A stretch of 64,000 nucleotides of DNA, from the NCBI GenBank assembly GCA_963666425.2, contig OY762825.2, positions 1,152,001 through 1,216,000 of the forward strand. The letters run 5' to 3'. The translations under genes were made by a program, and so were the position numbers. Under the pieces are notes generated by a model that saw only the letters and a program-made list of their open reading frames with translations, was not told the DNA's origin and did no database searches. This DNA comes from Bacillota bacterium (GTDB lineage Bacteria > Bacillota > JAAYKD01). Of the stretch, positions 1-64,000 are shown piece after piece (the first letter of the stretch is position 1; each line of letters starts with the position of its first letter).

Positions 1-696
1 CGCCGGATAAAACCCCACCCGATAAGCCACTCTTTGCGAAGCGAGGTTGCAGGCATCCACATCGTAGGTCGGTACAAAGCCGCGCTGCAGCAATTCCTGT
101 GTCAAATCGCTGATCAGATAAGCCGCCAATCCCAAGCCCCGGTAGGCGGGCAAGACGGTAATGCCCAGCTGCCTGATCTTATCCCATGGATCGCAAGCGC
201 CTGCCATCGCCACAATCTGACCTTCTTGTTTTGCCAGTAAGACCAATTCAGTTTGATAAGGGTGTTTCCGGTTATAAATCAAAGCGTTGTCAAAACCAGC
301 AAATCCCAGCAGAGAAGGAATTTCATCCTGCTCAATCCATTCATAAGAGAAGCCAACCGGCGCTGTAATTGACTTTAACTTGGACAAATCGGGCAAATAG
401 TGCAGATAATATCCCCTGATGATTGGCAGAGAAAAGATTGTATCTCTGTCCTTGCCTTGCATCAAGGCTTTGGCGATAGCCAGCCGTTCTGCGCTGGCCG
501 ATACCACAATGGATTTGCCCATCGATAAAAGATCAAAGGAGCGTTCGCCGAGCGTCTGTCGCCTGCGGCCGGGGTTCTCTTTTGCTTCGACAAAAATTAC
601 GCTGTCTTGTTCGCCATTCAGATCATCCACTGTGCAATTAAGGTCAATTGCCAATTGGATCTGCAACAAACGCAGCATTTCTTTATGTGACATCAT
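1..696 (-). CDS. GNAT-family acetyltransferase (3' end runs off the window)
   Basis: Hand translation from ATG 696: MMSHKEMLRLLQIQLAIDLNC...QLGITVLPAYRGLGLAAYLI...NLASQRVAYRVGF; acetyl-CoA motif V-L-P-x-Y-R-G-x-G-L-A and N-x-x-S; AAGGA SD; not in ORF track because no stop in window. Confidence 0.85.
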   Translation of the reverse strand, partial: MMSHKEMLRLLQIQLAIDLNCTVDDLNGEQDSVIFVEAKENPGRRRQTLGERSFDLLSMGKSIVVSASAERLAIAKALMQGKDRDTIFSLPIIRGYYLHYLPDLSKLKSITAPVGFSYEWIEQDEIPSLLGFAGFDNALIYNRKHPYQTELVLLAKQEGQIVAMAGACDPWDKIRQLGITVLPAYRGLGLAAYLISDLTQELLQRGFVPTYDVDACNLASQRVAYRVGFYPA

Positions 697-1037
697 CAAG
701 CTACATCCTTCCAAGCAGTTACACCTTGCTTTATGTACAGGATTATACCGTCAATCTCTTTCATTAGTCATATTATACCACAGGGTGAACAGAATTGGAT
801 AGCCATTTTTAACGCAAAAAGGGCTCCTGACGATGCGAGAGCCCTCTCTTTCCTGCTTCATTGCATTCAAATCCAGTTTGAACTTTCCCTCTTTTTTTCT
901 GTTGTTCTCTTGTTATGGATAAAATGTTGGAGCGATACTTCATTGGAAAGCGATAACAGGAGCCATGTGAAAATAAAAGGGCTAACCGATTTATAAAACC
1001 AGTTAGCCACTGAATTTAGTTAGATTCTTGACCTTTT

Positions 1038-1430
1038 CTATTTACTTAGGCAGAGACAAAACGGATGGCCGGCAGGATCGATCATGGTTCTATAGGCATC
1101 CTTGTTATACTGCGTGCTCGCAAGGGATGCTCCGCACGCTAGCGCATAGGAGACAGCCTTGTCTAAATCCGGTACATTGAGATCCAGATGCATCATCTGT
1201 GTTTGTTTTCCCGTTTCCCATGGCCAAACAGGCGGCATATAATCTTCGACCGTCTGGAAGCCGATTGTTTGAGATTTATCCGGCGATTGAATCGCTGCCC
1301 ATTCTTCGCCATCGTAAAATTTCACCCAATTCAATAGCTTCGCATAGAAATCCGCCAAGGCACTGGAATTACCACTATCGATACAGATAGATCCCATAGA
1401 AATAAGCGATTGTTCCTGGCTCATGATCAT
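1038..1430 (-). CDS. VOC/glyoxalase-like family protein
   Basis: IDS..ALADFYAKLL, PPVWP..QMMHLDL, DPAGHPFCL motifs; start moved to MIM after AAGGAG SD. Confidence 0.85.
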   Translation of the reverse strand: MIMSQEQSLISMGSICIDSGNSSALADFYAKLLNWVKFYDGEEWAAIQSPDKSQTIGFQTVEDYMPPVWPWETGKQTQMMHLDLNVPDLDKAVSYALACGASLASTQYNKDAYRTMIDPAGHPFCLCLSK

Positions 1431-1579
1431 CCAACTCCTTTTTTTGTTTTTATAAATAATCTTATACTTAAAATCAGGACAGCCCAAAGCTCGATTATTC
1501 TTCATTTGGAGTGAAGCCAGCCTGATTCAGTATAGCGGTCCACTAGGGAGTGGTGCTTCTGTTTTTGTTTTTCACGCTA

Positions 1580-2161
1580 CTACTCGAGTTTCTTCTTTAT
1601 GCTTTCCATCGGATTCAGATTCAGATTCAGGCGTTCAATTATCTCGTTCAGCCGTTTTTGTTTGCCTTCTTCTGTTTTTGTGTAGACATACGATGCTGTA
1701 TAAGTTCTGCGCATCGAGCGTGGCATCTTTTCAAAATTCACCCAGGCAGTCTCATAAGGTTTCAGCAAAGCCGAGATTTCGCGGATCTGCTCTTCGGTTA
1801 TCGGATCCGCTTTTGGAGGATTCCAATTCCCGTTATGTTTTGAAATCTCAATTTTCGCCCTACCGAAATCGGTCATTAGGGCTTGGGCTTCGAGTGCCTC
1901 TACAAGGGCTTTATTTTTCTCCGACCATTTACTCGTTTTGCTGCGTTGCTTGAAATACATGATGTATGTCTCAGCATCTACACTCTGCATCTGTCCGTTG
2001 ATCCAACCAAAACATAACGCTTCCTCCAGCGCTTCGGCGGCTTTGATTGATTCGCTATTTTTACTCTTGTTAAAGATCAGCCAGATGCCGTCAGTAGACA
2101 GCGCATTTTCTTGCAGCCAGTCTCTGAATTCTGTCCGGTTCTTAAACAATCGATTATTCAT
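1580..2161 (-). CDS. YdeI/OmpD-associated family protein
   Basis: FRDWL, EALCFGWING, SKWSEKNK, KTEEGKQKRL motifs; start at MNNRLF overlapping upstream stop. Confidence 0.85.
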   Translation of the reverse strand: MNNRLFKNRTEFRDWLQENALSTDGIWLIFNKSKNSESIKAAEALEEALCFGWINGQMQSVDAETYIMYFKQRSKTSKWSEKNKALVEALEAQALMTDFGRAKIEISKHNGNWNPPKADPITEEQIREISALLKPYETAWVNFEKMPRSMRRTYTASYVYTKTEEGKQKRLNEIIERLNLNLNPMESIKKKLE

Positions 2162-2591
2162 GATGACCCTCGAGTTGGTCGAGTGTGAAAGCACCTCCGC
2201 CCGGTCCGTAATGGAAACCGGTCTTGGCGGTGAACTTCAAAACACAGTAATCTGGATCGGTAACGCCTTTGGGGTAATATCTTTCGAATCCTTCGCGCCA
2301 GAGAAAATCTTTCGTTGGCTGATCGGTGCAGATCTGTATCTCACCTGCGAACAAAACACTAATATAATCTTCATGTCGGCAATAATAAACCGAAGCCTTG
2401 GGATTATTCATAAAATATCTGATTTTTCTGGAAGAGGTATTCGTTGAGAAGTACTGCGTCCTCAGGCTGTCGTGCTCAAGGACGAGCATGGCCCGCATGA
2501 CTGGATAACCCTCATCGTTGATAGAAGCCAAATAGGCGATGTCGCTGTTTTTTCTTAATTCCTTTACGGTTGACTTTGCATCTTCAGTCAT
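2154..2591 (-). CDS. Pyridoxamine 5'-phosphate oxidase-like flavin-binding protein
   Basis: LASINDEGYPVMRAM, FSTNTSSRK, NPKASVY, YYPKGVTDPDYCVLKF. Confidence 0.85.
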   Translation of the reverse strand: MTEDAKSTVKELRKNSDIAYLASINDEGYPVMRAMLVLEHDSLRTQYFSTNTSSRKIRYFMNNPKASVYYCRHEDYISVLFAGEIQICTDQPTKDFLWREGFERYYPKGVTDPDYCVLKFTAKTGFHYGPGGGAFTLDQLEGHHE

Positions 2592-2593
2592 AT

Positions 2594-3034
2594 CTAGCTC
2601 TCACTTTCATTAAGATTTATTAAGATACGCCTTAGCGTATTCTCAAAAACAAGTATCTCATCATCTGTGAACCCGGTGTAATAGATCGCATTCATTGCTT
2701 TGGACACGTTATCATATTCGCCGCTTAACAATCGCGCCTGTTCGGTAAGCAGAATGCGTATCTGCCTTCTATCATCTTTGTCAAAAACCCGATTGACCAG
2801 CTTCGCTTGTTCCATACGGTCGAGCATACTGGTAAGAGTTGTTTTTGCCAAACCTGTTTTCCTTGAAAGCTCCGCGATTGGAATGTTGTCTTGCTGCCAT
2901 AAAACATACAGGATACGGCCCTGCGCTCCATTGAACGCATCGATTCCGGCACGGTTCAGCAGCTTTTCAAATATTCTTCCGCTGACTTGCCTGATCTGAG
3001 AGATCAAAAACCCACCATTCGTTTCAGAAACCAA
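2594..3034 (-). CDS. MarR-family transcriptional regulator
   Basis: wHTH ELSRKTGLAKTTLTSMLDRME..DDRRQIRILLT. Confidence 0.9.
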   Translation of the reverse strand: MVSETNGGFLISQIRQVSGRIFEKLLNRAGIDAFNGAQGRILYVLWQQDNIPIAELSRKTGLAKTTLTSMLDRMEQAKLVNRVFDKDDRRQIRILLTEQARLLSGEYDNVSKAMNAIYYTGFTDDEILVFENTLRRILINLNESES

Positions 3035-3055
3035 ATCAACACCACCTTAGATGAA

Positions 3056-3084
3056 ATAATACCATATAGTACTATTAATGTCAA
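3056..3084 (-). promoter_or_regulatory. sigmaA promoter of marR operon with internal palindrome (putative MarR operator)
   Basis: TTGACA-17 nt-TATTAT on minus strand; perfect palindrome ATAGTACTAT at 3066-3075 in the spacer. Confidence 0.7.
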
Positions 3085-3126
3085 TACCTTAATTTATGAT
3101 TTAGTTATAAAAAATTAAAAAAATCA

Positions 3127-3163
3127 CGGCTCTGCTGATTCCATACAGAAATCAGCAGAGCCG
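3127..3163 (-). terminator. Rho-independent terminator after hsdR
   Basis: 14-bp perfect stem CGGCTCTGCTGATT/AATCAGCAGAGCCG followed by a T-run on the minus strand. Confidence 0.7.
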
Positions 3164-3232
3164 CTTGGCACATATGTTTAGGATTGGTTCGGTGATTTAA
3201 GGAAAGGGAGATTATCCAAGGTCATTTCACTT

Positions 3233-6200
3233 TTATGCTGCTACTGCATTTGCGTTGACTCGCTCAATCGCTTTTCGAATTCCTGCCCAAACAGAAAGAT
3301 TTTTAAACACTTCAACAATGCTGCCGCGATCCGTAAAAGGTGATTCCTGCAAAACAGACAGATCTTTCATCAAACCATTATGCACAATGTATTCAACGAT
3401 CTGGTTGACGAAATAGATTTGTCGGCTGTCCAGATTTGCGGTATTGAGATATTCCGCAAATGCTGTCTTGGCTGCATTGCTATCGAGACCGACGATCTCA
3501 CGTACAAATTCTCCCAAGGGCTTTTGACCACATTCCGTTTCATAATCCTGCTTTGTGCCCACCTCGCTCCAGAGGATTTTTTCCAAAGCTTTGACATCTT
3601 CTTTTGTAAGCGGAACATTGGTTTTTAGTTTGGCAATGGCAGCATTGTCCTGATGTTTCCGGATATAAAATTCTGCTTTTGCTTTGTAATTCCTGAGATC
3701 ATCATTCTCCAAATCGGATTCATGCCAGTCTGTTGATAAAATCTCATCCGCAAAATTGGTGGTGTATCTCATATCGCTGTGCGGAATATACTTCATCAGC
3801 CCGCGCAGATTTTCACGAATATGTTCAAACTCATTGATCCCGGCATTTTCCAGATAATCTGTATGCAAAATTTGATGAATCAACTCTGCCTGTGCCCTAA
3901 TCTCGGGAATATTTGCTACACCAGCGACACCGTTGATCCGTTTGAGAAGGTCGCTACGAGCACGAGTGTAATTTTTACCGACCAGATAAGCAAGCTCAAT
4001 TCCATAGATCAGCGCGTCGAAGCGGACGGCGCTTGCTTCATCTTCGTCCGGCAGGATCAACGGGGCCATTTCATTACCAACGATCAAGGTATCTTCATAG
4101 CAAAATGCATCATAGCTTTTTGGTTCGGAATACTGCTCCACAGACTTCAAATGCTGCTTGATCGCGAAATTTTCACGGTTCAATTCCTGTGCCTTGCGTA
4201 CCATGTCGTCTACTAAGCTTTTGCGGAAGGGAATCAATTCTTTCGTCTGGAAAGCAATGTCCTGCAGTTTGAAAACAATCTGCATTTTCAATTGATAAAT
4301 TGCACCCTGCAACGCCAGCATATTGGCTGTAGGCCGCCCTTTATTCATCCGGAAGAATTCAAAGTTGCCGCAGAAATCAAAAATATAAAACTTCTGCTTA
4401 TCTTCTCCATCCAAAAGACCCGGACAGAGACGGGTTCCGCGGCCGATCATCTGCCAGAACTTTGCCTTGCTCATCACCTTTTTGAAAAATACGAGGTTCA
4501 GAATCTCCGGAATATCAATACCGGTATCCAGCATATCTACCGAAATAGCGATCTGCGGCAGTTTGTTCGGCTCGGAAAATTCGTCGATAGCACTCTGTGC
4601 ATACGTCATGTAGTTATCGATAACCTTGGCATAACCGAACAAATTTGGGTACTCCTTACCGAAAATCTCATAAATCTTTTCGGCATGCAGGTGATTCTTG
4701 GCAAAAATGATCGTCTTGCCCAGCTTTTCCCCGTAGTTGATCTTGATTCCATCTGTCATCAGAACCTGTATTACCTGCCGGATAGTATCCTCATTGAAAA
4801 TCCACTCATTCAGGGCTGAGGAAGCAATCGATTCCGGCACTTCGCCGTTTTCATCCTCAAAAGTGTCCTCATAAATTGCCTTGTCTTGCTCGGAAAGATC
4901 ATCGTAGACGATACCCTGCTCGATGAATTTCAATTTCGTCTCCACAGACAGAAAATCCACCAGATAGCCATCGCTGACCGCCTGTGCCAACTCGTAGCCG
5001 TAGGTTGGCACACCATTTTCCAACTCGAATATTTCATAGGTGTTTTTTTCGATATCAATTTTTGGTGTTGCAGTAAGGCCCACCAACGGTGCATCAAAAT
5101 AAGTGAAAATATCACGGTATTTGTTATAGATGGAGCGGTGTGCCTCGTCACAGATCACCAGATCGAAGTGCCCGCAGGTGAAAAGCTTGCCCTCGTCATC
5201 CTTTACAGAGTCAATACAGTTCATCATCGTCTGATAAGTAGAAAAAACGCAGTGGGCGCTGTAATTGTCTTTTTCCTCGCAGAGATTGGTGAGAGACAGA
5301 TCGGGAAGGTAATTGACGAAATTGCGTTTGGCTTGTGTGACCAACGAATTGCGGTCGGCGAGAAACAGGATGTTTTTAATCCAGCCATGCTGCAGCAGCA
5401 CGTCGCACAAAGCAATGACCGTTCTCGTCTTGCCGGAACCGGTGGCCATCACCAGCAGCGCCTTGCGGCGATTGCGTGCGTCAAAGCTGTCGCAAATGGC
5501 CTTGATGGCTGCTTCCTCGTAATAGCGCCCGGCGATGTTCTTATTGACCATTACATACGCGAGACGAGTCCGCAATGACCGTAAATTGAACAATTTTTCC
5601 AGATCACGCTTGGAGTAGATACATGCAACTTTTCGCTCCGGATATAGGTTGTCAACAATACGCGTTTCAAAACCGTTGGTGAGAAAGACAATCGGGCGAC
5701 GGTGATATTTCTGTTCTAATAAATCGGCATAAAGTTTTGCTTGCTGGCGGCCCTTGGCAACATCCACGCACGTACGTTTTGCTTCCACCACCGCAAGCGG
5801 TCTTCCATCGTCTCCATAGAGCACATAATCGGCATAACCTATTTCAGACCAGTTTGGCATGCCGGGCAATTCAACTTCGCTCAGCCAATCATGGCCTTCC
5901 GTCCAACCCGCATCCGCCAGCATGGCATCGATATAGATTTTGCGTGTCTTATATTCTGAAAGCTCCAGCGGCTTGGGCACATAAGTTTGCTGCTGTTCCT
6001 CCCGACGGGCTGTCAGCTCTTCTTTCAGCGCTTTGTTTTCGGCGATGAGTGCTTTCAGATCAACCTCCGGTACTTCAAGAAGAGGAGGTGTAACCATGGC
6101 CGGTTCCGTCTGCAGAAGTGCGGCATCAAACTTACCTTCCACGTAATCTTTTCCATAGCAGTAAGCGACAAAATCAAGGAAAACATACAGGTTTTCCAGG

Positions 6201-6529
6201 CACAGGGCTGCTTGCTCAAGTGTTACCTTTTTACCGCTGTGGACGGCGTTATTGCCCATTTTGCGGATGAAATCCATGCGCCGCCAAATATCGATGCCCA
6301 CAACATCATGGAATTCTTCCGCATTCATCAGATTGACCAACGTATCTTGATACGGCATGACAAGGCTGCCGTCCACGGAATACATCCATTTGACGGCAAA
6401 CTCCATCGCGCGGCGGCAGTTGATAATACTTGCCTCCACATCAAGTTGCAGGATTCGTTCTGCCGACACCGCTACATCCGCAAAGGAGGCAAACTGCGGG
6501 TCGGAGTGAAGAAAATCAAAGTTGGTCAT
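3233..6529 (-). CDS. hsdR: Type I restriction enzyme R subunit (DUF4145-like N-term, EcoEI-type C-term)
   Basis: ADYVL..VEAK nuclease motif, MATGSGKT Walker A, DEAH, LTATP, QMIGRGTR. Confidence 0.95.
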   Translation of the reverse strand: MTNFDFLHSDPQFASFADVAVSAERILQLDVEASIINCRRAMEFAVKWMYSVDGSLVMPYQDTLVNLMNAEEFHDVVGIDIWRRMDFIRKMGNNAVHSGKKVTLEQAALCLENLYVFLDFVAYCYGKDYVEGKFDAALLQTEPAMVTPPLLEVPEVDLKALIAENKALKEELTARREEQQQTYVPKPLELSEYKTRKIYIDAMLADAGWTEGHDWLSEVELPGMPNWSEIGYADYVLYGDDGRPLAVVEAKRTCVDVAKGRQQAKLYADLLEQKYHRRPIVFLTNGFETRIVDNLYPERKVACIYSKRDLEKLFNLRSLRTRLAYVMVNKNIAGRYYEEAAIKAICDSFDARNRRKALLVMATGSGKTRTVIALCDVLLQHGWIKNILFLADRNSLVTQAKRNFVNYLPDLSLTNLCEEKDNYSAHCVFSTYQTMMNCIDSVKDDEGKLFTCGHFDLVICDEAHRSIYNKYRDIFTYFDAPLVGLTATPKIDIEKNTYEIFELENGVPTYGYELAQAVSDGYLVDFLSVETKLKFIEQGIVYDDLSEQDKAIYEDTFEDENGEVPESIASSALNEWIFNEDTIRQVIQVLMTDGIKINYGEKLGKTIIFAKNHLHAEKIYEIFGKEYPNLFGYAKVIDNYMTYAQSAIDEFSEPNKLPQIAISVDMLDTGIDIPEILNLVFFKKVMSKAKFWQMIGRGTRLCPGLLDGEDKQKFYIFDFCGNFEFFRMNKGRPTANMLALQGAIYQLKMQIVFKLQDIAFQTKELIPFRKSLVDDMVRKAQELNRENFAIKQHLKSVEQYSEPKSYDAFCYEDTLIVGNEMAPLILPDEDEASAVRFDALIYGIELAYLVGKNYTRARSDLLKRINGVAGVANIPEIRAQAELIHQILHTDYLENAGINEFEHIRENLRGLMKYIPHSDMRYTTNFADEILSTDWHESDLENDDLRNYKAKAEFYIRKHQDNAAIAKLKTNVPLTKEDVKALEKILWSEVGTKQDYETECGQKPLGEFVREIVGLDSNAAKTAFAEYLNTANLDSRQIYFVNQIVEYIVHNGLMKDLSVLQESPFTDRGSIVEVFKNLSVWAGIRKAIERVNANAVAA

Positions 6530-6541
6530 GACAAAGTTACC

Positions 6542-7072
6542 TCAATCTTTCAAGAAAAAATCAGGATTATCGTTAAATGCAGTTATTAACCAAGGCTGAG
6601 CATTAAATCCGACAATCATTTCCTTGGTGAATGGATCGATATCCGTTATTTGTCCTGGTTGATATATATAACCTATCTGAGTTAAATATAATGCATTACC
6701 ATCATTCATATCCAGACGAATTTGTTTATGATCATTCAATAAAAGCTGCCTTATGTATTCTTTTTGTTTATTGTCTAGAGATTTGAACATCTTCTTAAAT
6801 GATCTTATGGTTCTACACCGCTTTAGCCGTTTTGAACCAGAAGAAATGAGAATTTGGAGAACAATAATAAGCGTGAGAAATACACAAAACAAAAACAACA
6901 CCGAAATACACAACATCCAGTTTTCCGGTATATTGGCAAGATGCAACCTTTGGAGCATATCTTCAGGCATGAACAGTATAAAGCTTGACACGATACCAAT
7001 AGAAACAACAACTGGACTTATTTTTTTCAAATGTTCAAATAACTTATCAAGATGAACATCTATTTTCAACAC
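6542..7072 (-). CDS. Two-TM membrane protein resembling superinfection exclusion B (SieB) family
   Basis: Two N-terminal hydrophobic helices (ILFMPEDMLQRLHL between them), basic linker, then SLDNKQKEYI..LDMNDGNALYLTQIGYI wHTH-like tail; GGAGG SD; AT-rich. Confidence 0.6.
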   Translation of the reverse strand: MLKIDVHLDKLFEHLKKISPVVVSIGIVSSFILFMPEDMLQRLHLANIPENWMLCISVLFLFCVFLTLIIVLQILISSGSKRLKRCRTIRSFKKMFKSLDNKQKEYIRQLLLNDHKQIRLDMNDGNALYLTQIGYIYQPGQITDIDPFTKEMIVGFNAQPWLITAFNDNPDFFLKD

Positions 7073-7092
7073 AATTGCCTCCCCAAAACATT

Positions 7093-7155
7093 CTAAATCT
7101 GTGATTTCAGTATCATGCGAACTTCAGAATGGATTAAAAAATCAAAATTGGTCAT
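7093..7155 (-). pseudogene. Remnant duplicate of the hsdR 5' end (MTNFDFLIHSE...)
   Basis: AAGGTG SD then ATGACCAATTTTGATTTTTTA versus hsdR ATGACCAACTTTGATTTTCTT; first 7 aa identical. Confidence 0.7.
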
Positions 7156-7173
7156 GTCAGCACCTTGTCAGTA

Positions 7174-7908
7174 TTAGAAAATGGTTTTTATTACTTGTTC
7201 CGTTCCGCTAATTAACTCTTCAACCTCATCCTTATTGGGTTCTCGTTCTTTGCTGTGATCGCACAGATTTCGAATATCTCCCAATCTTTGTACTCTTCTC
7301 CATTCAACTGTATCGTATACATTATCTTTTAATGCATCATTGAAATCAGTTATTGTTGGATTCTTTTTTTTAGTAACAATCTCTCTAGTATGACACACTC
7401 CAGAAAAATGCTTTTCTAATACTACTCCACATATTGCACCAGCAGCTCTAAGAAAGCCCATTTTGAGCAGATGCTTTGCCGTTTCAATTTCCGAGTCGAA
7501 AATATCAGCTTGGAGTACTACTTGTATACTGTAAATCTTGCTATCGAATTTATCTAAACATGCTTGCAGCATTTTCACCTGTCGAAGCACATTAAGTGCT
7601 GCTGTCCACGGTCCATATAAGTCCCTTGTATGATGGATTCCCCGTAATGCATCTGAAATACTGTATGTCCCAAAATTAATCTCTTTCCGTTTAGGATTAG
7701 AATAAAGCAGTATAAAATCTTGAGTACGGTCTGGAATTAGCTGTTTTATAAGAACCAGTGCTTTTGTATACCATTCTTCATAATTCAAAATAAAAAAGCC
7801 AAAATCCTTACACTTAGATTTATCAATTCTTTCAAGCGAATAGTAAAGCTTATCTCCATGATCAATTAACTTCTGGATTTCATTTTTTAGCTCGGTATAT
7901 TCTTTCAT
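7174..7908 (-). CDS. HEPN/DUF4145-like domain protein (putative RNase effector)
   Basis: C-terminal AKHLLK..LRAAGAICGVVLEKH and RNLCDH (RxxxxH) motif; AT-rich. Confidence 0.65.
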   Translation of the reverse strand: MKEYTELKNEIQKLIDHGDKLYYSLERIDKSKCKDFGFFILNYEEWYTKALVLIKQLIPDRTQDFILLYSNPKRKEINFGTYSISDALRGIHHTRDLYGPWTAALNVLRQVKMLQACLDKFDSKIYSIQVVLQADIFDSEIETAKHLLKMGFLRAAGAICGVVLEKHFSGVCHTREIVTKKKNPTITDFNDALKDNVYDTVEWRRVQRLGDIRNLCDHSKEREPNKDEVEELISGTEQVIKTIF

Positions 7909-7919
7909 GCGTTCTCACC

Positions 7920-9083
7920 TCACCCAAAATACTGTTGCATGAGTGCTTTTTTTAGTGTCTCAAGCTTTTCCAGGCTCATTTGAATTTCAAGTTTTGATTT
8001 GTCGATTTGTTTGACGAAGTCAGAAAATTGCTCTTGTAGTCCCAACGGAGGTAGAATAATCATGTAGTCTTCAATTTGTGCGCTGCTTACATTTGGTTGA
8101 AGCGAATTACCACTCATTCTATCTACATAATCCTTAAAGTCATCAGTTCTACACAGAACTTCAAGAAATATTGGCGTAATGCCTCTTTTCATTTGAAATC
8201 TTCCAACTCGTTGATTCAATAAGCATGGCAAATCTCTGCTTGAAACTTTTGCAATTTTCACTGAATTAAGTGACTTAATTATAGGACGAGTCATTGCCAT
8301 AACTAAATCGCCATCTTGCAATGCAAATTCTTGATACTTTGTGAGATATTCCTGCGGTACAGAATTGACAACGTCCCAATTAATAAAATCCTTGTTCACA
8401 TTGCCAATTTGAACGAGTGGAACACCTTCGTCAACAAAAGCCTTACTCATAAAAGCATATCCGCCTTGCAGTCTTGCATAATCACCCAACTGAACTACAG
8501 GATAATCAAATTGATTATTATTTACCGTACCGAAAATCTCGACAAACCGGGATTTGATGAGGTCTTCCAGTTTAGCAAGCTGTTGCTTGCGGAGGGAAAT
8601 GAGATTGATTATTTTTCTAAATGCAGCAGCGATTCTCTTCTGTTCATCCAAAGGTGGAAGTGGTATTTCGATGTTTTCAACAATACCTTTTGATATTTCT
8701 TTGAATGTGGCTCCGCGTCCTAATGAGTTAAGACAATCCGTGTTCCCTTTCAGGAAAAAATACAAATACTCATTAAAAACACGATCTGAGCAAATTAGGT
8801 TTTTGAAGCCTTGATTGCAGCACATTTTGCATCCTGCTATAGCCGTTTTTCCAATAGGAGCGCGGGAAGATAAAATCACGGTTCCCGCAGGAAATGGGTG
8901 TAGCCCTGTTTTTCTCTTTCCTTCTTCTGTAATATGGCGTGAAGAGTCAAAAATGTAAAACGAATCATCTGATAATTCAGCGGGCGTAATCCATTTTATA
9001 TCTCCATCCCAGTATTCATTCATGTTCGTTTTTGGAGTAGAGCCAGATATGACCTTACATACATCCCCCAATTTCGCCATCAT
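7920..9083 (-). CDS. hsdS: Type I R-M specificity subunit (two TRDs)
   Basis: KLGDVC, IPLPPLDEQKRI, LPPLGLQEQF, KKALMQQYFG conserved regions. Confidence 0.95.
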   Translation of the reverse strand: MMAKLGDVCKVISGSTPKTNMNEYWDGDIKWITPAELSDDSFYIFDSSRHITEEGKRKTGLHPFPAGTVILSSRAPIGKTAIAGCKMCCNQGFKNLICSDRVFNEYLYFFLKGNTDCLNSLGRGATFKEISKGIVENIEIPLPPLDEQKRIAAAFRKIINLISLRKQQLAKLEDLIKSRFVEIFGTVNNNQFDYPVVQLGDYARLQGGYAFMSKAFVDEGVPLVQIGNVNKDFINWDVVNSVPQEYLTKYQEFALQDGDLVMAMTRPIIKSLNSVKIAKVSSRDLPCLLNQRVGRFQMKRGITPIFLEVLCRTDDFKDYVDRMSGNSLQPNVSSAQIEDYMIILPPLGLQEQFSDFVKQIDKSKLEIQMSLEKLETLKKALMQQYFG

Positions 9084-10579
9084 ACCATCTCCTTCAGTTC
9101 TGCCAAGCTCTTAATAATTTCCTTTTCGATCTCATGCAGGTCTGCCATGATTTCCTTCGTTGAGAGGTACTCCGTCTTAACATAGTCCGTCTTTTTATAT
9201 TTGTTAATGGAAAGGTCATAATCGTTCCCGACGATTTCAGCTTTCGGCACCAGAAAGGATTTTTCTGTTCTGGCACGGTCGGCTTCCTCATCCCTGTTTT
9301 TAAAACGCTCAATAATGTCGGGAATGTCGTTGTTATCCGGTGTAAGTGTCCGTTTGTCATCTAGGCTCATACCATCAGCAGTCATATTATAGAACCACAC
9401 GTTATCCGTGCCGCCATGGCCGGTCTTCGTAAATACTAAAATTCCGGTGGAAACGCCGGCATAAGGCTTGAACACGCCGGAAGGCATGGAAATGACTGCT
9501 TCCAGTCGATTACCCTCAATTAGCTCCTTACGGATAGCCTTATGCGCTGTGGAGGATCCAAACAGCACGCCGTCTGGTACGATGCAGGCACAGCGACCGC
9601 CCACCTTCAACATGCGCAAGAAAAGCGCCAAAAATAGCAGCTCGGTTTTCTTTGTCTTGCAAACTTTCAGAAGGTCAGTGGAAACCGTATCGGAATCCAA
9701 GCTGCCCTTGAACGGTGGATTGGCGAGGATCAGAGAATATCGTTCTCTATCTGGGTTCTGATCGGACAGGCTGTCGCGGTACTCTATAAACGGATTATCT
9801 ACGCCATGCGTCATCATGTTCATGGCGCCGATACGAAGCATCGTCCGATCCATGTCGTAGCCATGAAACATGTGGTTCATGTAGTGGCCTTTTTTTTGCT
9901 TGTCGAAGAAAATTTCTTCTTTGTAATGCTCTTTTAGGTATTCAGCAGCGGTCACCAGGAAGCCAGACGTGCCACAGGCGGGATCGCAGATTACATCGTC
10001 CGGTCGCGGTGCAAGCAGTTCCACCATCATACGGATAACGTGACGTGGTGTGCGGAACTGACCGTTCATACCGGAGGTGGAAATTTTAGAAAGCAGATAT
10101 TCGTAGACATCGCCACGCACATCCGATTCTTTCATGGCGGACATTTGGCGATAGATTTCATCCAGAGCGTCCACAATCTTGGAGAGCATCAGCGGTGTTG
10201 GGATTTTGAAAATAGCGTCATCCATATATTTGGAATAGGCGCTTTCTTTGTTCCCATGCAGATTTTTAATGAATGGGAACACTAGTTCTTGTACGACCGA
10301 GTACATTTTACCTGCCGGAAAATCGTGAAACACCGACCATTTGAGCTGGTTGCCGTCTACCCGGCGATCGCCAATCTGCACCTCATTGGCAAAAATGCTT
10401 TCAAAAGAAAGCCCCAGCATAGCACTCTCCTTAGCGCGCAGGTTGTCTGTGTCATCCAAGTCACGGATGAACATGAGATAGGTCATCTGCTCCACTACAT
10501 CCAACGGATTGGTCAGCCCACCGGTCCAGAACATTTCCCAAAGGCTATCGATTCGATTTTTCAGTTCGCCTGTTATCAT
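9080..10579 (-). CDS. hsdM: Type I R-M N6-adenine methyltransferase
   Basis: GQFRTPR, DPACGTSGFL, NPPF motifs. Confidence 0.95.
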   Translation of the reverse strand: MITGELKNRIDSLWEMFWTGGLTNPLDVVEQMTYLMFIRDLDDTDNLRAKESAMLGLSFESIFANEVQIGDRRVDGNQLKWSVFHDFPAGKMYSVVQELVFPFIKNLHGNKESAYSKYMDDAIFKIPTPLMLSKIVDALDEIYRQMSAMKESDVRGDVYEYLLSKISTSGMNGQFRTPRHVIRMMVELLAPRPDDVICDPACGTSGFLVTAAEYLKEHYKEEIFFDKQKKGHYMNHMFHGYDMDRTMLRIGAMNMMTHGVDNPFIEYRDSLSDQNPDRERYSLILANPPFKGSLDSDTVSTDLLKVCKTKKTELLFLALFLRMLKVGGRCACIVPDGVLFGSSTAHKAIRKELIEGNRLEAVISMPSGVFKPYAGVSTGILVFTKTGHGGTDNVWFYNMTADGMSLDDKRTLTPDNNDIPDIIERFKNRDEEADRARTEKSFLVPKAEIVGNDYDLSINKYKKTDYVKTEYLSTKEIMADLHEIEKEIIKSLAELKEMV

Positions 10580-11638
10580 TTATTCTTTCTCCCTATTCCA
10601 TGTATAGGAGGCGTAGCGCCCCCCACTGAGCTTAATGATTTCATCGCTTTTCAGCAGGTTATTCAGGGCCCGTTGGATGGTAACCTGACTGATGTCCGGG
10701 CATTTTTGCATGATTTCTGTTTTGGTGATTTTGCCAAGCGTCCCTTTAATGATCTCCCGAACACGATCCGCTTTGGAAAGATTACTGGTTGTCAGAAGCT
10801 GCATACGGGAAGAAAATTCCCGATATGCCGCAACAATCACGCCTAGCATATATCGCACAAATGGCATATAGTCATTTTTTTCTTCGTGCCAGCCTTCGGA
10901 ACTTTGCTGCAGAGTTTCATAATAGGTTTCTCGTGACATCTCGATCAGCTTTTCAATACTGATATATTTGCTAACGTTATAGCCACCGCGATAGAGTAAA
11001 AGCAGTGTCAGAAGACGACTCATGCGGCCGTTGCCATCGTTGAAGGGGTGAATGCAAAGAAAATCCAGAATAAACACTGGAATGAGCAGTAACGGATCGT
11101 ATTCGGCATTTTTGCTGGCTTCTTCCAGCGCAACGCAGAGCTGTTCCATCGCCTCTGTCGTCTCCCACGCTGGCACTGGTTGGAACCTGATGAACTTATT
11201 CCCTTGTGCATCTTCTTCCGCAATCACATTATCGGCGCTTTTATAAGAACCGCCGGTGCTTTTTCCGCTGAATTTATAGAGATCGCGGTGCAGCTGCAGG
11301 ATCATGGACGGTTTTGGTGGGATGAAGTCATGGCTTTCGTGAATCGTGGCAAGCACATCGCGGTAGCCGGCAATTTCCTCTTCGTTTCTGGTTTTCGGCA
11401 TTGTTTTATCACTGATAATTTTCTTCAATCGTTCGTTGGAAGTCGAGATGCCTTCGATTTTATTGGACGCCTCGGCACTCTGAATTTTCGCGACCTCAAC
11501 GAGTTGCGTCAATGTGTCGCTTTGAGCTTCAATAAATTGATTCTGCTCTCCCTTGAATTCATGGATTTGCACCAGAAGCGCAACGGTTTCTGGAGTAAGC
11601 AAAGCATGATATATCTTGTCATAATTGTATTTCCGCAT
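10580..11638 (-). CDS. Fic-family protein (class II, N-terminal inhibitory motif, C-terminal wHTH)
   Basis: HPFNDGNGRMSR catalytic motif; SNKIEG inhibitory motif; stop directly abuts hsdM ATG. Confidence 0.9.
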   Translation of the reverse strand: MRKYNYDKIYHALLTPETVALLVQIHEFKGEQNQFIEAQSDTLTQLVEVAKIQSAEASNKIEGISTSNERLKKIISDKTMPKTRNEEEIAGYRDVLATIHESHDFIPPKPSMILQLHRDLYKFSGKSTGGSYKSADNVIAEEDAQGNKFIRFQPVPAWETTEAMEQLCVALEEASKNAEYDPLLLIPVFILDFLCIHPFNDGNGRMSRLLTLLLLYRGGYNVSKYISIEKLIEMSRETYYETLQQSSEGWHEEKNDYMPFVRYMLGVIVAAYREFSSRMQLLTTSNLSKADRVREIIKGTLGKITKTEIMQKCPDISQVTIQRALNNLLKSDEIIKLSGGRYASYTWNREKE

Positions 11639-11844
11639 AGTATTACCTCAGTTCAAAATCAACTTGCTCATACGTTTCATATTGATGCAATTACAGAATA
11701 TCTCCATTTTCATCAAAAGTCAAGATCAATTTGATCATTATTTTCTTATATGAGTAAATTGATATGCGCGGTGATGCAACAACGCCGCCCGAGAGAATTA
11801 CTCCCTTAGGCGGCGCCGTTATTGAGGTTAGCTTCAAGTGATCT

Positions 11845-12230
11845 GTACACCGTGATTGTTCTGCACCGACTTGAAAAAGTTCTTCGCAATTTCGCTCTTG
11901 CTGTCATAATCCACGGACAAAGAAAAATACCTTTGATTTTTCAATAAAGCCGCTTTTCACTAGCTCGGTTGTCACGAATCCGCTCAAGCAGCTCATCAAA
12001 GTAGTCGGCACCGAATTCTTTCGGGCTTCGTAGGCGCTCATCATTCAGGACAAAGCTTATCTTCATGTACTAACTGAGAATGTCATTGGCTCATCTGCAA
12101 AGATGAACACCGATGTTGCTGGAACGTAAACAAAGAAAAAATCATATCAAGACTGTAACAATCCGTTTCTCTGGAGATCTCATCCCCGGTGGCTTTATCA
12201 CGCCGGAATATCCAGAAATGCTATCTTGGA
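11845..12230 (-). pseudogene. RhuM-family (virulence RhuM) pseudogene
   Basis: Hand translation: YSLDMIF..., FVLNDERLRSPKEFGADYFDELLERIRDNRASEKRLY*, SVDYDSKSEIAKNFFKSVQN with several stops/frameshifts; ends approximate. Confidence 0.8.
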
Positions 12231-12311
12231 GCCTTGTTTGCTATAGCATTTTCAACTAATTATTCAATATTGTTCTTTATATAATAAGCACGTGGTTATC
12301 GTCCTAAGTTA

Positions 12312-15300
12312 CTATTTAAAAACTAATTTTATGTCATCCAAATTGTAGTATTCAATCCCACCTTTTCTAGCTCTAATACTCGGCGGAATCAGTTCTATCA
12401 ACTCCTGTCTTGTATGTACGCCCGGTAAAACATAATATGTTCTATCGTAACCTAAAAATAAAATACTCCAACCTTCTCTAACCCCCTGAACATATGTATC
12501 ATCTTTCCCAATGTAATCTTTGAGTTTGAGTTCGTCATCTTCCGTAATATCTCTGGGTGCAACATATTCAAACAGAGCATAGTCTATATATTCTTCTCTC
12601 GCTAATCTTATATAGGTGTTCAATTCAAATAAGCTGAAGTAATTCTGAATCTTTTCAACACGTCCAATCAAGCAAAGCGGTTTTCCAAAACGCTCCTTAT
12701 TATGTGATGATATACCGATTTTCGGGTTCACAAGAGCTGGCTCAATAATGCCCATTCCATATAACCCGTTTCCGATTTTTGAGATTATTTTTATCCGTCT
12801 CTCGTCTAGAGAATAATTATCTTCCCTTTCTCGCTCTTTTATTTTACTAAATAGCCTCTCAGGCACTACCGGCCACAAACTAGTAACCAAATCATATTGC
12901 TCAAAACGCCCTTCCCATTTATCTGCCTTTAATACATATTGAACATGACGCAATAACGTTCTATCTTCTTTTAGCGCAACCGATGGCGGGAAAAATAGAT
13001 TTGACTTAATATTTATGCTTTCGTCCAAAACTCCAATTGCTTCAGCTGCGAACGCTTTTCCAAAAAATAATTGTCTTGCTACATCATCCAGCTGCCTAAT
13101 ATCAATATTTTTAAATGTTACATCGGGGAGTCTTACTAACTCACTTAGAGAGTTTGTTTTTTGATCGATTAAATTCACTTTGTCTAGCTTCATTGAGCCG
13201 TACTCTGTAGCTGATAATTGCTGAAGTATATCACCAGAAAATTCCTCAAACTCGTATAATAGAATGTTGATCGTCAGTTGAGCCTCGGCTGAATCGGCTC
13301 CAATCTTTTCCTCTCTTAAATATGCCACTACAACTTCTACGACTTTAATTATTAGTTTATCGACAAGTTTTTTTAGGATCTCGGTAAGGTCTTCCGAAAA
13401 ACCTACTATATTGTTTCGGTCAACAGACAATACGGGCCTTTTTTCTCCAATGAAATTCAATATGACACTAGAGTTCTGAGACAAACTATACCCTAGTAGT
13501 GCATATTTTTTTAAATGCACGGAATTTTCATTTACGACAACCCCGTCGACTAAAATTGTTAGTTGACTAGTTTTCCATAAATACCTAGAAAAACTAAAAA
13601 CATAACGATTTAGTACGGGAATGCCCTTTTGAGGCAAACAAATAAATGTGTGTAGCTGAACACCGTCAAATCCTACACAAATTGGTATATCTTTGATAAA
13701 ATTGCGGCATGTTATAACATCTTTATATTGATTTTCGTTATCATTTTCTAAATTGTATCGCCCAAAAGCTGTTGCAAATGCAGCGACATTTGTATTTGGA
13801 TATTTCCTAAAATCAAAAATTTCATTAAATGGAATAATCGGGTGTGATTTATCGTTTTCGTCGTATACGCAGACTTCAATATCGGGGTCAGGAATGCCTA
13901 TTTGCTTGTTCACTTTCCAGAAAAGGCTGCTTTCAAATTCTTTATAGCTTGATTTATCAAATGTTTCATCGTACCTGCTGTTATTCCCTGCAAAAATAAA
14001 ATAATACAAATCCTTTGGAATGATACAATTGATTATTTCAGAAGTCTTTCCGTTAAGGAAAATTTTTACTAGTGTACCATGTTCGCCTATGCGCTCATTA
14101 TCAAGTTCGTTGATAGGTATATGATAAAATCGCTCATTAGCCCCTTCTATTACAAAGGACAATGGTATAATAGCATTTTCATAGTGCTTTGTAGTTATTT
14201 CAAGTGCATCACCTAACATAAAGCATGAAAGAATACCTATTCCGAATTGGGATGTTGGGTTTACCGCATTTGACCAATTGGCATTTTTCCTAATAAAATC
14301 GCGAGATTTATAGTATGAATTGCCAATGTGCAAAAGGTGATTTTTTACAATATCCATCGTCATGCCTGTTCCATTATCTAAGCAATAAATATATGTTCGA
14401 CCATTGCTGTCGGTTGACAATCCAAAGGATATTTTATAATTACTAAATACACTTCTTGTTATGTCGATTGCTTTCATACATTTGCATGCATCGAGCGAGT
14501 TTTGGTAAAGTTCTCGCAAACAAAGGTATTCATCTTTATAAAGTTGTGCACCCGCCAAAAGACCGAGAATTTTAGATTGCTCCAAGGTAAACTTTGCATC
14601 GTTTTCAGGTATAAATATTGATGTATCAGCATCAATTCCTGTTCTATCCGCAGCTATCGCAATTTTAATATCATAGTTCTCCCGATTAGGTATATCATCA
14701 TATTCTAATCGCTGTAGAAATTTAAAGTATAGCGCAATCTCATCGTCAACAGAGTCCAAATAATCCTGTAAAAAATAGTAAGTATCCGGCGATGAACAAT
14801 ATGCTTTAAATTTTATGGTTGTCTTGGAATTGGTATTGCTAAATTCATAATGTGTTTCCTCGAATTTTGACTTCCAATGCTTATAACTTACTGGGTCAGT
14901 AATTTTCTTTTCGGCAAACAGCGACATGGGTGCTCTATCCGAAGAAAAATGAATAATATCGCCAAGTCTTAACATAATTGCTACAAATTGAACATTCACC
15001 TTACCAAGAGAATCTATTTCATAGTCAAAATCTAACTTTTTGACATCAACGGCTTCATCCCCATGCGCTTTACAAACTTTGGCTAAGACGTTCAGATACT
15101 TATCTGCAGTAGATTTTTTTAGCAACGCTCTGAATCTTTTACGCATATTGCCAATAAATTCAACAATACGTTTATTATGTGTTGTTCTAATGAAGTCACA
15201 CCTAATTAGATTGCTATAATTGAGATAATCATAGCTATCTAATTTTTTGTTTCTTAATTGATCTGAAAACCCGTTTCGAAATTCTTCATAAGACCGTACA

Positions 15301-15812
15301 CGTTTCGCTAAATCAAGTTGTAGTTCGGCTTCGTTCTCGGGAGCAAAAATAAAACTCTCCACATTGCTGTATTTCACATATATATAGCGTTTATTCTCAT
15401 CGATAATTTTCTCTATTTCAATTAAAGACTGAACCGGCTTAAAATCGTTCTTAATGCAAGGTTTCACATCCCGATTATAATGTTCCTCACATCCTTCAAA
15501 AGCTTTTAATAAATCGTATTCCCATTTAGGGAGCGCCATTGCAGCATCATGAAAAAAGCAACTTGAATATATTAGTATAGCTTCAAGGAATGATAAATCG
15601 GCCATTTTAACTCCAAGAAGGTTTTCAATATTTTCTAAAACCTTTTCGGAGTGATTAGCGTCGTGTATATCAAAATTATTCAATTGAGCAGTTATTTGAG
15701 ATAAATGGGTTTTGCAATCTTCAATAGCGTCTTTTAATGTTGACCACAATGTAGCCTTTGCCTCATTGCCATCTATTTTCAATTTTTCTTCTATGAAATC
15801 ATCTAACTTCAT
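12312..15812 (-). CDS. HD-domain + HSP90-like (GHKL) ATPase multidomain protein, putative defence/conflict protein
   Basis: N-term HDANHS..FFHDAAM..RTTH..KAHG..RLGD; central RELYQNSLDA, DNGTGM, SQFGIGILSCF, HGTLV; long uncharacterised C-term; AT-rich. Confidence 0.8.
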   Translation of the reverse strand: MKLDDFIEEKLKIDGNEAKATLWSTLKDAIEDCKTHLSQITAQLNNFDIHDANHSEKVLENIENLLGVKMADLSFLEAILIYSSCFFHDAAMALPKWEYDLLKAFEGCEEHYNRDVKPCIKNDFKPVQSLIEIEKIIDENKRYIYVKYSNVESFIFAPENEAELQLDLAKRVRSYEEFRNGFSDQLRNKKLDSYDYLNYSNLIRCDFIRTTHNKRIVEFIGNMRKRFRALLKKSTADKYLNVLAKVCKAHGDEAVDVKKLDFDYEIDSLGKVNVQFVAIMLRLGDIIHFSSDRAPMSLFAEKKITDPVSYKHWKSKFEETHYEFSNTNSKTTIKFKAYCSSPDTYYFLQDYLDSVDDEIALYFKFLQRLEYDDIPNRENYDIKIAIAADRTGIDADTSIFIPENDAKFTLEQSKILGLLAGAQLYKDEYLCLRELYQNSLDACKCMKAIDITRSVFSNYKISFGLSTDSNGRTYIYCLDNGTGMTMDIVKNHLLHIGNSYYKSRDFIRKNANWSNAVNPTSQFGIGILSCFMLGDALEITTKHYENAIIPLSFVIEGANERFYHIPINELDNERIGEHGTLVKIFLNGKTSEIINCIIPKDLYYFIFAGNNSRYDETFDKSSYKEFESSLFWKVNKQIGIPDPDIEVCVYDENDKSHPIIPFNEIFDFRKYPNTNVAAFATAFGRYNLENDNENQYKDVITCRNFIKDIPICVGFDGVQLHTFICLPQKGIPVLNRYVFSFSRYLWKTSQLTILVDGVVVNENSVHLKKYALLGYSLSQNSSVILNFIGEKRPVLSVDRNNIVGFSEDLTEILKKLVDKLIIKVVEVVVAYLREEKIGADSAEAQLTINILLYEFEEFSGDILQQLSATEYGSMKLDKVNLIDQKTNSLSELVRLPDVTFKNIDIRQLDDVARQLFFGKAFAAEAIGVLDESINIKSNLFFPPSVALKEDRTLLRHVQYVLKADKWEGRFEQYDLVTSLWPVVPERLFSKIKEREREDNYSLDERRIKIISKIGNGLYGMGIIEPALVNPKIGISSHNKERFGKPLCLIGRVEKIQNYFSLFELNTYIRLAREEYIDYALFEYVAPRDITEDDELKLKDYIGKDDTYVQGVREGWSILFLGYDRTYYVLPGVHTRQELIELIPPSIRARKGGIEYYNLDDIKLVFK

Positions 15813-16088
15813 TAAAATTACCTCACATTACTACTGCATAGCGCCTATACTTCAATAAATCCATTTACTCCAACTTATGTAATAATTACCCATTGGTTAA
15901 ATACGACTCCGCTTAAGCATGTGACCTCTCCTTTTGGCTAATGCCTAATTTCTCACGTGCATTTTGCAATCGCGGAAAAAAATATTTGGCCGTATCTTAT
16001 ATATGCATTATAACACATGTTTTAGAATATGTGGACTTTTTTGACATAATTTTAATGCTATCCAAGAAACCAGAATTTTTGCATTAGA

Positions 16089-17045
16089 TAGATTGTAAAA
16101 TGGTGTGCGCTACCCTAAATGGGTAAAAGGATAGCCCACAGTGAAAGATTCATGTAGAATGGAGTTGTTAAGACAACATTCAAGCGGGGTTGAATACTAG
16201 AATCATTATCACTCGGATATTTGCACAGAGCAATTGCTTAAAAAACCTTATCGGCATCATGCCAGCATTGACCGTGAAGTTCGTCGCAATGAATCTAATA
16301 GTGTTTATTTTGGAGAGGTTACACAATCTTCTTATGAGACTCGCCGCAAGCACCTTAAGCCAAATGGAAAACACAAGGGTTATTTGGTACCCGGTATCAC
16401 AGAGAAACTACTGGTAACTTGGTTCCCCAGAACAAATTGCTAATACGGTTACACTGGGTATCGTTAATTGCAAAATCATTTACAATTGGCTTTACGCTAG
16501 TGAAATTCCTACAATCATTGAACAAAATCTGTAACAAAAGAGTAAACGTAGAAATGCTGAAATACCTTTGGTCACTAGGTTACTTGACAGTATGGTTTCC
16601 AGCCGTGGAGAAAACAAGGTCTGCTCTGACACATTTGAAGAGAGAAAACCCAGCTGTATACCGCACTCAAGGCACCTAACAAAACGGCATCTTCTATGCA
16701 AACAGCCATTACTGCCCTTTACAACACGCTGCAGAAAAGCACTTTCATGACTAGTACAACGAATCGATGAAAAGAGTTTGCCTGTTATATAGCTATTCTA
16801 GAGTCCTTAAGTCTGATCTTACATTTTGCCGATTCCTACTTTTTCGTGGCAACGTGGAAGCAAAGAAAATTCCAACAGCTTACTGCGAGAGTTTTTATCT
16901 TGAGAAAACAGATCTCACTCTAGTGTACCTGGAGCAAATAAAACACAATCTATTTCTCATTAACTCCAGACCACGAAAACACCTGGACAGGAAATCACCT
17001 ATTCAAGTTTTCTTCATGAAATGGCTCACTTGACTTGACAATTCA
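16089..17045 (+). mobile_element. Degenerate IS30-family element (transposase pseudogene)
   Basis: Fragments HASIDREVRRN and EFY..KTDL..INSRPRKHLDRKSP; imperfect IRs TAGATTGTAAAATGGTGTGCGC / (rc) TGAATTGTCAAGTCAAGTGAGC; many frameshifts. Confidence 0.75.
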
Positions 17046-17285
17046 TCATGCGTTTAACTTAATGCGAATGCACATAGCGATGGTATAGGTTTCAACAAAG
17101 CTCTAAAGTGTTATATCTAAATCGATTTTTGCCTTTTGAAGCTGTTCACGCTCCCATACGAGGATTTCGCGCTTCGTGGCGTAGCCGCGTTTTTGCGTTT
17201 GTCTGCTTGTAGCTTTCCAGACGTTATAACGATAGACAGCTCGTTAAGTATTGGTGTTCGGTTCTGTATATACCGCCGATCGATC
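17046..17285 (-). pseudogene. N-terminal (arm-binding) remnant of a tyrosine integrase
   Basis: Hand translation AVYTEPNTNT..VYRYNVWK..QKRGYATKREILVWEREQLQKAKIDLDITL*SFVETY; truncated at the IS30 end. Confidence 0.7.
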
Positions 17286-17440
17286 ATTTCCTTTCCAGAT
17301 TTACGAATTTGCGTAGCATGTATATGCTAATCTAAATGTTGACCAGTTTAGCACCGAATGCTAAACGAAAAGTTGACCACCTTGAGCCCCTTTCCTGTTA
17401 TGATGTATTTGCGAGAAACATCAAGCAGGAGGAAAGGAAA

Positions 17441-18910
17441 ATGTACAAGATGGTCGATAAAGAGTATATCAGAAAACTGTATTACATGGAAGACTGGCCC
17501 ATCAGGAAAATCAGTCGTCAGCTTCAGATATCACGTCAAGCCATCCGAAAAATGATAGAGGATACGGAAAAGCCAAAGTATGAAATTAAGAAAGAGCGGC
17601 CGGCACCGGTCATGGATCAGTATTTGGAAATATTGCGGAAATGGATTGAAGAAGACGAGAAAGCTCCGAAAAAACAAAGGCATACTGCGATACGAATGTA
17701 TGAACGCTTAAGGGATGAACATAATTTTACCGGTGGCAGTTCAACCGTGAGACAGAGCGTTGCCAAATTGAAAAACAAAGTACCGGAAGTATTTATACCT
17801 TTGACGGCAGCACCGGGTGAACAGGTTCAGGTAGACTTCGGGCATGCACAAGTGGTGCTGGCCGGTCATGAACAGAAAGTAAATATCTTTTGCATGCGTT
17901 TGAAGCACAGTTCGGTACCCTTTGTTGTAGCTTTTCCAACAGAACGGCTGGAAGCCTTTTTGGAAGGACACGTTCAAGGTTTTGCTTACTTCGGTGGTGT
18001 GCCAAGAGAAGGTCTCTACGATAATGCGAAGACGCAGGTCGTGAAGATCTTAGAGGGGCCTTACCGCCAAGAACACGAGGATTTCTCAAGTTTACGCTCT
18101 CACTATTTGTTTAACAGTCTTTTTTGCCGACCGAGAAAAGGTAATGAGAAAGGAGCGGTAGAGGGTCTGGTGAAGCAAGTACGCAGCCAAGCAATGGTTC
18201 CCGTGCCGGAATGCGAAAATTTGGAAGAACTTAACGCTTTATTACTGAATTGGTGTAAGAAAGAAAAATCAAGAAACCAAGAAAAGTGGTTAGCTGAACA
18301 GGCGCAATTACGTCCTTTGCCAGTAGAACCATACTCGGCAGCAAAAATAGTGGCTGCGAAGGTGAGTTCTTACTCACTGGTGACCATTGACCGAAACCGT
18401 TACTCCGTTCCCACAGAGTTTGTAGGAGAAAACTTATTTGTTAAAGCTTATGTGAATCGCATAGAAGTTCTGCACCGTAACCATGTTATTGCGACTCACG
18501 ATCGCTGCTACGGTAGGAACCATACTTCTTTACAATTAGAGCATTATCTCAATGCCTTAGAGAAAAAACCACACGCGGTAACACATGCTACGGTGGTTCG
18601 CCAATTGCCTTTACCTTTTCAGCAGGTCAAAGAGAACATGGAGCAAGCGCACGGAACCGGCTACAAAGATTTTTTACGAGTTCTTTTGTTAACACACGAG
18701 TATCCGTTGAATGAAATAGGTGCTGCGATTACCGACCTTGGGGCTTCTCGAGCCTGCGAAGAGACCCTGAGACACTATTTACAAAGTAAACGAAACCCAT
18801 TAGAAGAACAGCGAGACCCACAAAGACAACTCCTCACCAATGGGATTCCCCTGATCACCATACAAGATACTCAACGCTATGATTTGTTGTTGCAGGGGGT
18901 GAGAGCATGA
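17441..18910 (+). CDS. istA: IS21 transposase IstA
   Basis: HTH, QVDFG, YDNAKT, EKGAVE DDE motifs, NRYSVP; start after GGAGGAAAGGA SD. Confidence 0.95.
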   Translation: MYKMVDKEYIRKLYYMEDWPIRKISRQLQISRQAIRKMIEDTEKPKYEIKKERPAPVMDQYLEILRKWIEEDEKAPKKQRHTAIRMYERLRDEHNFTGGSSTVRQSVAKLKNKVPEVFIPLTAAPGEQVQVDFGHAQVVLAGHEQKVNIFCMRLKHSSVPFVVAFPTERLEAFLEGHVQGFAYFGGVPREGLYDNAKTQVVKILEGPYRQEHEDFSSLRSHYLFNSLFCRPRKGNEKGAVEGLVKQVRSQAMVPVPECENLEELNALLLNWCKKEKSRNQEKWLAEQAQLRPLPVEPYSAAKIVAAKVSSYSLVTIDRNRYSVPTEFVGENLFVKAYVNRIEVLHRNHVIATHDRCYGRNHTSLQLEHYLNALEKKPHAVTHATVVRQLPLPFQQVKENMEQAHGTGYKDFLRVLLLTHEYPLNEIGAAITDLGASRACEETLRHYLQSKRNPLEEQRDPQRQLLTNGIPLITIQDTQRYDLLLQGVRA

Positions 18911-19671
18911 GTCTTGATATAACCGAGGCTCAAATTGAGCTCTCTTGTAAACTTCTTCGCTTACCAGGCTTGAAACAACAGTTTCGCGCTCTGGTTCGCG
19001 AAGCAAACGAAAGGAACCTGAATTGTAGTCAATTCTTGAAACTGTGCTTAGAACAAGAAATTCACGATCGCCAGGTAAAGAAACAGCAAATTCTGCTTCG
19101 TCAGGCTAAATTCCCGGCAAAGAAGACCTTGGCGGATTTCGATTTTACGAAAATCCCGCAACTGCCAAAGAACAAAATATTAAAGCTTGCCGATTCCGAA
19201 TATGTTAAGCGTAAAGAAAATATTATTTGTATTGGCAGAGCTGGAACGGGAAAAAGTCATATTAGCATTGCCTTGGGAATGGAAGCTTTACAAAAGGGTT
19301 TTCGAGTTCGGTTCATTTCAGTGATGCAGCTTTTGCAGGAAATTCAATTGGCTGAAGCGGAATTCCGCTTACCCCGCTACTTAAAAGCATGGAACCGAGT
19401 CGATCTTGTTATTCTTGATGAACTTGGTTATCTCCCACTTGGGGAACAGGGTAAACTACTATTTCATTTTATCTCTCAACGTTACGAAACAGGAAGCTTG
19501 ATAATAACCTCTAACTTAGAGTTTTCCCGCTGGGTTGAAGTCTTGCATGACCCAGCATTAACTTCTGCCTTGCTAGACAGACTGACTCACCATTCTAATA
19601 TTATCCTTTTCGATGGAGAATCGTATCGCTTTCGCGAAAGCCTGGCTCGCCAGGCGGTGGATTTGAATTAG
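18907..19671 (+). CDS. istB: IS21 helper ATPase IstB
   Basis: GRAGTGKSH Walker A, LVILDELGY, SNLEF, LDRLTHH, GESYR. Confidence 0.95.
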   Translation: MSLDITEAQIELSCKLLRLPGLKQQFRALVREANERNLNCSQFLKLCLEQEIHDRQVKKQQILLRQAKFPAKKTLADFDFTKIPQLPKNKILKLADSEYVKRKENIICIGRAGTGKSHISIALGMEALQKGFRVRFISVMQLLQEIQLAEAEFRLPRYLKAWNRVDLVILDELGYLPLGEQGKLLFHFISQRYETGSLIITSNLEFSRWVEVLHDPALTSALLDRLTHHSNIILFDGESYRFRESLARQAVDLN

Positions 19672-19760
19672 TTTTCACTAAGTTTTTATCTTATTTTTTT
19701 ACGCCAAGGTGGTCAACTTTTCGAATAGCAAGGTGGTCAACTTTTCGATTGACAAATACA

Positions 19761-19929
19761 GTAGCAAACTATTTTTTCAAAATATTTCTTATTTACCCTA
19801 CCTTCTATGGTCAGAAAGCCCATGTAAATTAAATTGGTTGTTGAGTTTTTGATCAACTTTGTAGGCATATGATTTTGATACGCTCAATTCTTTAGCTACA
19901 TCTTCGACACACATGAAAGCATTACTCAT
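19761..19929 (-). pseudogene. Excisionase-like HTH gene, frameshifted and interrupted by IS21 (tail at about 17300-17318)
   Basis: MSNAFMCVEDVAKELSVSKSYAYK..KLN then frameshift to GFLTIEGRVNKKYFEKIVCY; resumes as ANS* beyond the IS. Confidence 0.75.
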
Positions 19930-20180
19930 ATATTCCCACCTTCTTTTTTGTTGCCAATCTCCGCTAAAATGTTTCGTGACAGGCGCCCATTTGTGGCACT
20001 GTGTCGTTTTAATTCCTTGATAGACTCGCTCAGTTGAGGTAGTGGCACGCTTTCCCGGAACGTAGGCTGTTCGAATGGTCATTTCTTTTACTAGATATAA
20101 TTGCTTGTATATTTATTGACTGTGTTTAAACCTATATGCTATACTGATTGCAAAGTATACACAGAATGGAGTTAGTTGCC

Positions 20181-20690
20181 ATGGCAATCAGCGAACGAAT
20201 CAGGTTTATTCGCAATCCGCAAGGTATAACACAAAAATATATGGGTATGGCGATCGACTTTCCGGAGAGAACCACCGACATTCGCATAGCACAGCATGAA
20301 TCCGGTAAACGAAAGCCAAAGGTCGTTTTGACCGATGTACTTGCATCGGCTTTGGAAGTATCTCCTCTGGCGTTAAACGTTCCTGACATTGATAGTTATT
20401 ACGGGCTATGCATACCCTGTTTGTCATTGAGGATTTATATGATCTGCAGATTGGTGAGATTGACGGCGAAATGTGTCTACATCTCGATAAATTTCGCGGA
20501 ACATCCTATCTGAACATGTTTGATATGTTCAAAGCATGGCAGAATGAAGCTAAAAAGCTAAAAAAAAATGAAATTACCAAAGAGGAATAAATATGATCAA
20601 TGGCGTTATACTTATTCAAAAATCAAAGCCAAACGAACCAGAGCAGCGTTTGATGATCTACGTGAGAAATTTGAGGAATTGAAGCAATAA
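20181..20690 (+). pseudogene. XRE-family repressor of integrative elements, frameshifted
   Basis: MAISERIRFIRN..GITQKYMG..VSPLALNVPDIDSY | MHTLFVIEDLY..EITKEE* | YDQWRY split over frames. Confidence 0.8.
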
Positions 20691-20743
20691 ATCGTCATGG
20701 GAAATTAACTGAAATGAATGCAGAAGACTGATGGAGAAAACTA

Positions 20744-21588
20744 ATGGACAAACTTCAATACGACAGTTTTTATAAATTTCTTGTTTCAATTGGAGCAATA
20801 CTCATTGCGACCCCAGTCATAGGAATTTATCAACTTTTTACTGGTTCTTATGACATAATAATCAGTGAGCAGGAGTATTAAGTCTATCGGGACTCTCGCT
20901 ACTGTCTTTAGAAAATCGAGCAAAAATGTTAAAATTCATTTCCTCTGTATTTCCTTGGGTTTGTTTAGTAATAATAGCAATAGGCCTTGTATGTGTAGTT
21001 TATGGTTGCCGAAAATGGTATTTGCTCCAAAAAGAGATAGACGAGCAGACACACTTAGAAACACTTAAGAAACGCATCGATGCCAAACAGCTAACCACTT
21101 CCGAAGCTGTCGAACGTGCTATTGACGAAGTTATTGAGAATAACGAAGTCAATATTCCAACGAGTATGAATTCCCAGAAAAAAGCCATTGTGGATGCCAT
21201 TCAAATCGAGTATCAATATTGCGATTTTTTAAAGCGTCGACTACCTAATAAATATTCTATTAAGCAAAATGTCCGCATTGGCAATAGTGAATATGATATT
21301 GTAGCAATTTCTGAAAAAGATAAAACTGACTTATTATATGAAATAAAATATTGGAACACACCAAAGCCAATGCATTTACTATCCCGAGTATTAGAACGAA
21401 TTAAAGTTGCTGGGCAGAATTACGAAGACATTTCAAACCGAAATTATAGATTCAAACTTATAATTATTTCAGACCCCGAAGTACTATCTGATGTTAGGTC
21501 TGCATGCGAGCGTTATCTTGCAAAACATGATGTTAATTTCCCGCCTTTTACGGACATTGATTATTTCAGCACAAAGGAAATTCACTAG
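20744..21588 (+). pseudogene. Two-TM protein with C-terminal PD-(D/E)XK-like domain, one-base frameshift near 20878
   Basis: GGAG SD + MDKLQYDSFYKFLVSIGAILIATPVIGIY..EQEY then TAA; one extra T joins it to ORF 20926..21588, which has a second TM and YDIVA..YEIKY motif. Confidence 0.6.
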
Positions 21589-21604
21589 AATAACTGCAAA
21601 CAAT

Positions 21605-21645
21605 AAAAGAGCTAGCTGATCACTCAAAATCAGATAGCTCGTTTT
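21605..21645 (+). terminator. Putative bidirectional terminator
   Basis: AAAAGAGCTAGCTGAT..ATCAGATAGCTCGTTTT imperfect stem between converging genes. Confidence 0.5.
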
Positions 21646-21741
21646 GTATGAATAATGCAATTAGTATTGCCAAAACGTTGCCAGCACTAAATCAACAGGT
21701 TAAATACGTAGCATTAATGCGGCTTTCCGGGTTTCAATGAA

Positions 21742-23277
21742 TTATTCCCACTCAATCGTGGCAGGCGGTTTTGAGGTGATATCATAAACAACACGGTTGA
21801 TTTCCGGCATTTCGTTGATAATACAGCCGGAGATTTTTTCCAATACATCGTATGGAATCCGCGCCCAATCGGCGGTCATGCCGTCCACACTGGTGACAGC
21901 ACGCACAACAATCGTTTGGCTGTAGGTGCGTTCGTCGCCCATCACACCCACCGATTGGATATTCGGCAGCACCGTAAAGCATTGCCAGATCACACGGTCA
22001 AGACCGGCATTGGTCAGTTCACGGCGCATGATATAGTCACTTTCACGCAGGATGCGCAGTTTTTCCAGGGAGAGCGCTCCCAGGCAGCGAATCGCCAGAC
22101 CCGGTCCCGGGAAGGGTTGACGATAAACCACTTTTTCCGGCAGACCAAGTTCTAAGCCCAGTTCGCGGACTTCATCTTTGAACAATTCTCTCAGCGGCTC
22201 AATCAGCTGGAATTTCATATCTTCCGGCAAACCGCCAACGTTATGGTGCGATTTGATGGTGGCGGCTGTTGCGGTTCCGCTTTCCACCACATCGGGATAA
22301 AGGGTTCCCTGCACCAAGTAATCAATTTCGCCCAACTTATTTGCTTCTTCTTCAAAGACGCGGATAAATTCAGTGCCGATGATTTTTCGTTTTTTCTCCG
22401 GTTCCGAGACGCCCTCCAATTGCTTGAGGAAACGCTCAGAAGCATCGACTGCCACCATTTTGATTTTCAGTTCCTCACGGAATAATTGAATTACCTGAGC
22501 GCCTTCGTCTTTGCGCAGCATACCATGATCGACAAAGACACAGGTGAGATTTTCGCCAATGGCACGATTGACCAAAGCCGCCGCTACGGAAGAATCGACG
22601 CCGCCGGACAAGGCGCAGAGCACCTTGCTGTCGCCAACTTTGGCTTTAATCCGTTCCACTTCTTCTTTGAGAAAATCGGCCATCGACCAATCGCCCTTTA
22701 AGCCGCAGATCTGAAAGAGGAAATTCTTTAAAATCGCCATGCCGTGTTCAGTGTGCGTCACTTCCGGGTGAAACTGCACACCATACAGCTTTTTCTCCGG
22801 CAGCGCCATTGCCGCTACGGGAGAGTTCGGCGATTGCGCCAGTACCTGCCAACCTTGCGGCACTTCTTCAATGTAAACGCCATGGCTCATCCAGCAACTG
22901 CTGCTTTCCGTGACATTCTGCCATAGCGGAGAAGCTGTGTGATTAATCTGCAGCGTCGTTTTGCCGTATTCCTTTTTCTCAGCGCGGCTGACCCGGCCGC
23001 CCAAAAGATACGCCATCAGCTGCATGCCATAACAAATGCCGAGAACAGGAATTCCCAGCGAAAATAAAGCAGGATCAACCATCGGCGCCTGATCTGTATA
23101 GACTGTGGCAGGACCGCCGGAAAGTACAATCGCTTGGGGTTCCAGGGCTTTCAATGCATCTATGTTGATATTATAAGGTTTGATTTCGCAAAAAACATGG
23201 CATTCCCGAATGCGCCTGGCAATTAGCTGCACATATTGGCCGCCAAAATCAAGAATAATGACGCGTTGATGTTTCAT
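21742..23277 (-). CDS. guaA: GMP synthase (glutamine-hydrolysing)
   Basis: [35 protein letters not shown]. Confidence 0.98.
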
Positions 23278-23400
23278 TGGTATCAGCCTTCCCTCTCTTT
23301 TTCTATGCAGCAATTATAGCATATCCGAACGTTGCTTGGCAAGTGTGTCTTGATTGTTCGCCAAAATCATTTTCTGGGAGAATTGCATTTTCCGCAAATA

Positions 23401-23442
23401 AAAAACACCTTTCCGGCTCCGCAAGAGAGCAGGAAAGGTGTT
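23401..23442 (-). terminator. Terminator after groEL
   Basis: AACACCTTTCC..GGAAAGGTGTT stem with T-run on the minus strand. Confidence 0.65.
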
Positions 23443-23481
23443 GATTCACTTTAACAGTAAACTGCTCTTGGCAGAGTCAGT

Positions 23482-25143
<1,662 letters not shown>

Positions 25144-25151
25144 TTATGCTT

Positions 25152-25439
25152 CTATTTGACGATGGCTAGAATATCCTTTTCACTCAAAATTAAATAGTCT
25201 TCACCGCTGTTTTTTACTTCACTGCCGGCGTATTTGGAATAGATCACACGATCGCCAACGCTGACTTCCAAGGCAACTTTTTGGCCGTTGTCCAGGATTT
25301 TACCGCTGCCGACGGCGACAACTTCGCCTTCCTGCGGTTTTTCTTTGGCATTACCCGGTAATACAATACCACTCGCCAATTTTTCTTCCTGAGGTAAAAC
25401 TTTAATTACAACACGATCTCCTAATGGTTTTAAGTTCAT
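25152..25439 (-). CDS. groS: Co-chaperonin GroES
   Basis: [25 protein letters not shown]; start after AAGGAGG. Confidence 0.98.
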
Positions 25440-25468
25440 CTGGAATTCCTCCTTCAATTTGATCGTTG

Positions 25469-25495
25469 TTAGCACTCTCAGCTGTTGAGTGCTAA
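25469..25495. promoter_or_regulatory. CIRCE element (HrcA operator)
   Basis: Exact TTAGCACTC-N9-GAGTGCTAA upstream of groES. Confidence 0.97.
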
Positions 25496-25622
25496 CTTCT
25501 GCTCTTATGATAATCATCTTCCGGTCCTTAGGCAACCGCGATATTTAGCTTAATTCAGCCTAAATCGGACAATAATAACAAATTTTAGGCTTTTAAAATT
25601 TCAGTCTCTTGTTTCTTCCCGT

Positions 25623-26216
25623 TTAAACCCGTTCTCTCCCGTTTACGCCAAAAAAGCTATAAAATGCTAAATCCGTTAGCAAATAATCAATCGTTTGATC
25701 GTGCGGTTTTGGCTGCAATTTTTCTACCATCTGAAAATCATAGGCCAACGCCACCCGCACGGCATTCACCCGGCAGCGTAAGAGAAATCGATCGTAATAG
25801 CCGGCGCCATAACCCATGCGATTGCCCGTCCGATCAAAGACAGAACCCGGGATCAAAATGAAATCAAGCGCAGCCGGATCGACCCTCGTTGCCAGATTGT
25901 CCGGCGGCTCCAGTATACCATAATTACTGCTTTCAAGATCCGCCCAGGATTTGATTCTGTGCACCTCCAAGCGGCGGTCTTTGGGGTGACAGCGAGGTAC
26001 TACTACTTGCTTGCCGCTGGTCCAAGCCAGCTCAATCAGCGCTCGTGTATCAATTTCGCTGCGAAAAGAAACGAACAGCATCACGGTTTTGGCCTGCTGC
26101 CACTGCGGCAGTGCCGTCAGACGCTGTGTCACAGCAGCGGCTGCTGCTGCTCTCGCTTCGCCCGAGAGACTGTCACGCCGGCTTAAAATGCGGCTGCGCA
26201 GTTCCTTGTCCTCCAT
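25623..26216 (-). CDS. 5-formyltetrahydrofolate cyclo-ligase
   Basis: K.ELR, SEIDT, GILEP, RMGYGAGYYDRFL, PHD. Confidence 0.92.
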   Translation of the reverse strand: MEDKELRSRILSRRDSLSGEARAAAAAAVTQRLTALPQWQQAKTVMLFVSFRSEIDTRALIELAWTSGKQVVVPRCHPKDRRLEVHRIKSWADLESSNYGILEPPDNLATRVDPAALDFILIPGSVFDRTGNRMGYGAGYYDRFLLRCRVNAVRVALAYDFQMVEKLQPKPHDQTIDYLLTDLAFYSFFGVNGRERV

Positions 26217-27268
26217 TACAGCACCTTCTTCTTTTCTTTCACAGCCGGCATCGCTTCGCCCAGCTGCAAATCCGGGTATGCATTCAAATAATAATCGGCT
26301 GTTTCGCCGCGCATGTATTTGTAATAACCGGCGGCAGCAATCATGGCGCCGTTATCTGTGCAGAGCGTCATAGATGGAACCGAGAAGGGAATTTGGTAGA
26401 GATCAGCCATTTCACGCATGGCTTTGCGCAGCGCTTGATTGGCTGCTACACCGCCGGCCAGCATAAAAGAAGCATAGCGCTGTTGGCCCATTTCTCTTTC
26501 CACATTAGCCAGCAAGGATTTCACCACCGTCTGCTGAAAAGAAGCAGCCAAATCAGCCAGATTTAAAACTTCGCCGTTTTGCTCCGCTTTATGGTGTAAG
26601 TTGATCACTGTCGTCTTTAAACCGCTGAACGACCATTCCCGATGTTCGTTGATGCTGGCCAAAGGCAGGGTATAAGCATTCGGATTCCCTTGTAAGGCCA
26701 GTTTCTCCACCGCGGGACCGCCGGGATAGGATAAACCCAAGACACGCGCCACTTTATCAAACGCTTCGCCGGCAGCGTCATCGCGGGTGCTGCCTAAAAT
26801 TTCCAGTTTGCCATGTTCGGGAATCCGAATCAAATCGGTATGTCCACCGGAAACCACCAGGCAGAGCGCCGGAAAGGGCAGGTCGGGATGTTCCAGGAAA
26901 TTAGCATAAATGTGGCCTTCCATATGGTTCACAGCCACCAAAGGTTTCTGTAAAGCGTAAGCCAGCGCTTTTGCAGTGGAGACACCCACCAATAAAGCGC
27001 CTACCAAGCCCGGTCCGCAGGTGACCGCAATGGCAGTTAAATCCTGCAAGGTGACCCCGGCTTCCTGCAGCGCTTCCGCAATCACCTGATTGACAACTTC
27101 CAGATGCTTGCGGGAAGCAATTTCCGGCACAACACCACCAAATAGACGGTGGATGGGGATCTGGGTAGAGATAAGATTGCTCAGCACTTTGCTGCCATTT
27201 TCCAGTATGGCCGCTGAAGTCTCATCGCAGGAGGTTTCCAAGCCTAAGATCAATTGACGGCTAGACAT
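26216..27268 (-). CDS. tsaD: tRNA t6A threonylcarbamoyltransferase TsaD
   Basis: LGLETSCDETS, GGVVPEIASRKH, HMEGH, SGGHT, CTDNGAMIA. Confidence 0.97.
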   Translation of the reverse strand: MSSRQLILGLETSCDETSAAILENGSKVLSNLISTQIPIHRLFGGVVPEIASRKHLEVVNQVIAEALQEAGVTLQDLTAIAVTCGPGLVGALLVGVSTAKALAYALQKPLVAVNHMEGHIYANFLEHPDLPFPALCLVVSGGHTDLIRIPEHGKLEILGSTRDDAAGEAFDKVARVLGLSYPGGPAVEKLALQGNPNAYTLPLASINEHREWSFSGLKTTVINLHHKAEQNGEVLNLADLAASFQQTVVKSLLANVEREMGQQRYASFMLAGGVAANQALRKAMREMADLYQIPFSVPSMTLCTDNGAMIAAAGYYKYMRGETADYYLNAYPDLQLGEAMPAVKEKKKVL

Positions 27269-27800
27269 CTTCTTCCTCCTCCTCCTTCTCTTCTTCCAGA
27301 AGCAGCCAGTCTTCCCGAATGGCACAGTCATTCATGTTGCGTTTCCAGAGAATCAGCGCATCTTCTTTGTTATCGGTATAATAGCCTTTGCGGCAGCCTT
27401 CTTCGACAAAACCAAATTGCTGATAAAGCCGCAGTGCCGGTAGGTTGCTGCGACGAACTTCCAGGGTGCAGGCGGAAATGCTGCAGCCGCGGGCGTTCGC
27501 CAATAAGACGGCGAGCAATTGCTTGGCTAGTCCCCGCTGCCGCCAGTCGGGATCGACTGCCACATTGGTAATATGGCCCTCATCAAAGATCAGCCAAATT
27601 CCGGCATAACCCACCACCAATTCCCCGGCCGTCACAACCAAATAGCGCGCCAAAGGGTTTCTCGTCAGTTCATCCTGAAAAGCGCTTCTGGGCCAGGGCA
27701 TGCTGAAACAACGCTGTTCCAAAGCCATCACCTGATCCAAATCTTCTGGTTTCATGGCGCGGATCAGAAACGCCTCCTGCATTTTTATCTCTTCATTCAT
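27261..27800 (-). CDS. rimI: Ribosomal protein S18 alanine N-acetyltransferase
   Basis: EGHITNVAV, RQRGLA, TLEVRRSN, YYTDNKEDA; start MNEEIK. Confidence 0.92.
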   Translation of the reverse strand: MNEEIKMQEAFLIRAMKPEDLDQVMALEQRCFSMPWPRSAFQDELTRNPLARYLVVTAGELVVGYAGIWLIFDEGHITNVAVDPDWRQRGLAKQLLAVLLANARGCSISACTLEVRRSNLPALRLYQQFGFVEEGCRKGYYTDNKEDALILWKRNMNDCAIREDWLLLEEEKEEEEEDV

Positions 27801-28516
27801 GCTTTTTCCTGCTCCTCGGCCAGACGGGCTAAGCGTTTTACTTCCGCTTCCGATTGCCGTAAGTACTGCGGGCGCAGGGCAAACAGCGAAGTGTTTTTTC
27901 CCTCTTGCAGCTTGCGGTAACCCAGAGTCCCCAGCATCGCCGGACGCGGCAGACGCTGACAGTCGGGTGCCAGGCGGCTGCGTTCTCCCAATGCCTGCAG
28001 CAAGGGTTCCCGATATGTCTCCATGGCATCGCCGATCGGCCAAACAAGCTCAGAATAGGGTTCGATCATCGCAGCCAGCTCTGTCAGTTTACGCTGACAG
28101 GGTTCGATCAGGGTTTCCAACTGCTGGTCCCGGCGGCGATACAGGGCAGTATAAAATTCACCGCGTCTGGCGTCCAGCAACGGCAGAATCAAACCATTGC
28201 CGCCGGCAAATCCGGCAGCCCAGGCTTCCAGAGTCGATACGCCAACCAGCGGGCAATTTAGCCCCTGAGCCAGGCCTTTGGCCGTGCTCATGCCAATCCG
28301 TAAACCGGTAAAGGACCCAGGTCCTTCGGTCACCACAATCGCTTCAACCTGCGTGATGGCATAACCTGCTTCTTTTAAGAGAAAATCCAGGGCGGGCAGC
28401 AGGCGCTGCGAATGGGTCAATCCCGATGAGATGATACACTCCGCCAAGACGGTTTCATCCTGCAGCAAAGCCAAACCGGAATAACGGGTAGCGGCATCGA
28501 TGGCAATCAGCAGCAT
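27797..28516 (-). CDS. tsaB: tRNA t6A biosynthesis protein TsaB
   Basis: HSQRLLP, GPGSFTGLRIG, LDARRGE, P.YLRQSEAE. Confidence 0.95.
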   Translation of the reverse strand: MLLIAIDAATRYSGLALLQDETVLAECIISSGLTHSQRLLPALDFLLKEAGYAITQVEAIVVTEGPGSFTGLRIGMSTAKGLAQGLNCPLVGVSTLEAWAAGFAGGNGLILPLLDARRGEFYTALYRRRDQQLETLIEPCQRKLTELAAMIEPYSELVWPIGDAMETYREPLLQALGERSRLAPDCQRLPRPAMLGTLGYRKLQEGKNTSLFALRPQYLRQSEAEVKRLARLAEEQEKA

Positions 28517-28971
28517 AACATCAACTCCTTCAACAAAGACTCATAAGGCGCACCAATGGCTATCCAGTCGTAATTCCGACCGTCTGGTGCATAAGAAATC
28601 GAAAGCTGCAGATACTCTGCCGGCAGTAAGCGCGGGAATAATCCCATCCATTCCACCAGCACAATCGCTTCGCCGTTCTGCAATTCATCCCAGCCAAGAT
28701 CGAGCACTTCTTCTTCCTGCTGCAGACGATAAAGATCCAGATGGTGCACTGTAAAACGGCTCTGATAGCTATGCAGTAAAGCAAAAGTCGGGCTTTGCAC
28801 CGGACGTTCAACGCCCAAAGCGGCTAAAACCGTCTGCGTAAACGTGGTTTTACCGGCACCCAATTCACCGTCCAAGGCAAGAAAAGCACCCGGAAAAAGC
28901 AAACCGGCCAATCGCCGGGCAATCTCGGTCATCCGGGCAACCGATACCGCTTCCTGATGCCATTCGATCAT
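28507..28971 (-). CDS. tsaE: tRNA t6A ATPase TsaE
   Basis: GELGAGKTT, SPTF, HLDLYRL, VEW; start MIEWHQ after AAGGAG. Confidence 0.95.
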   Translation of the reverse strand: MIEWHQEAVSVARMTEIARRLAGLLFPGAFLALDGELGAGKTTFTQTVLAALGVERPVQSPTFALLHSYQSRFTVHHLDLYRLQQEEEVLDLGWDELQNGEAIVLVEWMGLFPRLLPAEYLQLSISYAPDGRNYDWIAIGAPYESLLKELMLCC

Positions 28972-28991
28972 TTTTAGTCTCCTTTGCAGGT

Positions 28992-30299
28992 CTACTCGCC
29001 GGTGAATTTTTCCACATTGGCGCGGGGGACCGATAATAATTCCCCGTTGATGGAGAGTTCGTAAATCAATGTCTGCACACCGGACGGTAAAATTACTTCC
29101 TGTTCCGGATCGGCGGTGATTTTGCCAATCATCCCAAACCAAGGTTCGCGGATGATGCGTACCGTATCGCCAACCTGCAGTTCCTCCATCACAGAGACTG
29201 TCTTTTCTACTTCTGTGCTGACGGAGTCGTTTTCTCCCGCCGGCAGCGAAATTTCCGGACGAATCACACCGGCGCGAATCTGCGTCAGCCCGTTGATCGA
29301 AACCGTTTTTCCCTCATAAGCAGCAATGGTTTGGAAAACCTGCTGCCGCATTGGAATTTGACCCATTCCTTCCGTGATCACCAAAGTCAGCTTAATGCCC
29401 TGATTGATGATACCCGGTTTCACTTCGTGCCCCAGCAGCTGAACGATATCGCTATTATGCGCACCGCCGCAGATGATGCCTGCCACACCAACCTGCAGTG
29501 CCTTCTGCATCGCCTCATAGGTCAGCAAGGAACCGGTCAGAAGAATCTTGCCCTGATCCGCAGCCGTGATTTCTTTGGCGGCCAAAACATCCTGCGCCGT
29601 ATTGACGGCCTGACGCAGTTCACCCCAGGCTTCTCCGCCAATGCCAAATACCCCAGTCAGGCGGATCAGATCACTTTCCAGCACCGCGCCCAATTCAGGT
29701 ATGATTTCCGCCACATGCCCACTGACATAGGCAAAGGTTTGCGTCAGAACAAAGGGCCGCTTGATCGAGATGACAGCTCCGTCAATTTGGGTAATCACAC
29801 CGGCAATCGGCGCAAGCACCCGTTGATTGTCTTCATCCATCGCTAAGGTATCGCCCATCTGCAGCACATCACCCACCCGCACCTGAATGATGCGTTTGGC
29901 CAGCAAGACCGGCATATCAAATTCTTTGGCAATATTGACCTGACGCAGCGGTTCATCCGGATCGCCTTCCAAGCGCAAGGCAATCGTACCCAGCAAAGAG
30001 GAGATTTGTTCGATATTGCCATCGGCGGGCGCTTGGATTTCCATCGTCTGACCGTTATTGACCACACCGGCCAGGACTTGACCGGCTTTGACGCTCTCCC
30101 CTTCTTTGACAACAGCCAATTGCGGCATCATTGTTGGCGCCAGACCAAATTTCTCGGCGACCGGAATCAGAACAGGTTCCACCGGCTGCAGCTTTGTTTC
30201 AGCAATTAAGGTATTGGGGAACACCTGCTGGCCTTTTTCGACCAGGACTTTGCCGATGTTCGGCAATACCCGCGTAAATCTTTCTCGTTTGGCTTGCAT
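28992..30299 (-). CDS. Uncharacterised protein with repeated barrel-sandwich-hybrid motifs and C-terminal KOW-like motif (GlmL partner)
   Basis: VKEGESVKAGQVLA..APADG and VRVGDVLQMGDTLA..APIAG repeats; GVFGIGGE, TEGMG, GLTQIRAGVIRPE; VGDTVRIIREPWFG. Confidence 0.7.
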   Translation of the reverse strand: MQAKRERFTRVLPNIGKVLVEKGQQVFPNTLIAETKLQPVEPVLIPVAEKFGLAPTMMPQLAVVKEGESVKAGQVLAGVVNNGQTMEIQAPADGNIEQISSLLGTIALRLEGDPDEPLRQVNIAKEFDMPVLLAKRIIQVRVGDVLQMGDTLAMDEDNQRVLAPIAGVITQIDGAVISIKRPFVLTQTFAYVSGHVAEIIPELGAVLESDLIRLTGVFGIGGEAWGELRQAVNTAQDVLAAKEITAADQGKILLTGSLLTYEAMQKALQVGVAGIICGGAHNSDIVQLLGHEVKPGIINQGIKLTLVITEGMGQIPMRQQVFQTIAAYEGKTVSINGLTQIRAGVIRPEISLPAGENDSVSTEVEKTVSVMEELQVGDTVRIIREPWFGMIGKITADPEQEVILPSGVQTLIYELSINGELLSVPRANVEKFTGE

Positions 30300-32077
30300 T
30301 AAATTCCCCTCCCACTGATATCAACTTGCTCCAGCCAGGTTTTACTTTGCTGACGTTTTTTGGCAAGCGATTTTTCCCAACGCAAGTCCCGTCCGCGTAA
30401 ATCAACTATAATCCCCACCGAGCCGCCTTTGACGGTCTGATGGAAGGGTTTCCAGAATCCCCTGCCATAATTCAATTTGAGATGACCCGAAATCTCAACC
30501 TCGGCTTCTTCTCCTGCAGGCAACGGAATTACATGCAGCTGACCGAAACGCAGTTCGTGCTGCTGCGTTCCGGGTTTTTGTTTGATCGTAATCTTACCCA
30601 TTTTTTCCTGATTGAAACCATAACCGGTTGGCGCGATACAGCAGCCCAATGGCTGCAGACAGATGGTTTCCAGGATATTCAGCGCTGCCGCTTCGTTCAC
30701 TTGGCTGAACACGCCGGCATGCGGCAGCATAAACGAGTGATCCAGTGCCAATTCAGTGTAGCCTACCGGCAGGAAACCGTCGATCATCATCATAGCAGAC
30801 TGCATCGCCTGCGGCGCATGGGAAATCACCCCGCCGCTGCCAATCAGCAGATCAATATCACGGATGCTGAATAATTGGTGGGTACCAAAGGCATCTGCTG
30901 AGGCTTGTTTCCAATCGCCTTCCGGTTTATTGCCCCGCAAAGCAACCGCCAAATTAAAATGCTGTGCCAAAGAAAGCCGCAGCGCTTCCCGGGCCAGCGC
31001 CTGCTCCACCAGCAAAGCTTCCTTACTATAGGGCAGGGTGGTAGGACGCAGCATCTTGTTATGCAGCCAGTCGCGCACATCGGCTTCCGCCAGCGTTTCC
31101 GGTAGCCAGCGCAGGATATTTTCGACCCCCGCTTCCGCCAAAACGTGCATTGCGCTGTAGCTCATGCCCAAATTCGCACTGACCGTGCGATAGAACTCGC
31201 CGTTCACCACTGAAAAAACGTCGGTTGTCGCGCCGCCGATATCCATCGCCATCACGTTGCAGCCGCGCTTTTGCGCCAGCAATTGCAGCGATTTTCCGAC
31301 TGCGGTTGGTGTGGGCAGAATTGGCGCGGATACCCGCTGCTGCACCCCTGCATAGCCGGGCGCTTGGGTCATGACATGATTGAGGAAGACATCTTGAATG
31401 GCTTTACGGGTCGGCGCTAAATTTTCCTGGTCCAAAGCCGGGCGCAGATTTTCCACAAAACGAACATCCATATTCGTTTCGTTGTTTTCAAAATAAGGCC
31501 GCAATTCCGAATTGCCGGCAAAAATCAGCGGGATTTTCTCCGCTCCCAAACGGCTCTTCGGCGCTGCTTTAAAAAGGCCATCCGCCAAAACCGCTACTTC
31601 CAGTAAGGCGCCGCCCTCAATTCCACCGGCCATCAGTACCATATCCGGACGCAGTTCACGGATTCTGGCAATCCGGCTGTACATTTCCAAACCATCATCC
31701 TGCGCCATCACATCCAAAATCACCGCTCCGGCACCCAGCGCCGCGCGTTCCGCCGATTCTGCCGTCATACCTTTAACCAAGCCGATGACCAGCATCTGTA
31801 AGCCACCGCCCGCGCTGCTGGTTGCCAGCAAGCCGTCCAATGCGTTGGGATTCGTCTGCAAAAAAACCTTTTCATCGCTGAGCGGCAAATTTAAGCCTGC
31901 TTCCAACCGGTTTACGGCTTGGAACAGCCCTAATTTAACATCGTTGTAAGGTGCCTCTACCGTTGTAGGCGCGTCAGCGCCGCCTAAAAGCCTGACTTCG
32001 GCACCCTCCGTTTCAAACAATAACGCCTTGGTCGTTGTGCTGCCGAGATCGACGATCAAATATCTCTTCTTCTCCAT
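30299..32077 (-). CDS. GlmL/MutL-like (glutamate mutase L family) ASKHA-fold ATPase
   Basis: VDLGSTTTK, SSAGGGL, AERAALGAGA, PTPTAV, DIGGATTDVFS, RTVSANLG, GSGGV. Confidence 0.8.
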   Translation of the reverse strand: MEKKRYLIVDLGSTTTKALLFETEGAEVRLLGGADAPTTVEAPYNDVKLGLFQAVNRLEAGLNLPLSDEKVFLQTNPNALDGLLATSSAGGGLQMLVIGLVKGMTAESAERAALGAGAVILDVMAQDDGLEMYSRIARIRELRPDMVLMAGGIEGGALLEVAVLADGLFKAAPKSRLGAEKIPLIFAGNSELRPYFENNETNMDVRFVENLRPALDQENLAPTRKAIQDVFLNHVMTQAPGYAGVQQRVSAPILPTPTAVGKSLQLLAQKRGCNVMAMDIGGATTDVFSVVNGEFYRTVSANLGMSYSAMHVLAEAGVENILRWLPETLAEADVRDWLHNKMLRPTTLPYSKEALLVEQALAREALRLSLAQHFNLAVALRGNKPEGDWKQASADAFGTHQLFSIRDIDLLIGSGGVISHAPQAMQSAMMMIDGFLPVGYTELALDHSFMLPHAGVFSQVNEAAALNILETICLQPLGCCIAPTGYGFNQEKMGKITIKQKPGTQQHELRFGQLHVIPLPAGEEAEVEISGHLKLNYGRGFWKPFHQTVKGGSVGIIVDLRGRDLRWEKSLAKKRQQSKTWLEQVDISGRGI

Positions 32078-32148
32078 CAAGATCCTGCCCTTCTTCGTAT
32101 CTTCGAGCGGTGCAAAGCGCCGCTCGAAGAGTGCCGTGTCACTGTTTT

Positions 32149-32871
32149 TCAAATTTCATTGGCGCCGATCCAGACACACCTGAACATCGCGCCTAAGTAG
32201 TTGCTTTTCTGTTTTCCAGATATGTGTAGAGAAAACCACTGAAGGTATAAAGCATGAGCGGCAAAAAAAGCCACTCCAGAGCAAAGTAACAGAACACTGC
32301 AATGAGCCAGAATCGATAGCAGAATCCCGGCAGGCCTTTTTAAAAAAGGCACCGCCTTCAAATCCGGATAGCGAATGCGGCTCACCATCAAAAAAGCCAG
32401 CAAGAGGGTGAAAGCCGCCATACCCCAGGCTGTCAGCCACTGCCAATGCAGTGCTGTTGCCGCCAGAATGCCACCCGCACCGGTGATTGGCATGCCGGTG
32501 AATCCTTTGCCCGGTATACTGACATTGGTGTTAAAACGAGCCAGACGCAAAGCGCCGCAGACTGCAAAAGTGATGCCCACCAGCATACCGGCCAGACCCA
32601 TTTGCTGCAGCAGCATGCGGTAAAGCAAAAAAGCGGGCGCTACACCAAACGAGACCACATCGCAAAGCGAATCCAGTTCTTTGCCAAAATCGCTGCCGCT
32701 GGCACTGAACAGTCTGGCCACCTTACCATCCAGGGCATCAAAAATCATACTGCCCAAGACAGCCAGGACGGCCAGTGAATATTGTCCTTCCACTGCCAAT
32801 TCCAGACTGATCAGTCCACAAACCAGATTCATGGCAGTACAAGCATTGGCCAGCCAAAAGCCCAGTTTCAT
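32149..32871 (-). CDS. pssA: CDP-diacylglycerol--serine O-phosphatidyltransferase (probable frameshift near 32305)
   Basis: D.LDG.VAR..FGKELDSLCDVVSFGVAPA, LRLARFN, LMVS; alternative-frame tail looks more native. Confidence 0.85.
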   Translation of the reverse strand: MKLGFWLANACTAMNLVCGLISLELAVEGQYSLAVLAVLGSMIFDALDGKVARLFSASGSDFGKELDSLCDVVSFGVAPAFLLYRMLLQQMGLAGMLVGITFAVCGALRLARFNTNVSIPGKGFTGMPITGAGGILAATALHWQWLTAWGMAAFTLLLAFLMVSRIRYPDLKAVPFLKRPAGILLSILAHCSVLLLCSGVAFFAAHALYLQWFSLHISGKQKSNYLGAMFRCVWIGANEI

Positions 32872-32872
32872 C

Positions 32873-34237
32873 TTAATCCACCGCACCCTTCAAACCGGCG
32901 GCAATCGCTTCCTGAATGTTGCGCACCGGTATTAGCTGGATCCCTTCCACCCGCACCGCTTTGCCGCTGGCGGGGATCAGAGCCCGCTCAAAACCCAGTC
33001 GGGCTGCTTCGCGCAGCCGCTGCTCTAAGCGGGTCACACTGCGCAATTCACCGGTCAAACCCACTTCTCCGATGGCAACTACACTGGCATCCAGCGGCCT
33101 TTCCCGGAAGCTGGAAGCCAGCGCTAAAATCACCGCCAAATCGGCGGCGGGCTCGCTGATTCGCAAGCCGCCGGCCACATTAATATACGCGTCCAGCATC
33201 CCCATCTGCAAACCCAGTCTTTTTTCTAAAATAGCAATCAGCATCGCCATACGGTTATGGTCGAAGCCATTGGCCAAGCGCCGGGGATTCTGATAATTGG
33301 TATTACTGACCAGCGCCTGCACTTCGGCCAACAGCGGACGGCTGCCTTCCAGCAGTGCGGTCACCGCAGAACCGGGTCCGTGCAGCGGTCGCTCTGCCAA
33401 GAAGATAGCAGAAGGATTTTTCACTTCAATCAAACCGCTCTCGGTCATTTCAAAAACACCGATTTCATTGGTGGAACCAAAACGATTTTTCACTGCCCGC
33501 ACAATCCGGAAATTCTGGTGATGATCGCCTTCAAAATAAAGCACCGTATCGACCATGTGTTCGAGCATTTTCGGGCCGGCAATGGCGCCTTCCTTGGTGA
33601 CATGACCGACAATGAAAATCACCATACCGGATGTTTTAGCCATGCGCATAAGCTGGGCTGTAATATCACGCACCTGACTGACCGTTCCGGGAGCAGAAGT
33701 TAAGTCGGAGCGATAGACGGTCTGGATGGAATCGATCACCATACAGCTGGGTTTCAGGCGCTGCACAATTTCCTGCAATTGATCCAGACAGGTTTCCGAT
33801 TGAATGTAAACCGTATCGGGCACCGCGCCCAAGCGATTCGCCCGCATTTTTATCTGCTGCTGCGATTCCTCACCGCTCCAATATAAAACCGAATTACGAC
33901 TCTGACCCAATAGCAAGGCGACCTGCAGCATCAGCGTGGATTTTCCGATGCCGGGTTCTCCCCCAACTAAAATCAGCGAACCCTCTACCAGACCGCCGCC
34001 CAGCACCCGGTCCAGCTCCTCAATGCCGACCAGACACCTCTGCTCTTTGGCTAAGGTTACCTTCGTAAGCTGCTGCGGCTCCGATAAACGCTCGCCTCCT
34101 TTGCTGTGAGGTTCAGCGGTCGGTTCCAATTCTTCCACAAAGCTGCTCCAGCTGTCGCAATCGGGACAGCGGCCCAGCCATTTACTGGTCGTGTAACCAC
34201 ATTGCTGACAGACAAATCTCGTTTTTTCTTTGGCCAG
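32873..34237 (-). CDS. radA: DNA repair protein RadA/Sms (probable CTG start)
   Basis: CQQC..CPDC zinc finger, GEPGIGKST, KNRFG; SD AGGAGGTG precedes CTG GCC AAA GAA. Confidence 0.95.
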   Translation of the reverse strand: MAKEKTRFVCQQCGYTTSKWLGRCPDCDSWSSFVEELEPTAEPHSKGGERLSEPQQLTKVTLAKEQRCLVGIEELDRVLGGGLVEGSLILVGGEPGIGKSTLMLQVALLLGQSRNSVLYWSGEESQQQIKMRANRLGAVPDTVYIQSETCLDQLQEIVQRLKPSCMVIDSIQTVYRSDLTSAPGTVSQVRDITAQLMRMAKTSGMVIFIVGHVTKEGAIAGPKMLEHMVDTVLYFEGDHHQNFRIVRAVKNRFGSTNEIGVFEMTESGLIEVKNPSAIFLAERPLHGPGSAVTALLEGSRPLLAEVQALVSNTNYQNPRRLANGFDHNRMAMLIAILEKRLGLQMGMLDAYINVAGGLRISEPAADLAVILALASSFRERPLDASVVAIGEVGLTGELRSVTRLEQRLREAARLGFERALIPASGKAVRVEGIQLIPVRNIQEAIAAGLKGAVD

Positions 34238-35145
34238 CGGAAAACACCTCCTACCCATACTCTATCTCAACGGTTCTATCCGATATTAAAAAGAGAAAAT
34301 AAATGATTATCTTTTCTTTGTTCTGCATACAGAAGCTGGATTCCTTGTCAGAGCGAAAAGTCAGGCGGCAATCGATTGATCCTTTCTGTTAGTTGGCAAA
34401 ACCAAAGGGTCAGCTCAAAAACTCGCACTAATAATTACCACCAAGTGTATTTCCATAAAAGTCTCTTTATAAACCGGCCTGTTGCCCGATCTCCGCGTTC
34501 CTCTGGTCGAGAAGAAAAACGACTGCTTCAGCACCGACTTTGCCGACCTGAGCCCGCTCGATCGTTTGTCTCATCCATTGTATTATAACGAGTATTTTAA
34601 TTTGCTTATGAATATCCCAGTAGGTTAGTCTACTGCCATTATGATTATTGTACTTCATAACCGAGGATTGATTCGTCTAATTCCTAGATCCGTTCTCGTA
34701 ATGGGGGGTTCTGTGGGAATGCACGTTGATTCAACAGATATCCCATGGATTCAATTGGTTCCTTTTTTCTCAATGTCTGTGATTTCCAAGTTTTAGCAAA
34801 ATTGACATCCCCTTTTATTTCCTATATACTCATAGCAGTAATCTTATTACTATATGTCATAAGACAAATAAATACATGATACAAAATTATTTATCTGAAG
34901 GAGGTGTTACCATTGAACAGAGTATAATGCAAATTCTAAAAATAGAGCAGAATAGAGGAGTGTGTCAAGGAGGTACTAATCTTATCCAATTCAAAAATAG
35001 CAGGCATATGTTTCTATGAAAGAGAGTATTATGTTGTTGCCAAGTAGCTTTGACCGCAAACTGACATCAATCATGATTACTTTCCAGCAAATGGCTGTTT
35101 TGACAAACGATAGAGGCTTAGTATATTAGAAGAAAGCGGTGAACC

Positions 35146-36444
35146 ATGAAAAAGCTATTTAAACTGTTCGTATTGTTAATGATTGCTTTCTCTCTGGCAA
35201 GCTGTAATGATAAATTTCCAAGCATATCAGATACACCACAAGGAGAACCTGTTAAACCCCCAATAACTGTAGAAAATATACCAGACCCAACTCCTTTAGA
35301 AACAAAGATTGACTATTTAGTAAACGAACAAATTCCACTTGGTAATATAGAAGATATTTTGGAGGAGAGTGGGGTGGTCGGTGAGACGGCCTATCTTGAT
35401 TACAAGCCTGGTATTCAGTATTTCCTTGGGTTCGATAAAAATCGGAACTTAATTTTGATTGAAGACGGCACAACATTTGATTTAGTTTCTATGCCCAAAA
35501 AAGGGAATAAAAAAATTCTTGTTGAAAACATAATGGACGACCGCAATCGTCAAATAAAATTTGCGATTTATCAGGAACCCTATTTAGTTTGGTCTGAATG
35601 TCCAAATGCTAAAACATTGCCAGATCCAACAGACGGTTCTGACTGGGCGGTATACCTTTTAAATGTGGAAACGAAAAAAAAGACTTTAATTGATTATGAT
35701 CAAGGTTTACGTGTTGATCTCAAATATCTACACCACTATTTATGTCCTATGCTACTGGATATTGATGGAGACTATATTGTTTACCCTGGTTTTGCAAAAA
35801 ATACTCAAAATACAATTGTACCAATAATAAAAACCTACCAAATATCCACTAAAGAGATAAAGATAATTGAAGAATTAAAATCAGACCTTTTTCATAATGC
35901 TTTAGGTGCACCTAGCATTTATGGAAATTTGATTACATGGCCAGAAGCTTATATCAATGAAGATTCAACTTATGATGGATTTTGTGTATTGTACGACTTA
36001 AGTACCGGAGAAAAAAAGAAAATATTAACACCAGAAAATGTTATTAACCCAACCTTAACAGATGGCTACTTAATAGCAACGAATCAACCAAATGTGACTT
36101 TTTATGATGCGGAAATTGTTGTTTTAGATTTAACAGACATGACATGGAAATTGAAAATAAACAGCAAGTTTTCTATTTATTCAAATAGTAGGTATAATCC
36201 CCTCTATGTTTCTGGTTGTAACGAGGATTTTTGTACTTGGGATGCTCCTATGATTGATTCATTAGCATTTTTGGATTATAGACACCAACTCTTATATCAT
36301 CTTATTAAAAAGGAAGAAGGTCATCAAGTAAATCACCCAATTATTCATAATGGTAATGTACTTACATGGTTCGAGCATGTTGAGACCGAAAACGGGTTAA
36401 CTGTTAGATTATATTATTATTATTTTAAGGCGTTTGGCCAGTAA
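35146..36444 (+). CDS. Lipoprotein, probable beta-propeller fold, AT-rich insert
   Basis: MKKLFKL..FSLASC lipobox; repeated beta-rich LYDLSTGE-type motifs. Confidence 0.7.
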   Translation: MKKLFKLFVLLMIAFSLASCNDKFPSISDTPQGEPVKPPITVENIPDPTPLETKIDYLVNEQIPLGNIEDILEESGVVGETAYLDYKPGIQYFLGFDKNRNLILIEDGTTFDLVSMPKKGNKKILVENIMDDRNRQIKFAIYQEPYLVWSECPNAKTLPDPTDGSDWAVYLLNVETKKKTLIDYDQGLRVDLKYLHHYLCPMLLDIDGDYIVYPGFAKNTQNTIVPIIKTYQISTKEIKIIEELKSDLFHNALGAPSIYGNLITWPEAYINEDSTYDGFCVLYDLSTGEKKKILTPENVINPTLTDGYLIATNQPNVTFYDAEIVVLDLTDMTWKLKINSKFSIYSNSRYNPLYVSGCNEDFCTWDAPMIDSLAFLDYRHQLLYHLIKKEEGHQVNHPIIHNGNVLTWFEHVETENGLTVRLYYYYFKAFGQ

Positions 36445-36592
36445 AAAGGGGTGGTCAACAGGCCACCCTGCAAAATTATAAGTGAAGGTTTAGGAAAATC
36501 GACAACTTATATTCGATTAAAGTAAACCCTTACTTAATCAAGCATCTCCTTTAAAACGCCGACTTTTTAAGGGAACGAACAAGAATGAAAAA

Positions 36593-36627
36593 GGAGCTGC
36601 AGCAATTTTTCGTTTTGCTGCAACTCC
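36593..36627. repeat. Palindromic repeat copy 1 (terminator of clpC)
   Basis: GGAGCTGCAGCAATTTTTCGTTTTGCTGCAACTCC; near-identical to 56976-57008. Confidence 0.7.
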
Positions 36628-36656
36628 CTTTTTTGTGTACGATTCTTATGTTCCGA

Positions 36657-39104
36657 TTATTCTGCTTTGAAACGCAGTTTGCCATCGCTGCAGCTGACTA
36701 AGACCTTTTGTCCGTGCTGGATGCGGCCTTCCAGCAATTCTTCACTCAAGGCATCTTCAATCTGACGCTGAATGGCTCTGCGCAGCGGCCGGGCACCAAA
36801 GAGCGGATCAAACCCCGCTTTGGCCAACAGCTGCTTTGCTTCCGGCTCCAGTTCGATTTTGATATCGAATACCTGCAGCCGTTTCGCCACATCTTTGAGC
36901 ATGACATCCACAATGGCTTCAATTTCTGTTTCGCTCAGTTGCTGGAATACAATCGTATCATCCACTCGGTTGAGAAATTCCGGCCTGAAAACGCGTTTCA
37001 GTTCCAGGTTCAAGCGTTCCTTCATCGCCTCGTACTCGGTGTTTTCTACCGGAGAGGAAACGACAAAGCCCAGAGAAGATTGTTTGCGGATGGTCTCTGC
37101 ACCGGCATTGGAAGTCATAATCACAATGGTATTACGGAAATTAACCGTCCGACCCAAAGAATCCGTCAGGATGCCGTCATCCAGCAGCTGCAGCAAGACA
37201 TTGAATACTTCCGGATGCGCTTTTTCAATTTCATCCAAAAGCACCACACTATAAGGATGCTGCCTGACTTTTTCTGTTAACTGGCCGCCTTCTTCATAAC
37301 CAACATAACCGGGAGGCGCACCGATCAGGCGAGAGACATTATGGCGCTCCATGTATTCCGACATGTCGATACGAATCAATGCATCCTCGCTGCCAAACAT
37401 GGCTTCGGCCAAGGCTTTCGCCAATTCCGTTTTACCAACACCAGTCGGACCAAGGAAGATAAAGGAACCAATCGGGCGTTTGGGATCTTTTAAGCCCGCT
37501 CTGGCACGCCGGATGGCTCTGGCGACCGCATTGACCGCTTCCTCTTGACCAATCACACGCTTATGCAGTTCTTTTTCCAAATTCAGCAAGCGCTGGCTGT
37601 CTTCTTGGGTCAGCCGCTCTACCGGCACGTTCGTCCAGGAAGAGACAATATGAGCAATGTCATCCGCTGTCACTTCCGGCCGTCCGGTACTTTGCTGCTG
37701 CTTCCAACTTTGCCGAATGCTCTCCAGTTCAGTCCGCAGCTGCGCTTCCTGATCACGCAGCGCCGCAGCTTGTTCAAAAGCCTGGTTATTGATGGCTTCT
37801 TCTTTCTCGCTGCGCAATTTATTCAATTCTTCTTCTTTTTCTTTGACATCAGACGGCGTAGTATGACTTTGCAGACGCACGCGCGAACCGGCTTCATCAA
37901 TCAGATCGATGGCTTTATCCGGCAGGAAACGGTCAGCGATATAGCGATCCGAAAGCCGCACCGCTGCTTCGATGGCTTCTTCTGTTATTTTCACGCCGTG
38001 ATGCGCTTCGTAACGGTCACGCAAGCCTTTGAGAATTTCAATCGATTGTTCAATCGTAGGCGGTTCCACCATGATCGGTTGAAAACGGCGCTCTAAAGCG
38101 GCGTCTTTTTCAATATAGTGGCGATATTCTTTTAAGGTGGTAGCGCCAATGGTTTGCACTTCGCCGCGGGCCAATGCCGGTTTCAGGATATTGGAAGCAT
38201 CCACTGCTCCCTCTGCCCCGCCTGCTCCTACCAAGGTGTGCAACTCGTCGATAAACAAAATCACCTGCTTGGATTGTTTTACTTCCTCCAGCAATTTTTG
38301 CATCCGTTCTTCAAATTCACCGCGGTATTTGGTGCCGGAAATTAAATTTCCCATTTCCAGCGCAACCACTCGCTTATCGCGCAGTGTCTCCGGTACTTGT
38401 CCGGCCACGATCATGCTGGCCAACCCTTCCGCAATGGCTGTTTTGCCAACGCCGGGTTCGCCGATCAGCACCGGATTGTTCTTGGTACGGCGGGATAAAA
38501 TCTGAATCACCCGCTCAATTTCCTTATCGCGGCCGATGACCGGATCCAACTTATTATCGGCAGCCAGCTTATTCAGGTCGCGGCCCATCTTATCCAATAA
38601 CGGGGTTGCCGGGGTCTTGCTCTGTTTTTGGCTGGCAGCGGATTTCTGATTTTCCTGCGGAACATAACCGCCGTCCAGCAAAGCCAGAATCGTCTGGCGC
38701 AATTCCTCCAAGGAGACACCTTTATCGATCAGAATACGAGCGCCGATGCCTTCTCCTTCTCGTGCTAAGGCCAAAAGCAGATGCTCCGTACCCACATAAT
38801 TACTTTTTAGGCTCACTGCCTCCTGAAACGCGATCTCGATCAAACGTTTCACCCTTGGAGACGGTTGGACGGGAAAGTCGGATTTCTCTTCACCGGCCGG
38901 GCTGTATTCCGCCAGCGCTTCCTCAATCACTTCGGCTGTAATTTGCATACTTTCTAAAGCACTGGCGGCAATGCTGTCTGTGCCTTTGGCCAGACCCCAC
39001 AGCACATGCTCGGTGCCAATCACGGTATGATTCATTTGTTCGGCTAGATTTTGAGCAGCTAATAACGCTTGATTGGCGCGTTCGGTAAATTGTAGACTAT
39101 TCAT
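36657..39104 (-). CDS. clpC: ATP-dependent Clp protease ATPase ClpC
   Basis: Clp-N repeats, [11 protein letters not shown] coil, [13 protein letters not shown]; ctsR operon context. Confidence 0.97.
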
Positions 39105-39106
39105 GG

Positions 39107-40195
39107 CTACTCCTCCTGTTTTTCTTCCTGTTTCATGCTTGTTTGTGCCAGCAGACGGCGCATCACTGCGGCGCGCTGAACATCCCGTTGATCGGTTGTA
39201 AGTGTTGCTTGCGATGCTTGATTCAGCCAGGCCGGCTGCAATTGCACCATCAGACTGTTCAATTCCTGATAGCTGAGATGCTCCAGCAAATTCAACTCCA
39301 CACCCAACCTTAAATCAGACAGCTTTTGCACCGCTTCTTTGCCGTTCAGCAGCCAGGCATTGCTTAAAATACCCAGTGTGCGGCCGATCCGGTCGCGCAG
39401 CTGTAGCGGAATTTGCGCGAAGAGCTGCAGGCGGGTTTTGCGTTCTTCTTCCACCACTTGCTTGACAATCGCCTGTAAATTCGTCAGGATCTCCTCTTCG
39501 GATTGACCCAGGGAAATTTGATTGGAAATCTGAAAAATCTGGCCGATCGCCTCGGTACCTTCACCATAAAAACCACGTACGACCATACCCAATTGATTGA
39601 TGCCGGTGATAAAGGAACCGATTTTTTTACTGATCACCAGTGCCGGTAGGTGCACCATCACCGAAGCACGCAATCCGGTGCCGACATTGGTAGGACAAGC
39701 TGTGATATAGCCGAATTCCTTGCTGAAAGCAATCTCTAGCTGCGCTTCCAGCAGATCGTCAATTTCGTTCGCCAGTTGCCAGGCTTGCTCCAACTGCAAA
39801 CCGCTGAGCAATACCTGTAAGCGAAGATGGTCTTCTTCATTGACCATAATACTGACCGCTTCATCCTGCCTCAGGATCAGGGCGGTGGATTCTGGCTTTT
39901 CCGCCATGACGGGGCTCATCAAGTGTTTATCAATTAAAATTCTCTGTTGATCGGGATTGAGTTCCTGCAAGCGGATCAACTGCCAATTGTCTTTTGTCTT
40001 TTCACTGAGCAGTGGAAGCAGAGCCGTCAATTGATCCAATAATTTGGCAGTGTCCTCTGCTGTCTGGTGTCCGGGGAAAGCAAGCTGATTGAGATTACGT
40101 GCCAACCGGATCCGGGTCGAGAGAATCACATCCTGATCGGGACCGTTCTGCATCCAGAAAGTTGCTGCCTGGGTGCAATGCTGTTCTACAGACAT
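39107..40195 (-). CDS. mcsB: Protein arginine kinase McsB
   Basis: STRIRLARN, NEEDHLR, CPTNVGTGLRASV. Confidence 0.95.
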   Translation of the reverse strand: MSVEQHCTQAATFWMQNGPDQDVILSTRIRLARNLNQLAFPGHQTAEDTAKLLDQLTALLPLLSEKTKDNWQLIRLQELNPDQQRILIDKHLMSPVMAEKPESTALILRQDEAVSIMVNEEDHLRLQVLLSGLQLEQAWQLANEIDDLLEAQLEIAFSKEFGYITACPTNVGTGLRASVMVHLPALVISKKIGSFITGINQLGMVVRGFYGEGTEAIGQIFQISNQISLGQSEEEILTNLQAIVKQVVEEERKTRLQLFAQIPLQLRDRIGRTLGILSNAWLLNGKEAVQKLSDLRLGVELNLLEHLSYQELNSLMVQLQPAWLNQASQATLTTDQRDVQRAAVMRRLLAQTSMKQEEKQEE

Positions 40196-40198
40196 GGC

Positions 40199-40726
40199 TT
40201 ATTCCTCCTTTTGCTCGGGTTGAGACAATTGCTTGATCTCATCGCGTAAGGCTGCGGCGTGCTCAAACGCTTCTTCGCTGATCGCCTGCTGCAGCTGCTG
40301 CTTCAATTCAGCCAAACGATACTGACGCTGCAGTCCCTGGCCGGCCCGCAGCGGAATTTTACCTGTATGCTGATTGCTGCCATGAATGCGCCGGAAAAGC
40401 GGCGGCAGATGGTCACCGAAGGTAACATAACATTGAGCACAGCCAAAACGCCCCTGGCGCTTGAATTGATCAAATGTCATACCGCAAAACGGGCAGGTCA
40501 GCGAATCGGTCTTTTCCCCCTGTTCCGGTTTTGGCGAGGCAGTCTCCTGCATTAAGCCGGAGAGTAAATGATGCATAGAAAATTGAATGGGGAAAGCCAG
40601 ATTGATACCAAACGCGCTATGCTTGGCAGCACAGGTTTCACAAAGATGAAGTTCAATTTTTTGTCCGTTGATCATTTGTGTTAAATGAACATTAGCAGTT
40701 TTTTGTTGACATTCCTGACAAAGCAT
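40199..40726 (-). CDS. mcsA: McsA activator
   Basis: Four CxxC motifs, UVR domain EHAAALRDEI. Confidence 0.95.
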   Translation of the reverse strand: MLCQECQQKTANVHLTQMINGQKIELHLCETCAAKHSAFGINLAFPIQFSMHHLLSGLMQETASPKPEQGEKTDSLTCPFCGMTFDQFKRQGRFGCAQCYVTFGDHLPPLFRRIHGSNQHTGKIPLRAGQGLQRQYRLAELKQQLQQAISEEAFEHAAALRDEIKQLSQPEQKEE

Positions 40727-40738
40727 GATTTATTCCTC

Positions 40739-41209
40739 CTATTCATTCTCGGTAGTTAACAAGGCTAAAATCATATTGCGTAAAATAGCCGCCCGCACCT
40801 GATCGCGCAGCGGCAGCGGAATAGTCAGACTTGTTTGCCTCATGGCAGACTGCATAATTGCTTTTTCACGCTGGGAGATAATTTCTTCATCTGCCAGGCG
40901 GTCACAAATATGATAGGCACTTTCCGAATCAATCATCGAGGGCAGCTGATTGAGCAACTGGCGCGACCAATGGCTGTTTTGATCGGAATACTGTAAACGG
41001 GTTATACTGACATGTCCGCCGCCACCCCGTCTGCTTTCCACTAAAAATCCCCGTTCCGGTGTGAAGCGTGTTGTCAGAACGTAATTGATCTGCGAGGGTA
41101 CACAAGAAAATTGCTCTGCCAGATTGCTGCGGACGATTTCCACAGTAGTGGAATCGGATTCCTCCACCAGGGCACGTAAGTAATGCTCAATAATATCTGC
41201 AAGTGTCAC
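40739..41209 (-). CDS. ctsR: Class III stress gene repressor CtsR
   Basis: FSCVPSQINYVL.TRF, ESRRGGGG. Confidence 0.95.
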   Translation of the reverse strand: MTLADIIEHYLRALVEESDSTTVEIVRSNLAEQFSCVPSQINYVLTTRFTPERGFLVESRRGGGGHVSITRLQYSDQNSHWSRQLLNQLPSMIDSESAYHICDRLADEEIISQREKAIMQSAMRQTSLTIPLPLRDQVRAAILRNMILALLTTENE

Positions 41210-41284
41210 AAATGTTCTCCCCTTTCCAAAACACGATACCGAAGCAGAAAGCGGTTAAAAACCCTATCCTTTTTTGCCTCTGAC

Positions 41285-41333
41285 TTTGACTATCTTTGAC
41301 CTTTAGTATAAACAGTTTCATCTCTTTTGTCAA
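41285..41333 (-). promoter_or_regulatory. sigmaA promoter plus CtsR box
   Basis: TTGACA-17-TATACT followed by GGTCAAA-GAT-AGTCAAA heptad repeat (41285-41301). Confidence 0.9.
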
Positions 41334-41345
41334 GAGCAAAAAACA

Positions 41346-41396
41346 AAAAACTGTTTTACCAGAAGGGTCTCCATCCTTCTGGTAAAGCAGTTTTTA
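41346..41396 (-). terminator. Terminator after rhomboid gene
   Basis: AAAAACTGTTTTACCAGAAGG..CCTTCTGGTAAAGCAGTTTTT stem. Confidence 0.65.
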
Positions 41397-41408
41397 AATA
41401 GCTTTTGC

Positions 41409-42140
41409 TCAATTGAATGATTCGTCTGAGTCGGTATCGTCTTGCGAAAAATCCAATGACCCAGGGTTTTGTTTTCTCGTATGGTTATACCAATAACCAA
41501 CCGCCGCGCCAAAAATGAAACCTCCCACATGAACCCAGTAAGCCACATTTTGACCGGAACCGGCCATGACCTGACGGCCGCTGATCACCTGCAGCAAAAA
41601 CCAGATACCCAGGTAAACAACTGCCGGTACGTTGAAAGGGAACAAAAACAGCACAAAAAAAGGAATGATCGTGCGGATTTTCGCCTTGGGAAACATCATG
41701 AAATAAGCGCCCAAGACACCGGCAATGGCTCCGCTGGCTCCGATCACCGGTATCATCGAAGCAGGTTCGGTGGCAATTTGCAGTAAATTTCCGATCAATC
41801 CGCTGCACAAATAGATCAGTAAAAACCGCCAGCGACCCAGTTTATCTTCAACATTATCCCCGAAAATCCAGAGATATAAAACATTACCTAACAAATGTCC
41901 CCAGCCGCCATGAAGGAACTGTGAGCTAACCAGAGTAAGCCAAAACGGAATTCCAATGAATGGCCAAGCAGAAGCTCCGCTGAAATAGGCTGGCGTCATG
42001 CCGTAGACACGATTGAGCAAGGTCAGATCGCGTGAACTTAAGGTCGTTGACCAGATAAAAATCAGGGTATTCAAGGCGATTAAGATCAAGGTCATGACCG
42101 GCCAATGCTTGGCCCGAATACTGTCTCGAACCGGAATCAT
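41409..42140 (-). CDS. Rhomboid-family intramembrane serine protease
   Basis: FLHGGWGHLLGN, GASGAIAG, VAYWVHVGGF. Confidence 0.92.
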   Translation of the reverse strand: MIPVRDSIRAKHWPVMTLILIALNTLIFIWSTTLSSRDLTLLNRVYGMTPAYFSGASAWPFIGIPFWLTLVSSQFLHGGWGHLLGNVLYLWIFGDNVEDKLGRWRFLLIYLCSGLIGNLLQIATEPASMIPVIGASGAIAGVLGAYFMMFPKAKIRTIIPFFVLFLFPFNVPAVVYLGIWFLLQVISGRQVMAGSGQNVAYWVHVGGFIFGAAVGYWYNHTRKQNPGSLDFSQDDTDSDESFN

Positions 42141-42173
42141 TTGATCTCACCCCGCAATTCCTTCCCAACCTAT

Positions 42174-43349
42174 TTAGACAATTTGCAGAATCACATTCTT
42201 TAAATAATGGCTCTCAGGATAACCCAATTGCTGCGGATGATCCGCTCCCTGCGAACGCCATTCAACCAAACGCAGGCGGCAATGTGCATCGACCGATGCT
42301 TCGACCAACATCTCCTGAAACATCTCACTGCTCATATGGAAAGAACAGGAATTGGTCACCAGGAAACCACCCGGTTTCAGGAGCTTCATCGCCCTTAAAT
42401 TGATTTCCTTGTAACCGCGGTAGGCGCTTTTCAAACTGCTTTTGCTTTTGGCAAAGGCAGGAGGGTCGAGAATAATCACATCGTAGAGACGCTTCTCGTT
42501 GCTATACTGCTTGAGGGCATCAAAAACATTCGCTACGGAGAAGTTGATTTTCGCTTCCACCTGATTCAATTTTGCATTCAGTTTCGCTTGCTCTACTGCG
42601 GATTCGGAAATATCCAAAGCATCCACCGCTGCGGCGCCATAGGCTGCCGCATGAATGGCAAACGCTCCGGTGTGACAGAAGCAATCCAAGACGATCGCAT
42701 CTTTCACTAAAGGAGCCAGAGCGGCGCGGTTGGCACGCTGATCATAAAAATAACCTGTTTTCTGACCTTCCGCAATATCCACCATAAACTTCAGTTGATT
42801 TTCGGTGATCGTAATTTGCGCCGGACCCGGTTCGCCAACCCATTTCTGATAGAGTTCGCAGCCTTCCAATAAACGGACGCGCGCATCATTGCGCAGAAAA
42901 ATATATTGCGGCTGAAATACCTGCTGTAGACCTTTGATCACTGCATCCAAACGAACCTCTATCGCGAGGGTCAAGCATTCCACCACCAAGGTGGTGCCAA
43001 AACGATCTACCACCAGTCCAGGCAGATCATCCGCCTCAGCAAAAACCAGTCGGCAGTCGTTCACACCGGGAAGGAATTGATCACGCCAGTGTTTTGCGGT
43101 CTTGAGACGTTCCAGGATACTGGCTTCGTCAAACAATTCCCCTTGCGTGTAGCCGGTCACACGCACGGTAATCAGAGAATTATCATTGAAATATCCCATC
43201 GCCAAAAAGTAACCGTTGTGGTTGACGATTTCCACATCGCAGCCCGGCGTCAATTCGCCTTCTGTTTTTAAAATTTCATTGCCATAAACCCAGGGATGTC
43301 CCTGTTCCAAGCGTTTTCTCCGGTCACGTTTCAAATATACTTTTGCCAA
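42174..43349 (-). CDS. rlmI: RlmI-like rRNA cytosine-C5 methyltransferase
   Basis: PUA GHPWVY, GQKTGYFYDQR, LDPPAF. Confidence 0.85.
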   Translation of the reverse strand: MAKVYLKRDRRKRLEQGHPWVYGNEILKTEGELTPGCDVEIVNHNGYFLAMGYFNDNSLITVRVTGYTQGELFDEASILERLKTAKHWRDQFLPGVNDCRLVFAEADDLPGLVVDRFGTTLVVECLTLAIEVRLDAVIKGLQQVFQPQYIFLRNDARVRLLEGCELYQKWVGEPGPAQITITENQLKFMVDIAEGQKTGYFYDQRANRAALAPLVKDAIVLDCFCHTGAFAIHAAAYGAAAVDALDISESAVEQAKLNAKLNQVEAKINFSVANVFDALKQYSNEKRLYDVIILDPPAFAKSKSSLKSAYRGYKEINLRAMKLLKPGGFLVTNSCSFHMSSEMFQEMLVEASVDAHCRLRLVEWRSQGADHPQQLGYPESHYLKNVILQIV

Positions 43350-43474
43350 AGGTATTCGCTCCTTAAGAGTGTTTTACTCATTTATTTTGAATTGCTGTTT
43401 TCAGCTTGTTTCTAGTATACCCTATTTTAACCGTGAGGGAAAGAGTCCGCTCTCTGAATATTTACAAATGGCAA

Positions 43475-43566
43475 AAGATGTCTATGGTTATCTGACACAC
43501 ATTTTTGATTACAGCACAATTTCCTTTGAGTCTGCTTTTTTCCCCGGCAAGGTAATCGGACTCAAA
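43475..43566 (+). repeat. Collapsed remnant of the neighbouring lipoprotein C-terminal module
   Basis: GGTTATCTGACACACA (=44893-44908) fused to TTGATTACaGCACAATT..GGTAATCGGaCTCAAA (similar to 46108-46172). Confidence 0.7.
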
Positions 43567-43577
43567 GGAGCTCCCTC

Positions 43578-43865
43578 TCATTCATCAACATCAATTTCCC
43601 GAATATACCAATAAAGTGTGCACTTTGCATCCTCCAAACTCAAATCACTATAGTAAGCGATTTTTTCTTTTTCGGTGAACGTTTTCCAGTGCGCAGCATA
43701 ATGAGCTTTTTTCTTCTGCACGCTCGTTTCTTCTGTTAAGTACTTGCGATATTCGTGGTGGGATTCTGCTTTTTGCTTGGATAGATAATAACCAAAAGAG
43801 CGTTCGTCATTACTGGGATATTCCTCAAGACCTTCGATTACCTTGCACAGCTGGTAAATCTTCAT
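43578..43865 (-). CDS. Small hypothetical protein
   Basis: 95-aa ORF with GAGGTG SD and an upstream ECF-like promoter. Confidence 0.65.
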   Translation of the reverse strand: MKIYQLCKVIEGLEEYPSNDERSFGYYLSKQKAESHHEYRKYLTEETSVQKKKAHYAAHWKTFTEKEKIAYYSDLSLEDAKCTLYWYIREIDVDE

Positions 43866-43924
43866 ACCAGATACACCTCTTTCATGAATGAGTGATTGAT
43901 CAGAGCAAAATTACTTTCTGAGAA

Positions 43925-44112
43925 TAAGACGGCAGTTTCAAAATTTAATTTCCTGTCCAACAGAAAATTTCAATATAATACTATTTAGTTTAGTATCAAT
44001 AAACTAAATGGAATCGCTCTGCTCTGCCGTTATGTGCATCAGAACAATGAATCAGAATGCGACTCGAAACGACCGAAACAGTTGGAAATTAATTCCGAAA
44101 ACTTCCGTCTTA
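43925..44112. promoter_or_regulatory. Pair of divergent ECF-sigma-like promoters (29-bp inverted repeats)
   Basis: GGAAATTAAATTTTGAAACTGCCGTCTTA (minus, 43925-43953) and GGAAATTAATTCCGAAAACTTCCGTCTTA (plus, 44084-44112). Confidence 0.6.
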
Positions 44113-44310
44113 CTAATAGAAAGAAAAATGCAAACCCAAACAGATAAAAAAAAGAGATGGCAGGTGAAAGGAATGAATGAATATAGACCGGTCCCGGATA
44201 TAAAGGAGGAGTATCAGCAGATGATTACCAATTTATATGGGAAAGCAGAAATTCAAATTCTGATCGAAACGACTAAACGAACACAGTCATTCAATTTCAA
44301 GGAGGGAAAG

Positions 44311-46131
44311 ATGAAACAACTTCGCTTATCTCTATTCCTGATTCTGATTCTTCTGTTGACGTTTTTAACAGGATGCAATCAACCAGTATACCAATATCCA
44401 AAAACAAAGGAAGAAATCACTTCTCTGTTTCAGGAGCACAAAGATGAATTTGAGCTATTTGCTGCGAATTGCCTGAAAAACCTTACGACAGGGGGAGACC
44501 TGCAAATCCATCTCATCAGCCAAACAAAAGAGTATCAGTACTGGCGGACAACCCCAGGGAATTCGCCTGTCCTAGAGCAAAAACAACCCGTGTACAAACT
44601 GATGAAAGGAGATGAGCTCCTTGGGTTTTTTAGTTCTTTTCCTGTCAAAGTTGTACAGGCAGAAGACTCCTATGTTGCGATTTCTTTGTATGACGCCAAA
44701 AAATACGATGGCAACCTGGCCATGCAGCAGTCCCCAGACTATATAACCTATCAATATGTGGCAGCCGGGGGTCTGCTTTTGGAAAAAGAGATTATGGAGA
44801 AATCCGGGGGGACAATTATTCTGAACGATTACTGGTTTGCTGATGATCCGTCATTAGCAGTTTCTAATCCGGATTCAGAAGAAGATACCTACGGTTATCT
44901 GACACACAGTCTCGAATTATTGAAAGAGGATGGTTTCGAGGTGAAGGAAGCGGTGATCACTGCTTTTGAACTGCCTCAATTAGGTCTTACCGATGATCAC
45001 AAGGCAATCACAGGCGAGGAGAATCGTAAAGCTGATTATTTATTCGAAATCACTGAGAATTGTCTTCTGCTTAGCTATGAGCGGAATACGAAGGTGACAG
45101 CCTTGCTGGTAAATCCGATCGACGGAACCGTACTTTCCGAACAACAATTTAGTATCCCGACGAATGCGGCGGGCACTTATCGCATCCTGCAATTGAGCGA
45201 TCAGCTCTGGTTATATGCGCCTCGGTCTGCAAGAGGCGAGGAACAGCTCTTTATTCCATTTCTCTGCACAGAAACCGGCATGATAGCTCAGCCAACGATC
45301 CGTTTACCGGAAGAAGCCGCTTCCTGGATCGATGGAAAAGCATCCTTTCTGACAAATGAAAGCGGTATTTACCGCATTGCCTATCTCACCGGCGAGACCG
45401 AAAGTCTGGTTGTGCAGGAATTTGCAGACGGTCAGGTTCAGGGAGAGCCTACCAGATATGATTTGCAGGCGTTGGGTCTGCAGGAAAGCACACAGCTGAA
45501 AGATATTGCATTTTTAAGTGAACATCGTCTGGTCTTTAGTTGGACCGGCAATACGGATGGCAAAAACGCCTTCACGGAATATTGCGGCTATGGCTTCTTG
45601 GACCCGATGAATGCGCAAGTTCAAAGAATCCCTTTTGGCGGGACAAATCTCATGATTTCCGGCAAGCGTGTGCTGGTAGGCAATACGCTAGACTTTATTC
45701 GTCTCAGTGGTGGAGATAGTGCAGATACAACACAACCGGAAGTCGTAAACGAACTGCACCAAATCCATATCATCAACGAGACAGGAGATCCCATTGTAAT
45801 GGCTCAGCCTGCCCTCAACCATATGCTGTATCTCGACGAGGGGTTTCAGACACAGCAAGTAGCTATTTCTGTTTTTGGCGGTTATAGCAGAAAAATGGGA
45901 TATGCTTTTGCGTTCTTCGATACCAATACGAAGGAGTGGCAGCAGGACATTCTCAAATTACCTGAAATTTACCCGGTAACGCGAAACTTTTCGGAGGATT
46001 CCGACCGGGGGATCTATGTCGGTACAATTTCTGCTGCCGGCAAGAAGATCTATCTTCTTGGCTATCATTATGATGAAACGCTAAAAAAATATACAGGCTA
46101 TCCGTTGTTGATTACGGCACAATTGCCTTAA
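44311..46131 (+). CDS. Large modular lipoprotein
   Basis: AAGGAGGG SD, MKQLRLSLFLILILLLTFLTGC lipobox; start moved from 44008. Confidence 0.75.
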   Translation: MKQLRLSLFLILILLLTFLTGCNQPVYQYPKTKEEITSLFQEHKDEFELFAANCLKNLTTGGDLQIHLISQTKEYQYWRTTPGNSPVLEQKQPVYKLMKGDELLGFFSSFPVKVVQAEDSYVAISLYDAKKYDGNLAMQQSPDYITYQYVAAGGLLLEKEIMEKSGGTIILNDYWFADDPSLAVSNPDSEEDTYGYLTHSLELLKEDGFEVKEAVITAFELPQLGLTDDHKAITGEENRKADYLFEITENCLLLSYERNTKVTALLVNPIDGTVLSEQQFSIPTNAAGTYRILQLSDQLWLYAPRSARGEEQLFIPFLCTETGMIAQPTIRLPEEAASWIDGKASFLTNESGIYRIAYLTGETESLVVQEFADGQVQGEPTRYDLQALGLQESTQLKDIAFLSEHRLVFSWTGNTDGKNAFTEYCGYGFLDPMNAQVQRIPFGGTNLMISGKRVLVGNTLDFIRLSGGDSADTTQPEVVNELHQIHIINETGDPIVMAQPALNHMLYLDEGFQTQQVAISVFGGYSRKMGYAFAFFDTNTKEWQQDILKLPEIYPVTRNFSEDSDRGIYVGTISAAGKKIYLLGYHYDETLKKYTGYPLLITAQLP

Positions 46132-46169
46132 GCCATTGCTTTCCTCTAAAAAGCAGGGTAATCGGGCTC

Positions 46170-46218
46170 AAAAAAACAGACTGAGGCTATTATTAAAGCC
46201 GCCCCAGTCTGTTTTTTT
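46170..46218. terminator. Bidirectional terminator
   Basis: AAAAAAACAGACTG..CAGTCTGTTTTTTT between converging genes. Confidence 0.75.
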
Positions 46219-46251
46219 ATAATTTGATTCACTTGTCATTCTGATTTTAGT

Positions 46252-48336
46252 TTACTGCTCTTCATCCTCACTCTTAAAGGCAGCGATGATGCCTTCCGCG
46301 ATCATGGCAGGGATTTCCTCATAATGATCAAAGCTCATTTTGAAGGATCCCCGTCCTTGCGTCATGGAGCGTAAATCGGTGGCATAGCGGAACAATTCAG
46401 CTTGCGGCGCTTGTGCGCGAACCAATTGGCGGCCGCGGCCGATCGGTTCCATGCCGAGCACCCGGCCCCGTTTTTTATTCATATCGCCGATGATGTCTCC
46501 CATGTAATCATCCGGCACGGTCACTTCAATGTTCATAATCGGTTCCAAAAGAACCGGTTTTGCCAACGCGAAACCTTTTTTAAAGCCGATATGCGTAGCC
46601 AGCTTAAAAGCCATTTCCGAAGAGTCAACAGCATGATAAGAACCGTCGACCAAGGCAACCCGAATATTGACCACCGGATATCCAGCCAAAACACCTTTGG
46701 CCATGATTTCGGTTAAGCCTTTTTCAACAGCCGGGATGTACTGACGCGGAACGGAACCGCCGAAGATCTTATCAACAAATTCATAACCGTCTTCTTTTGG
46801 CTCCATTTCCAGCCAAACATGACCGAACTGTCCTTTGCCGCCAGACTGCTTCTTATGTCGTCCTTCTACGCGTACCTTGCTGCGAATCGTTTCACGATAG
46901 GGCAGTTTGAACTCTACGATTTGCACTTCGGCACCGAATTTTTTGGCCAAGCGGCCAATCATCACATCAAGATGCAATTCGCCCAAACCAGAAATGACAA
47001 TCTGTTTGGTTTCGGTATCTTTATGCATGCTGAAGGTGGGATCTTCTTCCGCTAAACGGGCAAGACCAGTACCGATCTTATCTTCATCACCCTTGGTTTT
47101 CGGCTCTACAGCCACGCTGAGACAAGGTTGCGGGAAATGAATGGGGTCGATGATCAGTGGGAATTCCTTTTCTCCCAGTGTTTCATTGGTTGTGGTATCC
47201 TGCAATTTTGCGATAGAACCGATATCACCGGCAACCAGTTCCATGACATTTTCCTGACGCTTGCCTTTGGGAACAAAGAGGTTGCTGATCCGCTCATTGC
47301 GTCCTTTATTGACGTTCCAAACGTTGGAATCCGTTTTGATTGTGCCGGAGATGACCTTGAAAATTGTCAGTTTACCGACAAAGGGGTCGGCCATCGTCTT
47401 AAAAACATGTACGGCCAAATGGCCGGCGGGATCCGCAGCCAATTCTACTTCCTGTTTGGTGTCGGCATGATGTGCTATCACCTTCGGCATATCGGTCGGC
47501 GCTGGGAAATTCTCTACAATAAAATCCATGATGAGTGCAGCGCCGATGTTTTTCGCGCCGGAAGAGCAAGCGACCGGTATAAATTTATCTGTTATAATGC
47601 CTGTTTTGATTGCGCTCTTGAGTTGCTCCTCTGCGATTTCCGCACCGTCCAAATACATCATCATTAATTCGTCGTCGGCTTCCACCGCCGATTCAATTAA
47701 GAGGTCGCGATAGCGTTCCACTTCGTCCGCCATACTGGCAGGGATTTCTTCTTCTTTGAAATTTTTTCCACTGGCATCGGTATAACGATAGGCTTTTGTG
47801 GTGATCAGGTTGACCACACCGCTGAAGTTCGCCTGGGAACCAATCGGGATTAAAACAGGAGCCACTTTGGTGCCGAACGCGCTGCGCAGACTTTCAAATG
47901 CTTTTTCATAGTTTGCATTTTCTCTGTCCATCCGGTTGACAACAACCATCCGCGGTGCATGGCGATCCTCGGCATGTTCCCAAACAATCTCTGTGCCCAC
48001 TTCCACACCGGAAACTGCATCTACTAAAATAACGGCGGTATCCACCACATGCATGGCAGCTACGACCTCGCCGATAAAGTCTAAATATCCGGGCGTATCC
48101 AGCAAATTGATTTTATAATTCTTCCATTCAATTGGAACAATGGAAGTATTGATGGTCATTTGACGCTTGATTTCTTCCGCTTCAAAGTCCATAAAGCTGG
48201 AACCATCGGTAGTTTTTCCCATCCGATCTGTCACGCCTGCTGTATAGAGCATTGCCTCCGCTAAAGTTGTCTTGCCTGCACCACCATGGGAAAAAAGTCC
48301 TATGTTACGAATTTTGTCTACAGAATAATTTTTCAC
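46252..48336 (-). CDS. fusA2: Elongation factor G paralog (EF-G2/FusA2 type)
   Basis: SHGGAGKTT, DTPG, NRMD, HKKQSGG, DLRSMTQGRG; RGITI replaced by RQMTI; not in an rpsL-rpsG operon. Confidence 0.9.
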   Translation of the reverse strand: MKNYSVDKIRNIGLFSHGGAGKTTLAEAMLYTAGVTDRMGKTTDGSSFMDFEAEEIKRQMTINTSIVPIEWKNYKINLLDTPGYLDFIGEVVAAMHVVDTAVILVDAVSGVEVGTEIVWEHAEDRHAPRMVVVNRMDRENANYEKAFESLRSAFGTKVAPVLIPIGSQANFSGVVNLITTKAYRYTDASGKNFKEEEIPASMADEVERYRDLLIESAVEADDELMMMYLDGAEIAEEQLKSAIKTGIITDKFIPVACSSGAKNIGAALIMDFIVENFPAPTDMPKVIAHHADTKQEVELAADPAGHLAVHVFKTMADPFVGKLTIFKVISGTIKTDSNVWNVNKGRNERISNLFVPKGKRQENVMELVAGDIGSIAKLQDTTTNETLGEKEFPLIIDPIHFPQPCLSVAVEPKTKGDEDKIGTGLARLAEEDPTFSMHKDTETKQIVISGLGELHLDVMIGRLAKKFGAEVQIVEFKLPYRETIRSKVRVEGRHKKQSGGKGQFGHVWLEMEPKEDGYEFVDKIFGGSVPRQYIPAVEKGLTEIMAKGVLAGYPVVNIRVALVDGSYHAVDSSEMAFKLATHIGFKKGFALAKPVLLEPIMNIEVTVPDDYMGDIIGDMNKKRGRVLGMEPIGRGRQLVRAQAPQAELFRYATDLRSMTQGRGSFKMSFDHYEEIPAMIAEGIIAAFKSEDEEQ

Positions 48337-48604
48337 ACATGTTCCTCCTCACTTGCTTTACGGATCTTGTCTTTGAGATACGGCACTTTTACTCGTATCG
48401 GTATGTTATTCGAGCAGTAAATACATTTGTCCTTCTGTTAGAGGCAAAATGAATCCGCTTATTTTAAGCTGAAAGCTTTCCATAAGGTTTTCTTATATTT
48501 GAACACCCAGGCAGGACAATACTGTAAAAAGGCCGAATCTGTCTGGTAGCAATGAGCAGAGCATGCCTTGCTCACTGCACAAATAGAAGATGAGGTGACG
48601 GAAT

Positions 48605-49207
48605 ATGAACCTGATTACCATTGATAATTGCGGTCTTGCTTGCCCGCAGCCGGTCATCAACACAAAAAAAGCATTGGATAGCCTCTCAGCCGGACAAAGT
48701 TTGATCAGCATGGTCGACAATGCTGCTGCCAAAGAAAATGTCACCCGTTTCGCCGTCAACAACGGCTATACAGTCAGCGTAGAAGAAAAAAATGGCGTCT
48801 ATGCTCTGACTCTGACCAAGGGCAAAAGCCTGCCGGCAACGGCAGCTCCTCAGGTAGAAATCCCCAATTCTGGCGGCAAAGTGATTTTTGTGCGCAGCAA
48901 TCAATTGGGAATGGGCAGCGATGAACTTGGCAGCCTCTTGATCAAATCCTTTTTTTATGCGGTCAGTCAGACATCGGATTACTTGCCGGCAAAAATCGTC
49001 TTGATCAACAGCGGCGTCAAACTCGCGGTCAAAGATTCGCCCGTATTGCCAGATCTGCTCAGCTTAGCGGCGGCCGGTGTGGAAGTGTTAGCCTGCGGCA
49101 CCTGTCTTGATTTTTACGGACTCAAAGAGCAGCTTGCCGTCGGACACGTCTCCAATATGTACAGCATTTATGAAGTTCTGGCAAGCCATGCTGTGCTTAC
49201 ACTCTAA
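48605..49207 (+). CDS. yedF: Sulfurtransferase-like selenium metabolism protein YedF (TusA + DsrE-like)
   Basis: GLACPQPV, MG.GSDELG, NSGVKL, ACGTCLDFYGL, SNMY. Confidence 0.85.
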   Translation: MNLITIDNCGLACPQPVINTKKALDSLSAGQSLISMVDNAAAKENVTRFAVNNGYTVSVEEKNGVYALTLTKGKSLPATAAPQVEIPNSGGKVIFVRSNQLGMGSDELGSLLIKSFFYAVSQTSDYLPAKIVLINSGVKLAVKDSPVLPDLLSLAAAGVEVLACGTCLDFYGLKEQLAVGHVSNMYSIYEVLASHAVLTL

Positions 49208-49221
49208 GCCGCTTTATAAAA

Positions 49222-50385
49222 ATGAAAAGAAAGAGAACTAGAATGCAGTCATTGATTTCAATTTTGTCTCCGCTGGCTTTAGGTTATTATCTCGGTTTAC
49301 AGGGTTGGTATTGTTGGAAAGGGATATTGCCCGGCAGCGGCAGAATCATCTACTGGCTGATATACTGGTCTTTCACACTGCTGCCCTGGCTGCTGCAAAC
49401 TTTTGGCGGCACTGTTACCAGTGACCTCGCCGAATATGGCAGCCGTCTCGCTTTCAACCAATTGATCTTCTACGCTGCTTTGTTTTGCTTTAGCTTACTG
49501 TTGAAGGTGCTGAGTCTGATTCTTGTCAATGGGCTTGGTTTGAGCGGACTCACCCGCGCTGCTTTTTTACCCTTCTGGCCAATTCTGGTCATTGCGCTTT
49601 CTCTGGCAATCTGCTTCTATGGTTACCACACAGCCAGAACCTATGCAGTCACACCCTATCAGATCAGATTAACCGGCACTGCGGCGGCTGAATATAAAAT
49701 CGCCGCCATCTCTGATCTGCACCTTGGTGCAGTCCATCAGCGAAGTGATTTGAAAAAGATGGTTGCTGCAGTCAATGCGCTGGATGCAGACCTGGTTTTG
49801 ATTTTGGGTGATATTCTGCACAATGATTACGCTCCTTTTCGGGATCACCAAATGGCAGAAGAATTTCAGAATTTAACCGCTCCTTACGGTGTTTACGCCG
49901 TGCTTGGCAATCACGACGCTTATGCCAATCGTGAGACAGAATTAATGGCCGAATTGACAGCCGCCGGTATCACGATGCTGCAGGATCAAGCGCTGGTGAT
50001 TGACGATCATTTTGTTTTAGCCGGGCGCAAGGACCGCGCCGGCATGCGCAGCAGAGCAACCAGCGCACGTGCCACCCTACCGGAGCTGCTGCAAGGTTAC
50101 CCCGTGGATTTACCCGTCGTTCTGATGGATCATCAACCGCGCGACCTGCAGGCAGTTGCCGACGATCGTGAAGTTGATCTGCAGCTCAGCGGGCATACGC
50201 ATGCAGGCCAATTCTGGCCGGTGACTTGGGTTACAAACCGTATCTATGAACTGAATTATGGTTACAGGCAAATTGACGCAGCCCAATTTATCGTCACGAG
50301 CGGCATTGGTACTTGGGGACCGGCGTTCCGCTTGGGAAGCATCAGCGAAATCGCTTTGATTACTTTGATCATCGAAGCAAAATAA
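49222..50385 (+). CDS. Membrane-anchored metallophosphoesterase (YkuE-like)
   Basis: N-terminal TMs; SDLHLG, GD, GNHD, HQP, SGHTHAGQ. Confidence 0.9.
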   Translation: MKRKRTRMQSLISILSPLALGYYLGLQGWYCWKGILPGSGRIIYWLIYWSFTLLPWLLQTFGGTVTSDLAEYGSRLAFNQLIFYAALFCFSLLLKVLSLILVNGLGLSGLTRAAFLPFWPILVIALSLAICFYGYHTARTYAVTPYQIRLTGTAAAEYKIAAISDLHLGAVHQRSDLKKMVAAVNALDADLVLILGDILHNDYAPFRDHQMAEEFQNLTAPYGVYAVLGNHDAYANRETELMAELTAAGITMLQDQALVIDDHFVLAGRKDRAGMRSRATSARATLPELLQGYPVDLPVVLMDHQPRDLQAVADDREVDLQLSGHTHAGQFWPVTWVTNRIYELNYGYRQIDAAQFIVTSGIGTWGPAFRLGSISEIALITLIIEAK

Positions 50386-50583
50386 TGAATTATTTAAAAA
50401 CAACGTATCCGGTTCTTATTTCCGGATCATACATTTTGGGGGGCGAAGGAATTTCGCTCCCTTTTCTCGAATTGTGCCCCTGAGATCGCAGGATGACGGT
50501 TTGATACATTCTGCCTGATCAATCTTAAAAACGGCATTGCTCTTTTTAGAGATCATGCCAATCCAAAGAAGGAGGTCTGTTTT

Positions 50584-51732
50584 TTGAAAGCGATTGTCAA
50601 CGGAACACTCTATACGATGGTCAACGGCATCATCGAAGACGGTACGATTCTGATCGACGCAGGTAAAATCATTGCCATCGGCAAAAACATTACCCTACCG
50701 GAAGGTACCGAAATCATCTCAGCCAAAGGCTGCGTGGTGCTGCCCGGTTTGATCGATGCCGACTGCAAAGTGGGTATTTTTGAAGAAGGTCAGGGCCCGA
50801 TTGGAAATGACACCAACGAATCGGTTTCTTTGGGAGCCGAATTCCGCGCTTCCGATGCTACCTGGTGGGAAGATGTGGCTTTTGACGACTGCCGCAAAGC
50901 CGGAATTACCGCTTTGTCCATCGGTCCCGGCAGTGCCAATCTGATCAACGGCCAGAGCTTTGTCACCAAAACGGCGCCGGGTGTGATCGATCATCATATT
51001 GTGCGCGCCTTTGCCGGTTTAAAAATCAATATCTGTGGTACTAAAAGCAATCAACATGACCGCACCATGGATATCGCCTCTCTGCAGGCGCAATTGCAAA
51101 AAGCCAAAGAATTGGCTGCCAAGAACCGAAAGCTGATCGAAAAGGGAGAGATTCCGGAAGAGAATCTGAAACTGGATCCTCTGATCGCCTTGCTCGATGG
51201 CAGTAACTTTGCCCGCATCAATGTATTTGCCAACTACGACATCTTAAACGCAATCGAACTGGCCAAGGATTGGGGCTTCCCTCTGGTTTTAGAACGCTGT
51301 TACGAAGGTCATCTTGCGCTGGAAGAAATCGTCGCCGCCGGCTGCAGTGTGATTGCCGGACCCACTTTCATCAACCGGGTGGGCAGTGCGAAGAACCTGT
51401 CGCTTAAGATGCCGGGTGTTCTGGCCAAAGCCGGTGTTAAAGTCGCTCTCTGCAGCGATCATCCCACCTTGCCCAGTGAAAATCTGGCCACGCAGGCGGC
51501 GCTTTGTTGCCGCGACGGCATGCCGGAAGAATTGGCGCTGCAAGCCATCACCTCGGTGGCTGCCGAAGTCTTAGGTGTAGCCGATCGCATCGGCTCTCTG
51601 GCAGTCGGCAAAGATGCCGATCTCGCCATTTTCAGCGGACATCCTTTCAAAACCGCAACACAGTGTCTGGCTACGCTGATCAACGGCGAATTTGTTTACC
51701 AAGCAGAAAAAGGCGGTGCATGTTCATGCTAG
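50584..51732 (+). CDS. Amidohydrolase-fold protein lacking metal-ligand histidines (copy A1)
   Basis: PGLIDADCK in place of HxH; GSLAVGKDADL tail; SDHP retained. Confidence 0.85.
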   Translation: MKAIVNGTLYTMVNGIIEDGTILIDAGKIIAIGKNITLPEGTEIISAKGCVVLPGLIDADCKVGIFEEGQGPIGNDTNESVSLGAEFRASDATWWEDVAFDDCRKAGITALSIGPGSANLINGQSFVTKTAPGVIDHHIVRAFAGLKINICGTKSNQHDRTMDIASLQAQLQKAKELAAKNRKLIEKGEIPEENLKLDPLIALLDGSNFARINVFANYDILNAIELAKDWGFPLVLERCYEGHLALEEIVAAGCSVIAGPTFINRVGSAKNLSLKMPGVLAKAGVKVALCSDHPTLPSENLATQAALCCRDGMPEELALQAITSVAAEVLGVADRIGSLAVGKDADLAIFSGHPFKTATQCLATLINGEFVYQAEKGGACSC

Positions 51733-52922
51733 CAATTACCAATGCGACTCTGGTTACAATTTCCGGTCCGATCATTGAGAAGGGAACCATCATCCTCGAC
51801 AGCGGTAAAATCGTTGCGGTCGGAAAAGACCTGACGATTCCGTCTGATGCCGAAGTCATCGACGCGGAAGGCAAATATGTCATGCCGGGTATTGTGGAAG
51901 CGCACTGCCATATCGGTGTGATGGACTTTGATAACAATGACGATGACAATCAGTATGATGCCGATGGCGCACCCAACGGCGGCGCCGGCTTCGGTCCGGC
52001 TGTCACACCGGAATTAATGAGCTATTATACCTTCAATCCGCGCCATGTCCAAGTGAAGCAGTCTCTGGCATCTGGTGTCACGACCATGCTGACCCGTCCG
52101 GGTTCCGGTAAGATCATCTCCGGCATGGGTATGGTGGTAAAAACCTATGGCAAGAACCGCAAAGAAATGGTTCTGCTCAATCCGGCGGAGGTCAAAATGG
52201 CGTTGGGTGAAAATCCCAAGCGCAACTTTGGCTCCCGCAATCAGTCTCCCTCCACCCGCATGGGCAGCGGCGCTCTGCTGCGTGATGCTTTCATAAAAGC
52301 AAAAGCGTATATGGCCAAACGGGAAAAAGATCCCGAGACTCCGCTCAATTTTCAAATGGAACCTCTGGTCAAATTGCTGAAGGGCGAATTGGTTGCGCAT
52401 GTGCATGCCCATCGTGCCGATGATATCATGATGGCCCTGCGCGCTTCCGACGAATTCGGTTTTAAATTAACCATTGAACATGCTTCCGAAGCGCATCTGC
52501 TGCTGGAGGAATTGAAAAAACGCAACGTCCCCTGCATCCTCGGTCCCACCATGGCTCGCACGAAAGTTGAAACCGCCCGCAAGGATTTTGCTTCCGCCGG
52601 TATTTTGGAACGAGCCGGGATCAAAGTCTGCATTACCACCGATGCCGGTGTGGTACCGCAGGAGTATTTACGCACTTGCGTTTGCCTCAGTCACCGTGCC
52701 GGCATGAGCGAAGCAGGCTCTCTGCGTGCTATGACCTTAACCTCTGCCGAAATCATTGGCGTAGCCGACCGTCTCGGTTCTTTGGATGTCGGTAAAGACG
52801 CAGACGTTCTGGTGCTGAACGGTCATCCTCTGGAATTGATGACTCAGGTCGAACAGGTTTACGTCAATGGCAGACTCGCTTTTGATATTCATCGGGATAA
52901 AGAAGATTGGGAGATGGCTTAA
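51726..52922 (+). CDS. Metal-dependent amidohydrolase (copy B1)
   Basis: PGIVEAHCH, KMALGENPK, HAHRADD, EH, TTD. Confidence 0.9.
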   Translation: MLAITNATLVTISGPIIEKGTIILDSGKIVAVGKDLTIPSDAEVIDAEGKYVMPGIVEAHCHIGVMDFDNNDDDNQYDADGAPNGGAGFGPAVTPELMSYYTFNPRHVQVKQSLASGVTTMLTRPGSGKIISGMGMVVKTYGKNRKEMVLLNPAEVKMALGENPKRNFGSRNQSPSTRMGSGALLRDAFIKAKAYMAKREKDPETPLNFQMEPLVKLLKGELVAHVHAHRADDIMMALRASDEFGFKLTIEHASEAHLLLEELKKRNVPCILGPTMARTKVETARKDFASAGILERAGIKVCITTDAGVVPQEYLRTCVCLSHRAGMSEAGSLRAMTLTSAEIIGVADRLGSLDVGKDADVLVLNGHPLELMTQVEQVYVNGRLAFDIHRDKEDWEMA

Positions 52923-52931
52923 GGAGGGATC

Positions 52932-54083
52932 ATGATGTTTGCAATCAAGAATGCCCGCCTTTTTACCATGTCGCACGGCAGAGTAGAAAACGGCAGCCTG
53001 TTGGTCAAAGATGGTGTGATTGCGGCAGTTGGCGCAGAAATTGAGATTCCGGCTGATTGTCCCGTCCTTGACGCCGGTGGCAAAGTCCTGACACCCGGTT
53101 TGGTCGAAGCCTGCGGCCGTCCCGGCTTGCACGAAGAAGTTGTTGGTGCCATTGGTGCCGATGAAGATGAAACCCAAGAAAAAATGGGTGCCTATTTACG
53201 CGCTCTGGACGGAATTTTACCCAACGATCCCTCTTTTGACGATGCTTTGCGCGGTGGGGTAACCACGGTTAATATTTGCCCCGGCACCTCTGCCATCGTA
53301 GCCGGTCAGAGTGTCATCGTGCATACCGCCGGCAGTCCGATTATCGACCGCCGCATCCTCAAGCAGCCCTTTGCTTTGTTCGTTAATCTGGTAGGCGGCG
53401 GCAATCCCATGACAGGCTTGCGTGACCGCAGCGAAATGGTGGCAAAACTGATCAGCGAGCTGCAGAAAGCCAAAGAATGGCTGGCCAAACGCGATAAAGC
53501 CCTGGCAGAAGGCAAAACAGCACCGGAGGCAGGCTTTCGCCTGGCGCCGATGGTCGCTGTCCTGGAAGGCAAACTGCCGCTGATCATGCAGGTGGTCTAT
53601 TTGCACGATATTCTCAATGCCCTGGAATTGGCGGAGCAATGGGGTTTCCGCTTGATTTTACAGCGGATCAGCGAAGCCTATTATTGCGTGGAAGATTTGC
53701 TGCAGGCAAAGGTACCGATGATCGTTGGACCAATTCTGATGAATCGCCGCGGTTTGTTCAGCACCACCTCGCACAAAACACCGGGGATCCTGCAGCAAGC
53801 CGGCTTGAAATTTGCCCTTTCCACCGAACACCCGCAAACCGGGATCGATTATCTGGTAACAACCGCCGCCATCGCCAATCGGGAAGGCATGGACGACGAG
53901 GAAGCGCTGAAAGCCATCACCCTCTACCCTGCCCAATTGCTTGGTCTCGACAGTCAGCTCGGTTCTCTGGATGTGGGTAAAAAAGCAGACCTGGTCTTAT
54001 GGACCGACCACCCCTTTGAAACAAAAAGCTACGTGGAACAGGTGTGGATCGATGGTCTGCCGGTTTACGAAAGGAGGCAATGA
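52932..54083 (+). CDS. Amidohydrolase-fold protein lacking metal-ligand histidines (copy A2)
   Basis: PGLVEACGR in place of HxH; TEHP; GSLDVGKKADL. Confidence 0.85.
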   Translation: MMFAIKNARLFTMSHGRVENGSLLVKDGVIAAVGAEIEIPADCPVLDAGGKVLTPGLVEACGRPGLHEEVVGAIGADEDETQEKMGAYLRALDGILPNDPSFDDALRGGVTTVNICPGTSAIVAGQSVIVHTAGSPIIDRRILKQPFALFVNLVGGGNPMTGLRDRSEMVAKLISELQKAKEWLAKRDKALAEGKTAPEAGFRLAPMVAVLEGKLPLIMQVVYLHDILNALELAEQWGFRLILQRISEAYYCVEDLLQAKVPMIVGPILMNRRGLFSTTSHKTPGILQQAGLKFALSTEHPQTGIDYLVTTAAIANREGMDDEEALKAITLYPAQLLGLDSQLGSLDVGKKADLVLWTDHPFETKSYVEQVWIDGLPVYERRQ

Positions 54084-54084
54084 A

Positions 54085-55290
54085 TTGGCTAAATATGCAA
54101 TCACAGCCGCGCGGATCTATACGGTTGATACCGCCGGTGTGCTGGATCACGGCATCCTCTTAGTGGATGGCAGCAAGATCATTGCCGTAGCGGATCACCT
54201 CAGCATTCCTTCCGACTACGAACTGGTTGATTTCGGTGGGCAGCAGATTATGCCCGGTATGGTAGAAGCACACAGCCATTTAGTGACGCACGACTGGAAT
54301 CAAAACGAATATGCAGAAAGCGATCTGAACGGCGCCTCGCTTGGCATCGCCTGTTCGCCGGATGTCGATTATTTTTATCACTTTGATCCGCGTCACCGTC
54401 ACCTCAACGATGCGCTGGCAGGCGGCGTTACCACCGCCAATATTCTGCCCGGCAGCGGCAAGATCATCACAGGTGTCGGTTTTGCCGCCAAAATGGCCGG
54501 CAAAACCAGAGAAGATTTGTTGCTCAAACGCAATACCGGCGTAAAAATCGCTTTGGGAGAAAACCCGAAACGGGCTGTCGGTTCTAAGGGCGTGATTCCT
54601 ACTACCCGGATGGGTTCTGCCGCTGTGCTGCGCGAAACCTTGCGCAAAGCGCAGGAATACATGGCAAAAAAGGAAACTGCGCTGGCAGATGGCAAAGAAT
54701 TCGCCCTCAATACACAATTGGAACCGCTGATTCCTTTACTGAAACGGGAGGTGCCCGGCAAAATTCACGCGCACCGAGCAGATGACATGATGACCGCCAT
54801 GCGGATTGCCGATGAATTTCAGCTGATCATCACCCTGGAACACACCACCAGCGGCCATTTGCTGACGGATGAGATCAAAAAGCGCCAGATCATGTGTACG
54901 CTGGGACCAACTTTTGGTTCCCGCGGCAAACAGGAAGTGCATGCCAAAGAGTATCGTACCGCCGCTGTACTGGAAGAAGCCGGTATTCTCTTTTCTTTCA
55001 CCACCGATGCTTCCGTAATGGCAATTGAACTGCTGCGTTTGAGCGGTTCTTTGGCTTGGAAAGAAGGCTGTTCGGAAGAAACAACCCTGAAAGCGCTGAC
55101 CTTGCATGGCGCAAAAATCACCGGCGTCGCCGACCGGGTTGGTTCGCTGGCGGTTGGTAAGGATGCCGATTTTGCAGTTTACAACGGCCATCCCCTTTCC
55201 ATTCGCAGCAGCTGTATCGAGACCTGGGTCAACGGCGAAAAAGTCTGGGATAAAGCCACCTGGCTGGAACCTTGGCAGCGTGGATACTAA
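54085..55290 (+). CDS. Metal-dependent amidohydrolase (copy B2)
   Basis: TTG start after AAGGAGG; PGMVEAHSH, KIALGENPK, HAHRADD, EH, TTD. Confidence 0.9.
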   Translation: MAKYAITAARIYTVDTAGVLDHGILLVDGSKIIAVADHLSIPSDYELVDFGGQQIMPGMVEAHSHLVTHDWNQNEYAESDLNGASLGIACSPDVDYFYHFDPRHRHLNDALAGGVTTANILPGSGKIITGVGFAAKMAGKTREDLLLKRNTGVKIALGENPKRAVGSKGVIPTTRMGSAAVLRETLRKAQEYMAKKETALADGKEFALNTQLEPLIPLLKREVPGKIHAHRADDMMTAMRIADEFQLIITLEHTTSGHLLTDEIKKRQIMCTLGPTFGSRGKQEVHAKEYRTAAVLEEAGILFSFTTDASVMAIELLRLSGSLAWKEGCSEETTLKALTLHGAKITGVADRVGSLAVGKDADFAVYNGHPLSIRSSCIETWVNGEKVWDKATWLEPWQRGY

Positions 55291-55344
55291 TTGAAATAGC
55301 CGCTCACCAATGAACCGCTTTTTGTCAAGTAAGCAATCAAAAAT

Positions 55345-55389
55345 AAAAAAACGGACGGATTATCAAAAGTTAATCCGTTCGTTTTTTTT
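55345..55389. terminator. Bidirectional terminator
   Basis: AAAAAAACGGACGGATTA..TAATCCGTTCGTTTTTTT. Confidence 0.75.
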
Positions 55390-55661
55390 AACGACCTTGT
55401 TTGTAAAATACACCATTGTTATAATTCTTCTAAAAGCCATAAGTCAAGCAAATAGAGAACGAATACAATTTACATTAACGGGGCGTGGCAATAAAATTTA
55501 CAGACAGATAACCCCGGCTGGCTTCGCTTTGAAAATACACCCGCTAATTTATAATCTATGGTATGAAGTTATCTACGATGATTTGTTCTCTGCAAGATTT
55601 TTACAAAACCAATATCATTAACATAAATCTCACGAATTAACGAAACACTGGATTACTATCA

Positions 55662-56543
55662 TTAGCTCCAGTTGTTCGATTTTCCCATATCCGGATATTG
55701 CTGAAGCAATTTATTATTGGCAATTTCAAGTTGTTTATAGTACTCAGCGTAGGAGGTACTCAGCCTTTTCATTGCAGGAATGAAGATATCATAATAGCCG
55801 CTCGTGCTATTGAACTCTTTTAGTAAAGACTGAATTCTAAAAATAGGTGAATTTCTGAATTCATCAGATAGTTTGAATGCTAAATACTGATCTAGCATTT
55901 CCTTGTTCTGAGATAAAAATTCTTCTGGATTTTCAATAGAATGCTTTGCACTTTCTATCATTTGAGTAATATTCTCAGTGCTTATATGCTTTGTGTTTTC
56001 AATAAAATATTCCTGCAGATCCTGTGGGAAGTTAAGTGGTGGTACCTCATCCAAAAATGTCACTACTTCTTGATAAGCAGCTCTCTGCTTATCTGTCACA
56101 ATCAGTTCATTCAAAAAACGAGCAAAATGCAGACAAATAAACCTACCATAATATCCCGGGAACGCATTCAATAGCTTTTCCGTAACTGATGCACCTTGTT
56201 CGATTACCATTAATTCCTCTTCTATTTCAGAATAACTCTTGCCACAACTCAGCTCATCAAGTATAGCTTTCTTTGCCTGTTCCCTCTGAACATTCAATTC
56301 ACTTTGAACCGATAACTTTTGTAACATGTCTCCGGTGTCATCATCAAGTACTTTTTTGATTTCTTCTACACTTATTCCCAATTTACGAAGAACAGAGATT
56401 TTCTTTAATCGCTCTACATCCTTTTCGTTGAAATCTCTATACCCATTCTCTAGAATGGCAGGAGAAATCAATTCTTGTTCTGTGTAATACTCAATTGCTT
56501 TTTTTGTTAAATCTGTTACTTTACTTGCGGCCTTTATTAGCAT
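55662..56543 (-). CDS. MerR-family transcriptional regulator, AT-rich
   Basis: LTKKAIEYY..ENGYRDF..LRKLGIS..EIK. Confidence 0.9.
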   Translation of the reverse strand: MLIKAASKVTDLTKKAIEYYTEQELISPAILENGYRDFNEKDVERLKKISVLRKLGISVEEIKKVLDDDTGDMLQKLSVQSELNVQREQAKKAILDELSCGKSYSEIEEELMVIEQGASVTEKLLNAFPGYYGRFICLHFARFLNELIVTDKQRAAYQEVVTFLDEVPPLNFPQDLQEYFIENTKHISTENITQMIESAKHSIENPEEFLSQNKEMLDQYLAFKLSDEFRNSPIFRIQSLLKEFNSTSGYYDIFIPAMKRLSTSYAEYYKQLEIANNKLLQQYPDMGKSNNWS

Positions 56544-56562
56544 ATTATTTCACCTCAATATA

Positions 56563-56593
56563 ATTATAGGCTAGCACCGAAGGTGCTAGTCAA
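56563..56593 (-). promoter_or_regulatory. MerR-type promoter with 19-bp spacer and dyad operator
   Basis: TTGACT-19 nt-TATAAT containing CTAGCACC-TTC-GGTGCTAG. Confidence 0.85.
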
Positions 56594-56975
56594 TAGGCAA
56601 AATAGAAATTTTCCATTTCACATTCAGTTAAATTTGCAACGTATTATTAAGAATCTGAAAATGTCACCTGACACATAGAACTTTTTGGTATTATCTTTGA
56701 AAATTCATATGTCATCTATAAAACGTCCCAAAAACGGAGATCAAAAAATGTTCTTTTTGGCCTTGCTGATGGATATCATAATAATCCAGCGGAAGATATT
56801 TACCCGTTTGGACAAGTTGTGCATCTGATACTGAGAGTGTTTTTTAATTCCCAGATGGGTCCAGACGCTGCGCTGTGCCAACACCCCCGTCCCCCTGGAA
56901 CGGTCCTGAAAGAAAATGCAAAGCGATTGCGAAACAGTGAATAGTAATCATTAGGATGACAATAAATTTTTTTAA

Positions 56976-57008
56976 GGGCTGCAGCAATTTTCCGTTTTGC
57001 TACAGCCC
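56976..57008. repeat. Palindromic repeat copy 2 (terminator of aspB)
   Basis: GGGCTGCAGCAATTTTCCGTTTTGCTACAGCCC. Confidence 0.7.
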
Positions 57009-57062
57009 CATTTTTTTATTTGGTTTTCATTTCAGTTGGTTTTCTCTTCTGGTCTGATCGGG

Positions 57063-58259
57063 TTATTTCGCTTCTTTCAATAACGCTTCGACTCTGTCCA
57101 GACCTTCTTTGATGTTTTTCATGCTGGTGGCATAGGAGAAGCGCATATATCCTTCGGCTTCAAAAGCCACACCGGGAACAATGGCTACTTTCGCCTCATT
57201 GAGCAGCAAGTCACATAACTCGGTGGAAGTGCCGATTTTAACACCATGAATGGTTTTGCCAAAGACACCTTTGACATTGGCAAAGACGTAGAAGGCGCCA
57301 CCCGGTTTACGGCAGGACAAGCCAGGAATGGCATTGACCCGCTCGACCAGGTAGTTGCGCCGTTTTTCGAATTCTACCCGCATCGCTTCAATCGATTCCT
57401 GCGGACCGTTCAGGGCGGTGACAGCGGCTTTTTGAGCAATATTGCAGGGATTGGCGGTGATGTGGCTTTGCATGCTGCCCATGACTTTGGCAATACCGGC
57501 GTCACAAGCGGTATAACCGATCCGCCAGCCGGTCATGGCGTAGCTTTTAGAAACACCGTTGATCACGATCGTCCGTTTTTTGATTTCTTCGCCTAAATTG
57601 ACAATGGAGGTGTAAACACGGCCATCGTATAACAACTGTGCGTAAATTTCATCGGCAATTACATAAATGTCGTTTTCAACGCAAAGATCGGCAATCGCCT
57701 GCAAATTCTCTTTGCTGTAAACACCACCGGTGGGATTGGAGGGGGAATTGAGCAGCAAAACCTTGGTCTTTGGCGTGATCGCCGCTTTTAATTCAGAGGC
57801 CACCATGACAAAATCATTCTCTTCTTTGGTTTCCACAAAAACAGGAACGCCACCAAGCAAACGAATTTGTTCGGTATAGCTGACCCAGCAAGGAGTAGGC
57901 AGAATCACTTCGTCGCCGTCATCCAATAAAGCAGCGAACGCATTGTAAAGGGAATGCTTGGCGCCATTGGAGACCACAATCTGATTGGGCTGATAATCCT
58001 GGTCAAAATTGATTTTCAGGCGGTTGCAGACCGCTTTTTTCAGGTCCGGTAAACCGGATGCGTCGGTATAACGGGTAAAATGCTGATTAATTGCCTCAAT
58101 ACCGGCCTGCCCGATGTGATCCGGCGTGTTAAAATCCGGTTCTCCAACCGCAAAACTGATGACATCCAAGCCTTGCGCCATCATGGCTTTGGCTTTGGCA
58201 TCCAAAGCGAGAGTGGGAGAGGGACTGATTTGACGAGCGCGTTTGGAAATTGCTTTCAT
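57063..58259 (-). CDS. aspB: Aspartate aminotransferase (class I PLP)
   Basis: GEPDF, NSPSNPTG, DEIY, SKSYAMTGWRIGY. Confidence 0.9.
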   Translation of the reverse strand: MKAISKRARQISPSPTLALDAKAKAMMAQGLDVISFAVGEPDFNTPDHIGQAGIEAINQHFTRYTDASGLPDLKKAVCNRLKINFDQDYQPNQIVVSNGAKHSLYNAFAALLDDGDEVILPTPCWVSYTEQIRLLGGVPVFVETKEENDFVMVASELKAAITPKTKVLLLNSPSNPTGGVYSKENLQAIADLCVENDIYVIADEIYAQLLYDGRVYTSIVNLGEEIKKRTIVINGVSKSYAMTGWRIGYTACDAGIAKVMGSMQSHITANPCNIAQKAAVTALNGPQESIEAMRVEFEKRRNYLVERVNAIPGLSCRKPGGAFYVFANVKGVFGKTIHGVKIGTSTELCDLLLNEAKVAIVPGVAFEAEGYMRFSYATSMKNIKEGLDRVEALLKEAK

Positions 58260-58442
58260 TTTCTATTTCCTCCGTTTCATAATCAGGTTTTGCAGAGCAG
58301 TTCTGCAAAGGAACTGTTCTTACCTGTTTTGCAACTCTTTTTTCATTCTAGAATGGCTGGTAAAAACCTTCCGATCTACAGAAAATAACCAAAGACAGTC
58401 ATAAATCTGCTGATTAAGCGATAAATGGACAATTTCTTGGCA

Positions 58443-59276
58443 TTACAGCAGGTGAAAATCCGGCTTTCGCTGATGAAAAGTAGTGAAATATCGAAAACCC
58501 GCTGCACGCGCCAAAGCATAGCCTTGCTCTAGACCATAAGCTAAACTACCCGGGGCATGCGCATCCGAACCCAGAGTCAGAATTTCTCCGCCCATTTCGC
58601 GGTACCATTGCAATAAAGTGAGATTCGGCATCGTTTCCTGGCAGGACTGCCGCAGACCGGATGTATTAATTTCAATGCCTTTGCCTCGGCGAATCAGATT
58701 GGCAAAGGCAGTTCGGATTTGTTCTTCGTATTTATGCGCCTGAAAGGGACCGAATTTCTCCGTGCCGAAACGTTTAATGATGTCACAATGCGCCACCACA
58801 TCAAAAAAATCCATACCGGAAAGCAGAATTAAATCATCGAAATAAACCGGGTAAGTTTCCGCTTCGCCCAAGCCATCCCGCCATGGCACACTGATAGTCA
58901 TCCCGCTCTCATGCATCAGATGAATGGAAGCCAGCACAAAATCATAGGGCTGTGCCTCGATCAGTGCTTGGGCTTGCTGCGGCGCATGATGGCCTTGCCC
59001 CGCTTCCACCCCATAACCAATTTTGATTCGCCGATCAAATTGCCGGCGTGCCGAAGCTATTTGCTGCCAGTAATCCGTCTCATCCATAAAACCGGAGCGC
59101 GGTCCGTTGTTCAGGTTTTTGGTCTGACTGCGCTCTCTTTCATCAAAATCCAAATGCTCGGTAAAGCAGATTTCCTCTAAACCCAGTTCGATTGCTTTCT
59201 CGATCTGCTCTGCCATACTAGCTCTGCTGTCCAGGGAAACCCTGGAGTGCAAATGAAAATCCGCGTAATAACTCAA
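58443..59276 (-). CDS. PHP-family histidinol-phosphatase (HisJ-like)
   Basis: DFHLHS, TEH, SIH, AHCD, EINTS, GSDAH. Confidence 0.85.
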   Translation of the reverse strand: MSYYADFHLHSRVSLDSRASMAEQIEKAIELGLEEICFTEHLDFDERERSQTKNLNNGPRSGFMDETDYWQQIASARRQFDRRIKIGYGVEAGQGHHAPQQAQALIEAQPYDFVLASIHLMHESGMTISVPWRDGLGEAETYPVYFDDLILLSGMDFFDVVAHCDIIKRFGTEKFGPFQAHKYEEQIRTAFANLIRRGKGIEINTSGLRQSCQETMPNLTLLQWYREMGGEILTLGSDAHAPGSLAYGLEQGYALARAAGFRYFTTFHQRKPDFHLL

Positions 59277-59290
59277 AACAATATCACTTC

Positions 59291-60037
59291 TTACTTTCGT
59301 TTTTCAAAATCATCAAAATCATTCCCGGCATCGGATGCTTGCACCGGCAGGGTAGCCCAGAAGTCATCCGTACAGCAATCCGCTAAGCGAATTTCACTGT
59401 AATCCGCCGCTAATAAAAAGGGATTCCGCTCCGTCATGATATGGAGCTGCTCCATTTCGTCCTCATAATGCACTCGGGTCAGGTTGCCCTGACGCAGCCG
59501 CAGTTTCAGGTCATCCGCCAAGGCGCGATAACACCAGCCTTTTGGTGCGATTTCTGCCCGGACCAACATCAAGCGCAAGGCTCCTTCCCCCATCAGTGAA
59601 ACAGCGCAGCGAAGTTTCTCTAAACTGTCTCCCATGGGGGTGCAGAGATAGAGCCGGCAGATCAAGGCGCGTTCCTGATAAATCGTGCAGAGCTCGTCTT
59701 TTAGAAAAGGACAGGGGTGTTTTTTCCACTGCGGGAAAGGCAAATTTTCTGACAGGTCCAGCCATTTTTGTGCAAAAGCTGTCAAGTCAAGCTGCTGCTG
59801 GTCAGCCAGGCGCCGGACAGATAAATAATCCGGTGTGACATCATAATGGTGGCAGCAATTCGCCCGGCAGCCGGCACAAACACCATAGCGCGTCTGCAGC
59901 CTTGGTTTGAGCAGATTGGCGTCATCCGTGGCCAGCTGCATCGCCTCCAGCAGATCCGCTACGGTTGCTGTTTGATTCAGTGCACACAGGACCAGTTGGG
60001 CTTCCCCGCTTTCATAAGACGTTTCTAAAGCCAGCAT
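59291..60037 (-). CDS. YkgJ-family cysteine-cluster protein
   Basis: CAGCRANCC, CPFL, CTIYQERALICRLYLC; start approximate. Confidence 0.8.
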   Translation of the reverse strand: MLALETSYESGEAQLVLCALNQTATVADLLEAMQLATDDANLLKPRLQTRYGVCAGCRANCCHHYDVTPDYLSVRRLADQQQLDLTAFAQKWLDLSENLPFPQWKKHPCPFLKDELCTIYQERALICRLYLCTPMGDSLEKLRCAVSLMGEGALRLMLVRAEIAPKGWCYRALADDLKLRLRQGNLTRVHYEDEMEQLHIMTERNPFLLAADYSEIRLADCCTDDFWATLPVQASDAGNDFDDFEKRK

Positions 60038-60207
60038 CAATTGCATCTCCCTTCTATAATATACTCTCAATCAATCTCTTCCGCTATGCTAAGAGCCTTT
60101 TCGTCCGCTGTCAAGCTTTTTCTTTTTTTGCAGTGATGAAAAAGCAGCGAACCAAAGCGTCCCGGCAGTTCGCTGCTTGATCAAGAACATTCGCCACAGA
60201 AATGCTG

Positions 60208-60696
60208 CTATTTTTCCGGATAGCTCGCTTTGCCGCTGATGCTGCTGATTGTAATTTCCAAGAGGGCAACCGAATCGGCGGCTTTTTCGTCGATCGGAGG
60301 TAATTGAATCGCTGGATCATGCTTGAGCACGAGCTGCATCAAACGATTTTCTTTCTGTGGATGCTGTTCCAGCAGGCTGCAATGCCCCATCACAATCACA
60401 CTCTCATAAAAAGCGCCGTAACCGCAGAAAGTATCGGCTTTCTTTAATTGCAGCATGCGGCTGACTGAAAAGCAAACCAGCGGATTTTGCTGCAGCCAGA
60501 GCAGTTTCTTACCTGCTTTGGCAGAATGAATATAAATTTTACCATCAGCATAAAGATAATTGACCGGAATCGTATAGGGTTCGTTCTGTAACGCCATCGC
60601 AAGATTGCCAAATTCACCCTGTTCAAGAATCCCGATTGCCTCATCCCTGGTCAGCGCTCTGTCACTGCGGCGCATGGTTACTGCTTCTTTTTCCAT
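60208..60696 (-). CDS. Pyridoxamine 5'-phosphate oxidase / NimA-like flavin-binding protein
   Basis: MRRSDR, PYTIPVNY, IHSAKAGKK, YESVIVMG. Confidence 0.85.
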   Translation of the reverse strand: MEKEAVTMRRSDRALTRDEAIGILEQGEFGNLAMALQNEPYTIPVNYLYADGKIYIHSAKAGKKLLWLQQNPLVCFSVSRMLQLKKADTFCGYGAFYESVIVMGHCSLLEQHPQKENRLMQLVLKHDPAIQLPPIDEKAADSVALLEITISSISGKASYPEK

Positions 60697-61098
60697 TTCA
60701 CGTCACTCCTCTGCTATTTTTCAGAATCTCATCTTACCCTTGTCCTCTGACAGGTCGAGAAAAGCCATTCCCGTTCTTTACTTACTCTGTTTATTTCTAT
60801 CAGCGCAGCGTTTCTCCTGCCAGACCAGGATTTTTTTCTGCTTTGACGCTTGCTTCCCGCTACAGATCTGCTCCACTGTATCTCTTCTCTTCTCTCATTC
60901 TGACCAGATCTGCAGCTTGTCTGCATATGTGAAAAATAAATTAAATATCTACAAAAAAAACTTCTGAAATCTACTGAAATGCTATTGCATATTTATTCTA
61001 TGTTTGGTATATTATTGCACAAGCTTATTGTTTCCTGCGCCACACCAGCTGGGGACCGCGGTAAAACGATATCAAAAAAAATAGGAGGAAATAACACA

Positions 61099-62688
61099 AT
61101 GAAAAAACGGTTTGCATCTGTTGTTTGTCTGTTGCTGGTTGCCGCTATACTGTTTGGCTGTAACACCACTCCGAAAAAAGAAGTTCCCACTTCGATTCGG
61201 ATCGGCACCTCGGCTGATATCATTCAACTGGTTCCTTTCCTTTCCACCGATGCCAATTCCAGTGATGTGCATCAATTGATTCATGATGGCTTAATCGCTT
61301 TCAAAGACAATTATGAAATCATCCCTGCCTTGGCCGAAACCTGGGAAACCTCAACCGATGGTAAGGTCTGGACCTTCCATTTAAGGAAAGGCGTAGTCTT
61401 CCACAATGGCGATCCCTTCACTTCTGCCGATGTCAAATTCACTTATGAGCAAATTCTCGATCCGAATACCAAGTCCAACGCCTATAAGAATTACTCTATC
61501 ATCGAAAAAATTGACACTCCCAATGATCTGACAGTCGTTTTCACACTCTCCAGTGCTTTTGGACCTTTCCTGGGTCGGATGAGTATGGGAATCCTGGACA
61601 AAAAGTACATTATCGATAACAAATTCAATACCAACAACTACAATGGCTACAACCAAGCTCCCGTTGGAACCGGTGCCTGGAAGATGAAAGAATGGGTTCC
61701 TGAAACAACTCTGACACTGGCAGCCAATGATACTTACTGGGGAACGAAACCGATTTTGAAAACTGTCGTCTTCAAACCGATTCCGGAAGCCTCTGTGCGG
61801 CTGATCGCCTTTAAAAACAGCGAAATTGACTACATTGCCGGTATTTCCCCGGATGATGTAGCGGCAGTTGCAGCGGAAACCAAGAAATACACGGTTTTCT
61901 CTTATGCTCAATTACGTTTTGCTTATCTTGCCTGGAACAACCAATATCAAGTCTTCCAGGATAAAGCGCTCCGTCAGGCACTCACTTATGCTACCGATAA
62001 AAACACCATCATTTCCAGCGTGCTGAACGGTTATGGGGTAAAAGCCAACACCACCTTTGCTCCCAACCACAGCTACTACACAGAAATCAAAGAACTCTAT
62101 CCGTATGATCCGGCCAAAGCCATTCAAACCCTGGAAGATGCCGGCTATACCAAAGGGACCGATGGTATTTATGTCAGCCCCACCGGTATCAAAGCTTCTT
62201 TTGAAACCTTAGTCAATGCCAGCGATGAAACCTTCACCCAAATCGCTCTCTTACTGCAGCAAAGCTTCAAAGCCATCGGCGTGGAAATGACAATTAAGAC
62301 CATGGAAAAGAGCGCCATGTATGCGATTATGGACGATGTGATTTTAAACGGCGCCGATAACGCCACCTATCAATCGATGGTAGGATCTATGGGACCGGAA
62401 GCGGATCCCGATCAATCGCGTTACCTGCATTCTGACGGCGGACTCAACGATTATCGTTATAAAAATGCTGAGGTTGATGCCATGCTGGATGCCGGCAAAG
62501 TGGAAACCGATCCTGCGAAACGCGCGGTCATCTATGATCAACTGCAAGCCTATCTTGCCAATGATCTGCCGATGCTCTTCTTATACTTCCCCTATGCCAA
62601 CAACGCACTCAGTAATTCCTTCACCGGTATGAATGCTTCACCCTACGGTTTACTGACCAATTTGAAGACTGTTGCACCCGTGAAATAA
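61099..62688 (+). CDS. oppA: Peptide ABC transporter substrate-binding lipoprotein (family 5)
   Basis: LFGC lipobox; PALAETWE, FHLRKGVVFHNG.PFT..DVKFT, PVGTG. Confidence 0.9.
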   Translation: MKKRFASVVCLLLVAAILFGCNTTPKKEVPTSIRIGTSADIIQLVPFLSTDANSSDVHQLIHDGLIAFKDNYEIIPALAETWETSTDGKVWTFHLRKGVVFHNGDPFTSADVKFTYEQILDPNTKSNAYKNYSIIEKIDTPNDLTVVFTLSSAFGPFLGRMSMGILDKKYIIDNKFNTNNYNGYNQAPVGTGAWKMKEWVPETTLTLAANDTYWGTKPILKTVVFKPIPEASVRLIAFKNSEIDYIAGISPDDVAAVAAETKKYTVFSYAQLRFAYLAWNNQYQVFQDKALRQALTYATDKNTIISSVLNGYGVKANTTFAPNHSYYTEIKELYPYDPAKAIQTLEDAGYTKGTDGIYVSPTGIKASFETLVNASDETFTQIALLLQQSFKAIGVEMTIKTMEKSAMYAIMDDVILNGADNATYQSMVGSMGPEADPDQSRYLHSDGGLNDYRYKNAEVDAMLDAGKVETDPAKRAVIYDQLQAYLANDLPMLFLYFPYANNALSNSFTGMNASPYGLLTNLKTVAPVK

Positions 62689-62720
62689 ACTTTGCTTTCC
62701 ATTCTTCACGAATCACAGAC

Positions 62721-62744
62721 AGGGGCCGTTTCATAACGGCCCCT
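62721..62744 (+). terminator. Hairpin after SBP gene (attenuating terminator)
   Basis: AGGGGCCGTT-TCAT-AACGGCCCCT. Confidence 0.6.
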
Positions 62745-63023
62745 TCTAATGCTCTTGCTGCCGCTCCAGGCTGCTTTTTCTCCGCTTGTCTTGCTGAAAG
62801 CGCCTTGATTTTGCCGCATTTGAACAATCAGACTGAAATCTTTAAAATAACACGTCCTTTCAGGCTTGCATACTTATTCGTTTGATAGTATATTATGCGG
62901 CAGACACTTGATTACGGCGTCAGCTGCTTTCCAACTTGCTTGCTTTTTTGAATTTAGATGCTTAAATATCCGCCTGACGGGTCAGCAGCCGTGACAGTGC
63001 GCATGAGAAAAGGGGTTCGCTCA

Positions 63024-63944
63024 ATGAAGAAATTTATCTTGCAGCGTACATTATTGGCTCTTCTTACTTTGTTCGGCATCACAGTGATCGTCTTCTCTTT
63101 GATGCATCTGGCACCGGGTGATCCGGTTTCTGTGATCGCAGGTCGGGAAACGGATGCTAAAATTGTTGCCGCAATTCGGAAAGAATGGGGTTTTGATCAA
63201 CCGATCTACATCCAATATTTTACTTGGCTGGGCAAAGCCCTGCAGGGTGATTTCGGTATGTCGTTTGTCAACCGCATGAATGTCACCGACTTGATTGCCT
63301 CACGGCTGCCCTATACGCTGAAATTGAATTTGATTGCTTCTGTCTTAGGTTTATGTATTGCTTTTCCGGTTGGTATTCTCTCCGCAGTCAGAAAATACTC
63401 TGTCTTTGATTATATTTCGACCTTTTTTGCTCTGCTCAGTCAGAGTATGCCGTCGTTTTGGCTATCGCTGATGATGATCTCTATTTTTAGCGCAAAACTC
63501 GGCTGGCTGCCTTCCTCCGGCAGTGATTCATGGCAGAATTATATCATGCCCGCTTTTGTGCTGGGCACCACCTGGGCTGCCGGCTTAACCAGGATCATCC
63601 GCAGTTCCATGCTGGAAGTTCTGGGGGAAGATTATGTGCGAACTGCCAGAGCCAAAGGCTTAAAAGAAAACGTTGTCGTCTATCGCCATGCTTTACGCAA
63701 CGCTATGATTCCGATTGCGACTTCTCTCGCCTATTGGATCGCTTATCTTGTCACCGGATCTGTCATTGTAGAGGTCATCTTTGCACTGCCCGGCATCGGC
63801 CGTCTGATGATCAGTTCTCTCTCCAATCGCGACTATTTTGTCGTGCAGGCGGTAATCCTGCTCACGTCGAGTGCTGTCTTGATCGCCAATCTGGCAGTGG
63901 ATATTCTCTATTGTGTTATTGATCCGCGTATTCGTTACGACTAA
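63024..63944 (+). CDS. oppB: Peptide ABC transporter permease
   Basis: APGDP, GDFG.S, DYVRTARAKGL, HALRNA, DPRIR. Confidence 0.92.
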   Translation: MKKFILQRTLLALLTLFGITVIVFSLMHLAPGDPVSVIAGRETDAKIVAAIRKEWGFDQPIYIQYFTWLGKALQGDFGMSFVNRMNVTDLIASRLPYTLKLNLIASVLGLCIAFPVGILSAVRKYSVFDYISTFFALLSQSMPSFWLSLMMISIFSAKLGWLPSSGSDSWQNYIMPAFVLGTTWAAGLTRIIRSSMLEVLGEDYVRTARAKGLKENVVVYRHALRNAMIPIATSLAYWIAYLVTGSVIVEVIFALPGIGRLMISSLSNRDYFVVQAVILLTSSAVLIANLAVDILYCVIDPRIRYD

Positions 63945-63956
63945 AGGAGAAGCGCT

Positions 63957-64000
63957 ATGATGATGAAAAAACAAACCATGCCATTGGATCAGAGTCCGGA
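63957..64000 (+). CDS. Start of next gene, probably second permease (truncated by window)
   Basis: AAGGAG SD then ATG directly after oppB; product inferred only from context. Confidence 0.5.
   Translation, partial: MMMKKQTMPLDQSP

Follow-up and report, generated by a model that had tools for sequence, protein, structure and literature searches.

A HEPN-domain protein and a SieB-family membrane protein as likely independent passengers of a type I restriction-modification operon

Results

Two intact genes separate hsdS from hsdR in a type I R-M operon

The window, that is, the whole stretch of 64,000 nucleotides that was analysed, contains a single minus-strand operon in which fic, hsdM and hsdS are followed by the genes of a 244-residue HEPN protein and a 176-residue SieB-family membrane protein, and then by hsdR (Table 1). 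The type I restriction-modification (R-M) system is complete, as reflected by full-length matches to the PADLOC models MTase_I (1-499), Specificity_I (3-386) and REase_I (3-1070). Both passenger ORFs are intact: the HEPN gene starts with an ATG 11 nt past the hsdS stop codon, preceded by the ribosome-binding site AGGTGAG, and the SieB-family gene starts with a GTG and has GGGGAGG upstream. Between fic and hsdR, no terminator comparable to the hairpin at the operon end was found. The GC content is 0.33-0.38 over about positions 6400-8600, as compared to 0.45-0.51 in hsdR and hsdM, and this AT-rich region also takes in hsdS. An earlier note on this DNA had described two AT-rich, co-oriented genes splitting a type I R-M operon, at a location equivalent to that of prrC; both statements are confirmed by the exact coordinates, the intact reading frames, the base composition and the position of the HEPN gene between hsdS and hsdR.

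Table 1. Features of the R-M operon, with positions in the window
Feature	Position	Strand	Basis
fic (SoFic-like), first gene of the operon	10580..11638	-	Pfam Fic 5.3e-14, PADLOC SoFic 1.8e-39
hsdM, type I methyltransferase	9080..10579	-	Pfam N6_Mtase 1.4e-63, PADLOC MTase_I 2.3e-180
hsdS, specificity subunit	7920..9083	-	Pfam Methylase_S 1.7e-46, two stretches
HEPN gene (passenger 1), 244 aa, predicted RNase	7174..7908	-	predicted structure and HEPN fold matches
Codons of R213-N-L-C-D-H218 (Rx4H motif, catalytic in HEPN RNases)	7255..7272	-	conserved in relatives
Remnant of the hsdR 5' end, scar of the SieB cassette insertion	7093..7155	-	20-nt pattern and junction alignment
SieB-family gene (passenger 2), 176 aa, inner-membrane protein	6542..7072	-	Pfam SieB 65.5 bits
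hsdR, restriction subunit, N-terminal DUF4145 (HEPN-like) domain	3233..6529	-	Pfam DUF4145 2e-13, ResIII 1.9e-36, EcoEI_R_C 1.7e-19; PADLOC REase_I 8.4e-158
Hairpin resembling an intrinsic terminator (17 pairs followed by a T run), operon end	3126..3164	-	sequence

A contig from a second study covers positions 5800-9300 with 74 differences and zero gaps, and the arrangement is thus stable in a strain of ~98% identity. In the contigs of four sequencing runs, two of which were fragmented and left parts without cover, no form lacking the SieB cassette was found. Searching a same-genus genome (97% complete) with the hsdR of the window revealed no such hsdR, indicating that the operon is accessory, and it was probably acquired horizontally. 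The fic gene also lies upstream of hsdM in three related loci (L003, L005 and L007).

The first passenger combines a four-helix bundle with a HEPN domain

In the predicted structure of the HEPN protein (pLDDT 89.4), an N-terminal four-helix bundle (residues 1-125) is joined to a C-terminal HEPN domain (126-244), the helices of which span residues 126-149, 153-174, 200-217 and 226-242, with an insert (175-199) between helices 2 and 3. A structure search with residues 126-244 returned the solved HEPN protein 2hsb at the top of its list (Z 14.1, rmsd 2.5, 115 aligned residues) and further HEPN proteins with 1ufb (Z 11.7) and 1wol (Z 10.9); Z-scores are inflated for helical folds, and according to the note of the tool, values below about 13 are unreliable for helical bundles. 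Foldseek also placed HEPN proteins at the top of its matches, but with an E of only 0.046. The RNLCDH motif occupies residues 213-218, at the end of the model helix 200-217. Across 49 relatives, with identities down to 44%, R213, N214, C216 and H218 are invariant, and so is E165 within helix 2 in the 49-sequence alignment. As described in the part of PMC3710099 used here, the hallmarks of the HEPN superfamily are an Rx4-6H motif at the end of helix 3, a polar residue after the arginine and a conserved acidic residue in helix 2; the protein of the window has the fold, the motif with its polar residue and the acidic residue, and its insert between helices 2 and 3 also agrees with that description. 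Judged by this model, the C-terminal domain is predicted to be a metal-independent RNase.

At the level of family profiles, Pfam HEPN (PF05168) reached 18.5 bits (E 0.0024), below its gathering threshold of 22, Pfam DUF4145 (PF13643) had no match at E<=0.1, and a profile of the HEPN family searched against the sequences of solved structures gave nothing significant (best E 0.11). No ATPase family was detected in the protein with Pfam or NCBIfam, and a fold search with its N-terminal half yielded generic four-helix bundles only (Z up to 8.5). Neither passenger matched a PADLOC v2.0.0 model (E<=0.1) or an NCBIfam family. That the two genes might be pseudogenes or chance ORFs was rejected in view of the many full-length relatives and the confident models of both. 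The HEPN fold with an RxxxxH motif, as proposed in the earlier note, is therefore upheld by the invariant motif and the match to 2hsb, with the Pfam HEPN score staying below threshold, and the claimed lack of an ABC-ATPase domain agrees with Pfam. Remote plasmid relatives (about 31% identity over the C-terminal half) bear the annotation DUF4145 or HEPN domain protein.

HEPN relatives are widespread and mostly lie outside R-M operons

The HEPN family comprises 2,429 clusters at 90% identity, and no fewer than 261 species genomes, belonging to many phyla and one archaeon, encode a relative. Neighbourhoods were counted for the best 80 of these 261 loci. Hsd genes were present in 12 of the 80, whereas the other 68 had none within about 7 kb with the queries used. 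Wherever hsdS was visible (11 of 11 loci), the HEPN gene was located 3' of it on the same strand, directly adjacent in eight cases, and these loci span two type I families, from Clostridia-type and Bacteroidia MAGs. The immediate neighbour is a recognised defence or R-M gene in 30 of the best 80 loci, a raw count that carries no background rate and is made up of 24 loci identified by PADLOC (E<=1e-8) and six with an Hsd protein as neighbour; L014, L021, L035, L039 and L041 were set aside as housekeeping look-alikes. Among relatives of 57-59% identity, those of L011 and L012 adjoin an SLFN-type helicase and that of L013 a type IIG enzyme; others adjoin AbiV, Shedu, PtuA-like, AriA/OLD-like, PifA-like, type II or type III R-M genes, or integrases. 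Integrases or transposases stand beside the HEPN homologs of L018, L029, L038, L044, L059 and L073.

Of 49 family members, PF05168 matches 11 and PF13643 four (E<=0.01), and PADLOC gave no consistent match. A tblastn search with the HEPN protein against phage records returned no match. The order and class of the window are represented by only 10 genomes in the searched collection, making searches there little informative. Neither Pfam nor PADLOC has a dedicated model for the family, which mostly occurs as a stand-alone gene. The refuting outcome named in the earlier note, a lack of enrichment of homologs in R-M or defence loci, did not arise, given the defence neighbours in the above count of 30 of 80; however, most homologs are found outside R-M operons, which weakens a dedicated role as R-M guard.

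The second passenger belongs to the SieB family

For the 176-residue protein, Pfam SieB (PF14163) scored 65.5 bits over residues 24-146, as compared to a gathering threshold of 26, a PHROG SieB match was obtained at 0.0011, and a 50%-identical relative (P0122) reached 55.4 bits with the Pfam model. In the predicted structure (pLDDT 94.1), two long hydrophobic helices (8-34 and 50-97) precede a basic stretch, and the C-terminus forms a compact domain. Membrane helices are predicted at about residues 18-36 and 52-77, the second hydrophobic helix is followed by the basic cluster KRLKRCRTIRSFKK, and the C-terminal part forms an alpha/beta domain (99-176) that is predicted to be cytoplasmic. The two transmembrane segments and the SieB-like character that the first reading of the sequence had assigned to this protein are thus corroborated. 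The best viral structure match of the model is the phage P22 protein Q38660 (E 6e-3), which comes from the N operon region and which we take to be SieB itself. Phage SieB acts at the membrane, where it aborts the development of an infecting phage, and it has an internal product, Esc. Against solved structures, the best Z was 7.5. A separate lead is a similarity between the C-terminal domain and winged-helix domains (Orc1/Cdc6, FAN1, CzrA and TubR; Z 6.2-7.3), with scores in the range of chance matches.

Loci of SieB-like relatives were scanned with a 10-sequence alignment, a 40-sequence alignment being too diverse. Eleven of the 14 other loci examined, corresponding to about five of eight independent contexts, are situated in R-M operons. 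Nine of the 11 are type I operons of the same family as that of the window, with seven of them being near-identical and having a decayed copy directly upstream of hsdR; the remaining two are type III operons, in which the gene lies directly upstream of mod. In viral contigs, 69 pattern matches to SieB-like relatives were obtained, none of which was confirmed.

A remnant of the hsdR start lies between the passengers

Beginning 18 nt past the HEPN stop codon, the operon contains a remnant of the hsdR start, composed of a ribosome-binding site, an ATG and the reading frame MTNFDFLIHSE..., which ends at a stop after 20 codons. A 20-nt pattern common to the remnant and the true hsdR start occurs twice in the 64 kb, as compared to 0.01 expected occurrences, and none of 100 shuffled sequences reached two. 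The remnant can be aligned to the junctions between the HEPN gene and hsdR in the sister operons L004, L005 and L010, and was not found in the 11 related loci searched. Its place between the HEPN and SieB genes marks the SieB cassette as a separate, later insertion, for which a recombination event in the first ~40 nt of hsdR, after the HEPN gene was in place, would account. The remnant is a concrete footprint of cargo exchange in R-M operons.

The slot between the HEPN gene and hsdR is variable among eight sister operons. It harbours AbiH in L002, L003 and L008, Abi_alpha/PDC-S47 in L007 and a 278-aa gene of unknown kind in L001, and is empty in the three operons whose junctions align with the remnant. 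Cargo in sister loci matches the PADLOC models PDC-S47, PDC-S04, PDC-S16 and PDC-S06. The two passengers are also separable by distribution, with SieB relatives in 0 of the best 80 (of 261) HEPN loci and HEPN relatives in 0 of 13 SieB loci checked.

Discussion

We favour, with a probability of about 0.6, the joint explanation that the HEPN and SieB-like genes are two independent, single-gene passengers of the abortive-infection type in a type I R-M operon of horizontal origin, the lineage of which serves as a scaffold with exchangeable cargo slots. By analogy with other HEPN RNases, the HEPN protein would probably act as a dimer. Its N-terminal four-helix domain, which we infer to sense a phage cue, may normally keep it inactive; once triggered, the RNase would cut cellular RNA (tRNA, rRNA or mRNA), causing a stop of translation and thereby aborting the infection. 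The SieB-like protein, anchored in the membrane by its two helices and exposing a cytoplasmic domain, is predicted, by analogy with its phage counterpart, to act at the membrane and there abort the development of the infecting phage. Against this explanation speak the constant place of the HEPN gene 3' of hsdS and the absence of an evident antitoxin-like partner that would keep a free HEPN RNase silent.

The position of the HEPN gene raises the alternative of a PrrC-like guard, in which the assembled type I enzyme keeps the HEPN RNase inactive, perhaps along with the SieB-like protein, until a phage anti-restriction protein disables the enzyme and a suicidal second line is set free. The gene is operonic with hsdS, occupies the place of prrC, and follows hsdS on the same strand in every hsdS-bearing locus of two type I families, a constancy to be expected if the gene were functionally linked to the R-M enzyme, as prrC is; moreover, the same model has been proposed for R-M-linked HEPN clades (PMC3710099, in the part used here). 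HsdR itself carries an N-terminal HEPN-like DUF4145 domain, which could in principle pair with the free HEPN protein. However, the first 650 residues of the HsdR of locus L074 contain HSDR_N but not DUF4145, so a HEPN-HsdR heterodimer cannot be general, and comparing the HEPN family profile with the DUF4145 region at the HsdR N-terminus gave an E of 0.21, with the motif region alone being aligned. Considering further that the protein has no ATPase or other known coupling domain, that its close relatives adjoin unrelated systems, and that Hsd genes were found at few of the best 80 loci, we regard such a guard as unlikely. An extended version appears more doubtful still: in this operon lineage, a coupled multi-effector machine may have arisen, in which the free HEPN protein binds the R-M complex, for example by pairing with the HEPN-like domain of HsdR, the SieB-like protein is wired to the enzyme likewise, and blocked restriction releases both the RNase and the membrane effector. 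This proposal draws on the fixed HEPN position in two type I families and on the recurrence of SieB loci in R-M operons; if true, the principle known from PrrC would extend to an RNase that is compact and free of an ATPase, and also to a membrane effector.

Two further alternatives have a lower probability. HEPN toxins are common in toxin-antitoxin systems (PMC3632139, as far as the part used here goes), the operon is accessory, and several HEPN homologs lie beside integrases or transposases, all of which would suit a toxin that mainly stabilises the mobile R-M operon or regulates growth under stress rather than acting in phage defence. Yet no antitoxin-like partner of the HEPN protein is evident, with neither MNT nor another candidate being adjacent in the window or the sister operons, and the HEPN neighbours are mostly defence genes and not plasmid-maintenance genes, which renders an addiction function improbable. 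A HEPN-MNT toxin-antitoxin pair was rejected for want of an adjacent nucleotidyltransferase gene. Finally, the earlier note had considered the two proteins as a pair, and a single two-gene system, for example a membrane sensor with a cytoplasmic RNase effector, would be in keeping with genes that are adjacent, co-oriented, AT-rich and part of one operon, and with an arrangement preserved in a second strain. Among the 80 HEPN loci and 13 SieB loci checked, however, the combination did not occur outside the genome lineage of the window, the hsdR remnant between the genes shows that they arrived separately, and the sister operons carry AbiH, Abi_alpha or nothing in place of the SieB gene. The pairing thus did not survive the analysis, and a joint system is highly improbable.

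With two independent passengers as the preferred reading, the established picture of R-M operons hosting abortive-infection genes is left unchanged. The suggestion of an undescribed layered defence module is not supported, as HEPN genes embedded in R-M operons have been published (PMC3710099) and genes embedded in type I R-M systems were systematically mined in 2024 (bioRxiv 10.1101/2024.01.29.577857), to go by the parts of both sources used here. What is left as new is a HEPN family that neither Pfam nor PADLOC v2 matches consistently, together with the finding that SieB-family genes recur within R-M operons. Should the HEPN protein prove to be an anti-phage RNase that works autonomously, it would add a widespread single-gene defence family that is unnamed in Pfam and PADLOC v2. 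The presence of SieB in both type I and type III operons suggests a second life of a classic prophage exclusion protein as chromosomal defence cargo.

Among known systems, PrrC, the E. coli anticodon nuclease of the type IC system EcoprrI, shares with the HEPN protein the location of an RNase gene between hsdS and hsdR and is the model of a suicidal back-up to restriction (PMC12707154 and PMC3632139, in the passages used here). PrrC, however, possesses an N-terminal ABC-type NTPase domain where the protein of the window has a 125-residue four-helix bundle, and according to its description it is found almost only within type I R-M systems (bioRxiv 10.1101/2024.01.29.577857, in the section drawn on), unlike the HEPN family with Hsd genes at 12 of the best 80 loci (of 261). 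The R-M-linked HEPN clades described by Anantharaman et al. in 2013 (PMC3710099) include DUF4145-like HEPN proteins and have the fold, the Rx4-6H motif and the neighbourhood logic in common with the protein of the window. In the part of that study used here, 16 or more separate clades of HEPN genes embedded in R-M operons were read as PrrC-like second-line defences; the protein of the window matches no Pfam HEPN-clan model at threshold and, compared by description, may belong to one of these 16 clades. HEC-08, AbiV and HepS resemble it in being stand-alone HEPN proteins with an extra domain. HEC-08 has been validated, its defence being lost upon mutation of the motif histidine (bioRxiv 10.1101/2024.01.29.577857, in the portion consulted), and the accessory domains of the three differ from that of the window's protein, the one of HEC-08 being a DUF3644 with zinc ribbons instead of a four-helix bundle. 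The fold list of the HEPN model includes AbiV (9bj5, Z 8.4) and HepS (9oik, Z 7.3), both in the range of chance matches for helical folds, and the PADLOC models of the HEC-08, AbiV and HepS type systems gave no sequence match with the HEPN protein. The SieB-like protein, in turn, has the Pfam family (PF14163), the two N-terminal membrane helices and a similar length in common with SieB of phages lambda and P22, but it is encoded in a chromosomal R-M operon and not in a prophage, and its similarity is only at PHROG level (E 0.0011). Unlike the PADLOC PDC candidates, neither passenger matches a PADLOC v2.0.0 model. Their arrangement is nevertheless exactly that of the "guilt-by-embedding" genes in type I R-M, BREX and DISARM operons (Payne et al. 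2024 preprint; PADLOC PDC candidates): both passengers are flanked on either side by genes of one system, they lie on the same strand, and the slot is variable among relatives.

Two passenger genes in a type I R-M operon

A single minus-strand gene string spans window positions 3126–11638 and contains a type I system that is complete by Pfam and PADLOC. The earlier note had placed two AT-rich genes between hsdS and hsdR (6542–7908); ORF positions, strand and Pfam/PADLOC calls show that they are real. Their GC content, like that of the equally AT-rich hsdS, is 0.33–0.38, versus 0.45–0.51 in hsdM and hsdR. HsdR carries DUF4145 at its N-terminus and EcoEI_R_C as its tail (Pfam). Just upstream of the operon, at 12312–15812 (minus strand, GC 0.33–0.38), lies a gene for a 1,166-aa protein combining an HD-CE domain (PF24391, 8.6e-39) with an Hsp90/MORC-like HATPase_c_3. 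It had no PADLOC match and may be a further, uncatalogued defence gene of this island.

Features of the operon (window positions)
Feature	Position	Strand	Remarks
fic	10580–11638	-	first gene of string; SoFic-like (Pfam, PADLOC)
hsdM	9080–10579	-	type I system (Pfam, PADLOC)
hsdS	7920–9083	-	type I system (Pfam, PADLOC)
Passenger 1 (HEPN), 244-aa ORF	7174–7908	-	start 11 nt past hsdS, AGGTGAG ahead
Passenger 2 (SieB), 176-aa ORF	6542–7072	-	GTG start, GGGGAGG ahead
hsdR	3233–6529	-	start 12 nt past SieB stop
Terminator-like hairpin, 17 pairs	3126–3164	-	sole strong one; just 3' of hsdR

Passenger 1 is a HEPN protein and passenger 2 belongs to the SieB family

The Pfam HEPN match of passenger 1 was below threshold (18.5 bits, cut-off 22), and PADLOC, NCBIfam and PHROGs returned nothing useful. 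A word-indexed protein search yielded 2,429 related clusters at E≤0.001 from 2,630 candidates, the best 120 of which measured 236–260 aa at 56–100% identity, were called 'hypothetical protein' where a name was given, and bore a precomputed PF05168 label in three cases. Across 49 relatives, down to 44% identity, R213, N214, C216, H218 and E165 are invariant. Single scans of these family members detected PF05168 in 11 and DUF4145 in 4 at E≤0.01, with no consistent PADLOC model match. Remote plasmid relatives, ~31% identical across the C-terminal half, carry DUF4145 or HEPN domain annotations, and in a protein atlas the query sits amid 'hypothetical protein' clusters with DUF4145/HEPN clusters close by. 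In an AlphaFold model built on the 49-relative alignment (pLDDT 89.4), residues 126–244 matched solved HEPN proteins (2hsb, Z 14.1, rmsd 2.5, 115 aligned; 1ufb, Z 11.7; 1wol, Z 10.9), with Csm6, MNT-associated HEPN toxins, AbiA-CTD, AbiV and HepS lower in the list; Foldseek placed the same HEPN proteins on top, yet at E 0.046 or weaker. The Rx4H motif falls at the end of the third core helix with a polar residue after it, an acidic residue lies on helix-2, and an insert separates helices 2 and 3, placements that PMC3710099 describes for HEPN RNases. Residues 1–125 are modelled as a four-helix bundle with generic structural matches only. Motif, fold and family evidence therefore identify passenger 1 as a genuine HEPN protein, of a family without a consistent Pfam or PADLOC model. 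The fold and the RxxxxH motif had been claimed from sequence alone and both held, as did the absence of an ABC-ATPase domain: the protein contains no ATPase domain.

For passenger 2, the proposed SieB-like protein with two transmembrane segments was borne out by Pfam SieB (65.5 bits, cut-off 26) and by two hydrophobic helices in its model (pLDDT 94.1; helices 8–34 and 50–97, hydrophobic parts about 18–36 and 52–77). The PHROG 'SieB superinfection exclusion' matched at E 0.0011. An exhaustive HMMER search returned 199 SieB-like representatives at E≤0.001, nearly all of 165–200 aa; a word-indexed search returned one other cluster only. The second helix is followed by a basic stretch and an alpha/beta domain (99–176). 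The best viral structure match of the model was a phage P22 protein from the N operon region (E 6e-3, TM 0.45). Against solved structures, the predicted C-terminal domain showed a winged-helix likeness at Z 6–7 only, which we treat as a lead and no more.

HEPN and SieB relatives occupy different contexts

Scanning one genome per species revealed 261 HEPN loci, and the best 80 were kept, representing many bacterial phyla and one archaeon. Queried with the window's own proteins, 12 of these 80 loci proved to contain Hsd genes and none a SieB relative. Where hsdS was seen (11 loci), the HEPN gene was always co-oriented with it and downstream, immediately next to it in 8. Three of the loci (L034, L064, L074) are Bacteroidia-type and belong to a different type I family, the HEPN gene likewise following hsdS. 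The window's operon has sister operons in eight Clostridia-type loci; their slot between HEPN gene and hsdR holds AbiH in three (L002, L003, L008), Abi_alpha/PDC-S47 in L007 and an unknown 278-aa gene in L001, and is empty in L004, L005 and L010. Outside type I systems, relatives at 57–59% identity follow a helicase of SLFN type in L011 and L012 and a type IIG enzyme in L013. In L011 and L012 (about 5127–7732; 58–59% identity) the HEPN gene is directly 3' of an SLFN-group-3 helicase (PADLOC PDC-S41/AbiO/Nhi-like), the gene ends overlapping or nearly abutting, and the two may constitute a distinct two-gene arrangement. Next to more distant relatives lie AbiV, Shedu, PtuA-like, AriA/OLD-like, PifA-like, QatD and Fic genes, R-M genes of types II and III, integrases and transposases; a minority of these relatives have ordinary housekeeping neighbours. 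The immediate neighbour had a PADLOC match at E≤1e-8 in 29 of the 80 loci, five of which (L014, L021, L035, L039, L041) were set aside as housekeeping look-alikes. A defence or R-M gene was the immediate neighbour in 30/80, including 6 with an Hsd neighbour, a raw count over the best 80 of 261 loci without a background rate. By its contexts, the HEPN family resembles a mobile, stand-alone gene of defence islands, and the prrC position of type I operons is one place, but not the sole place, where it has repeatedly come to rest.

Among 401 genomes sampled evenly from the window's phylum, 3, the window's own included, had a PF14163 score above cut-off; of the other two matches, one was a fragment adjoining a housekeeping gene and one, in G182, belongs to a type III R-M locus. 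There (L089, 7722–13818), as in L110 of genome G432 (1–3423), the SieB-family gene is directly 5' of mod, behind which come a small insert (RhuM or GNAT) and res; an apparently split DUF4391 gene precedes the SieB-family gene in L089. Sampling the class of sister locus L003 gave matches in 4 of 399 scored genomes. Of the three stronger matches, one (L110) is immediately 5' of a type III mod gene, one shares a defence-island-like stretch with ATPases and a Cap4-type nuclease, and one adjoins an integrase and a transposase. A metagenome scan added at least nine SieB loci, and among the matches listed all were within type I operons of the window's family (HsdM 72–76% and HsdR about 72% identical to the window's). 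Seven of these operons, near-identical to one another (L092–L097, L099), carry directly upstream of hsdR a SieB-like gene decayed by an internal deletion in the membrane part and a frameshift, preceded by NERD-domain and DUF3990 (ART-like) genes. In a sister type I operon (L091, 1285–7803; L098, 6001–10570), SieB-like and caspase-like (Peptidase_C14) genes are upstream of hsdM, the SieB-like gene being intact in L091 and apparently frameshifted in L098; in L091, an AbiJ-NTD4 gene additionally separates hsdM from hsdS. Altogether, 11 of 14 other SieB loci examined, or about 5 of 8 independent contexts, were R-M operons, and none of 13 tested contained a HEPN relative.

An insertion scar separates the passengers

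Between the passengers, 18 nt past the HEPN stop, lies a remnant of the hsdR start (7093–7155, minus strand), AGGTG...ATGACCAATTTTGATTTTTT, which encodes MTNFDFLIHSE and stops after 20 codons, about 12 of them recognisable; the true start is ATGACCAACTTTGATTTTCT (MTNFDFLHSD). A 20-nt pattern common to the two is present twice in the 64-kb window, where 0.01 copies would be expected, and none of 100 shuffles gave two or more. In L004, L005 and L010, where hsdR directly follows the HEPN gene, the junction aligns with the remnant, its ribosome-binding site included. Together, the duplicated start and this alignment show that the ancestral order was hsdS-HEPN-hsdR and that recombination placed the SieB cassette within the first ~40 nt of hsdR, either supplying a complete start or restoring one. 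The duplication is a footprint of cargo swapping into these operons.

A contig from a different study covers 5800–9300 with 74 differences and no gaps, so the arrangement is common to a strain about 98% identical. Another contig, present in sequencing runs X1 and X3 and 3,984 nt long in the latter, matches the window for ~20 nt at 6539–6558 and 9248–9268 only, and may be another hsd allele or organism. The window's query found no such hsdR in a same-genus genome (97% complete), and the nearest HsdR in the order is 44–45% identical; the operon is therefore accessory, in a collection with only 10 species genomes from the window's order and class. Its closest relatives are in Clostridia-type gut MAGs, consistent with horizontal acquisition.

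Interpretation

The most economical reading, at a probability of roughly 60%, is that the R-M operon carries cargo and that its two passengers are independent of each other, both of abortive-infection type. Passenger 1 would be a HEPN RNase whose N-terminal domain serves in regulation or sensing, and passenger 2 a SieB-type membrane effector; we infer RNase activity, its trigger and both phenotypes from family knowledge. A PrrC-like guard, in which the R-M enzyme silences the HEPN RNase until a phage anti-restriction protein releases it, would fit the constant position downstream of hsdS across two type I families and the HEPN-like domain of the window's own HsdR. However, most HEPN homologs live without Hsd genes, the protein has no coupling domain, and DUF4145 was not found in the scanned part of the L074 HsdR, which leaves such a guard unlikely. 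Less probable still is a stabilisation or toxin-antitoxin role, for which there is no antitoxin candidate. Least credible is an obligate HEPN-SieB pair, contradicted by the co-occurrence counts (0/80 and 0/13) and the insertion scar. These same results, with the concept already in print, leave the new paired, layered module of the earlier note unsupported.

Comparison with known systems

As far as shown by Pfam (2025 copy) and PADLOC v2.0.0, the HEPN family of passenger 1 and the R-M-embedded use of SieB-family genes are uncatalogued; among the papers listed in a literature search, no title or abstract opening addressed SieB in R-M operons. Four sources provide the wider frame. At least 16 HEPN clades have been linked to R-M systems, with the PrrC analogy proposed (PMC3710099), the idea of immunity-suicide coupling has been stated (PMC3632139), and PrrC has been reviewed as an R-M guardian (PMC12707154). 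Mining of 17,432 genes lodged within loci of BREX, DISARM and type I R-M systems included the HEPN candidate HEC-08, validated by mutating the motif histidine (bioRxiv 10.1101/2024.01.29.577857). The concept is therefore already known.

Follow-up and report, generated by a model that had tools for sequence, protein, structure and literature searches.

The window analysed here, a stretch of 64,000 nucleotides from a genome of the Bacillota, contains a long gene on its minus strand, located in a low-GC island that adjoins guaA (Table 1). A preliminary description of the locus had called this gene intact, and indeed it is a single open reading frame that runs from an ATG to a stop codon and contains no internal stop. 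With a local GC of 0.34-0.36, compared to 0.45-0.53 in the surroundings, stop codons are expected at about 7% of the codons in a rough calculation, and a frame that stays open over 1166 codons is therefore not due to chance (roughly 1e-37). Full-length homologs have 1150-1175 amino acids and cover 98-100% of the gene product. The gene is present as a single copy in the genome and has its own ribosome-binding site. The best promoter-like site, found about 195 nt upstream of the gene start, lies in a region where such sites are not in excess of shuffled sequences (19 vs 19.2).

Besides this gene the island contains IS21, a gene of the SieB family, an intact type I restriction-modification (R-M) system (hsdR, hsdS, hsdM) and a SoFic-like Fic gene that is matched by the SoFic model of PADLOC with E 1.8e-39, and its earlier designation as a defence island is therefore justified. 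Both direct neighbours are pseudogenes, as had been noticed before. The downstream RhuM-family remnant is recognized by PF13310 in two fragments (E 3.7e-13 and 1.8e-5) with support from blastn, and two of the four fragments in this region gave no Pfam match. For the upstream remnant, tblastn with positions 16201-16440 recovered three plasmid records from Paenibacillus with E values between 1e-7 and 1e-4. The best of these alignments falls on no annotated feature, and the other two coincide with transposases annotated as IS30-family (E 9e-6 and 1e-4). A weak blastn match to an IS30 transposase was obtained as well. A tblastn search with positions 16755-17030 found nothing, nor did Pfam in the four IS30-like fragments. 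The presence of an intact gene among pseudogenes had been taken as a sign of selection. Both observations stand, but the argument is weak on its own, because a recent acquisition would also explain the intactness. A full-length match was present in none of 60 related genomes, and two of the 60 match the GHKL part only, in frames of about 630 aa. Thus, the gene is foreign and accessory and was horizontally acquired with the defence island next to guaA.

Table 1. Features of the gene and its direct neighbours (positions in the window)
Feature	Position	Strand	Residues	Remark
Complete gene, 1166 codons and stop	12312..15812	(-)		stop codon 12312-12314
HD-CE phosphohydrolase domain	14613..15812	(-)	1-400	predicted effector
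Pfam HD-CE match (PF24391)	14736-15677	(-)	46-359	
Hsp90-type GHKL (Bergerat-fold) ATPase domain	13833..14612	(-)	~401-660	
Hsp90-like middle (transducer) domain	13215..13832	(-)	~661-866	structure only
C-terminal module, no recognizable fold	12315..13214	(-)	867-1166	candidate sensor and/or dimerisation part
Ribosome-binding site GAGGT	15820-15824	(-)		ATG 7 nt downstream; seen in sequence
Best promoter-like site, TCCACA-17-TATAAT with TG	16007..16035	(-)		consensus match only
RhuM-family pseudogene, two out-of-frame fragments	11837-12069	(-)		downstream neighbour
IS30-family transposase, multi-frame remnant	16201-17033	(+)		upstream neighbour

Domain architecture of the protein

The N-terminal part of the protein matches the Pfam family HD-CE (E 8.6e-39; 134.2 bits, the cut-off being 27) over positions 3-261 of the 263 positions of the profile, and the inactive form iHD-CE has no Pfam match in the protein. 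None of the HD metal ligands (H50, H54, H88, D89, H212, H250 and D285) varies among 54 full-length homologs or among 35 wider HD domains, and R209, R282 and R293 are invariant, too. Structural neighbours of the modelled domain are the HD-like domain of GppA (Z 12.3, rmsd 4.0, 182 residues aligned) and the class I cyclic-nucleotide phosphodiesterase PDE1B (Z 12.0, rmsd 4.5, 236 aligned), with class I phosphodiesterases (PDEs) in general reaching Z 10-12 over 210-236 residues, a range where the tool warns of a common arrangement for helical domains. The profile of the HD domain found no usable relative among PDB sequences, the best hit (E 0.36) being the H..HD segment of PDEB1. By structure, the fold is nearest to enzymes acting on free nucleotides (GppA, class I PDEs). 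Since a common helical arrangement might account for the Z scores and the sequence hit is this faint, these matches lend weak support to a class of substrates.

The following ATPase domain is matched by Pfam HATPase_c_3 (E 1e-5) and by the N-terminal part of HtpG (E 3.7e-17), and the N-domains of HtpG, Grp94 and Hsp82 align to aa ~405-602 (single sequence, E 5.8e-10; profile against the PDB, E 2e-15). All nucleotide-binding motifs are invariant in the 54 full-length homologs, namely E434, N438 and D441 in motif I, D479/G481/G483 in motif II, G524/G526 in motif III and G579/T580 in motif IV, which agrees with the previous observation that HD ligands and a complete set of GHKL motifs are combined here. 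In structure comparison, residues 399..652 of the model superpose on the N-terminal domain of Hsp90a (Z 16.3, rmsd 3.0, 181 aligned). Thus, the ATP site is intact and an Hsp90-type fold is present. The similarity in structure extends further: residues 411..861 align with residues 9..434 of Hsc82 (6xlg_A; Z 24.2, rmsd 4.0, 324 aligned), and GRP94 (5uls_A) scores Z 21.1 against the model. Superposition of the model places an Hsp90 middle domain at aa ~600-866, and up to residue 918 in some alignments. The full-length profile searched against PDB sequences reached only the Hsp90 N domain and nothing beyond aa 605, so that the middle domain is identified by structure comparison. Within it, G757, G789, P793 and R799 are invariant in the 54 homologs, and R799, part of the motif LSVDR, is the likely counterpart of the gamma-phosphate arginine of Hsp90. 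MORC2 and MORC3 score clearly lower than Hsp90 proteins (Z 12.6-13.9 vs Z 21-24). The protein is not a canonical HtpG, as had already been stated, because it reaches 62 bits against a cut-off of 371 for NCBIfam NF003555 and PF00183 is absent among its Pfam matches; a canonical HtpG is encoded elsewhere in the genome (PF00183, 354 bits).

About 550 residues at the C-terminus had been described as unrecognized. Around half of this part is now explained, since aa ~600-866 superpose on the Hsp90 middle domain, and the description remains valid for aa ~867-1166, which have no recognizable fold. The model of aa 860-1166 is of high confidence (pLDDT 92.3, pTM 0.92), and it matched nothing among 48,161 PDB representatives (best Z 2.8) or in a Foldseek search of the PDB (best E 0.93). 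No Hsp90 chain was matched either, although a missing match need not mean a different fold. Pfam has no match in the module, and the best feature score in the ESM Atlas for aa 860-1166 (0.78) is below a useful level. Among the 54 full-length homologs, D974, G1114 and S1116 never change, and W1115 is kept in at least 90%. A complex prediction with two copies of aa 860-1166 scored 0.00, which has no bearing either way on dimerisation. Mean pairwise identity is 0.22 for aa 601-860 and 0.25 for aa 861-1166, compared to 0.36 for the HD and 0.49 for the ATPase domain; judged by sequence identity, evolution is faster behind the ATPase domain than within the two catalytic domains.

Homologs and their genomic neighbourhoods

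Homologs are spread patchily over Bacillota, Bacteroidota, Pseudomonadota, Planctomycetota and Asgard archaea, and at least 554 were confirmed among the 589 pattern matches listed. A search with aa 861-1166 returned 29 matches, 28 of which carry HD-CE; the remaining one has 732 aa, lies on a contig of 4.6 kb and is probably truncated. Hence, no effector swapping behind the C-terminal module was seen among these 29 matches of a word-limited search outside the 'shorter' and 'longer' length classes. The relative P0188 has a TIR_2/SEFIR domain in front of HD-CE and ATPase, and its cluster comprises four members of 1313-1315 aa and one of 757 aa. P0216 carries TPRs at the C-terminus, and shorter relatives of 700-1040 aa have only aa ~200-560 in common.

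The neighbourhoods of 19 full-length homologs were sampled with up to three ORFs on each side, giving 109 ORFs without a matched control. The commonest families are ResIII (5), RhuM (4) and DEAD (4), followed by N6_N4_Mtase, AAA_15, RE_endonuc and phage integrase (3 each), and KAP (2) and BrxC also occur. PADLOC assigns four of the 109 to REase_III, four to PDC-S05 and four to PDC-S23. Out of ten immediately upstream genes, picked by hand from these loci when the BREX context of one of them (L001) was already known, seven have PADLOC matches (PglX, LmuB, GajB, PDC-S31, a type IIG MTase, a type III MTase and PDC-S49). Homologs therefore adjoin BREX, Lamassu, Gabija and R-M genes. No family exceeds five of the 109 neighbour ORFs, so that a conserved partner gene was not found at the 19 loci and the proposed single-gene status is upheld.

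Discussion

Fusions of HD and Hsp90-like domains had been mentioned in the preliminary description as computationally proposed conflict systems. Such a proposal exists: HD-CE/Hsp90-like proteins were predicted to be immune proteins by Nicastro, Burroughs, Iyer and Aravind (2023; doi 10.1093/nar/gkad879, Nucleic Acids Res), as cited in a preprint on the Tiamat system (10.64898/2026.09.30.754977). The gene shares with this family an N-terminal phosphoesterase (HD-CE) followed by a complete Hsp90-type ATPase, a variable and fast-evolving C-terminus, the occurrence as a lone gene in defence islands and the patchy spread. The gene is thus a member of this family, and nothing essential differs. For the subfamily of ~1150-1175 aa, our models would add the Hsp90 middle domain with the invariant R799 and a C-terminal module of ~300 aa without PDB match. 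In the literature we found no experiment on any HD-CE/Hsp90-like protein, and in October 2026 such proteins were still termed 'putative' in the Tiamat preprint (10.64898/2026.09.30.754977).

We lean, with a little better than even confidence, towards a stand-alone immune (conflict) protein that acts as proposed for its family. The Hsp90-type N-terminal and middle domains would constitute an ATP-driven molecular clamp, and in analogy to other GHL ATPases this module is likely to dimerise and to close. The middle domain and the C-terminal module, both of which evolve fast, may bind a molecule that stems from the phage or is induced by infection, perhaps much as Hsp90 binds a client protein. Binding and ATP-dependent closure would then release the N-terminal HD-CE domain, a predicted metal-dependent phosphohydrolase with an intact catalytic site, which might hydrolyse free nucleotides such as (d)NTPs, NAD-type or cyclic nucleotides. 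Phage replication would thereby stop while the host pays with its own growth, which amounts to abortive infection. The Tiamat preprint states this same model for the family in its Discussion, citing Nicastro et al. 2023 (10.64898/2026.09.30.754977), and the earlier interpretation of the gene as a sensor, switch and effector in one is partly supported. A bolder version remains tentative: the conserved C-terminal ~300 residues might adopt a new fold and, jointly with the Hsp90 middle domain, hold a phage protein as 'client'. The protein would then be an immune receptor derived from a chaperone, sensing how proteins of the invader are folded or assembled and responding with an HD-driven collapse of the nucleotide pool. 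If true, bacteria would offer a case in which a single chain puts Hsp90 mechanics directly to use for sensing a pathogen.

Several characterized systems share parts of this architecture. Tiamat (TmtA) combines an Hsp90-like ATPase, DUF3684 and a PD-(D/E)xK nuclease and is a validated single-gene defence that needs its ATPase site (10.64898/2026.09.30.754977). Common to both are the single polypeptide, the Hsp90-like GHL ATPase, the transducer arginine and the fused hydrolytic effector, which is, however, an N-terminal HD phosphohydrolase here and a C-terminal nuclease in Tiamat. Membership in Tiamat was rejected, because Pfam finds neither DUF3684 nor NOV_C/DUF3883 and PADLOC assigns no family. 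HD/calcineurin Hsp90-like proteins group with Hsp90 and outside the Tiamat-SACSIN clade in the tree of that preprint (10.64898/2026.09.30.754977). VcSduA/paraMORC3 (Shedu type I-D) consists of a GHKL ATPase and a DUF4263 nuclease, and both catalytic sites are required for defence (PMC12137116). Here, too, a GHKL ATPase is proposed to gate a fused effector, but VcSduA is MORC-like, uses a nuclease and has another domain order, while the gene product described here is Hsp90-like. An assignment to MORC, paraMORC or GHKL-Shedu was rejected given the lack of a Pfam match to DUF4263 and the lower structural scores of MORC2 and MORC3. In PUA-Calcineurin-CE-HAD, the sister effector Calcineurin-CE collapses dNTP pools and aborts infection after the sensor binds its ligand (10.64898/2026.01.15.699771). 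Its 'conflict effector' phosphoesterase comes out of the same computational study, but the effector is calcineurin-like, the sensor is a PUA domain, and the system has two genes, forms filaments and contains no Hsp90 module. With HtpG/Hsp90 itself the protein shares the fold of the N-terminal ATPase and middle domains (Z 21-24) and the motifs of the ATP site, but it has an extra HD domain of 400 aa and no recognizable C-terminal dimerisation domain.

The chemistry of the effector might be a different one. HD-CE could act as a nuclease, comparable to the HD domains in Cas3 or Cas10, and cut phage or host DNA or RNA after the clamp has loaded onto nucleic acid, as in Tiamat or GHKL-Shedu. Nucleases are used by the validated single-gene GHKL defences Tiamat and VcSduA, DNA is bound by the GHL middle domains of topoisomerases, MutL and MORC, which are among the structural matches (Z 13-15), and DNA-targeting systems are abundant among the neighbours. 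We nevertheless regard a nuclease as unlikely, because the best HD-domain matches among the 50 structural matches listed are cyclic-nucleotide PDEs and enzymes that hydrolyse nucleotides or polyphosphate, with no Cas3 or Cas10 HD nuclease in this list, and because the ATPase module is nearer to Hsp90 proper (Z 21-24) than to these DNA-handling GHL members; moreover, the citing papers call the HD-CE/Hsp90-like family nucleotide-targeting (10.64898/2026.09.30.754977; 10.64898/2026.01.15.699771). Alternatively, HD-CE might, as a phosphodiesterase, degrade nucleotides used in signalling, such as (p)ppGpp or cyclic mono-, di- or oligonucleotides, and thereby tune or shut off another immune or stress pathway instead of being a killing effector. 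The structurally nearest folds, class I cNMP phosphodiesterases and GppA, would fit such a role, and so would the PDEB1 segment as the only hint at the sequence level in the PDB. One relative has a TIR domain, and TIR domains make nucleotide signals in other systems. These structural and sequence matches are weak, though, the gene travels alone, and the 109 neighbours include neither a cyclase nor genes of CBASS, Thoeris or type III CRISPR, so that we consider a signalling role quite improbable, more so than a nuclease.

Other readings concern the beneficiary of the protein. The protein could be a latent toxin which helps to keep the island in place, or which opposes competing mobile elements (plasmids, ICEs) rather than phages. 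This would suit a gene that sits among IS30, IS21, RhuM and Fic genes, and 3 of the 109 neighbours of homologs are integrase genes. Calcineurin-CE contexts have been termed 'anti-selfish element systems' (10.64898/2026.01.15.699771). At the 19 homolog loci, however, there is neither a cognate antitoxin-like small gene nor a conserved partner, and BREX, Gabija, Lamassu and R-M, the systems next to homologs, act mainly against phages. We judge selfish stabilisation to be improbable, slightly less likely than a nuclease and slightly more likely than a signalling enzyme, and it overlaps with the immune protein favoured here rather than excluding it. A specialised stress chaperone, i.e., an HtpG paralog with an accessory hydrolase and a housekeeping or stress role unconnected to conflict, is already disfavoured and receives hardly any weight from us. 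The ATPase and middle domains do resemble true Hsp90 above any other GHL family, but canonical HtpG is encoded elsewhere in the genome, the 60 related genomes searched have no full-length match, the GC content is foreign, defence islands are found here and around homologs, PF00183 does not match and no Hsp90 C-terminal domain was recognized.

If the family works as predicted, a chaperone-type ATPase clamp would couple recognition to nucleotide destruction in one chain, a logic so far undemonstrated for Hsp90-like proteins. The gene is a good test object, being intact and having all catalytic residues of both enzymes, its own ribosome-binding site, a plausible promoter and a high-confidence model (pLDDT 87.8). 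The C-terminal module without structural relative is the obvious place to seek a trigger-binding site. Since no PADLOC 2.0.0 model matches the protein (0 families), genes of this kind are likely missed in defence censuses. In the databases, close relatives are labelled 'hypothetical protein' or 'HD domain-containing protein'.

The gene and its surroundings

The gene at 12312-15812 (-) belongs to an already known, computationally predicted kind, the HD-CE/Hsp90-like proteins. Its open reading frame runs uninterrupted from an ATG through 1166 codons, and a ribosome binding site (GAGGT, 15820-15824, identified by eye from the sequence) lies 7 nt upstream. Its GC content is 34-36%, compared to mostly 45-53% in the surrounding chromosome. 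At this GC content, about 7% of random codons are calculated to be stops, and hence an open frame of this length is not a product of chance. The gene is intact, as the preliminary description had stated. The best promoter-like site in the region (16035..16007) is located about 195 nt upstream of the gene, but since the number of such sites does not exceed that in shuffled sequences (19 vs 19.2), it is to be taken as a suggestion only.

The gene had further been described as lying in a defence island, with pseudogenes on both sides, and the annotation agrees on both points (see the table). The island contains a type I restriction-modification (R-M) system, a SoFic-like Fic gene and a gene of the SieB family. 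The pseudogenes are a RhuM-family gene, spread over at least two frames and recognized by Pfam and blastn, and an IS30-family transposase remnant recognized by tblastn and blastn. For the latter, tblastn of 16201-16440 returned three Paenibacillus plasmid records (E 1e-7 to 1e-4); IS30-family transposases are annotated under two of these matches (E 9e-6 and 1e-4), while the best match lies over no annotated feature. The SieB-family gene and the 244-aa gene sit inside the otherwise intact type I R-M system and look like defence genes embedded in an R-M operon. Directly past istB, at 19700-19750, a repeat motif with GGTGGTCAACTTTTCGA is found.

Features of the island, ordered leftward from guaA in minus-strand reading
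Feature	Position in the window	Strand	Remarks
guaA	21742-23313		next to the island
220-aa gene	20926-21588		hydrophobic N-terminus; no family match
121-aa ORF	within 19798-21588, between IS21 and guaA		looks interrupted; faint HTH_3 (E 0.061)
94-aa ORF	within 19798-21588, between IS21 and guaA	-	
IS21 istA (524 aa) / istB (254 aa)	17336-19671	+	apparently intact
IS30-family transposase remnant	16201-17033	+	degraded, multi-frame; tblastn and weak blastn match
HD-CE/Hsp90-like gene	12312-15812	-	between IS30 remnant and RhuM pseudogene
RhuM-family pseudogene	11837-12069, perhaps to ~12220	-	PF13310 in two frames (E 3.7e-13 and 1.8e-5); blastn to RhuM genes
SoFic-like Fic gene	10580-11638	-	PADLOC SoFic, E 1.8e-39; directly after hsdM
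hsdM	9080-10579	-	type I R-M
hsdS	7920-9083	-	type I R-M
244-aa gene	7174-7908	-	between hsdS and hsdR; no Pfam or PADLOC match
SieB-family (superinfection exclusion) gene	6542-7072	-	PF14163, E 5.2e-18; between hsdS and hsdR
hsdR	3233-6529	-	type I R-M

Domain architecture

The proposed fusion of an HD domain with an Hsp90-like ATPase is confirmed by profile matches to both parts and by structural superposition. Residues 46-359 match the Pfam HD-CE family (PF24391, E 8.6e-39, 134 bits vs a cut-off of 27). Among 54 full-length homologs, which are 26-87% identical to the query, the HD ligands D48, H50, H54, H88, D89, H212, H250 and D285 are invariant, as are the arginines R209, R282 and R293. 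An unfiltered comparison of the predicted structure with 48,161 PDB representatives gave the first structural matches for the N-terminal 400 residues. They are to the HD-like domain of GppA (6pbz_A; 182 aligned, Z 12.3, rmsd 4.0), to exopolyphosphatases with Z 10.4-11.9, and to class I cyclic-nucleotide phosphodiesterases, namely PDE1B (model 2..397, Z 12.0, rmsd 4.5, 236 aligned) and PDE7A, 9A, 3A, 4D and 5A (Z 10-12). These predicted neighbours point, if weakly, to free nucleotides as substrates; the pointer is weak because helical domains can reach Z 10-12 through a common arrangement and because the HD profile found no solved relative among PDB sequences, where its best match was to the H..HD segment of PDEB1 at E 0.36.

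Behind the HD domain, Pfam HATPase_c_3 matches residues 432-547 (E 1e-5), and residues 406-593 are covered by the N-terminal portion of the HtpG profile (E 3.7e-17). With 62 bits, the HtpG match stays far below the equivalog cut-off of 371, in line with the earlier view that the protein is not a canonical HtpG. Sequence searches of the PDB returned Hsp90-family N-domains as the only matches, from the single sequence (E 5.8e-10) as well as from a 54-sequence profile (E 2e-15 over aa 405-602), and no PADLOC model matches the protein. The motif residues of the GHKL ATPase (E434, N438, D441; D479, G481, G483; G524, G526; G579, T580) are invariant in all 54 homologs.

The full-length protein was modelled confidently by AlphaFold2 from the 54 homologs (pLDDT 87.8 on average, pTM 0.73). 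In Foldseek, the model matches full-length Hsp90 chains (best E 8.5e-14, about 520 alignment columns). By VIA-align, model residues 411..861 superpose on Hsc82 9..434 (6xlg_A, Z 24.2, rmsd 4.0, 324 aligned), and for several Hsp90 chains the alignment extends to model residue 918 (chain residue 533). In the predicted structure, the Hsp90 likeness therefore spans the ATPase and the middle (transducer) domain. GRP94 follows with Z 21.1 in the unfiltered scan of the 48,161 representatives, whereas other GHL ATPases score lower (topoisomerase II/IV/VI, MutL, MORC2/3 and SMCHD1, Z 12-15; sacsin SR1, 10.1). Within the middle domain, G757, G789, P793 and R799 are invariant in the 54 homologs. R799 is part of a conserved LSVDR motif; judged by position and motif likeness, it would correspond to the arginine through which the middle domain of Hsp90 touches the gamma-phosphate of ATP. 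Pairwise identity averages 0.36 for the HD domain and 0.49 for the ATPase, compared to 0.22 for aa 601-860 and 0.25 for aa 861-1166. Thus, both enzymes are kept intact, while the regions that follow the ATPase change at roughly twice the rate.

The C-terminus, initially considered unrecognized as a whole, hence contains an Hsp90-like middle domain, and only the last ~300 residues remain unexplained. A separate model of aa 860-1166, based on an alignment of 66 sequences, is of very high confidence (pLDDT 92.3, pTM 0.92). Against the 48,161 PDB representatives, this model found six entries with Z of at least 2 and none with Z of 5 or more (best Z 2.8); Foldseek against the full PDB gave a best E of 0.93, and the ESM Atlas yielded no lead (0.78). 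Three tail residues (D974, G1114 and S1116) are invariant in the 54 homologs and W1115 is nearly so (>=90%). A sequence search with the tail alone returned 29 proteins, 28 of which carry HD-CE; the exception, 732 aa long, comes from a short contig. At the sensitivity of this search, the module is thus confined to the HD-CE/Hsp90-like architecture. The module may mediate dimerization, as happens in other GHL proteins, or act as a sensor, or combine the two roles.

Relatives and their neighbourhoods

The gene is single-copy in its genome. A full-length match was found in none of 60 related genomes (1 of the same genus, 4 of the same family, 4 of the same order and 51 of the same phylum), and two of them hold a partial match restricted to aa ~407-596, in frames of ~630 aa that look like ordinary HtpG. 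A phmmer search of 1.84 billion representatives gave 5729 matches at E<=1e-3, of which 3570 pass E<=1e-10 and 470 pass E<=1e-30. Roughly one hundred relatives are full-length (~1130-1210 aa), and in more distant ones, 700-1040 aa long, the similarity is confined to aa ~200-560. At least 554 relatives were confirmed among the 589 pattern matches listed (one genome per species), with hosts in Bacillota, Bacteroidota, Pseudomonadota, Planctomycetota, Acidobacteriota, Spirochaetota and one Asgard archaeon. At 87% identity, the closest relative comes from a Clostridiaceae MAG, where it is annotated as a "hypothetical protein". Some relatives within the subfamily carry further domains. The homolog P0188 (1314 aa) has an N-terminal TIR_2/SEFIR domain followed by HD-CE and ATPase, and its cluster comprises four members of 1313-1315 aa and one of 757 aa; P0216 (1372 aa) has TPR repeats at its C-terminal end. 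Both TIR and TPR are typically found in immune proteins. Shorter relatives combine HD-CE and ATPase with other tails, and some are also matched by the iHD-CE model.

At 21 of 80 homolog loci, the match extends past residue 1100; leaving out L003 and L020, which are cut by contig ends, 19 were analyzed. Up to three neighbour ORFs per side (>=80 codons, longest-non-overlapping rule) were taken, giving 109 ORFs, with L019 contributing downstream ORFs only and L011 a single downstream ORF. The commonest Pfam families were ResIII (5), RhuM (4) and DEAD (4), followed by DUF4143, N6_N4_Mtase, AAA_14, AAA_15, RE_endonuc, phage integrase and SMC_N (3 each); KAP NTPase occurred twice, and the first ORF scanned is BREX BrxC. 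Since no family exceeds 5 of the 109 ORFs, there is no conserved partner gene. The top PADLOC families were type III REase, PDC-S05 and PDC-S23 (4 each). At ten of the 19 loci, picked by hand and including L001, whose context was known beforehand, PADLOC assigned seven of the immediately upstream genes to defence components: PglX of BREX (L001), LmuB (L002), GajB (L006), PDC-S31 (L007), a type IIG/II methyltransferase (L012), a type III methyltransferase (L014) and PDC-S49 (L018), while those of L010, L016 and L021 had no PADLOC match. This link to defence genes comes from an uncontrolled comparison and is an association, not a measured enrichment.

Several arrangements stand out individually. 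RhuM (PADLOC PDC-S05), a pseudogene beside the window gene, is intact beside homologs in 4 of the 109 ORFs, and a recurrent association of RhuM with HD-CE/Hsp90 is possible. In L001 (Lachnospiraceae MAG, 1971-13549), the homolog directly follows brxC and pglX and looks like an inserted or added member of a BREX operon. In L014, L015 and L017 (Bacteroidales), genes of ~900 and ~630 aa precede the homolog with gaps of only 6-15 nt; the ~630-aa gene of L014 is the type III methyltransferase, and this clade may have a conserved type III R-M and HD-CE/Hsp90 arrangement.

Predicted function

The HD-CE family was defined by Nicastro, Burroughs, Iyer and Aravind (2023, NAR, gkad879), as summarized in the Tiamat preprint (10.64898/2026.09.30.754977). 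According to a second preprint, "CE" stands for "conflict effector", and dNTP pools collapse in the PUA-Cal-HAD system of a sister effector, Calcineurin-CE (10.64898/2026.01.15.699771). Single-gene defence that needs the GHKL ATP site is established for Tiamat (E44A; 10.64898/2026.09.30.754977) and VcSduA (E27A; PMC12137116). No experimental study of an HD-CE/Hsp90 protein turned up in full-text literature searches, whose coverage includes few subscription journals. The preliminary description saw the protein as a single-gene sensor, switch and effector. This interpretation matches the published family hypothesis and fits everything computed here, but its core steps are predictions: the protein would sense infection, be activated in an ATP-gated manner, deplete nucleotides and thereby protect the cell. 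Two points make the gene of interest, the so far predicted logic leading from chaperone to immunity and the conserved C-terminal module without a structural relative. The same genome encodes a canonical HtpG elsewhere (G000:C1:782100-783437; 660-aa frame, PF00183, 354 bits), which is useful as an internal contrast.
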